Positions 1 to 64,000 of a stretch of 64,000 nucleotides of DNA are shown piece after piece; positions within the stretch are counted from its first letter, which is position 1; each line of letters begins with the position of its first letter. The notes under the pieces were generated by a model. The model saw nothing but the letters and a program-made list of their open reading frames with translations. It was not told the DNA's origin and did not search any database. Source of the stretch: Chara braunii (Eukaryota; Plantae; Charophyceae). The translations under genes and the position numbers were made by a program. The stretch lies in assembly GCA_003427395.1 (NCBI GenBank), contig BFEA01000015.1, positions 3,487,459 to 3,551,458 of the forward strand. Reading direction: 5' to 3'.

Positions 1-250
1 TAGCCATACGAGTCTCAACCTTTGTCTAACATTTCATAAATAAAAGCATTCAATATCTTTGTTAAATGATCATTTAATAAGGTCCGGGTGAAAACGCAAT
101 GAAACAGTTCAAATCACATGGCTAAATCTTTTAGGTTGAGTTTGCAAGAGTGAATTGAAGTTGAATCGTAGACTGACGAATCGACAACCGACCTGTTATC
201 AATGCTATCAGAAGATGATCCTCGTGGGATCGAGCTGAATCTAGTCCAAA

Positions 251-1650
251 TATTGAATCGAAATGATCAAGAGGACATGTAACACATGACAGGTCAATGC
301 CCAAGGCTAACTATTAGTGTATGGGGAATAAATCTTCATAGCACATTCCCACTCAAGATCCTCATGCTGACTACGTCAAAGTCTACCTCTAAGCCAGTGC
401 CAAAAAAAAGGTAGAAATGTGGCAGACTCTCCCCTATTTATGATGGATTGTTAAAATCGTCACTTGTCAAAATATAATTTATCTCTTTTAAACTGAAAAG
501 ATTTCGGCAACGCTTCCCGAACAAAAACTGTCTTTTCAGAATTTATACTAGCTCCAATATGAAAATTAAAATGATTTCTAACTGTAGAAAGTCAAATTTT
601 GTTTGACTCCATGAATTAGTAAAAATTTAGGCAGCATCTCCTTTAGAGAAGTAGTCTTCTTAGATTTATATTGACTTAGATATGAACTCAAACATAAAAC
701 TTAAGTTTTATCAAGACAAAATTTAACTAACTCCTTAGTTTTCTAGAAATTTCGGCAGCGCTTCCCATAGGAGAAGCAGCTTTGCAAACTTTATACAAAG
801 CTAAATATTGAATCTAAAAATAATTCTGACTTTCCAAAGTCAATTTTTGTCTAACTTCTTGAATTAGTAAAAATTTGGGCAGTATTTCCACTAGAAAAGA
901 AAACTTTCCAGATTCTTACTAATTCATATACAAACTTAGAAAAAAAATTGAATCGAAATGATTAAGAGGACCTTTAACACATGATTGGTCAATGTTCAAG
1001 GTTAACTATTTGTGTATGGGGAATACATGTCCGTAACACATTCTCAATAAAGATCCACTTGCTGACCAAGTCAAAGTTTACCTAGACCAGTGCTGAAAGA
1101 AAGGTAGACATGTGGCAGACTCTCCCCTATTTAGGGACCCTATTTAGGGTGGATTGTCAGAATCCTCACCTGTCAAAATTTAATTTATCTCCGTTAAACT
1201 AAGAAAATGTTGGCAGCGCTTCCCGTAAGAAAAATTTCTTTTCATAATTTATACTAGCTTCAAAATGAAAACTTAAATAATCACCAACCCTAGAAGGTCA
1301 AATTTTGTCTAAATCACTGAATTAGTAAAAATTTGGGCAGCATCTCCTTTAGAGAAGTGGACTTCTCAGATTTATACTCACTACGATATGAACTGAAACA
1401 TAAAACTTGAGTTGTATCAAGATAAAATTTAACTAAAGCTTTAATTTTGTAGAAATTTCAGCAGCGTTTTCCATAGGAGAAACAACTTTTCAAAATTTAT
1501 ACAAAGCTAAATACTGAGTCTGAAAATAATTATGACTTTCCAAAGTCAAATTTTTAGTCAAATTTTGTCTAACTCCCCGAATTAGTAGAAATTTTGGTAG
1601 CACTTCCCATAGGAAAGAAGACTTTTCAGATTCTGACTAAGTCCGATATA
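251..1650. repeat. ~695-bp tandem duplication within copy A
   Basis: attgaatcgaaatgatYaagaggac occurs at ~252 and ~947 with colinear downstream sequence (e.g. tgtggcagactctcccctattta at ~418 and ~1112). Confidence 0.85.
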
Positions 1651-2070
1651 AACTTAGACAAAAAGTTAAACTTTGAAAGCCAGATTTGAGTAACTCTTTG
1701 ATTTTGTAGAAATTTCGGCAGTGCTTCCCGTAAGAGAAGTACCTTTCCAAGATTTATACAAAGTCAAGTATAATAAATGATCCCAAAAAATGCGAGAATT
1801 TACCTAAGTAAAAAAATAAGGTAGCTCAGAAAATGCAAAAATTGAACTAACTTCTATAACTCTAGCACTTGGGGAGCAACTAAAGCAACTAAAGCAACTA
1901 CCTGTCAAACTGAAACTTCGACTAAGTGAAGCTCTGACTAAGTTACATGCAAGGTCAAACCACAATAGTAAGTACTCTCACCAACCTCATGGTTGAACCT
2001 TGTCAAACAATAGTTCGTAGTCTTTTAATGATTTGTCCCTTATACCCAGCTTATATAGGGCATAAAGCTA

Positions 2071-4156
2071 GACCATCCAAAATTATGGAAATAAACACAT
2101 GGCACTACATTTTTTTTCTTCCTTGAGCATGTGACTAGGTCGTCCAACCTAGTCGCCCTGAACCTACGAATACCCCTCAGCGACGGTCATCCGCGGACAA
2201 GTCCGCGGCCGCGCGATTTTGCGGTTGCATGGCGGTCAGTGGGGAGGGGGGTTTGGGATTTGGGAAGCGCCATGGGGCGGCGCAACCCCAGCCCCACCCC
2301 CTCAAACAAAAAAAATAAAAAAAACTATTTTTTTGGGGGGGGGGGGGTTGGNNNNNNNNNNNNNNNNNNNNNNNNNNNNNNNNNNNNNNNNNNNNNNNNN
2401 NNNNNNNNNNNNNNNNNNNNNNNNNNNNNNNNNNNNNNNNNNNNNNNNNNNNNNNNNNNNNNNNNNNNNNNNNNNNNNNNNNNNNNNNNNNNNNNNNNNN
2501 NNNNNNNNNNNNNNNNNNNNNNNNNNNNNNNNNNNNNNNNNNNNNNNNNNNNNNNNNNNNNNNNNNNNNNNNNNNNNNNNNNNNNNNNNNNNNNNNNNNN
2601 NNNNNNNNNNNNNNNNNNNNNNNNNNNNNNNNNNNNNNNNNNNNNNNNNNNNNNNNNNNNNNNNNNNNNNNNNNNNNNNNNNNNNNNNNNNNNNNNNNNN
2701 NNNNNNNNNNNNNNNNNNNNNNNNNNNNNNNNNNNNNNNNNNNNNNNNNNNNNNNNNNNNNNNNNNNNNNNNNNNNNNNNNNNNNNNNNNNNNNNNNNNN
2801 NNNNNNNNNNNNNNNNNNNNNNNNNNNNNNNNNNNNNNNNNNNNNNNNNNNNNNNNNNNNNNNNNNNNNNNNNNNNNNNNNNNNNNNNNNNNNNNNNNNN
2901 NNNNNNNNNNNNNNNNNNNNNNNNNNNNNNNNNNNNNNNNNNNNNNNNNNNNNNNNNNNNNNNNNNNNNNNNNNNNNNNNNNNNNNNNNNNNNNNNNNNN
3001 NNNNNNNNNNNNNNNNNNNNNNNNNNNNNNNNNNNNNNNNNNNNNNNNNNNNNNNNNNNNNNNNNNNNNNNNNNNNNNNNNNNNNNNNNNNNNNNNNNNN
3101 NNNNNNNNNNNNNNNNNNNNNNNNNNNNNNNNNNNNNNNNNNNNNNNNNNNNNNNNNNNNNNNNNNNNNNNNNNNNNNNNNNNNNNNNNNNNNNNNNNNN
3201 NNNNNNNNNNNNNNNNNNNNNNNNNNNNNNNNNNNNNNNNNNNNNNTACAAAGAACTGCCAACCAAAAATCCCCCCCCAATTTTTTTTTTTATTATTATT
3301 ATTTTTTTCAATTTATCTTCTCTACCTTTTCTGTTTTTTTAGTTTTTATAATTCTAAAAACTTATCTGTTTCAAAAAAAAAAAAAAAAAAAGGTTGTAGG
3401 GAATTTTAATCCCTACAACCCCCTTTTTTTTATACCCATTATTTAATTCAGAAAAAATGTGGCAAATTCACGTCCGCTTCTCGGACGAGGTCGGTTGAGG
3501 ACGCGGCCGTATATACGGCCGCCCTCCGAGGTCGACCCCGCGGAAGCGTCCGCGGGTGTTTCATAGCCCTGAACTGTTTAAAATATCCAAGTTATATATA
3601 ATTGTCTGCACTTAGTATTTTAAGGCAGCATATTTATGAACCGTTCAACTTAAAAACAAGGTTTAGCCTGCCCCTCTACCACAAGTTTATCCTTAATTTA
3701 TACTCTCTTCAGTTTGTGATAAGTTATAGTTAGATCATCCAAACTTACGGAAACATGTCTAACTAGCCTATTCATAAGTAGAATAGTATAATAGTATAGT
3801 CAAAATTTATTATTTATAGTTCCAGCATGTGCGTGGCTCCATACCAGACCATCCAAACTTATGGAAGCATGTTTGGTCTTTGGTTTGATCCTCCCTGAGA
3901 ATAAACAAGAAGAAGTTAGAGTCATCCAAACTTATGGAACTTGCTCAACTCCTTTCAGAAACCAATAAACATGAGAAACCCCAAATGAAGCAAGACAACC
4001 AAGTCATCAAAACTTATGGAAATCTGTTTGGTCCCTGAAAAGGAAGTCACAAACATCCCTCGCAAGTCAGAGCAACCAGACCATCCAAACTTATGAAAAC
4101 ATGTCTAGTCCTCCAGGCAATCAAAATAAATATAGCACTCGGTCATCCAACTTAGT
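2071..4156 (-). repeat. Repeat-spacer array in copy A (+ strand reads GACCATCCAAACTTATGGAA), split by a MITE and the N-gap
   Basis: Units at about 2071, 3733, 3847, 3920, 4002, 4079 and 4141 (last degenerate). Confidence 0.88.
2164..3566. mobile_element. hAT-like non-autonomous insertion (spans N-gap) inside copy A
   Basis: 8-bp TSD CCCTGAAC at 2156-2163 and 3567-3574. Imperfect TIR ctacgaataccc / gggtgtttcatag. The empty site is visible in copy C (aaacagttcagggcgactagg, ~38793). Confidence 0.8.
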
Positions 4157-7100
4157 ACAATGTCCAACCTCTGGTTGACCCAGTTAGACACAAGCAAAAC
4201 CCCCATCCTCCCGCCTTCCCCATGATACAAACCCTTTTCACAATCTGACTTCAGGCAAAACAACAAAAGCGAAATTGAACTTACGCATTCATCCCTTTAC
4301 TTAACTTTGAATTGTGTCCAGAAAGTCAAACTTAAAGTCAATATGGGATTCATGCGGTACACTCAGTCAAATTGTAGCAAGATATACAGATAGGGGTTAT
4401 AATTGGGTTTATAGAGGGAGATGAAGGTTTACCTCTCAGTCCCCTGCCCCCAAAACTCCTCCAGAGTTCGGTAGAGCTACCGCAAGTGGTGGGCAGACTC
4501 CCCACAGAGTCTTGATACGAGATTGCAGGTTGTAATCCTACCTGCCGCCTTCCTCTCGTAACCAAGATTAGACTTAGAGTAAGAAGGACAGAAGGAGGGG
4601 TTTCAGAGGCTCAAGATACAAAAGGGGGACAACTCAACTCTCAGGAGAGGGTCTTGAAACCTTCATGCGTTTAAGGGCCCCGCAATAATGGTCGAAACCC
4701 AGCAGCGTGGCTAAAGTCAAACCGTCGACTGGTAACTTTTTTTACTGCTTTGTACGGTGGGACACACGACACACCTGGCAGCAGCCAAGTCTATCATTCA
4801 TAGCTGGTTTGTTGCTGCTTCAATCCACATGGTTAAGCAACGTGCTAGTCAACACGTAAGTTTGCAACTCTTGTTTGGCTTCCTCGCCACTTCAACCGAC
4901 AGAATAAAGCACTGCCCCAGTTACACAGGTAAGTTCCTCCCCCGCCTCTTTATGCAGCATAACAAGCAGTCCAATAGTCTGCAAGTAAATCTTCAAGCCC
5001 TGCTACTGTCCTCACACAAGAGCGTCGACTAGGTAATTATTCGTTATTGTCTGTACTTTCCCCTCTCTTCTCTTTTCATCTCCTTCAAAACCTTTCCTGA
5101 CACTCCCTTCTCTCTGCGCGAAGCCCCCGCCGTCTACTGCACTGTGGCATTCATTCTAGCTAAACGAGAAAGCTCCTCCGGTAGAACACGAAAAATCGCA
5201 CTTTTCCATTCGTCTCCTGATGCCTAATGCCAACGATAGGAGGTCGAGCGGGGCATCGGCTGAAGCAGGTAACTTCATTCCCTCGTGGCTAACCTTTTGG
5301 CTGCTTCGACTCAGTCAATAGGTAAGTACACTCTCGTCGCCCTTTTTCTGGATCATCCGCTTCTCGTCTTCTCTCTTACGCTCGCTCCGGTCTACCAACA
5401 TACTTGGTCACCTGCTATGTTGGGCTCGTTCAAGCTTGAGGAACCGCAGGCCACGAATAGGAAGAAAAACCTCGGAGGAGACCACTGCCGAAACGATCAA
5501 AGATCGACGGGGAGGAGATCACTACCTCCGACGAGCAGCAATCGAACAGAACCGAACGAAAAAAATGAACTTCAATTTGGCTGAATGCACTCGTAAAATG
5601 AAAATAAACCCTTCTTTTACGTGCAGACCAGTGCACTGTTTCCTCTTTGAGGGCGACTCTCGCTGCTGAAATAGGGAAAATGCATTACGAATGATTGCCA
5701 CTCAAGGCATCAACAAGAGTTCGAACCCGGCGCTAAAAAGAGGGAAGGTGTATGCATGGAATCGTCGGCTATTTTCTCACCAGTCCGAGCTCGTAGGAAC
5801 CTCCCTCCAAAACATGAGCACATACTTTGTTTTCCAGTCGTTCGTGGAGAGAGATAATGAGGGGCTACTTTTATAAAAAAGGCAAGCAAAATTGGGATAA
5901 ATCTCCTACCAGAATGCGGATGGATGCATGGTTGCTTTCCTTTTCTTCTTGGGCGCAACTCTTGTTGTTTACTGTCCAAAATTTACCTACCAAACTCGAA
6001 ATCCGATTTCAGTATCAAATCCGCTACCCCTTAAAACACCCGGCATGAGTCCTCACTCATTCGTTCCCGTTCAAGAACGAGTGTGTCCCACAATCTTCGC
6101 CCTCGCTACCTTCGCTTCCGCCACCTCCTCACGCACTCCTTTTTCCTCCTATCTCCTTTCCTATTAATTTTCTTTTAAAACTAACTTCATATTCGAGCTC
6201 ACCAAGCCGCAAAACCCCGTATTATCACTTTCTCCCACAAAAATCTAATGAGAGACGAAGGAGTTACGGTTTCCGTCCTTCCGCCATACTCTGCTCCTCC
6301 TTATATTATGCCATCCAAGTCTTCGAATGCACCCTGACGCAATCCTCGCCCAAGTTCACCCCTTTTCTTCTCTGCGCCCACTGACCAGTCCCCTCATCTC
6401 CGTCCGACACAACACTACCGCAACTCTCGTCAGCATCGAAACTTTACAGCGCCCGACTCCCTTTATACTCACTTCTTTTAGCTGATCTGACTTCAAAACC
6501 GAGGTCGCCTGCCTAAAAAAAAAACATTCTCTATCCTTCGTTTGGCTTACTTTGTCGAGAATCGCACGATCTATCCGTCTCCCACTTCGCCACGACCACT
6601 CTCTCTTGCCTTCTTCCTTAAATGCACTCGACCCATCTCCCGACCGGATTCATCTTTTTCTTCCTTAGCATAGTCGTCCCCGTTGTTGTCATTACTCCCG
6701 TCGTACTGCACGACCGCACAGTAGTATAGGCGAGCCGGTTCAGCAGCATTGGTTGTCTTGTGGGAACTTCGCGGAGAGAGCTTGCTACTTGACAGTCAAA
6801 TTTAGTCACTCATTCAGCACTCCTAAGATGGGCGAGCATTGCGCTCGACGGCATCATGAGTTTTCTCACAGCGCCCCGGGCTTCTCTGCCTCAGTGCAGT
6901 CCTGCGTCTTTCTAGGTCGTGCCATACGACTAGCGCGTTGGTACTAAATGTGACTTCCAACATAATTTGCCCCCTCTTTCTGGCCTCGCCCTGTCCCAGG
7001 CCGTCCTGCAAAGTGGGTCGTACTAATCTTCTATATCGTCCCAATTTTTGATAGATGTCCCAAAGGACTGAAGCTTAACATATGGTCCGGGCTACGTTGA

Positions 7101-7971
7101 AGGTAGCGTCGGAGTAAGCCACGTACTAGATAGTTCAGTTAGTCTTTCGCCTTGATACTTGAGTCCGAAAAACGGTTGGCACGATAGTATTGTTGTTGCC
7201 ATGACATAGTCTCCTTCGGCCTTGCCTTGCCCCGGATTGTTCTGGCTAGGTGCAGCCTGCTATCTCTCAAGTCCCACCAGACACACTTACACTCAACTTA
7301 TCACAACAGGTCGAGGCTGAAAGGCGATGTACTCGGGGAAGGCTCACGCTACCCAAACTTCCTTCGCCCCGTGCGCTACCCACCGGTCTGTATGCGCGTT
7401 GAACTTCTTGGTTTCCGTGTCACCTGGTCCGAAAAGGATAATAAGACGAGAATAATAATAACCGAAGTGATACAAAAATTGAGGGCAAAACTGCAGTTTA
7501 CCAATACCGCCCTGGCCCTGCCACGTAACCCTGTGGACCGCAAAAAAAACGAATGTATAGCCTCGCCAGGCCCTCAACCCGTTGGTTTCCCTCTCACTGC
7601 TTCAATATTCTTGCGCCTTTGCCCATTGGCCTCGATCCTTGAATCTCCCTAATGAAAGTCTGATACCGTAACCAATAGTGTTAGGTTCAAGGTTGAGCCT
7701 ATTACTAGCGGACACATATATAAACGAGTACCGTGAGATGTGCGGATCTACTAAAACGTTTTAAACCACATTGTTGTCGATGTCGTCCTCCGCACGTACG
7801 CACAAGTCACAGGCAAGTATTGCAATCATCAAACAACTCTTTTAGTCCTCGTTTAATCAAAACTAAACAAACTTTGACCAATAATCACGCCGACCCTACA
7901 GTTATCGACAACAAAAGAGATCACGCGCGCCTCAAATCTGCGAAAGAAGGTTAACAACAGTCGTATTTTTC

Positions 7972-8250
7972 ATCACCACTTTACGACACCCTTCACCACT
8001 TCAGGATGCAACCTGCCTAAATACATGGTTTTCAGGGTCTTCGGACCTTTCACCACTTCATGACACCCTTCACCACTTCAGAATGCAGCTTGCCTAAACA
8101 AGTCGTTTTCAGGGTTTTCAAGCCTTTCACCACTTCATGACCATTCAGGATTTTCAGACTGCCAAAAACTCTTTATTCACCACCTTAGGATGCAGCCTGC
8201 CTAAACAGGTGGTTTGCAGGGTTTTCGGACCTTTCACCACCTCAGGAGCA
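7972..8250. repeat. Degenerate tandem repeat (caccacttcaggatgcagcctgcctaaa...ggacctttcaccac)
   Basis: About three units starting near 7995, 8071 and 8178. Confidence 0.75.
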
Positions 8251-9311
8251 TTTGATATTTTCATACTGCCAAAAACTCTCACTTCAAAATTTTCATTTCT
8301 CAAGTTTCGGCCACCCGTTAACCGCTCACACACTCTCTACTCAAGTCAACTATTCAGTCAATGTAAACAGCAGACACAAACGCGACTCGCGCGGTGTACT
8401 CAATCTCTTAACCAAACTTGTTTTCTGTTATTTGCAAAAAAAACAAGGCGGATATCCTTGTAAGGGTGTTCGCACGGACAACGGTACTCAAGGTTACTGC
8501 TATTGATGGGCGGTGCATCTACTGTGTTTTGTTGGATTGTTGCGTGTGCATGGAGATGTGTCATGCTGTTCTTATGTAATTCGTCACAGTGTATAGCTAC
8601 TGCGCATGTTACCGGGCATGATCCTCGTACGTGTGGTGCCTCTTTGAACTTTGCTACGTTTTACTTACATTCTGGATATAGCACAATGGGTGTGCTTTAT
8701 TTCAACATTGTTCTTCTAGGCTGCAAAGAGGCGGGTCATTGTTACGATTTGAAGGATCATCATAAGGTCAACATTGCTCTTCTAGCCCACTATGATTTTC
8801 ATCACCATTGTGGGACCCTAAGGCGTATCAAGACTCCAAGGCTCTCTCATGCGAGTCTGAGCGCGCCTCCTTTATGTTTGAGTGCCTTATGACTCTCCCT
8901 CTGCCTTTTTTACTCTCAGTCTAGTCGAAAGGTTACTAGAGGGAGGCAGCAGGCGGGATTCGAAATCCGTAACCGTGCCAAGACTTTTATGGGAGGTTCG
9001 CCCCACCGATTGCGGAAGCTCTGCTGGAACCTATGCGAGGTTTATGGAGGCAGGGAACTCTCAGGTATAACTCCGTTTTCTTGTGTGGATTCACTAAGCT
9101 CATATCAATACGTTTCTTTGCGTTTGTTTGTTGAGTATGCATGCAACCTTATGACTTTTGTTTTCTTTTTTGAACTTAATCAGAATAAGTGGAAGCAATG
9201 CATGCATAAATTTCAGTTTTTTTTTACTGAAATTATATTGACGGATGAACCGGGGAAGGTGGTAGGAAGGTGGTTCTACATACGATTGACCACGTCAATC
9301 AAAGGTTCGAA

Positions 9312-10012
9312 ATTGTTTCTAAGTAGAATGACACAATGTTATGTTTTTTTTTTTATGTTTTATGAAGGACAAGGCACTGTTTCTAAGCAGAATGGTCTGG
9401 TTGCTATGGTGATTTCTAAGGGTTTTGCCTATCTGGCTTTTGGGCTCAAGCACTGTTTCTTAGCATAATGGTTTACTCTATCTGTTTCTTTTTTGGGTTT
9501 CTGACTGAAGTTTGACAAAATAGTCCAACTTCATATTTTTTGTGTGACTTAAGATAAGTTGAACATTGTTTCTAAGCTGAATGGTTCATTCTCTTGTTTT
9601 ATTATGGGGGAGAATTTCTTTGAAAAACTAAACATTGTTTTTAAAAATAATGGTTTAGCCTGAAGCTGCGCACACTTAAAGTACAAAAAAATATACATTA
9701 AAAATATTTATCTATATTTGCATATGAACACGCAGACAGACATTGCTTCTAAGTAAAATCGTTCAACTTAAGTCATATCACCAAAAAGATAAGAAAAGTC
9801 AAGAGTACAATTATAAGTAAATTGCGCAAGCTGAGCATTGTTTCTAACCAGAAAAGCTTGGTCTCATGCCCATATCAAAAGACAAGTCGAAGAATTACTT
9901 AAAGTTTGAATATTTAAACAGTTATGGACGATTATGCATTGTTTATAAGCAGAATGCAACTTGTTCATATATAACCTAAGGCATGCTAAGCATTGTTTAT
10001 AAGCAGAATGGT
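9312..10012 (+). repeat. Repeat-spacer array in copy B, 9 x ~22-nt CATTGTTTCTAAGCAGAATGGT
   Basis: Units at about 9312, 9375, 9451, 9564, 9633, 9741, 9836, 9937 and 9991. Confidence 0.88.
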
Positions 10013-10704
10013 ATAGTGTTATGCCATATGTAACATAGGAAAAAAGTTAATTATTTGAAGATCAATGAGTTATCTTATGTAAAACAATCTGAATTATTTG
10101 ATGAGAAACTTACATTGGTTGCTTTTGTTGCTTGGCTATAAGTTTAGTCTTGAGTCTAGTTGAGGTTGTCTCGTATAGGTAGTTGCTTTATATGTTCGTC
10201 ATGTGCTGAAGCCATAGGAGTTAGTTCAATTTCTGTTTTTCATAGCTAAGTTTATATTTGATTTTGTATAAAATTTGAAAAGGGGATTTTTGCTAAATGA
10301 CGTGCTGCCAATTGTTTTACAAATTCAATGAGTAAGTCAATTTTTTGTCTTTACAAATTCAACTTTTGTCTGAGTTTCGTATTTAGCTTAGTAAAAATTT
10401 GACAAACCTACTATGTTAGAGGAACTGTTGCCCAAAGTCTTGCTAAATTAGAGAGTTTGACATAATTTGGTCTTAAGAAGTCGAAATTATTTTTGAGACT
10501 TGTATTTAGCTTTCTACAAATTTTGGAAAGACACTTTTTATAGGGGGACAACTGTCAAAATTTCTACAAATCTATAGAATTAGTTAAGTTTTGTCCTGGT
10601 AAAGTTCAAGTTTTGTCTTTGAATTCATATATGACTTGGTATAAATATGAAAATCTACTTTTATAAAGGAGATACTGCCCAAATTCTTACTAATCCAGAG
10701 CGTT

Positions 10705-11228
10705 CAACAAAAATTTTTTTCAGAATTAAATAATCATTTTATAGTAAAATTATATTTCAAATTTAAAATTTTAATTCCATCTTAAAAAATGTCATTCCAG
10801 TTTTAAAATTTTTCGTCTTACTTGAAAACTCTCCTTCCAAGAATGGGGTATCCCTTCTTATTTGAAATGGATGCTAAAGATGGAATGAAAGTCTGAATGA
10901 GTTCATGAAATATTTTAATTGGACTGTCATTCTAAGTAAGGATTTCCAGTCATAAATAGTTTTTTATCCAATCTAAATTAGAAGATATTTGTTGTAGTAG
11001 AATGAAAGTTTAATTAAAACATTTAATAAACTCATCCTGATTTTCATTCCATCTTGAACAAATAGATGTAGTTCGAAGGGAAAACGTATATTTAGACGCG
11101 AACTTATCAAATAAAACTAGAAATTTTGGAATTGGATGAACATTGGAATGATAATTTATAAATATGAAGGATTTTTTTCTTATGGAATGTTTTTTCGACT
11201 TTCATTTCTCGTGGGAATTTTTCTGTTG
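10705..11228. mobile_element. AT-rich ~520-bp MITE, copy 1
   Basis: Termini caacaaaaatt / aattttttctgttg. Near-identical second copy at 12035-12554. Interrupts copy B relative to copy C. Confidence 0.75.
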
Positions 11229-11288
11229 TTAGACTAAATTTGACTAACTGAGGTCAAAGATTTTTTTTATATTTTATATTCAATTAAG

Positions 11289-11584
11289 CTAGGCTACCAA
11301 AGTGGCCCGGGTCCATTTGCCCGGCCGGGCCGAAAATAAATAAAAAAATAAAAAAATAAAAAATATTTTTTTAATTAATTTTTTATTTTAAATCCGGTAA
11401 AGAATTTCGATGTGACCCTGAGGCAAAAGTTGTTCAGTTTATTTTTCTTCATAACATAGTTTTGTTTCGGAATTTTTGGATTTTTTATTTTTTTATTTTT
11501 TTTGGCTGAGACCTTCCCTACTCCTTGCACGGCCGGGCCGGCCGGGAAAATAGGATGACCCGGGCGGCCCGGCTAGTAGCCTAA
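11289..11584. mobile_element. hAT-like MITE
   Basis: 8-bp TSD CAATTAAG at 11281-11288 and 11585-11592. TIR (c/t)TAGGCTAC. GC-rich ccggcc subterminal repeats. Confidence 0.88.
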
Positions 11585-12034
11585 CAATTAAGTATAAATT
11601 ATGAAAATAAAATTTTTTAAAGTTTATTCTGAAACCTATTTAGAGGTAAACTTGAACCTAGTCTTTGGAGGAATTTAGTGAAATCTGATATGGGGATTTA
11701 TTCTCCATACATTTAAAATTTAGCTTTGTGACTTGACCAGTGTTATTTTACAGAACCTCTTTGGTCGTTTCGATTCAAGATCTGACTAGTTTGTGCCCGA
11801 TCCAACAAGGATCGTTTTCTGTTATTTTTTTATAACAGGTCAATTTCTGACTTAACTCTAACTCATTTTCGCGACTCTACCTAATACCTTAGTCCTTGTG
11901 GTTGAATTGTTTCCTTGAATTTTTACTCGAACTTTATTGAATTGTCATTTAAAAACAACTGAGCGTTTTGTTTTTTAAGGTTGAGTAAAGGTTAGAGTTT
12001 GTGTGGATAAGGCAAGGGTTATGAGTGCAGAGAG

Positions 12035-12554
12035 TAACGGAAAAAAATTTCAGAATTAAATAATCATTCTATAGTAAAATTACATTCTAAGTTTCAAATT
12101 TTATTTCATCTTAAAAAATGTCATTCCAATTTGAAAGTTTTTCTTCTTACTTGAAAATTTTCCTTCCAAGAATGGGGTACCCCTTCTTATTTGAACTGCA
12201 TGCTAGAGATGGAATGAAACTCTAGATGAGTTCATGAAATATTTTAATTGGACTATCAGTCGATGTAAAGATTTTCAGTCATAAATAGGTTAATCCAATC
12301 TAGATTAAAAGATATTTGTTATCGCAGAATGAAAGTTTAATGAAAATATTTCATAAACTCGTCCAAACTTTCATTCCATCTTGAACAAATAGATGTAGTT
12401 GGAAGGCAAAACTCATATTAGACGGGAACTTATCAAATAAAACTGGAAAGTTTAGATTTGGACGAACATTGGAATGACAATTTATAAATACGAAGGACTT
12501 TTTTTTTATAGAATGTTTTTTCAACTTTCATTTCTCGTGGGAATTTTTCTGTTG
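12035..12554. mobile_element. AT-rich ~520-bp MITE, copy 2
   Basis: Termini taacggaaaaaaatt / aatttttctgttg. Colinear with 10705-11228. Confidence 0.75.
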
Positions 12555-26198: not shown

Positions 26199-29100
26199 TT
26201 TTTTTTTTTTTTTTTTTTTTAAGGTTAATATTAATATTGAATGAACTGAGGCCAGGGTTCTCACAGTCTACCCGGGAGAAAGAATCTCTGGGAGCCTAAC
26301 CCAGTTTCGCTTTTTACGAGACCCAAAGGGACCCGAGGATACAAAGAGCAAAAAAAAAAAAAAACGAATGAACACAACAAAGCACTGACCAAAGGTAGTT
26401 TTCGGACCTACCAATCACTACTGTCCTCACCCCTTCGCTAAAAAAAAACTAGTATTAAATCTATTACCAGAAATTGACAAAAAGTAGCTGCCAAATCCAA
26501 GTTATACCTACCGCAAACGTGAAAGAAGAAAAAGAAATCTAGGCCAGGGCATTTATCCCTAAGCAATCAACATATCAATCTGTAGATAGTTCTCATAGCC
26601 ACTACCGGGGGACGGCCTAAAAGAGGCGGCCTAATATACCCCACCATCGTTATCGAGACCTAAAAAGCGGTCTGTAAATCTTATGAGATCAGCCAGTCAT
26701 CAAATTTCAAGTTTCCTTCTGCAGAGATTGAGACCCAGCCACTGTTTTTTGTCCAGGTCTGGGAGAACTAGAATCGTTTTTTTCGAGTCTGAGTGCAAGC
26801 CGCATGCCAATCTACCCGGACTGCTTGCCTTACCAGAGATTTAACCAGAGCTACCTGGCTTTGGAAGGAGACTGATTCCTGTTTAAAGGCTGCTTTATTG
26901 CGAGCCTTCCATAGAGCTTCCATCACCGCCCTACGACAGGCCAGGGCCTCATATGCCCACCCTGAGAAGAAGTCTACCTGTGTATGGGTCATACCGTATA
27001 AGGACAATTCCTGTGTCCAGAGAAAGTTGTCCCCTGCTACAGCCTTCCATCTCTCTTTCCACCATTCCCAAACTTGAAGCGAAAAAGGGCAAAATAGCCA
27101 GATGTGGGACGCAGATTCCCAGCCATAGTTGCAGCGCGAACACTGTTTGGTGATATACATGCCCTTTGAGGCTAGCCAAGTTGTTGAAGGTGTTACTAGG
27201 AGCACTTGAATCCAGATCAGACTTGCCTGCTTATGAGAAACCATCATTTTTAGTGTTTTCCACCTCCCAAACAGATCCATATTTCTTAAAATAAAACCCA
27301 GTTTTTTTGCCAGTCTCTTTGTCGCCGTCAGCACCGGCTGTTTCTTAACCTTCGCCCGTAGCAATTCAACGCCAATTTTCGAGCTATACAAAGCCACTGG
27401 GGTCGAGCTGTTAGGCTCTGATCCAGCATGCCAGCCATATAGTAATGGCTCAATTAAGATTGAGGAGGCATCTTTTGTAATAAGGGAAGTCGTTTCTTGT
27501 TTTGCATGAGACTTAAGGAGGACTCGACATTCTACTAAATCAATAGTTGAAGGAATAGTCCTATCCTCCCCTTTAGTAAGTGAGGACAGAGCAGAGGCCC
27601 TCGACTTCCTTTTCCAGACTTGTACCTTTATCCCGTGTGGTAAGTCTGGACCGATTACTCTTAGCATCTCCCGTGTGTCGTCTGTGTTTAAGAGTCAGGC
27701 CCTCAGGCCATGTTCCACTGTGCTAGGCAGCAGGGCCTTCAGTAAGCTAGAATTGCACTGAGCAATGTCTCATAGTTACTAACTATAGTCCGGAGTGTAC
27801 CCAATTTTTGTCGAAGCTCAGTATCTAGTACCCAAGTCCCCCGGTCTTCATCCCATATGTCCTTGATCTGCACAATCCCCTTCTTTATCCAAGCCTTGCC
27901 GAAGGATCGTGGGCCCCCATCAGCTTTTAGGGAAAAGTTTTCTGAAGTTCTAATGAAGGGAATTTCGAATAGTATTTGATTTAAAACTTTCCTTCTTGTT
28001 TTTGGCTGTCTGAGAACCTCTGGGAATAGTTTGTGTCAGGCGTATAGAATATTTCGCCAAATCTTCGAGTTGGGGTTTCTTGGGGCAAAGGATGGAATGA
28101 AGAGACAAAGCCATACATCTGCCCCTCTTGACAGACTCCATTCTTTACAGAGGATGTATTCAGCCAGGTGGACCCAAAGTTTAGACCGACTTCCAAAGGC
28201 TACAGATATAACCCATTTGCTAAGAAGAGCCAGGTTCTGGTGGACTGGGTCAATGAGGCCCAGACCACCCAGTGTCCTTGCCACAGCTATGGTCTCCCAG
28301 GCCACTTTCCATATGACACCCTGTTGGAGGACTGCTGCTGGTTTTCATATGTAGCGCGCAACCTCTCTCCTGATCCGGGAGTAGACACCCGCCCCCAACA
28401 GATGAACTGAGAGCGGGAACCATGAAAGGGAAAATGTTGCTGAGGTAAGTACTAGGGCTCGACCAAAGAGTGACAATTTGAAATTCCAAACCCAGCTGGT
28501 AATTTTTGTCGTAACCTTACCTGTAAGCATTGAATCTTGGGCTGCTGAACAGTCCGAAAGGGAGACCTGAACCCCCCAAAACCGGTTTGATGCATTAGCA
28601 GGGTAACATTTCAATCCCGAATCCACACTCAACTCTCGGAAGTAGGGAAGAAAATATATAGATTTATCCCAATTTATGAAAGCTTCAGATAACTCACAAT
28701 CCGTATCTAAAACCTTCCTAAGTTCCTGAAGGGATGACGGACTGTTGTCGCATGCTACAGTGAGATCATCTGCAATCGCCCCCCCTTTCCATTCTAATTC
28801 AGGGGTGAGCTTCAGACCAACGATGTTCATATTATTTCTAATATTGTCTAGTAAGACTTATAATTGAAGAACAAATAGGAGTGGGGCTAAGGGACAGCCC
28901 TGCCTTAGGGAGCGTGTTAACTGAAATTCCTCGGACAATCTACCATTTACCACCACAACCGATGCTGCAAACTTGTAGCTAGCGCCTACCCAGGTTCGAG
29001 GGCCAAAGCCCATCTTTTTTAAGGAGGTGTGGACAAAGCTTCACTCCGCTTTGTCGTAGGCCTTCTCCATATCGAGGAGGAGGACCGCAACATCCCTTTT

Positions 29101-32100
29101 TTCTTTACCAATAACTTTCAGAGCTTGGATGACCGAGATCATATTCTCAAAGAAGAAACGCCCTTTTACAAATGCCCCCTGTTCCCATTCGATCAGGGAG
29201 GGGAGGAGTTTGGTCAGGCGCAAGACTAATGTTTTGGCAAAAAGTTTGTAAGTGACGTTAAGCACTGAAATCAGTCTCCAGTTGCGGACATCTATTTCCC
29301 CCCCCTTTTTGTACATGAGGGAGATCATGCCCTGTGTGAAGCCCTTCGGGAGACGGCCCGAATGGAGGGTCTGATTGTAGATATCACATAGGAAAGGCGC
29401 AACAGTCTCCCACGTGGCCAGAAACAGTTCTACTGGCAGACCATCTAAGCCGGGGCACTTGCCCTTAGCCATCGCCTTAGCTGCACCCAAAATTTCAAAG
29501 ATCTCCATGGGTTTGTCCAATTCAAGGGCAGCATTGTGAGAAATAGACTTATTAGAGCAGTCCCAAAAGGGTGACGATTTAATCATGTCCCGAACAATCG
29601 AAGGGGTGAGAAAATTCCCTGATCAATGATTTAGATTTGCGAAGCAGAAGAGAACGAAAAGTTAACTTTGTCATTTTATCATAGTCGATAATTCCTCTAA
29701 GCCTAAGGAATTTGATCCATTCCCCTTGTTTCCTTATGTCTAAGGCTTCTAGGCGGACAAGGGCATCCCTTCGGATACCGGACCAGTGAAAATTTGAAAA
29801 AGAATCTTCACCCATTTGAGACCCAGTCTGGCTTATGATTTTAACCAAGGATTTTTCTTACCAATTTTTCTTTGCTGCCTTCATCCTAGAGAAGGTGATC
29901 AGACCCTGTCTGATAATGAAAATTTATGTATTCGCCCACTGAAGATAATAAGAGAATAGGACCTTTGCCTCCAACCATTTCGTCAAGTGAGCATTGATCC
30001 ATTCTATGATACAAGGATCCTTCAACAGGTTAGCATTTAATCTGAATGGAGGGCAATGGCGGCCGACCGTGTCCTTGGGAAGGATGTCTAATGGAACTGG
30101 ATAGTGGTCGGACATGGAGGTCGGTACCACATCCCACCACATGCTTCGGTCCCACGAGGCATCTCCGACTAGAAATAAATCCAATTTTTTTCTTGGGGCC
30201 GGGGAGGTTGGAGGGGGGGGGGGGGGGGGGCAAACCAAGTAAATCCATTCTCTTGTGGATGAAAGGTTCTGAAAGCATCGGAAAAGGACTGCGTTTCCAA
30301 AAAGGAGGAAAGCATTATCGAGTCATCGCGCAAGGGGGGCGTACCCAATGTGTCTAAACCCGGATTCAATACTGCATTCCAGTCCCCACAGATAATGATG
30401 TTTTCCGCATCTGGTAAGCAGCCGGGTAGGTTTGCGGAAAATTACTGACGACCATTATAATCCACAGGGGCATAAACAGTCATAATAGGTCATTCCTCTG
30501 ATTCCAGCGATAATTTAAGCCAAGCCCATCGACCTTCATTATCATGGTACTGATATAGTATCACGATATCTAGATCCTACGTAGCACCATGTTCGCGTTC
30601 GGAGGCGAACGCGAACATGTTCGCCCGAACGCGAACAAGCGCCCAAAACCCTCCGAACGCAAACATAAAAAATATTTAAAAAAAAAACAAAAAGTTCTCA
30701 GAAAAATATGAAAAAACTCTATGTTATGTAAAATAACAATACAAGCAACTTTTGCCTTGCAGTCATGTTCAAATTCGTAGCCAATCATGATTTAAAAATC
30801 ACAAACCGAAAATATATATATATATATATTTTTTTACGAAAAAAAAAAATGTTCGCGAGCTGTTTGCGCGAACGTGTGAACACGTTCGTGCGAACATGAA
30901 GGGGCGCGAACGCGTTTGCCGTGCTACGCAGTCTAGATCCTTATTCACTAGGAGGACAACTCTACCTCTAGTCCCCTCCGCAGGGGACCAGACCTGTGGA
31001 CCCTCCCACCACCATTGATAGAGGCAATCGTACTGTGATCTAATTTGGTCTCTTGCAGGCAGGCAATCTGCACATTATGTGAATGGATTCAGTTCTTAAA
31101 TCGCGCTTTTTTGTATTTCTTATTGGAGTCTCCAAAACCACGCACATTCCAAATCAAGAGTCTAATTCTACTTGGTAGAACCATCCCCTGAACCTCTATC
31201 GCGTGAGATTTGGATGCGCGATGCTGACTTCTTTCGAATCACAGATCCCCTACCTCTCGGGAGGGTGGGTTTGCGACCCCGACCTGAAGGGGCAGGGTGA
31301 GATGTGAATGCAAGGTTTGTTGTGAATCTTTCTGACGCAAAGCCATCCGCTGCCTCCGTGTGGTGAAGCCACTCCGCCACCTCCTGGGCAGATAGGCCTT
31401 TTGGAAGACTGATGTCTCTCAGCGTGTCAGAAATCTTGTCCAAGAAGCGGGCTAAGGGAAGCCAGTAAATGTGCCGAGAGCGCAGTTTTTCCAGGTTCGT
31501 TGGGCTCGCCTGGAGGGCTAGGCAGACTATGTGGAGGACTGTCTTACTGCCTTGCGTATTGGTCGATATGTGACGGTCACGCTTAGGAGTCTGCAAAATG
31601 GTGCAAACTCCAGAGTTTCGCAAAACCTGTTTCTTTGTGGTCGAAAGCCATAAGGAATCAGGGGGTGGGCCTGTGGTGGGGACCGCCGGAAGTGACAAAG
31701 CTTCATCTTTGTCCATGTTTGTAAGCACCATGGGGTCATGGGGCGAGGCCGTGATCACCAAGGGAATGAGAAATTCTTTAAGATTGTCTGATTTCTTATC
31801 CTTTGCTGACAAAGTGTGCATCGGATGGGAAAAATTCAAGGATTTATTTGTATCGGGGGGTTATCACTGATACGCCTTGGCCCTGTTCTCCGTACTTTTG
31901 TGGGGGGGGGGGGGGGGGGGGGGGGGGTTGGTTATTGGACGTTGAAGGTACCTCCTTGATCTCAGAGACCGGAGTTCCTTTTTTGGATGTGCACTGCTTC
32001 TTCGCAGGGGAAGCCGCAGAGAGAGGGGCTTATCTGAACCAGAAGAAGCAATGGGTACAGAGCGATTGGACTTAGCAATTTTTAACGGATAGAGGTTTTT

Positions 32101-33850
32101 CACACCAAGATTTGAATCATAGTCAGCCTCATCCTGAGAGGATGTATAGGCCTCATTTACAAACACTCGGGAAGGGGAGAGGATCACAAGGCCCAGGGGA
32201 GGGTCAAAACCATCGTGTAATACGATTTTATTACCTTTTACAATAAATTTGTGTTCCGGTTGATCCTCCATGGCCTCGTTGTCATCCTCACGTTTACGTT
32301 TTTCCCGTCCAGGGGTGAGTCGATCCTCATCCATCTTATCAGAGAGGACGACCAGGGATTTCCCTAAACCCTTAGCTATATTACGCATCCCCTTCCCACC
32401 CTTCTCCACCCTTGGATCCACCACTTTCTTACCCTTCTCCTTGTCCATTTCTGGTTTCCCCGTATTTGACTTTTTTTCTCCTTTCTGCTTATCAACATAT
32501 GCGGCATCCATACCAGTTTTCCCCTTTCTACCACCTTTCTCTTCCCTCTTGTCTATCTCCTGCCTGTCTTTGTCCCCTCCCTCCTTCTGCTGTTTTCCTC
32601 CATCCTTCCCACCATCCTTCATGTTCCCTCCTTTCTCGCCTCTTCCCCCCTGGCCGGCCTTCTTTGCCGCCTCTTTCCCTCCCTTTCCCTTAACTCTTTT
32701 TGTTCGATTGGCAAAATTCATCCCCTTTTGAATGGAAGTGTCATCTACAGGCAGAGCACCACGGGGTCTCTGCACATACCACTTCCAGTTCAACATAGCC
32801 ATCCAAACCTTGGTCGATCACGAGGTATCTCTTGTACCGACGCCTGGCGGCTGAATCCAGGTCACACCTTACATTCAAGAGATATGGATCCAATTTGTCC
32901 CTAAATACCAAGTATTCCTTGATTATATTGCTATCGTAAGCATCACATACTGCTCCTGGGAGAAGGGGGAGGACCCCAATAGGGACATGCTGATACCTAA
33001 TCCAAAAAAAACGGTGTTTCGCAACCTCCCTCCACTCGCAGAGCTCGTTTTCTGCCATCCATAGTCTGAACGAGATCGTGTATTTGACCTTGTCAAGTTC
33101 AATACCTGTTTGAGTCATTTTGAGCATCCACGTCGCCATCTCACTGGTGGGGGCAATATATGTAATCAAATTCCGACCCTCGTTAAGAAACAAGCCCCTC
33201 TTCGCAGGCGAGGCGATTTGGGTCGAGCTGGCCCAACCATCCTCATAGATCTGAACTAATCGTTTTTAACATCTATGGGAACTGACGCGGATTCTTCTCC
33301 AAAAAGGATGGTGACCTCATGCTCACGAAGCCATTCAGACTGGATTTCGTAGAGCTCCGGGTTCACAGCAACCTGTGACGAACCAATTTTTGTTCCGCAC
33401 GATTTTCTGTGCGATGACAATGAGGGGTCCTAAGATGGGAAGGTCGGGCCAATTACGGGAGATCAGGATTGAGGGGAAATTGCATCGGTGTCCTCGCTTC
33501 TTCGTCTTTTTGCATCGCTTCTTTTCGGATGGCTAGGTTAAGGGCCGGGCAAATCCCGAGATGACCGGTTGAGTGGCTGTCGCGCTGACAAAGGCGCGAT
33601 TGATAATGTTTGACGTCGCTTCTTTCTTGTTCTGTTGTCCGGTTTTAGGCGCGGAAATCGCACGGGAAGTTTTGCTTTTTTTTTAATTTCTTTTTCGAAT
33701 CTTATCGGCCCTCGATGGCTCTTGGAATTTTGGACTTTCTCTTCGGAATTTGCATTTTATTAAAGTTCTTTTTGCATTAGCTAGGAATTTAGGAATTTAG
33801 GATTTATTTTGTCGCGCGCTGCCTTGTTGCTCGTGTGCTTCTTTTTGCGG
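26199..33850 (-). mobile_element. Decayed L1/Tx1-like non-LTR retrotransposon (ORF1 + APE-RT ORF2) with poly(A) tail
   Basis: Minus-strand peptides: APE motifs IWNVRG (~31150), CLQETKL and SDHYPV; RT motifs KCPGLDGLP, WRLISVLNVTYK, DMEKAYD, LRQGCPLAPLLF and IADD; GGLGL; zinc finger CSRC...ESASHIWLFC. ORF1 fragments lie at 31168-33400. Poly(T) on + at 26199-26220. Many stops and frameshifts. The 5' boundary is approximate. Confidence 0.9.
30577..30931. mobile_element. hAT-like MITE inserted in the LINE endonuclease domain
   Basis: Perfect 8-bp TSD TCTAGATC at 30569-30576 and 30932-30939. TIR ctacgtagcac / gtgctacgcag. Confidence 0.92.
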
Positions 33851-34680
33851 CTGCAACGGAGCTCTGATTAGTCGGCGCCCTTAATCTTGCGCGTAACCGT
33901 AATTTTGGGCAGGGCGCTGTCGGCGCGAATACCCAAACAAGGGTATCCGCCCTTGTTTTTGCAAGTGACCGGAAGTACGAGTAGAGCGGGTGTGGGCGCG
34001 CGGGATTAAGGCCCGTGTGTGATTTTTCGACTTTGGATTATGCAACCGGCGTAGTTGGCCGGCCTGACTCTGGCTACTAGGAGTCAAAGGTGCCCTTGGC
34101 AGGGATTGGTGACCGTGGTAGTCTAACGTGCGAAGTAGGGTGCGGGGCGGCCACGACGCAAAGAGGGCAAACGGGCTTAGGAACCTAGCAGTAGCATGTC
34201 TAATGGGAGGTAGGAAAGAGGCCTGGGGGCTGCGCCGCACCTGTTCATATGGAATACCGTGCTGGCCTGTACCAGGTTTGGGCTTAGCCCTATAGGTTAC
34301 GGTGTCAGATTGTTATAGCGGAGATACGGGGATCGAGGCCAACGGGCAGCAAAGTGGAGCAGCAGAGCACTGTGAAGAAGGCCGAGGGGTTGAGGGTCCC
34401 CCGGGATTATCCCTTTTGGTTTTGCTGAGGGGAGTCAGGCAGCGGGCCCGTGAGGTAGGACCAAGTACCAACGGTCCTCCTCCCCCTGTTCCGTCTCTTT
34501 AATTTTTTTCCTAAGCCTTTTTCATTATTTTATTTTATTATTGTATTTTTTTTTTTCGTATTTTTTTTTTTTCCCGTTACAGGGCTTGGTCCGGTACCAG
34601 TCCCAGAACCGACCAAGGAACCGAACAGCCTAGTTTCGTGGGTGCACCACAAACTGCTGGGGCACTACTGTCAAGGAACG

Positions 34681-34787
34681 GTCCCTCGGGACATCTGTTA
34701 AAATTGGGACGATACAGAGAAGAGTAGCATGGCCCCGGTGCGAGACCGACGCGTATAAAATCAGGAGGTGCCCGACCTTTGCTTTTT
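34681..34787 (+). pseudogene. U6: U6 snRNA-like copy, 3' half diverged
   Basis: gtccctcgggacatctgttaaaattgggacgatACAGAGAagagtAGCatggcccc matches the 5' half of plant U6. Ends in T-runs. No TATA box at -30. Confidence 0.85.
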
Positions 34788-37687
34788 GCTGGTGAGCACG
34801 ACGAGGTCGATGCTATACTGCTAACAGTGCACTACGACTGAAATAGNTGAGTGCAGACGAGAGGGAACGGGGAAGGGAGTTGGCGAAGAGGACGAGAGGG
34901 GAAGGCAGGGGGGATACTGCCTGTTGACTGAGCTGGACCTTCGTATTTGCTACAAGGTGGTTGATGAAGGGAGTGAAGGGATCTGGCCGAGGCTCCGAGC
35001 TAAGTACACTGGAAGGTTGGCGGGTGTGTGCGCCAACGGGGAGCGAACACGAAGAGGGACCTGGACGCACATCCACACCAGATACAGTCAGTTCTGCTAT
35101 CAGTAGGTAGGCGGGAGCGAGGGTCATGGATGGGAGGACGGCGTACCGCTATAAGATTAGCTACGGGCCTGGCCGCAACTAAAAGGCGCTGCCAATAGCC
35201 AGCTGCACTGAGTGTATCCGCCCATGTTCTGGCGGAGGAATCATTCTCGAGGTGTGTCGCCGTGGAACCACTGAAAGAGAAAGAGAGGGGGAGTGAAGCG
35301 CCGGCCAGAGAGGGATGCGAGGCAGGCAAGAGTGAGTGCAGGTAAGGAGCGATGCACAGCTAGGCAGCGGAGCTGGGCCACAAGCAAGCCGATGGCACGG
35401 GAGTAAACCCGGTCTAGGGGAGGCACTGAGTGCGTGCGGGGGGAGAGCGGTGCAGGCAGCGGTGCGCAGGTAGCAAAGTGGGCACATAGCGGATTGGATG
35501 GGTGAGGACAGGCGGTGCCAGGCAGCGGCGGGGAAGGTGGCTGTGTAGGAGAGCAGACCGAACTTGGGCCCGAAGTGGCTCGAAATGCATACAGGAGAAG
35601 CCGACGGGGTGGCTGAGAAGGCCGGGTGAACCTGGACAGAATGTCGCGTTGGGTGCAATGGAGGTGGGCATGGAGGAGAAACGCAAGTGACGGTGGTGGG
35701 AGGAAAAGTGAATTCCTCATTCGTTTCTCGACGGTTTTGGTCGAGAGAAAGTGCTACTCTATGGTTGGGGATAAGGCAAACCCAGATCTAACGACAGAAC
35801 TAATGGAAGGTGAGTAGGATAGAGGGTCGGAGCAAAAAGAGCCGCGCGGCGCTATGGCGGAGAGAGGAGAAGATTGGGAGTAAAATTGCCATAACTTGGT
35901 CACTTCGTGGCCGTTTTCAGCGATGTAAGATACTAATCCGGGGTTTTTGGCCATTGCGAATCCAATGGCAGTGTCAGATTTCGTAATGGAGTAACAGATT
36001 TGGTGGGACAAGGTGTGGGAACTGCGCAATTGCTATGAAATTCTAGCGGGAGTTTTATTCTCACTTTTTATTTTACTTTGTGTTTTTTTTTTAGGACATA
36101 TATATATATATATATATACATATGTATATATATATATAGTTTTTTTTTTTATCTTCTTTTCTCCTGTTTTAGTAAAAGGATTTGGTATGGAGGAAAACCG
36201 CTAGCACGTCTTGACGGTCGGGCGCTACTTGTGTCATTTGTTTGAAGGTGTTGTTCTCCCTCCTGATTCCTCTCTTCAAGAATTGTCTACACGGTCGAGA
36301 CCTGCTTCACCTTGATTGGACCTCCGACCCGACCGAGGTGTTTCTGATCTCGTGGTGGAGTTAGTAAGAGAGAGAGAGAGAGAGAAAGAGAGGGAGAGAG
36401 TCCTACCTACCTACATGAATCTGGCCCTGATTCAACAAAAGGGTCATCCACACCTAGAGGACGACAACGAGCAGGTGCTTGAATACTAGTAGAAGACTCG
36501 GCCCCTCTTCACCCACTCGGTACGCAGTTGTCTGTCACTGATCAGGTGTTGGCTCTCCCTGCTTACAGTAATTGAGAGTTTAGTTGATTTTTATTACGGC
36601 TATGAAAAGCTGCACATGGGTTGTTGCTATAGTCAGTAGTCATATACTTGCATCAAAAATGCACGTCTGAGTATGGGCATTTTGCACAGTGAAAAGTGTT
36701 GGTGGCTCACTAAAATCAGCTACTATTTACGTAATGGTTTGTCTGCCAACCAAGGAGAAAGGTTGTGGTATTACAGGTCTATCTATTGACTGGCAGACCG
36801 TCATTTCATCAGCCGGTGCCGCAAGAAGACCAGCTGCGGAGACTGTTGAATTTACGGCTGACTGAAGAGCTGATCAACCTGTTGTTTCTGAGTAAAGAGG
36901 GGGCAAGCCACAGGGATGAAAACCCGGCCGCTGGCTAAGACTCTGCCGATCGTATCATGCGACGCAGCTGTAGGCGGGCATAAAGGAGTAGGCCGGTCAG
37001 GGGGCGGTGCACTGTTCATCCTATTAGACGAAGAAGAGTGGGAGGGAGTGTGTGCAGGCTGTTTGCCGTCGATTGGATGGGTGACTGAGGCGGGCTGAAT
37101 TGGGTACAGGGGTATACCCGCACCTTGCCTTTGGAACTGGCTTGCGGAGGTAGAACGAGCAAGTACGGGTTGAACCTATGGGGGAGCTGTTGGCCAAACT
37201 ACAGCGGTCTTAGCGGAACATGAAACCTCATTGTACACTTACTAAGTCTCGTTGGAGTGTGTTTCTGCCTATGAGGTATACTCCTTGCCTCGGTGTATCA
37301 ATATCATAGTAAGGGTCTCCCTCGCTGCAACTATAAAGGAAAAGGAAATCTTCACAAGGGAGTGTATCTTCCCACATTCTAGCGGGAAGTTCATCCTCAT
37401 TTGGCATGGTTGAGGAGGAACGGATTGGGCGAAGACCGCTGCTGAGGACTACCACTGAGACTGGGCGAGGCTGCGGTTGTGGGTGGCGGCTGCCGCGACT
37501 GCTAACCTCCACTGTGTATTGCCACTGTACCTGAGGGTCAGGGCATAGTGTTAGGCAACTGTCGTTGGACTTGGAGGAGGGGTTGGACTGAGGGAGGGAG
37601 CTTGGTGCTGCGAGTGGGAGGATCGTCAGGGGGGGGGGAGCTACTTCGACAATTTGACTTTGTTGTTCAAGCTGTCAGTTGGCTGCC

Positions 37688-37940
37688 ATTGCGGGGCCCT
37701 CAGGCGACTGAAGATAACGAGGCCCTCTCATGCGAGTCTGAGTGCACCCCCCTTGGATTTGAGAGTCTCAAACCTACCTCTTTCTGCCCTTCGCACTCTA
37801 AGTCTAGTCCATTGGTTACGAGAGGAAGGCGGCAGGCGGGATTGCAACCCGTGGGACCGCATCAAGGTTCTGTGGGAAGTCAGCCCACCGATTGCGGAAG
37901 CTCTGCCGGAACCTAGGCGAGGTTCTGGAGGCAGGGAACC
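37688..37940 (+). ncRNA. Putative structured RNA block 1 (homologues 8808-9062 +, 4441-4690 -)
   Basis: Hairpins are conserved with compensatory changes across three copies: gcggg-attgcaa-cccgt (C) vs gtagg-attacaa-cctgc (A); gaacct/aggttc (C) vs gaactc/gagttt (A); gtggg/cccac. Confidence 0.55.
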
Positions 37941-38204
37941 ATCAAGTAATCTCTTTCTATCTGTATACCCCACTACGTCCATGTTTGCTTATCCCCTATA
38001 GCTTGACTGATGTATGCATGCCTGTCCCTATGATTTTTTGATTCTATTCATGACTTAACCAGACAAAGTAAAGGAAGGCATGTATAATGTCAGTTTCAAC
38101 TTCTTTGCCTGATTGAAAGCAGATTGTGGAATTGCATCTGGGGGAAGGGTGGGAGAAAGACAGTATTGCATGAAGTTTGACTGGGTCAACCAAAGGCTGG
38201 GCCA

Positions 38205-38914
38205 GTTCCATAAGTTTGGGAAGGCCCAGTGCTGTGTTTTATTTTGTATTGCCTGGAGAACCAGACAAATCCATAAGTTTGGGTGGTCTGGTTGCTCTGA
38301 CTTGTGAGGGTTGAATGTGATTGTTTTTTCAGACGCAGTCGAATCCATAAGTTTGGGTAGTCTGACGACCTTGTTTATTTGGGGGGTTTTACAGTTTCTT
38401 TGGTTTCTGAACGAGGAAATGAGCATGTCCCATAAGTTTGTGTGACTCTACCTCTTCCTGCTTTGGTCTAATAGAAATAAACCAGGCTGAGGACCAAGAC
38501 ATGTTCCATAAGTTTGGGTGGTCTTGGTTCAACACCTCGCACATGCTGGAACCGGAAGGCTCTAACTTTGATATACTTTACGATTATACTATCTATGAAC
38601 AGGCTAATCAGGCTGGGTTCCATAAGTTTGGGTGACCTGACTATAGCTTATCACCAACTGAAGAGAGTACTTAACTAAGAATAAACTTGTGGTACGAAGG
38701 GGCAGGCTGAGTCTTGAGCTGAAGATGATCGGCTCAGCTATATGCTACCTCAAAAGACTAAGTACAAACAATTATATAAACCTTAGATACTTAAACAGTT
38801 CAGGGCGACTAGGATGGCCTAATCATATGCCCAAAGAAGAGAAAAGTTGTTGTGCCCTGTGTTTGTGTATACTTCTTGGTTGGGCTAGACACGTTCTATA
38901 AGTTTGGGTGGTCT
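38205..38914 (+). repeat. Repeat-spacer array, 7 x ~21-nt TTCCATAAGTTTGGGTGGTCT
   Basis: Units at about 38205, 38268, 38343, 38427, 38503, 38617 and 38893, separated by non-repetitive spacers. Confidence 0.9.
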
Positions 38915-39229
38915 AGCCTTATGCCCTAGGTAAGCTGGGTATAAGGGATAAATCATTGAAAGACTACGAGCTATTGGTTGCTAAGGTAACTTGGGAATGG
39001 AGAGAGAGTGCATGTTTGTGGTTTGGCCTGCATGTGACTGAGTGATGTCACTTCTTAGTTTGAACTTGAATTTGATAGGTAGTTGCTGTAGTTGCTCGCC
39101 ACGTGCTAGAGTCGTAGGAGTTAGAGTCATTTCCTGCATTTTCTGGGCTCGTTTTTTTTACTTAGATCCATTTCTGCAGTTTTTGGATCCTTTATTTATA
39201 CTTGGTCTTGTATAAATATTGGTAAACCA

Positions 39230-39780
39230 CTTTCTCTACGGGAAGCGATGCCGAAATTTCTACAAAATCAAGGTGTTAGTCAAAACTTTGACTCTTTCAG
39301 GCTCCAGACTTGATGACTTCTTTGACTAGTAAGAATCTGGGGAGCCTCCTTTCCTAAAGGAGGTGCTGCCCAAATTTTTACTAATTCAGGGAGTTAGCCA
39401 AAATTGGGCCCTGAAGGGTCAAAGTCATTGTCAGGTCCTAGAACTTGGCCTTGTATAAATCTTAGACTAGCACTTTCCCCACGGGAAGCGCTGCCGAAAT
39501 TTCTACAAAGCTAAGAAGTTGGTTGAGGTTTTGTCGTGACAGGGCCTAGACGTTATGTCTAAGTTCAAGTCTAACTTAGTATAGATCTGGGGGACCTTCC
39601 TCTCTGAAGGAAATGCTACCCACATTTTTGCTAGGTCAGGGAGTTAGACAAATTTTGACTTTTTGGAATCCAAAGATTTGACTTTTGGACTAGTATTATT
39701 TTCTGCGATGTCACTGTTCCTACGGGAAGCGCTGCCGAAATTTTCCAAAGTTAGAGGAGTTAGCCTATATTTGGACAAGT
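39230..39780 (+). repeat. ~120-bp tandem array with alternating subunits (GGGAAGCGCTGCCGAAATTT / GGAGRTGCTGCCCAAATTT); homologues at 500-910 and 1205-1760 (-) and 10270-10700 (+)
   Basis: Core motif at about 39238, 39358, 39481, 39608 and 39722. Confidence 0.85.
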
Positions 39781-41319
39781 GGCGACCTATGTAGGGGAGG
39801 CTATGGCGAGGTCCCCCTTGCGCTGAGTGCTATCTAGAGGTGGACCTAGACTTGGTTAGATACGACGGCTCGAGTAGGGTTAGGATGTGGAGATCACTCT
39901 CCCTGAGCGTGTAGACTTAGCTTGAGATTGGTCTGGCTTGTGTCACAAGTCTCTTGGATCAAGTCGCTTCAGGACGGGGGCTAGATTCAGCTTTGATCCT
40001 GCAAGGATCACCTTCTGTTATCACTGATAACAGGTCGGTTGCCGGCTCGTCGGTTTACGACTCAACCTCAACCCACTCTCCTTACTGAGCCCTGGTGATT
40101 TTCGCTGTTTTGTTAAGGTTTCATTCGGACTTTTATTGAATGGCCATTTAACAAAGGTACTGAGTATTTACTTAAGGTTGGTTGGCTGGTGGTTGGGGCT
40201 TGCATAGCTGAGGCGAAGGGTATGAGCATGGAGACTAGTTGGAGTTGACTTTGTGTAGTGTATGAACTTCTGCTTGACTCTTTGATGTGATTGCAGGTAT
40301 GTTCCGTGACTTGGATTATTGGATTGGACTGCCTTGCGATCTTACATATGTGCATGAGGAGACCCACTGTGATTGTGAGATGTGATCGTCACATGTTTAT
40401 TCCCCTGTATACATATATACATACATATATGCACGTATGTACGTGTATTTGTGTGGGGTGTTAGCGTGGCCTGAAGGGTTGCGTACTAAGGACCTCATCC
40501 AGGGTTGGAATGAATAGAAGGGAGGGAATGACCCCCCTATTTATATATACGCTTCTAAAGAAATTGTGGTCGGACGTTAGCCCTGTGCCTAGAATACGAT
40601 GGTCCTCGCCCAGGACGACCCAGGCCCCAGGACTAACTCTGAAAAGGTTCACTTCTGATAAAAGTCGAAGGTACTTTCCTCGTTGGGATTTATTTTGGTG
40701 GAACGATAAAGTTCCGGGCGGAAGGGTCAGCGTGTCGCTGGTGATGCGCCAGACAACTCACCACCGCTCAAAATCCCTTCCTGCCCAAGGGACCGTCTTA
40801 CCCCGCACCCGTTGGGACACCTCAGGATGCAGAAGGTGGTAAGGCCCTCAGGCCGGTTTTGCGTCCGTTAAAGGGTTACCTCCCCTTAGCGCGCACTTCA
40901 GCCGACGCCTGAGCATCAGAAGCAACCGCATGGCTCAGAATAGGCCATTCGGGTATGGGCACCACATAATGCGCCGTCATCGCAGTTACTCACGTAGCGC
41001 TGCATAGTGAATTGGTATGCGTAGATCCTACGTTCGAGCGATCTTATACTAAACCTCGCGTATGGCAATTACCGACTTCCACTGCGCAAAGTTATGGGTT
41101 TGATACAAAAGGGACTAGGAGTGTGTCTCGTTGTACGTCCTTCGTGTCGTTCAGTACCCGTGTGCATGTGTGCGCGTGCTTTACTTTTGTGTACCTTGTA
41201 GTGGTGTGTGCGTGGCGTGTGGGATACGTCCTAGTCGACCGGCGACGAGCCGCGCTTGGGACCTCAGCCCCCCAAGGCGTCGGTTCGCGTGCGGGTTCGT
41301 TAGAGGCGTAATACTGCGT

Positions 41320-41650
41320 GTACCCCCTATGCTACAGCGAACGAGAAACGCCCTCGGCTGGTCCACTTCTGCGATTGCAGCTGATCAACTTTCGTATTGT
41401 GGACTGGTAGCTCGGCGGGGATACGCCCACCGGACGGAGGTGACAACTCCCGTAAGGTGGAGGTAAGTCGTGCCTCGCGTAGGCCCTATCCTGTCGTAGG
41501 GGCTCGCGAGGGGTATGGCTGGCGCGCCCGGCCGGAGCGGATTACGGAAGCTCCATGAATGTATTGCAACAAGGGTTGTATCCTGACTCCTGCGTGACGC
41601 AGCCGGGAGGGTCCCGCGCTACCTCTGAGTGGTGCGGGACCGATGCGCTC
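41320..41650 (+). ncRNA. Putative structured RNA block 2 (homologue 13420-13712 +)
   Basis: Stems are retained between B and C despite sequence and length change, e.g. ggtcccgcgctac-ctctga-gtggtgcgggacc vs ggtccc-cctgc-gggacc; ccctat-cctgtc-gtaggg vs cccctat-cctgtc-gtgggg. Confidence 0.5.
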
Positions 41651-44105
41651 GACAGTGCCCTTGTAACTGTATTTTTCTTCTTGAGCTTCGTCCTTCCTGC
41701 CCTCTCTCTTCCTTGATGTGACTGTCTGGCCCGCAGGCTGCATGATCGGATCGATTCGTGGAGAGTGGCTACGTCCCCCACGCCGCGGTCTGGCCATGCA
41801 GAACGTAGGCGATCCCTTCCCTTCTCTCTTCCTAAGTCCTTGCAATTTTGTGTTCTTCGCGCATGCATGCATGCTATAAATTCCACATGCGCTATTAGAT
41901 AGCTCTCTTAACCAGTTGTTGGAAGCTCGGGGCAGTGCGATCATTGAGGGTCGGCTCACGAGCGAAGTAAGAGGTGAATTGAAGTGGAAGTCGGGCGACC
42001 CGACGAGTTGGTGCCGAATGCGCGGGGTTGACGCGTGGGGCTACGACGGACTGTAGCGTGCGGGCGAACTTGACGGGTGGAGGAGGACTACTTGGGGTGA
42101 CGACTTCGTGGGTTGGTGCGTGACGACGGACTGTCCGCATCAGAGAGAGAGAGAGAGAGGAAGAAAGAGTTGAGGTTTATGGACGTGGATTTGCAATTTT
42201 CTCTGTCTTTCCCTTCCAACTTTTGTATATAAATTTTAATCTCGGTTTCGGGTGATTCGCCCGTTTTTTTTGCTCTCGGCATTTTTGTCTCGACTTTGGG
42301 CTGCGTCCATCTATAATTAGTTGTAATCCTTCCTACTAAGTGTTTGATTGTATGGATGCTGCTTTGCGATAAATGAATGATATGTTTGTCGTTTTTTGTC
42401 TAGTCATCATCATTGCTTGTCACTTTGATCCGCTGTTCTGATGTTGTTGCGATGGCTGATGTGTAATGACACCTTGCATGCTCGGAAGTGATTGCTTGTG
42501 GGATCACTTAGTGATTAGATGATTGGGTAGTTGTCCATGACACGTGGCAATTTTGCATGAAGAGTTAAACTCTCACCTTTTTTGGGTACAAGCGAACACC
42601 CCACGGGGATACGTGTAAGCGCGATCTAATCTGCGCAGCCTACACGTATCCATGCGCAGCAATTCATGATCATTAACGAACCTGGCACCTCGGGTAGGCG
42701 GGGGAAATTTTCCTTCTTTCACGCACCTACGCTAATAGGAATTTCTGATACCATATCGGGAAATCCCCTTGTCAGTTAGATGCGTGCGGAAAGTTTCCAC
42801 TATGCCGCAATGACAAAATGACGTACACATGAGACTCAGAGTACTTCGAACCTTGGGTAAGAGAATATCTTAGGCAGAGACGCCCATAATTTCCCTGCTT
42901 AACCGAGAACCGATTGTGCCCCAGAGAGTTTTGCTATGCTGTAACGAGCGATCCAAGGTGTCCCGATTACCCAACTACATATAACTCGCAATACTTCATA
43001 TCCCCCGGCTTTGTTGTTGTCACTACGAATTTTCCTCCCTTCCGTCTCCTCCTCCCGTATCACCAACTCACAGTGGTACCGTGGAATTCCATCGCCCCGT
43101 ATTGGCCCCGCACGCCGTGCAGAAACTGCAGACGACGCGGCCACCGCCGAATTCCTGGAACTACGAAACTTAACCATAACACGCGACGACAGACGCCACG
43201 TGTCTGCACCCGAAGGTCCCACTCATAGGAATCGCAACCCTCACAAACGGGCCTCTCCCGAACCGTCGTCACCAAAACAGACGGATCGGACGGCCCTTGA
43301 GGCACCACGCATGTCATCCACCTTATGACTGCGCAACATCGACCGCCATCAGACCGGAGGTAACCCGCCCCCTAGCTCTATTGCATCTATGCCCCTGGAC
43401 CCGTGCCACAGGAGATCTCAGTTCTGACCTAGGACTCCAACCCCACTTCCCTAAAAATCCTTGGCACACCCCTTTTCGCACTTCCAGGCCCACATCCCAC
43501 TCCGATCAGGAAGTCGCGCCGGGCTTGAGGTTGGGCGTCACAAACCTTCACGAGTCATCTCCCTCCTCTACTTTGGACGATGCCAAGTGAGGGGGGAGAA
43601 TTCCGTCTAGGTAACATTGTGAAATGATTTCCCGGATACGTTGTTTTTCATCCGATGGGATGGATCGAGGGGGCGCAGAGGCCGCCATGCGGAATGTCAC
43701 GACTTAAGACTAACAAAGGCCAGTCTTATACTACGTGAAAACCTATTAGTACCGTTATCCTAATTTCAATGATACTGGAGAAGAAGCTTCCAATAAATAT
43801 GGATAACCTATAATTTCATAACTCTTTTCTCTTTTCCCATACTACCCCAGGTCGAAGAGGGCGGAAAGGGGGGAGAATGTTATACCTGCAATTGGCTCAG
43901 ATCCGATCCACGCCTTCTCTCTCCTTTGGTCAAAGCCTGGGTCAACTGACATAAAAACTCGCCTGGAAATCACCGATTCTTCAGCAACACTCATTTAGGC
44001 GGCTAAGTGTGGGGTAAAATAACCCCGTTCCTTGATCCGAAATTGCACTTTAGCTAATCTCCATGGACAAAATTTTCAAGCAGATGGCCAAAGGCCCTTG
44101 CGCTA

Positions 44106-44210
44106 GAGTCTTCCCCCGAATACAACGTATTGTCATTATAGCTGTATCTAGACTGAAAGATGCCTCAACTACAGCTATAATGACCGTGCGTTGTATTCGG
44201 GGGAAGACTG
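44106..44210. mobile_element. Tc1/mariner(pogo)-like hairpin MITE
   Basis: TA flanks. ~35-bp TIR agtcttcccccgaatacaacg...gtcattatagctgta. Relatives at 53147-54285. Confidence 0.85.
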
Positions 44211-45208
44211 TAGAGGGAAGCTGTCCAGGTCCCTGGTATTTCTCCAGCGACACTCACCCCAGCGAACTACGGTGTGCACAACCCTGCATCCTGCTTAGAC
44301 CTCGGGATTACCGAGGACGGAGCCCTCCGAAGGACCCGCCGAGCTTCGTCACTGAGCCTAGTACGCGGAGCTTCGCTACCGTCCCCGGTAGGGAGTAGTG
44401 TTGTTAGAGCAGCCACTGCAGCACTTTCAAAAGTCGGCCTCCTTCCCTATCTTGGGAAATGTAACTTCGCCATTTTTCTTTTTTTTACGTCTTCCTTTTC
44501 TTCCTTTTGTTACAGTGCCACACAGGTCCAAATAGGCCATGACTCGTGTGCTAGTGGAACCGTGCCCCTGATGGACCAGTGGGAGTCATCAGTTCAGTGC
44601 GGAGAAGGTGAGGGGGTGGGGTAGACGTTGAAGCGGGGGTTTGCGGGACCCAAGCGCGGGCGACAGACACGTGGAATAAAGCTGCACCCCGAAATCTGGG
44701 TACCATCTGAGCGGCGACTACGTGAAAGCTGCACGGGACCAACAACACGCGACCGTGAAAGTGAAACGGCCGACCATGACCGGCCCGATGCTCGTCAGTC
44801 AAGGCCTGTAGCCACCCGCCAACATTTTGAATGCACCTCGTCGATATTCACTCCGGATGCATTCGAAATCTTGGCGGATGGCGACTACTGCAGTGCAACT
44901 ACCTGTGGGCTTTCAGTGGGAGACCGAGTGAGCTGTCCAAACGCTGCACCCGCACATGAACGGAGGGTGTATGCACCTCTGTTCTGTTATTGGTTGACGG
45001 ACGGTGGAGAGCCGAGCTCCTTGTTTCCATTTTTTTTTTTTTTTTTTTTTTTTTCTCCTTGTTTCCGAGCCTGTCCACCTCTCTTTTGCTCCTCCGCTAC
45101 CTGTAGCTCGGTTCGTTCTTCCGCCGACGTCGTGCGCCGGCAGAGGACTGTTTCGTCCAGAAAGCGCCCCGCCTATAGGATAGGTAGGCCTACCAGCGGA
45201 CCCCGCAC

Positions 45209-45242
<34 letters not shown>

Positions 45243-45480
45243 GGCCTCGCTCCACTAGTCTCGAGATGCACAAAAGACAAAATCATGGCCGTGCATCTTT
45301 CCATATTCTAGCGGAAGATTCACTCTCGTTTTGCACATTTCGAGACTACCGAGCGACGCCCTGAGACACGGAAAGACGCACAAACATGCCCTTCTTTTTC
45401 CTTTCTCGTTGTGTATGCTACTGGATAGCGACCATTACAACCCCCCCCCCCCCTCTCCCCCCCAACACACACACACACAC

Positions 45481-45537
45481 ACACACCTGATGAGTCGGTG
45501 AAAGTCCGACGAAACAGTCTGTGTGGCACAGTCGTGC
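45481..45537 (+). ncRNA. Type I hammerhead ribozyme motif between (CA)n tracts
   Basis: cac-CTGATGA-gtcgg-tgaaagt-ccgac-GAAA-c...GTC-gtg: complete catalytic core, perfect 5-bp stem II and a candidate GUC site at 45531-45533. Confidence 0.75.
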
Positions 45538-45573
45538 TTTTTTTGAGTGTTTACACTGTATAGCCAATAAAAC

Positions 45574-45610
<37 letters not shown>

Positions 45611-46130
45611 AGAGAGAGGGGGGGGGGGAGGATTCGAATCTGGGAGTTGCATGTGCTCTCCTCCTTTGTCTCTTTTTATTACTTCGACGATCTTCGACGA
45701 CTTCGGCGTTGATCATTCGTTTAGTGAGTGAGGGTGCGTTCGTGGCGTGCACGAGCCCGAATGAGAGGCGAGCGCTAGTGCGTGGGCGGCGCGCACGAGC
45801 GAACGCGCAAGCGTGGGGCGCACGAGCAGTATGTCGACTGATTCAAGGCATATGCGTTGCGCTAGAAGCTCCGAGAGTGGATCTGGCTGGTTTTACGGCC
45901 ACATGCGTTCTGTTGAAGGCCAAGTGTGAATATGGGAAAATAAGTACGCGCACGTGGCTGTAAACGTGGTCAGATACGTCCTGGAAGTGCTGGTATGAGC
46001 ACGCGCGTAAAAAGTTCTCTTTTTGAAAACAAAAGGGCGCGACGTCCTCGAGATATCATCATTGAAAAACAAATAAAAATAAATCATCGTTGAACTCCTT
46101 TTTCTTTTTCTTTTCTTTTTCTTTTCTTTC

Positions 46131-46315
46131 GGATTGGAGTGAGATCCTGAATCTGGTCGTGTTTTAGGCAGAGATCCCACTACCGGTAGCAAGGAGGATT
46201 GGATTGAACGCCTTAATTTGGCTGCGTTTGTGGACAAGTGCAGAAAATCGAGATTGAACTTCTTTCCTGCATCTCTGCCTAAAACACGCCCAGATTCAGG
46301 ATCTTAATCCACTCC
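46131..46315. mobile_element. Inverted-repeat MITE-like element
   Basis: agatcctgaatctggtcgtgttttaggcagagat (~46142-46175) is the reverse complement of atctctgcctaaaacacgcccagattcaggatct (46271-46304) with one mismatch. Confidence 0.7.
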
Positions 46316-46392
46316 CCGTTGCTAGTGGGACCATGCTCCTCATTGTATCTGGATTCATTCTTCTCTCTGTACTTCAACAGTTCGTTCGTGGC

Positions 46393-46515
46393 GGCCTCGC
46401 TGCACTACTCTCGAAATGTGCAAAACGAGAGTGAATCTTCCCCTAGAATATGGAAAGGTACACCGCCATTATTGTTTGTCTTTTGTGCATGTCGAGAGTA
46501 GTGCAGCTATAGGCC
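46393..46515. mobile_element. PIF/Harbinger-like MITE, copy 1
   Basis: Same family as 52974-53095. TIR gctgcactactctcga. Confidence 0.75.
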
Positions 46516-47414
46516 AAGGTGGTCGCGCGTAATTATTATATTATTGTTTTTTTTTTGAAAGATCGCGCGTAATTAATAGAATACAACCGTTCGGTGGTTT
46601 TTCCGTTTTTTTTCTTTTCTTTTTTTTGTTTTTTCTTTTGATTTTTTTCATTTTTTTTTTTCATTTTTTCAATTGCTACACTCCCGTAGACCGCGGCGGG
46701 ACGAACTCACAACACGCACCGTTTTTTCATTTCGCGCTTTCACGCGCCGCCCACCGGCGGTCGGGGGAAAGTCGCCGCGGTCTGCGGTAGTCAGAGCGCG
46801 ATGAAGGGACAGAAGAGGAGCCAATAGATTCCACCTCTTCGGAGGGGAGGGAGGGGAGGGATTCTACCTCCTTTAGGGTGGTGGAGATTGGGAGGGGAGG
46901 GATTGCACCTCCCTCAAGGAGGAGGTAGGTAGGGGAGGAGTTAGCGGGGCAGACTACCGTACCACTTAGGGAGAGGACGAGATGGGAGAGGGCTGCACGC
47001 GGGATGCAGGCGTGGAAAGAGAGGAAACAGGACAGGAGGGGTGTGCTTCGTGGCGCCAAAACACGTGACCAAAAGATTCATCGGTGCAAACCATCGGCGG
47101 GGGCGGGAGCGGGAGCACAGGTGGGCTCGACCGAGCAGCCAGCACAGCACGAAATACAATATACAATATGGTATAATATCGAGTTGAAGGTGTAGAACTT
47201 ACGTATGCCAGTCTTGTGAGAGCATAGTGGAGACGAAGGACGCAGGCAGCCAGCGGGCGGGAGGACAGCCTGGTGGGGGGGCACGTGGACGACTGTGTGC
47301 GTGCGTTTGCATCGCTATTTCACTTCATTCATCTCTTCGGGCCGGGGGAGGGGCAGGCGGGGAAGGGGGAGGGAGGGGAAGGTTGGCATAACTAGCCTGC
47401 GTTGCGTTCTTGTC

Positions 47415-47475
<61 letters not shown>

Positions 47476-47912
47476 GGTAGTGTGCTTGATTTTGAGGGAA
47501 ATTGAAATAAAGCTTCTAGGAACAGACATTTTGGACAAAAAACATTAAGAACAGGAAACGAAGAGCGGGAGGGGGACGGGGTGGCGCGCGAGGAGATGAT
47601 GATGGCTCAAATTGACTGAGAGAATATATTTGATGGGAAGAACGAGTGGGGCACACTCGTTTGGGGGAGGGAACTGAGATTGAGGAAGCGCATAGTGGCT
47701 TAAATTGACCTGCCAAAGTCTCGATTTCCATTCTGTGTTTTTGGTTGATTGGCTTTTCCAGAATCGTTAGCTCTACTTTGCGTCCGTTCGCACGAAGAGT
47801 TGCCTGGCTCCCTGCCTCTTGCTCTGTCGCTGCACACATATTTCTCTCTCCCTGTCTCCCTCCGTCATACACACGCTGGCATCCTCACATACAGACATAC
47901 ACACACACACAG

Positions 47913-47979
<67 letters not shown>

Positions 47980-48758
47980 TTCATTTTTTTGGCAAGTACA
48001 TGTTTGGAATGCGATCTCTTTTTCGCGAAATCGTATGGAAAAAGCCGAACATGTGAAAGAAAGATAAAGCTTGTGAGATCTCGCACGAAGGGAAAAACTG
48101 GCAAAAAGTTTTTCCCCTTGTGAGAGAGGGTTATCGTCGGATTTATCTGCCGACGGACGACAAGTTTGACACGTGGACGAGGGGAAAAATTTGCTGAAAA
48201 CGGTATCACAGATTTTATCAATCAACGATTGTGTGGCAACGCCAAATTTTGTGTGATGAGGATGAGGAGATGGACTTTTAATCGGGGTGAATGAATGTTT
48301 TGATTGGCGACTGGTTGTGGTGTGTAGAATGATGGGTGTGTGTCCTTGTGATTTGAAATTCGCGATTAATTAATCCGGTGATCGATTACGTGGGGAGGGA
48401 AGTGTTATTGTTGTGTGCTCCTCCGGAGGCAGAGAATCGATTTGATTTGATTCGATTTGCAGACAATTTGTTCAGTTAGAGAGAGATGGTGACACGTGGC
48501 GACTCTGGGGCCACAAGAGGGTTCATCGATCTGTCGGTGATGATTGAGCCGTGATTCTATCCCGATTTGAAGGTGAGGGGAAACTGAGGTGGGGGGGGGG
48601 AGGGGGAAAGAGGGGAAGAGGGGGGAAGGGAGAGGGAGGATGGAATGGAACGCATTTATTTGATAGCCTGATCGATTTGATTTTTTGTTAAAGCTCCCGC
48701 GCTGTTCTCCAGAGAAGAATAGGGCGGCGGGGGGATCGGAAGGGTAGTCTCGATTTAG

Positions 48759-48795
<37 letters not shown>

Positions 48796-49068
48796 GAACT
48801 GGTGTGACTTGTGCGGAGTCTTGGCGTTTGAGTAGGCGTGTGACACGTGGCGTTCCAGTACACAAGGTGTGTGTGTGTGGTGTTGAGCTAGAAAAGCGTG
48901 AACTGCTCAGGGAAACTACTCGACGAGTTTGGAGCTGATTGCTTGCTTGATTGATTGCTTGATTGATTGCTTGCTTGCTTGATTGCTTGATTGCTTGCTT
49001 GCTTGATTGATTAGTTGATTAGTTGATTAGTTGATTGATTGATTGATTGATAAACTCGGGAGTTGTCG

Positions 49069-52000
49069 ATGGCGGCCGCAACGATGGCGTTGTATTCGAC
49101 TTCCCCGCCTGGCGTGATTCAGGGCCACTCGGGTATGATGAACATGCGAACGAGCATTCCTGGGGGATCCGACGTGGACGGTAGTATGCGGAAACCAGCC
49201 ACTAGCAATCATGCGCCACCTCAGTGCTCTAAAGCTACTGCCACGTCAGCCGCCGCTATCAGTGGCGGCTTGTCACACATGTTCTCTCTCCCCTCATCGA
49301 CGTCCAAGCTGCAGCACCTTTCCTCCCAGTGTGCGATGGCAAGTGGCGTGTGCGCGACGTCGTCCGACCAAGCGTGCGACCTCGGGTCATCGTCTTCCTC
49401 CGACATCTCGGGTCACGGACATGGAGGAGGAGGAGGAGGAGGAGGTGGAGGTGGTATTGGGATGATGAGCGGTGGCAGCACCATGGGGGTTGCCGGGTGT
49501 TGCGTTGGAAGGGATTTCGTCGGCGATGGATGCCGTGGCTCGGCGGCGGCGGCGGCTCCTTGCGCCTCCTCCGCTTCGTCGCCTTTCTCCTCCCCGATGG
49601 CTTTCGCAAGGGAGCGGAGCCCTGTCTCCGTCCTCCTTGGTGTGGGCGGAAGCTGCAGCAGCAGCGCTAGCAGGATTGGCAGCTACTCATCTGCGGCGAG
49701 CTCGTTCGGCAGTCCGTCTTCCTCGTTGTCGGCGCTACATATTCATACCGCCTCCGCGGGAGGCCCGGGGGGAGGGGGGTTTGGATCCCTTCCTTCTTCG
49801 TTCGATAACGGAGACCGTTTGTCGGACCGTTTAGCGTCGTCGCCGTGGAACTCCAGACGGAGCGGCCATGGAGGGGCTGCGCCGGACCGAAGGTTGACGC
49901 CGCCCTCTCGCGCCACGGCCTTTGGCTTTCCCGCCGTAAAGGATGGAGGGGGGGATAAGTGGCTACACTGCGCGCCGAGTGGGTCTTTGGGAGGAGTAGG
50001 GGGAGAGATGGTGGACATTCACATGAACGTTCATAGCCTGAGATTGTCTTCTTCTTCGTCGAGCTTCTGCTGCAGCGATGGTGGCGGCGGAAGCTGCAGC
50101 AGCGGGTTTTCTTCGGCGGCGGCGGCGGCGGAAGCGTCGCCTCCGTTCTTCTCCTGCGCGTACGGAGGAGATCCCGCCGATCCATCATCGGCAACCCCGG
50201 CGCGCAGTGTGGCCGCGTCTGCGGTCCCGAGGTGGGGAGGCAGGGGAGTCGCGACTGCGGCTGTGACTGTCCCGACGCCATCGCCGCTCCTCCGTCGGGA
50301 CGACGCAGATGCGGCTGCGGTCGCGACGCTCGAGCCGTCGGAAGTCGGGGTCGGAGTCGGAGTCGGATTCGCTGGTGGGTGCTCCTCCCCCAGATCGATC
50401 CGGCTCGATGACGTGTTGGGCTGGAATTCTGCCACGTCATCGTGCTCCTCCGCCGCCACCGTGGAAAGAAGGGAGTCGAGATATCACCGGGGAGAGTGCT
50501 TAACTCCGGCCAGCAACGGAAATGCGACGGAACCAAGGAGAGTAGGTGTAGCAGGACGGGGTCCAAGAGTAGGAGCAGGCGGCGCTGGTTATCTTCCACG
50601 TTCCTCCTCCCCCTCCTCCCCCCCCTCCTCCTCCCCTCCTCTCCTCGACATGCGTACTCGGTCCGTGGAAGTTGCTCCTCCTCCCGCACCGACCGGTCGC
50701 AGTGGGCGCGTCTTGAAGGAGGATGACACGTCATCGCAGCTGAATCGAGTGGTTGTACGGAGGCTTCTCCTCCGAGCGCAGTCCCGACACAAGCTTTTCT
50801 ACGATCCCCTCGTTAAGAGGGCCTTCAACGTCGCGGCAACTGCGCACGAGGGACAGGTAAGGACGTTGCTAGTTGATTTTTTTTTTTTTTTTTTTTTTTT
50901 GGTCAATTGATTGATGTCTTGCTTTCAACGTGGCATAGGAAAGGTAAGGACGTTGCTAGTTTTTTTTTTTTTTTTTTTTGTTGGTCAATTGATTGATCTC
51001 TTGCTTTATTTCAACGTGGCAGAAGAAAACATTCTTTCTCATCATGAGAAATAATGAGCGAAATGAAGAAGGGAATGGGAGAAAAAAAGAAAGAAAGAGC
51101 GAAAGAAGAAGAAGGGGGTGAAAGAAGGGAGGGAAATTACCAAAATTTTTAATTAATTATTGCAGCGTAAAAGGGAATGAAATGAAAGGAAAATGAAGAA
51201 GGGGGTGAAAGAAGGGAGGGAAATTACCAAAAATTTTAATTAATTATTGCAGCGTAAAAGGGAATGAAATGAAAGGAAAATGATTTATGAGCGCAAAAGA
51301 TAATGAAAGCAAGGTTATTGCAGCGTAGAAGGGAATGAAATGAAAGGAAAATGATTTATGAGCGCAAAAGATAATGAAAGCAAAGAGAAATAAATCTCTA
51401 CAGCAGTGGGAAAAAAAAGGCCATCGAAATATTAAAAATTACTGATTAGTGGAAAAGGGAATGAAAATAAAGAAGAATCACTCGTGTGTGTTAATCAGCG
51501 AAATTACCAATCAGCGGAAAAAACCTGAAATTAATGAAAATGACGGATTAATAATAAAGAAGGGAACGGAGTAAAGGACAATTAAAAAAAAAAAAAAAAA
51601 AAAGGACAATTATTAAAATCGGCGAAAAAGGCTGTGAAATCAAGGAACCGCGAAGAAATTATTAATTAAGGAGTTGTTAAAGGAAAAAAAAATGGAAACT
51701 TCGTATTATGGAAGACATAAAGGAATTGGAAAAGAGAAGTGACTTCTTATTCTGCACCTCTCGACAAAGACGTCCAGATTCAGGCGTTAAGAAGTGACTT
51801 CTTATTCTGCACCTCTCCACAAAGACGTCCAGATTCAGGCGTTAAGTTTCATCCCGTTAGCTGGTGGGACCTCGGCCGCCCAGGAAATCGACACTTCCCT
51901 GCTTTTGCCTTCACCTACCTACCTCTGCACCTCTCCACAAACACGTCCAGATTCAGGTGTTACGTTTCAAGCGACACTTCCCTGCTTGCCGCCACTTACC

Positions 52001-54751
52001 TACCTCTGCACCTCTCCACAAACACGTCCAGATTCAGGCGTGAAGTTTCGTCCCCTTTGCTACCGTCTTAACCCGAAAACAACGTACGTACGTTGTATAC
52101 GAATACAACGTACCAGGTACGTTGTATTCGAATACAACGTACGTACGTTGTACAACGAATATTGGGGTACAACTTTTCCAGGGCAAAGATACGAAAAATT
52201 TAAAAAATTAGTAAAAGAAAAAATATGAAAAATAAGAAAAATGAAAGAGGGGGAGCATGGTATCTGGCTGTGTCGGGAGGTCCCCGGTATCTGGGTTGCT
52301 GTCTGTCGGGGCGAGGTCTGTCTGTCGGGGCAACACTCAGTCCACATACAGAAGTAAGTGGAGATGTTATTTTTCCGTTGTAGCAGGCTTTTTTTTTTTC
52401 GAGGGTACGTTTTATTCGAGGGTACGTTGTATTCGCGGGTACGTTCTATTCGAAAAACACGGCGCGATTTCTCAGAGGCCATTTTTCAGAGGTAAGTTGA
52501 ATACAACGTACGTACGTTGTTTTCGGGTTAAGACGGTAGTGGGACCTCGACCCAGGAAAAACGACATTTCCCTGCTTGCAGTCACCTACCTACCTCTGCA
52601 CCTCTCCACAAACACGTCCAGATTCAGGAGTTACGTTTCATCCCCTTTGCTACCGGTAGTGGGACCTCGGCCCTGGAAAAGCGACACTTCCCTGCTTGCC
52701 GCCACCTACCTACCTCTGCACCTCTCCACAAACACGTCCAGATTCAGGAGTTACGTTTCATCCCCTTTGCTACCGGTAGTGGGGCCTCGGCCGTGGAAAA
52801 GCGACACTCCCCTGCTTGCCGCCACCTACCTACCGACGGGAGCGCGGGGCGCACCAGGGCCCAAATTTGTAAATCGAGTGTATGCACCTTTCGCTAAAAG
52901 GCGGAATTATACATTACTCTTTTTTTGTCCTTTCTTTTTTTCACTCAGTAGGGGGGGCGAAGTTCAACACAAGGGGCCTCGCTGCACTACTCTCGAAATG
53001 TGCAAAACGAGAGTGAATCTTCGTCTAGAATATGGAAAGATACACTGCCATGATTTTTGTCTGTTGTGCATTTCGAGAGTAGTGCAGCGAGGCCCAAGGT
53101 CTTGGACTGTTCGTCCCCAAAGAGTCGCGATCGGAGCGATCGTACACTGTCGTCTTCCCGGCGAATAGAGCACACGGTTATTTTTTTGTATTTGGCGCAT
53201 CTTTCTGTCTAGATACGGCGAGAATCACCGTGGGTTCTATTCGGGGGATTACGGTAGGAGTGGCGGCGATAGGAGCCCCATCTTGCGAACAGGAGGGAGA
53301 TAGCTCCTTCCCAAAAGCGGGTTGCCGTTTTTTTTTCTTTTTTTCTTTTTTTCTTTTTTAAATGACCCTTCGATGGAGCGGGAAAAAAAATAAAAAAAAT
53401 TGTTCAGCTTTTTTTTTTTATATTGTTCAGTGTGCTCAGCCCACGGTATTCTTTAGTAAAAGGTGAAAGACTACCGTCTTTGTTTTCACCCGAATAAAAC
53501 GCCCAGGCCAAATACAGCCATAATGACCGGGCGTTCTGTTCGTCGTATGAGCTGGCCACGCAGCTGAATAGGTTGCCGTTTTTTGAAGCGGCGTTTGATC
53601 TTCTGTTTTTTTTTTGTTTTTTTTTTTTTGGCTCCGTTTTGAACTGGTCGTTGAGGAGGTCTGGAGTTTTCGAAAGGGTGGAACACAGCGGACCTGCATC
53701 ATGAGTGTATCGCACCAGAAAGACGTATCGGACCAGAAAGATGTATCGGACTAGAAAGATAGGTTGTGTACATGGGTTCATGATCAGGGTGCGTTTTATT
53801 CGGGGGAAGACAGGCGGGTGGGGCCGGGCGGGTAAAAGCGTATGAAGTGAAGAGGAGATCCTCGTCGCGCGCATGGCTCATGGCTGAGTTTTCGTCTAGA
53901 GTTGTCTTCCTTTTCCCCCGAATACAACACACGGTCATTATAGCTGTATCTGGGCTAAATGACAGTCTAAATACATACAACTATAATGACCGTGCGTTGT
54001 ATTCGGGCGACGAAGGAAGTTGCAGCAACAAGTCCTATTGCCTGTTGATGTAGCACTGAAAAAAAAAAAAAAAAAAAAAAAAAAAACACGGAGAGACATG
54101 GTAAAGTGGGTGGGTGTGGAGAGTGGGTTCTATGGCTGTGACAGACTACCGTCTTCACACGAATAGAACGCCCGGTCTTTTTTTTTCCCCTTCTTCCTCC
54201 TTTTGTTAATGCCCGGTTATTATGGCTGTATTTGGCGCAACTTTCGGTGCAGATGCAGCAATAATGACCGGGCTGAAGACGGTAGTTTCTCAGACATACT
54301 GCCATTCTCGTCTCGGGTTCGGACCAACACTGCTACGATTTGAGGGTCGGTGTGAGTAAAGTCGACCTTTTTTTATTTTTATTTTTTTTATTTGTTCTTT
54401 TAAGAAGTTGGTCACCTTCCTTACAAATCGACCTTTTTTTTCTCTCAAGGGGATCATCGCTAACTCTCAGGCTGGCGGACGTGTTGACTTCTCAGCCATC
54501 GCTCAAGTCCATCCTATCCATCGAATCTATCTTTTCGAGAAGGATAATCGACTCCACAAACATCGATTAAAACTCGACTCGAAATCTTGTGTTCCTAATC
54601 CATCCTGTCGATCAGTCAAATCCATCCTCAGGCTGGGCAGACTCTCGAGGTTCAACCTCTTGAGAAGTCGGTGAAATTTCCAACGAAACAGTCTTCTGGC
54701 ACAGTCATGCTTTTTTTGTAGAGTTGTATAGAGGGAATATGGCAACACTCG

Positions 54752-54782
<31 letters not shown>

Positions 54783-56570
54783 GTTTGGTGAAGAGTATGT
54801 GGCAGTGAGGATGAGGAAGGAGATAGGTGGGATTGGGTGTGTTCGGGTTGGAAGTAATGGTGGCATCGTGGTCTGCATTGTAAGGAGAAAGGTGATTGAT
54901 TGGTTGTGTGGTTTTTGGAGTGATGTGGAGATGCCTGATTAGGAATGTGGCGTGACTGCGTTTTGCGTGACTGCGTTTTGCTTATTGTTTTGCCGTCGAT
55001 GTCTTTTATTGACCTGCCACAGATGCGTCTGAACGGCGATCCCTACTTATCTCACTGCGTCGAGACAGCTATCGTCCTCGCAGAGACGTGCAACGACAAG
55101 GTTCTCGTTGCCGCTGGCCTCCTCCATGACACGCTCGACGATTCAATGATGAATGAACGCCAGCTGCAGGAGATGTTCGGATCGGATATCACCAACCTGG
55201 TCACAGGGGTAAGTTTTTTTTTTTTCTTTTCTTTTTCTTTTCGTTTTTCAATAACAAAGTCTTTATATTGCAGAAAAGAACTGCGGCCGGCCGGGTCCCT
55301 CACAGTCTACCCGGAAACCATGGCCGTAATTGCAGTCAGATACGTGCCGTAAATTGCCAGTGGGAGTTCTCACCCCCCTTCCTTAGTCGCGTCGCAACAG
55401 TGAATTCTCTGAGTCGCTCGCTTTCCATTGTAATAGTGTCGTCCTGCTGTAAGTGGTTGCGTGAGGTTTCAAAAATGAGTCATATTAATCTAGACGTGAT
55501 TACGGTCAGATGCGTGCAGGTTGCGTGGTGTGGGTGTCTTCTTTTTTCTGCAGGTTTCGAAAATGAGTCATATCAATCTAGACGTGATTACGGTCAGATG
55601 CGTGCAGGTTGCGTGGTGTGGGTGTCTTCTTTGTTCTGCAGGTTTCGAAAATGAGTCGTATCAATCTAGACATGATTACGGTCAGATGCGTGCAGGTTGC
55701 GTGGTGTGGGTGTCTTCTTTTTTCTGCAGGTTTCGAAAATGAGTCGTATTAATCTAGACGTGATTACGGTCAGATGCGTGCAGGTCGGGCCGTAATTGCA
55801 GTCAGATACGTGTAGTAAATTGCCAGTGGGAGTTCTCACCCCCCTTCCTTAGTCGCAACAGTGAATTCTCTGAGTCGCTCGCTTTCCATTATAACAGTTT
55901 CGTCCTGCGTGTACACTGTACAGTGATGAAATGAATGGATGGATGGTTTGGTTGTTGAAGTGTCTCTTGCTGTACCGACGTCCGACGTGGCAATGCCTGT
56001 GTGCTTTTGTTGGGTGTTTTGGGTGTTCCTTTTTTTTTCTGCAGGTTTCCAAAATGAGTCATATCAGTCAGCTGGCGCGAGAGCGACAGGCTCCGCTGGG
56101 TGCGCGGGAGGCGGAGAGACTGAGGAACATGTTCCTGGCTATGGCTGACTACAGGGTGGTGTTGATCAAATTAGCGGACAGGCTGCACAACATGCGGACG
56201 CTGGAAGTTCTTCCGCCGGCCAAGCGGCAGAGGCTTTCGGAAGAGACGTTGGATATCTTTGCGCCCTTGGCGAATCGCTTGGGCGTCTGGAGCTGGAAGG
56301 CGGAGCTGGAAGATCTCTGCTTCATGTATCTGCAGCCGGAAACGTATAGGGAACTGGTAGCCAAGCTGAGAGATTCGCACAGAGGAGATTCTTTGATGAC
56401 TGCAATGCGGCAGATGGATGAAGGACTCCGTGAATCTGGGGTAGCGTACGAGGATCTCTGTGGGCGGCCCAAGAACTTGTTCAGCATTTGGACGAAGATG
56501 AAAAAGTGAGTCCCATAGACAGACATTGCCGTCCGTTTCAGTCGGGTCCATCCGTCTCTCTGTCCCTCTG

Positions 56571-56612
<42 letters not shown>

Positions 56613-59600
56613 TGTGTGTGTGTGTGTGNNNNNNNNNNNNNNNNNNNNNNNNNNNNNNNNNNNNNNNNNNNNNNNNNNNNNNNNNNNNNNNNNNNNNNNN
56701 NNNNNNNNNNNNNNNNNNNNNNNNNNNNNNNNNGGGGGGGGGGGGAGAGATGCGTTAAAAGTTGTCCGAACTGTTCTAATTTAGGTAGTAGAAGCCGATG
56801 CTGTCCTAATTTGGGTAGTAGAAGCCCATGCTGTCCTAATTTGGGTAGTAGAAGCCCATGCTGTCCTAATTTGGTAGATCTCTAGTAGGAGTCCACAATA
56901 TATTTTATTTTTCTTTTTTTGGTAGATCTCTAGTAGGAGTCCACAATATATCTTCTTTTTTTTTTTTTTTTTTTTCCGAGTTCACAATATCCTAAATAGT
57001 AGGAGTCCATAACATCCTAAGTTGACAGTAACTGACTGTGCTTGTGTGTTTTGTACGTTTTGGTGGTTTGTCTGTTGTGTCATGGTGGTCCACATCCTGG
57101 GATTTGGCAGCAAGGGGAGGGGCATAGATGAAATATTTGATGTCCGGGGCCTGCGATTGATCGTTCATAACGAATCTGACTGCTATGCTGCACTGGAAGT
57201 GGTTCGCGGTCTGTGGAAGGAAGTACCTGGGAGATCCAAGGACTACATCAAGAACCCGAAGGGCAACGGGTGAGTGTGTGCACTGTGCAAGATGGTTCGC
57301 CTTTCCTCTCGTTTTGCAGCATTTGTCTATCGTGGTGGGCAGATCGAGGCTAAGGTTATTTGTTTTGTGTCTGTGGGAGGGCGTTTCTATTTGACTGTTC
57401 CTCTCGTTTTGCAGCATTTGTCTACCGCGACGGGCAGATCGCGGCTAATAAGGTTATTTGTGTCTGTGGGAGGGCGTTTCTATTTGACTCTGCTCTCTGC
57501 TGACCGAGCATAGCCTCCCAACTCTTGTATTGACTTGTGTGCGATCCTGTTTTGTTGGTTCCTTGTGATCGATTTGACCACGGGTGCAGCTACCAGTCTT
57601 TGCACACGATCGTGTCAATAGAAGACGGCCGGCCTCTGGAGTTGCAGATTCGGACAGTGGATATGCATCAGCGCGCCGAGTTTGGAATGGCTGCTCACTG
57701 GCGGTACAAGGAGGAGGTAGGGGATAATTATCCTCTTCACGTGGCTCAGAAAGTACAATGGGCAAGGTGCTTGCTGACGTGGAAGAATGAGATGGACAGG
57801 AAGCTGCGATTGGCACCACATGAAGGCGGTAGCGTGCGAAAACCGTGCCCCTTCCCTGAGCATCTGAGCGAGTGCCCGTATGGAAAGCTGGGTGCTCCTG
57901 GTAGCGATGCAGAGAACAATGATGACCCACTCTTCATCATTATGCTGGAGGGAGATCTGGTGAGTGGGCCAGGTCGTTCGAGAGGGGCCTCTTGCTTGTG
58001 ACCTATTTTGACTGTCGTTGCTACAGTCTTCAAACCGAATAGAACATGTCTAGTCGTTATAGCTGTTCTTTTGGGACAACTCCTGTGGGGGGGTGGGGGG
58101 GTGGGGGGGGGTTAGGGAGGTGCTTGCTCCCCGAATTCGGTTTGCTCCTCTCTTGGAGTCCGCTTACTCTGTATAGCGGTGAGCGCAATGCTTAGAGAAT
58201 GACAGGGCATTCTATTTGTGTGAAGGCGGTAGCTCAATCTGGGCGACACAACCTTAACCTTTTGAAAAAGGAAGCGAAGAAATGGAAAGAACAGAAAAGG
58301 AAGATGAAATTGATTCCTGGACGGGGAAGGGGGTGAATGGTGCAGAATTTACGACAGATATATTAAAATCGCAAGTCAACCATCAAACAAAATATAAGGT
58401 ACAGCCGAATTAAAAAAAAAAAAAAACATCTTGTCCTACGGGACCGGTTAAAATTGGAACGATACAGAAAACGAAGATTAGCATGGCCCCTAAGCGAAAA
58501 GGATGACACACATAAATCGAGAAATGGTCCCAAGAAAAAGAAAAAAGAAAAAAGAAAAAATCTCATTTAGAAGTTGATTATCTTGATCACAACGTCCACG
58601 AACGAATGAGATGCTTTTTACTGTGGATGAAATTCAGCCAGATGCTTTTTACTGTGAATGAAATTCAGCCAGATGCTTTTTACTGTGGATGAAATTCAGC
58701 CAGATGTGACACGGACCTGAACGAGAAGAAAAGGAAAATATGAGCCAGGCGTGAACTAGACCCGGATGCCATCTGAACTGTGCACTGGATCTCTAAAACA
58801 CATGCATGCGGCGCATACCGAAGTAAACATACGCCTGAAGAAACCCGAAAAACACATACCCACATACCAAAACCATACGCCCTAAAGCCTATCCAAAAGA
58901 TATCTAAACCCTAAACCTGAAGCTTTCCCCCCTCAGCACAGGTGCAGTTCTCCATGGTGCGATCTGTAGTAACCGAGAAATCACCCCGTCCTTGTTCGTG
59001 GGTTGATTTCACGAAATCAACCCCTCCTTGTCCGGACGAGGAGGGGTTGATTTCACGGTTACTATAGATCGGACCAGATCCGGATTTAGATCGCACCAGA
59101 TCCGGATTTTGCGGCGGTTTGCACAAGGAACCCGGATTCACAGAAGTTTAAAGTCGAATCCCGCTCGTCTCACCAATCTCTCCCTCCCTACGCCCTTCCC
59201 TTCCTTCCCAGATAGCAGAAGTAACCCAGCACTGTAGCGGTCCATCTGCCCAGATACGTGGTTATCGATGCGTTTACACGACTGGGCAAGTGGCTGATGT
59301 CTGGACGATGGGTGTATCTGTGACCTGATAGCTTATAAAGGTATAGAGCGGACAATTATTGTGTGTAGGAGTTGTAGCGGCGCGTGCACTTGCGAGGAGG
59401 AAACACGTGTACTTCAACCACCAACCGCCACCACGTGTGCTTGGAACCACCAACCGCCAGCCTCTGCCACGAGGGCAGGTCTGCTATGGCCTGGCTGCGC
59501 TGAAATCCGCTGAAACTAACAGGTCTGTGACAGCTCTTGCAGAACCTCCTGAAATCCGGCCTCCTGAGAAATTCTTTTCTTTTCATTTTTTATTTTTTTT

Positions 59601-60463
59601 TTATTTTTTTTTTCTCTCTCTTGAAGTAGAAGAGGCAACATGCCTATGAACGCCTGTGGCTCCACAAGCCAGGTGTTCATATGAGTGCAAAGTTGCAAAC
59701 CAAGAATGTATTTTCTTTCCTTTTCTTTTTTCTTTTCTTTTCTTGTCTGTTGAAGGATCCTGACACCTCTACATTCAAATCGCGAAGTGGTAAAGGAGTG
59801 ATAGGGGATGCTCTCACGGTTTGCACTCATGCTGGAAAATCAAATGAGCTATTGTTGCCCTTTTCTCTCCTCGCAAGATTTCCGTTCCCTCGCAGAGAGC
59901 CACCTGGCTGATGGCCTGAAAAAAAGGCTGCAGTTTACGCTGGAGAAGAAATGCAAGTTAAAAAAGTAAGAACAGAAGTAGGGGTCCTTTTCTGCCCTGT
60001 CTTGTTGACTGTCCTCTGTCCATTTCTGCGCTGTCTAGTTCTGTCGCTGATCCGAGCTGCATGCGTTTGAAATTTGCATTGCTGGAACTTCCTTCAGATG
60101 CAAGTCCAGGAGCTTCCAGGCGGTTCTACTGCGTCGGACTTGGTGAGCGAACGTGTTCTGGGTATGTCGTCAGTCATGGATACGCCCCCGGGAGTGATCC
60201 GACCGCTAGTCAATCACTATCTTGTGGAGGATTTGTCGCAGAAGCTTCACACCGGTGACCTGGTCGAGTTTGTCGCGGAGCCAGAACTAGAGCCCACATT
60301 GTCACCGATTCTACCTCTTCACGGGATCGCTCAGAGAGGTGCAGAGTCTGCCAAGGCTGCGGAGTTGGCGGTGGAATTTGAGCGGCAACGTCTCTCACGG
60401 TGGTTTAGAGTTGCGAACGGGCCACATCAGGTTGAGGGAAGGAGGAAAGGACGTTCGGGATGA
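49069..60463 (+). CDS. RSH: RelA/SpoT homolog, (p)ppGpp synthetase/hydrolase, RSH2/RSH3 type; join(49069..50856,55023..55208,56045..56505,57111..57269,57590..57959,60098..60463), ~1109 aa
   Basis: All five introns are GT-AG with compatible phases (0,0,2,2,0). Recognisable motifs: N-terminal [14 protein letters not shown] (like plant RSH2/3), AHEGQ|[20 protein letters not shown] (HD hydrolase), [80 protein letters not shown] and a TGS-like C-terminus. The first ATG is 49069; the ORF track starts at an upstream TTG. Confidence 0.93.
51735..52835. repeat. ~120-bp tandem repeat in RSH intron 1, interrupted by a MITE
   Basis: Repeated ctgcacctctccacaaacacgtccagattcagg units. Confidence 0.9.
52063..52536. 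mobile_element. Tc1/mariner-like MITE with perfect TIRs
   Basis: TA TSD. TIR ccgtcttaacccgaaaacaacgtacgtacgttgtat is exact at both ends. Confidence 0.92.
52974..53095. mobile_element. PIF/Harbinger-like MITE, copy 2 (RSH intron 1)
   Basis: TIR GGGCCTCGCTGCACTACTCTCGAAATG is perfect at both ends. 3-bp TSD AAG. Confidence 0.85.
53147..54285. mobile_element. Cluster of about four degenerate Tc1/mariner-like MITEs (taccgtcttc...cgaata family)
   Basis: TIR pairs at about 53147-53257, 53471-53812, 53903-54015 and 54146-54285. Confidence 0.65.
54659..54745 (+). pseudogene. Degenerate copy of the hammerhead-bearing element
   Basis: gtcggtgaaatttccaacGAAAcagtcttctggcacagtcatgcttttttt matches 45494-45545. 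CTGATGA is mutated to ttgagaa. Followed by (CA)(GA)n. Confidence 0.65.
55214..55318 (-). mobile_element. Short retroposed 3' tail related to the LINE 3' end
   Basis: A T-rich tract followed by gaactg.ggcc...ctcacagtctacccgg, which is shared with 26243-26275. Confidence 0.55.
55466..55783 (+). repeat. 4 x 88-bp tandem repeat carrying the RSH exon-3 acceptor and first codons
   Basis: Units start GTTTCRAAAATGAGTCRTATYA at 55466, 55554, 55642 and 55730; three of them follow ttctgcag. Confidence 0.9.
56770..56875. repeat. 30-bp minisatellite in RSH intron 3
   Basis: (tgctgtcctaatttgggtagtagaagccca) x ~3. Confidence 0.85.
58433..58560 (+). pseudogene. U6: Processed U6 snRNA pseudogene with A-rich tail in RSH intron 5
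   Basis: Full-length match: aaaattggaacgatacaga...gaagattagcatggcccct...aaggatgacacacataaatcgagaaatggtcc. The ACAGAGA box is disrupted (acagaaaacga). (aagaaaa)n tail and A-rich target site. Confidence 0.9.
58608..58706. repeat. ~31-bp minisatellite in RSH intron 5
   Basis: (agatgctttttactgtggatgaaattcagcc) x 3. Confidence 0.85.
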
Positions 60464-61992
60464 CTGTACATGGACAGCTGAGGGCAAATTGGCTAATGTG
60501 TACATTTTCTTCAGAGGTGGAAGATGAAGCGCAAGTCCCGAAGCTTTGTGACCACTACGTGTGCATGCCGCCGCCCAAAGGGTTCGTGGCCGGAAACACG
60601 GCGGCGATCTCCAATCTCGGAAAGTCTCCACCCAGTTGGTGCACAGCAAGCCCATCTTTTCCGGGCAATGGTGGTTTTGCCTGATACATTGCGGTGCTCT
60701 ACCAACCCCGCCTTGTTCCTTCGGATCGGGGATTACCTTTTACCTTGTCCTGTGGCGGTACACGGGAGATGCACTGCATGTGGTGGAGAGTTTATGTTTA
60801 GGTCATGTGATCCATCTGCCACCCATTCCTCTCTGTAAAGGCAGGCCATTCCACCATCGTTTGCGCTCTCACCTCGTGGCCTGAGATGAGCTAGAATGGG
60901 TTCCCTCGCTGAGGTGCCGGTGAGCTGATGCACAGTTCGATCCGATGCTGCAGTCCCAACGGATGTGCAACTGGGATTTTTTGGGTGCTCTGCGTTGGTA
61001 ATATGTCCTCGATCCTGGCGGCGCTGGATTGGAAAGTATGGTTGGGTCTTCTGTGGTAGAGGGTTGGCGAGGCCAGGACAATGATATTCTCGAGGAGTCT
61101 CTTCTCAAGGAAGGTGGCGTTTGGTACCCTTCGTGAACTTGATTGTCTGCAACTGCGGTAGGTGGGTGTTTCGGAGTGTTGAGATGAGTGGTGGTTGTGC
61201 TGCGGAAGATGCTCGAGGCAGTCGTTGCATTGTGGCAGTGATGGCACTGATCTGTGAAGAAGAGCATCTACTGAGACGCAGAGGAGGGAGTTGTTGTGGC
61301 TGTGCTGCTGTGGCAGATAGTCAAGGCATCTGGCAGTGAGGTGTCTAAGGATCTTTGAAGAAGAGAGTCTGCAGGGAAGCAGAGGAGGGAGGTGTTATGG
61401 CTCTACTGCTGGCATGCCGGTCAGAGAAGAGAGGAGTTGTATGCGGGCATCTGAGGTAGAACATCTCACCTGAAATAGGTTGTGAGGATGTGTGAGTCGT
61501 TGTGGTTGCCTTTGCTCATCTGTTCAAGGGTTGATTGGCAAATGAATCGCATGGTGGTCCGTATTGTGCATTTTTTCTTCAGAATTATAGAGGGTATGTT
61601 GCTTTATTCCTGGTCTTGCCCGGGCTTTCGTCCCCGTCTTGTATTATATATATGTGGTCGATTCATGGCAGTTTCAGTTGGATTACGTCTTGGGTAGGCG
61701 GTGTCACTGGAGCTGCAAATTGCCATATTATCTTCAATCTGCTAACTAATTTCTTGAAAAAAATTAACCCTGCAGCCTAGTAGTAGGTTAGGTTTGTACA
61801 GACTTTGGCTGATGCGGGCATGCCTCTGCAGTGTAGCCAAGGCCCACTACGGCAGGACTGATGAATGCCATCAGGGCCCGCATCTTTTCATTCTTATGGC
61901 CGGTTGTGAATGCATGTTTGTGGGGTTGGGAGGGGATATGTGTGCAGAGGCAGAGCTGAAGGGTGGTCGTTGAGTGTACCAAGGAGAGGGGG

Positions 61993-62036
<44 letters not shown>

Positions 62037-62049
62037 AGGGTGCGTCTTC

Positions 62050-62115
<66 letters not shown>

Positions 62116-64000
62116 GTGGGGGGTTTGTGTAGTGTGCATCTGCCTGTGAATGTGGGACGTCACGAAGCTGGCAGTGTGTAGGGGATGACATAGGTAGGCA
62201 ATGGTCAGCTTCAGGTTGCATGCATGGCAACTGCAGGTTACATAATACACAGTCATGCACACGGGCAGCAGGCGGCCCGTGGCTGAACTAGGATGACTTC
62301 ATTTTTGGATGATTGGTTTGCTTCTTTCTTCTGCATTGCTGCAGACTGGGGTATATCCAGGATTGTAGATGTATAAACTTGAGGATTATGTACAAGTGCG
62401 CGTATGATCGGCGTGCTACAAATTCTTTTTGGCCATCACGAGGAGGGGAGGTGCGCAGTTGGCAATGATGATAACGGTGCTTTGACAGGTCACGGAACCT
62501 AGCAGAGGGACTTGACGGTGTGAGCACTGCTGTGGCACTGCTGCAGCACTCCTACCGTTGTGAGGACTGTAGCGGCTTCGCTCCTTTGTGGTAAAAAATC
62601 TCTAGAGGAGGCATCTTCGGTTTACCCTTTCAGGGCGTTTTGCCCCCTCGGTCCCAGAGCTTTGCTCTTCATCGATAGCCATGCAGTTTTGGCGTTGATG
62701 AGAAGCGGAGCTGATCGGTCGGGCATCTTGTCGTGCGCTTGTTCCGGACGTTGAAGTACTGGAGCTTTGCTCTACGTCGATAGCCATGCAGTTTGCAATT
62801 GACGAGAGCTGAGCTGTTCGGCATCTTCTTGTATTTGTTCCCGATGGATGGCCGTAGAGTTGGTCCAGATGTGAGGAAGGATTGCTCTGATCGTGTGGGT
62901 CTGTGTCTCGTGCGCTTCGTGCGATCCTCTGCCAAGGTCGTGTACTGATGGTCGTTGGAAAGCGGAAAGGCAGACAGACCTTCGATGCCTTCGATGCGCT
63001 GTTTGATATTGTTGTTGTGCCATTTGCAGCTTTTCCGATGGAACGCCTGTGGACTTACAGGCGTGGCAGAACACGGAATGGTGCGGTAGCAACTGATGAT
63101 CAGAAAGAAAGGTTCTGCCCTACGGTCTAGGGTTTTATTGGTAGAAGAATGCTCGAGTCTCCTGTCGATTTTTGGACATGAGATTTGTTATCCGTTGTTA
63201 TTGTTCTGCCATTGCAGTGACCTGTTTTTTTTTGTTTTTTTGTTTTTTTTTGGCAGCGAATTATAATTCACAGAGATGCACGCACAGCGCAATCAGGGCG
63301 TTCCTGGTCAGCTGTGCCACAACTGATATATACCGACGTCCGGTTGGAATAAGTGTGCACATGTTGTAGAAGCACTGTGCCACAGCTGTACGGCGTGACA
63401 ACAGATGCGTAGTCTGTTGGGAGTTTAGTAGGCGATTGGTGGGGAAGACGGTAGGAGGTGTGGTCGGATGGGAAGGGAGATCCCTATCCTCCTCCTCTTG
63501 TACAGTTATGGGTGAGGAGGAGATTAGTTGGGCACTGCTCTGCCCAAAGAATGAGGCTGTCATCCGGCGGATTATACGAAGCCGTTCTGAGCCATTTTCA
63601 TATTGTGTGCGATGCACCGAAAATGACATGAGCATATGAAACTCAGTAATCCGTACTGTATTGTATATATGGGGAGCGATGATCGGAGATCTGTGAATGA
63701 ACTACATGCGTCCATGTGAACAAAAAAGGGCCGAGTCGAGTGCTCCGAGAGGATGCTGATCGATCATTGGGCTGTGACTGCGTTAGTTTCGGCAATACGC
63801 CACCATTGGTCGTGAAAGAGAACCTGCTCTCGAAGTCAGGCCAGTCTGTGGGATATTATTTGGTTGATGAAAATCCTGTTCTGCGACTTCATTCATTGAA
63901 TGGTAGATTGGTTGGCATGTCTCAGTTCACCAAGGTGGAATTCTATCTCTTTTCCTTGTTTTTTTTTTTGTTTGGGGGGAGGGGGTAGAGGGGTTAAGGG

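What the first reader, a model, noticed from the sequence alone, without database searches (positions are those of the whole stretch)
37688..37940. Structured RNA block 1 with compensatory substitutions, immediately upstream of the array
Seen, C/B/A comparison: hairpin gcggg-attgcaa-cccgt / gcggga-ttcgaaa-tccgt / gtagg-attacaa-cctgc; hairpin gtggg-aagtcag-cccac / atggg-aggttcgc-cccac / gtggg-gagtctg-cccac; terminal stem ctctgcc-ggaacct-aggcg-aggttct-gga-ggcaggg (C) vs ctctacc-gaactc-tggag-gagttt-tgg-ggcaggg (A). There is also a long-range pyrimidine/purine pairing (cctacctcttt ... agaggaagg). Many G-U pairs favour the + strand of C as the folding strand. Inference: a novel ~250-nt cis-acting RNA, ribozyme or scaffold.
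Basis: partly seen in the sequence, partly recalled or inferred. Interest (0 to 1): 0.78.

Follow-up and report, generated by a model that had tools for sequence, protein, structure and literature searches.

The report
Branched RNA fold in algal retrotransposon
A 250-base stretch stays conserved across diverged copies of an abundant repeat, likely an algal retrotransposon, and is predicted to fold into a branched RNA that would likely serve as a protein docking site steering the element's own transcript, a kind of signal known from retroviruses but matching no catalogued RNA family.

Summary
The block is real. It occurs three times in the window and in two further contigs, at 68-87% pairwise identity against 52-66% just downstream; the upstream flanks do not align. 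It is not protein-coding and has no Rfam match. The 3' 155 nt (37782-37936) give a consensus fold with a four-way and a three-way junction (shuffle z -3.6). The 5' part is not significant, and copy C alone folds no better than shuffles. Only hairpin P7 shows clean covariation; two other double changes fall on CpG sites, and five sequences are too few for proof. The + strand is favoured by inherited G-U pairs, the neighbouring hairpin array and stranded poly(A) reads. Those reads come from other copies and run through both ends, so this is not a discrete small RNA. On the - strand an ATG and a splice-acceptor-like site bracket the block exactly. Best reading: a cis-acting export or 3'-end signal of a likely LTR retrotransposon, working like HTLV-1 RxRE or MusD MTE (0.35). 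Rivals: antisense leader exon (0.25) and DNA promoter (0.2). A ribozyme is unsupported. No gag or pol was found beside any of the three window copies.

The parts
37688..37939 (+). Conserved block, copy C
   Evidence: Alignment of 5 copies; contig loose ends cluster at 37679 and 37939
37693..37749 (+). Domain I: imperfect 12-pair stem (37693-37705 with 37736-37749); weakly supported
   Evidence: Pair table; shuffle z only -1.1 for the 5' part
37782..37936 (+). Domain II: P1 (37782-89/37929-36) closes a four-way junction with P2 (37796-99/37821-24), P3 (37830-35/37903-08) and P7; P3 closes a three-way junction with P4 and P5 (37857-61/37893-97), which carries P6
   Evidence: Consensus fold recovers P1-P7 at -48.7 kcal/mol; z -3.6, 0 of 60 shuffles as low
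37836..37852 (+).
37872..37888 (+).
37909..37925 (+). P7 hairpin, the best-supported helix: 3 of 6 pairs change on both sides, none at CpG
   Evidence: consensus pair probabilities 0.97-1.0
37228..37689 (-). Decayed reading frame starting at an ATG at the block's left edge; one stop at codon 5, then 148 open codons
   Evidence: ATG at or within 3 nt of this place in 5 of 5 copies; no homologue found
37939..37941 (-). Position of a splice-acceptor-like CAG after a pyrimidine tract; present in A, L001 and read consensus, lost in C and B
37946..37950 (+). Splice-donor-like GTA, in 4 of 4 copies that reach it; reads pass through it unspliced
37961..37970 (+). Position of a TATA-like motif, clear in A and L001, decayed in C, absent in B
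   Evidence: part of it also in the X14 read consensus
38190..38920 (+). Hairpin array 1: seven hairpins with variable stems and a constant six-base loop (TAAGTT on +)
39200..39780 (.). Array 2: repeats of about 120 nt
   Evidence: (family D15)
41236..41655 (.). Most abundant part of the laid stretch, ending in a possible LTR end (…CA); shared with copy B
8805..9067 (+). Copy B of the block
4430..4686 (-). Copy A of the block

Best explanation
The block is a conserved, non-coding segment of a high-copy repeat, likely an LTR retrotransposon, whose + strand RNA is predicted to fold into a branched domain that likely acts as a protein docking site for nuclear export or 3'-end processing of the element's own transcript. 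Shown: conservation above its flanks, lack of a shared reading frame, a consensus fold better than shuffles for 37782-37936, and + strand poly(A) RNA from family members that runs through the block and drops sharply just after it. Inferred: that the repeat is an LTR retrotransposon, that the + strand is its genomic RNA, that the block lies near the 3' end of that RNA (in or next to the 3' LTR), and that a host or element protein binds the junctions. The same DNA likely doubles as the leader of an antisense accessory gene that starts at its left edge, as in retroviral LTRs.
For: Identity is 68-87% in the block (10 pairs) against 52-66% in the next 300 nt (6 pairs), and the upstream flanks do not align. 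Summed contig depth in DNA run X1 is 190,801 over 37683-37869 against 20-2,300 over 36187-37682. Domain II has alifold z -3.6. In stems, 0 of 26 variable columns carry a transversion, against 18 of 35 in unpaired columns (Fisher p 6e-6). 93.4% of 227 cells are paired, and 8 of 46 pairs change on both sides (7 of 500 shuffles reach this). Strand: consensus energy is -60.8 on + against -46.2 on -. Four domain II pairs are G-U in most copies and none is A-C in most. The array stems have 27 G-U against 6 A-C cells in 21 hairpins, where composition predicts 1.5:1. RNA: + strand depth over the block is 44-97 in X15 and 25-42 in X13, against 0-2.3 on the other strand, and falls below 1 in the next two bins. 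The strand was calibrated on an 18S-like piece. Known analogues: RxRE is 255 nt in U3/R of the 3' LTR and positions the poly(A) signal (PMC3434621); the MusD MTE lies next to the 3' LTR (PMC4588558).
Against: No gag, pol or integrase was found beside any window copy (0 Pfam hits in 24 read-through frames), and no paired LTR, PBS or target-site duplication could be assigned, so class and orientation are inferred. There are only five sequences, and the structure was derived from them. My two nulls gave p 0.06 and 0.013 for 6 compensatory pairs of 39, and 2 of those 6 are at CpG sites. The - strand fold is nearly as significant (z -3.2). Isolated one-off changes are balanced: 6 G-U against 7 A-C. 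In single copies P4, P5 and P6 have pair probabilities of at most 0.3 on +. In X14 the - strand RNA equals the + strand RNA over the block (106-154 against 80-145) and exceeds it over the array. The three raw-read libraries come from one study. Reads at 80% likeness are drawn to conserved places and may come from a few loci. No test of export or of a poly(A) site was possible.
Confidence: 0.35

Rival explanations
1. The block is the spliced 5' leader of a - strand mRNA. An intron holding array 1 is removed, the exon starts at the acceptor at 37939, and the fold controls translation from the ATG at 37689 (IRES-like or shunting).
For: The ATG is at the left edge in 5 of 5 copies and opens 148 codons in C. 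An acceptor-like CAG lies at the right edge in A, L001 and read consensus. A donor-like GTAAGT on the - strand just beyond array 1 is in A, B and the X14 consensus. - strand RNA is abundant in X14. The - strand fold has z -3.2.
Against: No spliced joint was listed in the three raw-read libraries or X5. Acceptor and donor are lost in C. The G-U pattern favours +. No AUG depletion on either strand. The frame has no homologue, and in B the - strand frames are full of stops.
Confidence: 0.25
2. The block is conserved as DNA, a two-way promoter or enhancer between a + strand TATA box and the - strand ATG; the pairing is partly incidental and partly produced by transition-rich decay.
For: A TATA-like motif lies about 25 nt beyond the block in A and L001. 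Two short motifs each occur twice in the block. 67 of 89 two-state columns are transitions, which makes any double change look compensatory. Copy C alone folds no better than shuffles. Grande's antisense gene has its own upstream promoter (PMC7264820).
Against: P7 has three coupled non-CpG changes. Transversions avoid stems. The consensus fold beats 60 of 60 shuffles. The TATA-like motif is absent in B.
Confidence: 0.2
3. The block is the core of the packaging or dimerisation signal, working with the same-loop hairpin array to select genomic RNA for Gag.
For: It sits directly beside array 1 and is favoured to fold on the same strand. A donor-like site lies between them, as in retroviral leaders (order recalled, not from a call).
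Against: + strand RNA depth drops steeply between block and array, and X5 contigs extend up to 1,690 nt upstream of the block, which does not look like a 5' leader. No PBS was found next to it. I did not test the loops for a dimer-forming palindrome.
Confidence: 0.12
4. The block is a new self-cleaving ribozyme or an independently transcribed small RNA.
For: It is compact and multi-branched with invariant junction bases. A hammerhead-like motif occurs elsewhere in the window, so ribozymes are plausible in this genome's repeats.
Against: No Rfam ribozyme, tRNA or snRNA match. No place where many reads begin or end, and 60-69% of laid raw reads run on beyond the matching part. At 250 nt it is larger than the small self-cleaving classes (recalled).
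Confidence: 0.06

Closest known systems
HTLV-1 Rex response element (RxRE) (PMC3434621, passages read; antisense hbz in PMC10186651, passages read)
   Same: About 250 nt, multi-stem, in a retroelement; here also near a likely RNA 3' end, with splice-like sites and a candidate antisense gene on the same stretch.
   Different: No sequence or Rfam match. No Rex-like protein identified. Position in an LTR is inferred, not shown. The host is an alga-like eukaryote, not a mammal.
MusD transport element (MTE) and IAP RTE of mouse LTR retrotransposons (PMC4588558, first of two parts read; PMC12786077, passages read)
   Same: Structured non-coding element of an LTR retrotransposon; a possible long-range pairing (37724-29 with 37820-25) would be a tertiary contact like those in MTE.
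   Different: Smaller than MTE (about 400 nt), different fold, no functional test. PMC12786077 states that export of LTR retrotransposon RNA has not been studied directly in plants.
Retand/Grande pol-3'LTR region (PMC11963269, parts 1-3 of 5 read; PMC7264820, passages read)
   Same: Order of antisense ORF, then tandem arrays, then a possible LTR; hypervariable accessory region.
   Different: Retand was found only in eudicots and Liliopsida and nearly always carries TRP28; no TRP28 or RT here. The parts I read describe no conserved 250-nt RNA fold between ORF and arrays.

Membership tests
Retroelement RNA export elements (RxRE, MTE, RTE) | Conserved multi-stem RNA of a few hundred nt | tested here: met
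   Met for domain II only, on five sequences
Retroelement RNA export elements (RxRE, MTE, RTE) | Lies on the genomic RNA strand, in or next to the 3' LTR | tested here: inconclusive
   + strand favoured; no gag-pol or paired LTR to fix orientation
Retroelement RNA export elements (RxRE, MTE, RTE) | Sequence or structure homology to a catalogued element | tested here: not met
   No Rfam match near a gathering score in C, L001 or L003
Retroelement RNA export elements (RxRE, MTE, RTE) | Promotes export of unspliced RNA through a bound protein | not testable with these tools
   Needs a reporter assay
LTR retrotransposon (host element) | High copy number, dispersed | tested here: met
   Three copies in 64 kb, two further contigs, very high summed contig depth
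LTR retrotransposon (host element) | Paired LTRs, PBS, PPT, target-site duplication, gag-pol | tested here: inconclusive
   One possible LTR end at 41655; nothing else assignable
Retand lineage | Retand-type RT and antisense TRP28 ORF | tested here: not met
   0 Pfam hits in the flanking frames; copies are decayed, so this lowers membership only
Known small ribozymes (hammerhead, HDV-like, twister, twister-sister, pistol, hatchet, hairpin) | Catalytic core matching the family model | tested here: not met
   No such family among Rfam hits up to E 10 on the block; I did not check which of these classes Rfam 15 holds
Known small ribozymes (hammerhead, HDV-like, twister, twister-sister, pistol, hatchet, hairpin) | Self-cleavage | not testable with these tools
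   No read-end pile-up, a weak test in fragmented libraries
tRNA or tRNA-derived SINE head | Cloverleaf or tRNA model match | tested here: not met
   ARAGORN 0 genes in the window; no Rfam tRNA hit
Protein-coding sequence | Shared reading frame and 3-nt periodicity of change | tested here: not met
   Frames shift between copies; periodicity P 0.68

The most novel reading that the evidence does not exclude
An algal retrotransposon carries a Rex/RxRE-like circuit on one stretch of DNA: the + strand folds into an export or 3'-end element, and the - strand is the spliced leader of an accessory gene that begins at the element's edge and whose protein binds that fold or the same-loop hairpins next to it.
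Probability: 0.12. Interest if true: 0.8.

Novelty: new variant of a known kind. Interest (0 to 1): 0.47.

Why it matters
How plant and algal LTR retrotransposons get unspliced RNA out of the nucleus has not been studied directly (PMC12786077, passage read), and the function of their antisense accessory genes and 3' arrays is open (PMC11963269). A conserved, bounded 250-nt candidate, with a 155-nt core present in many natural variants, gives a defined target for covariation analysis, probing and reporter tests. If it proves to be only a promoter, the interest is modest.

Tried and rejected
Wider distribution: exact patterns found 0 loci in viral contigs. Loose patterns gave 37 prokaryotic and 45 viral loci; with L002 these are chance, since my covariance model hit only L001 and L003 among 85 loci and only the 3 known copies in the window. 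No whole genome is held for this window, and L001 and L003 lie in no searchable record, so depth stayed at five sequences. Protein searches: the C frame gave 0 hits among 433 candidates and one spurious Calx-beta repeat hit. The L001 frame gave 0 of 1,144 and a B frame 0 of 47. No Atlas result was obtained. Resemblances recalled from memory (group I intron P, Q, R and S elements, RNase P/MRP, U1 or U1A sites, twister-sister, tRNA arms, ENE) were dropped: they were not kept across copies or had no Rfam support. Reading the left-edge motif as a PBS was rejected because the bases after it vary between copies. A possible target-site duplication for B falls inside a tandem repeat and was rejected. 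AUG depletion did not orient the element. The run search listed no holder on record as RNA, which is no evidence either way. One search used a mis-registered structure string; its counts are void and replaced. The domain I rows were off by one and are replaced.

Full report
Setting. The window is eukaryotic and repeat-rich: a LINE on the - strand at about 26.8-30.3 kb and RelA/SpoT-type exons at 55-58 kb, two U6-like matches, and many microsatellites. Earlier notes on this genome name the alga Chara; I did not test that. No whole genome is held, so all comparative work rests on five copies and on read laying.

The observation. The block occurs three times: C 37688-37939 (+), B 8805-9067 (+) and A 4430-4686 (-). 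A scan of metagenome contigs returned three loci. L001 and L003 are true copies and L002 is chance. Pairwise identity in the block is 68-87% (10 pairs) against 52-66% in the next 300 nt (6 pairs). The upstream flanks of the five copies share nothing at DNA or protein level. In DNA run X1 the summed contig depth is 190,801 over 37683-37869, 20-2,300 over 36187-37682 and 20,000-80,000 over array 1, with loose ends at 37679 and 37939. This is no copy number, but it shows a sharply bounded, shared island in a very abundant family. The block is not coding: frames shift between copies and variable columns show no 3-nt period (P 0.68). Rfam has no match near a gathering score in C, L001 or L003, and ARAGORN finds nothing.

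Structure. Copy C alone is unremarkable (171 of 200 shuffles fold as well), as expected for a decayed copy. After re-spacing gaps at one junction, the consensus fold of 37780-37938 recovers seven helices. P1 closes a four-way junction with P2, P3 and P7, and P3 closes a three-way junction with P4 and P5-P6. Consensus pair probabilities are 0.85-1.0 for P1, P2, P4, P6 and P7, about 0.65 for P3 and about 0.5 for P5. Against column shuffles domain II scores z -3.6 on + and -3.2 on - (0 of 60 as low on each strand); the 5' part scores only -1.1. In stems, 0 of 26 variable columns carry a transversion, against 18 of 35 unpaired columns, though the helices were chosen on these same sequences. On the unedited alignment, with domain I and without P5, 93.4% of 227 cells pair and 8 of 46 pairs change on both sides; 7 of 500 shuffles reach that count. 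My own nulls for 6 compensatory pairs of 39 gave p 0.059 and 0.013. Two of the six (P3, P4) lie on CpG sites in both arms and can arise by methyl-C decay. The three in P7 and one at the end of P1 do not. In single copies P4, P5 and P6 are improbable (at most 0.3 on +), and another register of P4 is as good or better in B, L001 and L003. So P7 is firm, P1 and P3 are likely, and the interior of P3 is open.

Strand. The consensus energy is -60.8 on + against -46.2 on -. Four domain II pairs are G-U in most copies and none is A-C in most, but they are at or near helix ends, and one-off changes are balanced (6 G-U, 7 A-C). Array 1 gives a cleaner test with strand-neutral registers: 27 G-U against 6 A-C cells among 252 in 21 hairpins, where composition predicts 1.5:1; 13 of the 27 sit at one inherited position. 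Three stranded oligo-dT libraries of one study were laid (6-13% of each run), plus contigs of X5. Strand was calibrated on rRNA reads that lay on an 18S-like piece on the + strand at 36607-36730. + strand RNA depth over the block is 44, 85 and 97 in X15 and 25, 37 and 42 in X13, against 0-2.3 for the other strand. It falls below 1 in the next two bins and stays at or under 7.2 over the arrays. In X14 both strands are present: + RNA falls from 145 to 6 and 9 after the block, while - RNA goes from 128 to 15 and 72. Most reads are under 90% alike to C (311 of 433 in X15), so they come from other copies, perhaps few. They run on past both edges, no read ends pile up, and no splice joint at the edges is listed. 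One X5 contig extends 1,690 nt upstream of the block. The block is thus an internal part of longer + strand poly(A) RNAs that likely end or diverge soon after it.

Both edges carry signals. On the - strand an ATG lies at the left edge in all five copies (shifted 3 nt in A) and opens 148 codons in C after one early stop. No homologue was found. An acceptor-like CAG lies at the right edge in A, L001 and read consensus, and a donor-like GTAAGT just beyond array 1 in A, B and the X14 consensus. On the + strand a donor-like GTA follows at 37946 in 4 of 4 copies, and a TATA-like motif follows about 25 nt after the block in A and L001. No gag, pol or integrase remnant was found in 24 read-through frames flanking the three window copies. 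One possible LTR end lies at 41655.

Mechanism. I favour a cis-acting element on the element's own + strand RNA, near its 3' end, that docks a protein for export or 3'-end processing (0.35). This is how RxRE works: 255 nt in U3/R, binding Rex and positioning the poly(A) signal (PMC3434621, passages), in an LTR that also drives a spliced antisense gene (PMC10186651, passages). The MusD MTE lies beside the 3' LTR (PMC4588558, first of two parts). The order antisense ORF, arrays, LTR recalls Retand elements (PMC11963269, parts 1-3 of 5; PMC7264820, passages), but membership fails on TRP28 and RT. Rivals are the antisense leader exon (0.25), a DNA promoter with incidental pairing (0.2), a packaging core (0.12) and a ribozyme or free RNA (0.06). 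The first two can hold together with the best reading.

Novelty. Five searches of the held library (listings only) showed no description of this element; most subscription papers are not held and no supplements were opened. PMC12786077 (passages) says export of plant LTR retrotransposon RNA has not been studied directly. I rate it a new variant of a known kind, interest 0.47: a real, bounded, uncatalogued RNA candidate with thin covariation and an untested function.

Noticed in passing
window 36607-36730 (+): Decayed piece matching positions 1-120 of eukaryotic 18S rRNA (Rfam E 0.19, below the gathering score; rRNA-like reads lay on it) inside the variable flank of copy C. It may be a captured rRNA fragment; if captured during reverse transcription it would also point to + as the genomic strand.
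   Followed up: partly
window 45481-45525 (+), similar stretch at 54666-54782: Hammerhead-like core after a (CA)n run; Rfam Hammerhead_3 at E 0.52, below the gathering score.
   Followed up: partly
window 7885-9468 (+): One frame across copy B has 4 stops against 23-36 in the other five frames. It is not shared by C or A, and its last 191 codons have no homologue. Unexplained.
   Followed up: partly
window 41236-41655 and 13423-13716: Second conserved, hairpin-rich segment with about four times the block's summed DNA depth; B's copy is followed by a run of about 25 A. Not analysed for covariation.
   Followed up: no
window 9300-10020 (+): Copy B's hairpin array has a different constant loop from C, A and L001 while the block is shared, suggesting subfamily-specific docking sites beside a common core.
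   Followed up: partly
window 37688-37694, 37891-37897 and 37718-37729, 37863-37871: Two short motifs each occur twice within the block, in opposite order in the 5' and 3' domains.
   Followed up: no
window 34681-34782 and 58430-58538 (+): Two U6 snRNA-like matches above the gathering score, probably pseudogenes or retrocopies.
   Followed up: no
window 26771-33265 (-): Decayed LINE with endonuclease, RT and zf-RVT matches and a probable ORF1 upstream.
   Followed up: no
window 54939-57998 (+): Exons of a RelA/SpoT-type host gene (HD_4 and RelA_SpoT matches), with tandem duplications inside.
   Followed up: no
window 42742-42753 (-): Close match to an initiator-tRNA primer binding motif (motif recalled) about 1.1 kb beyond the possible LTR end, with no matching LTR beside it.
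   Followed up: no
window 248-1670: About 700 nt of copy A's array 2 region is duplicated in tandem at 80% identity; an assembly gap at about 2352-3246 splits copy A.
   Followed up: no
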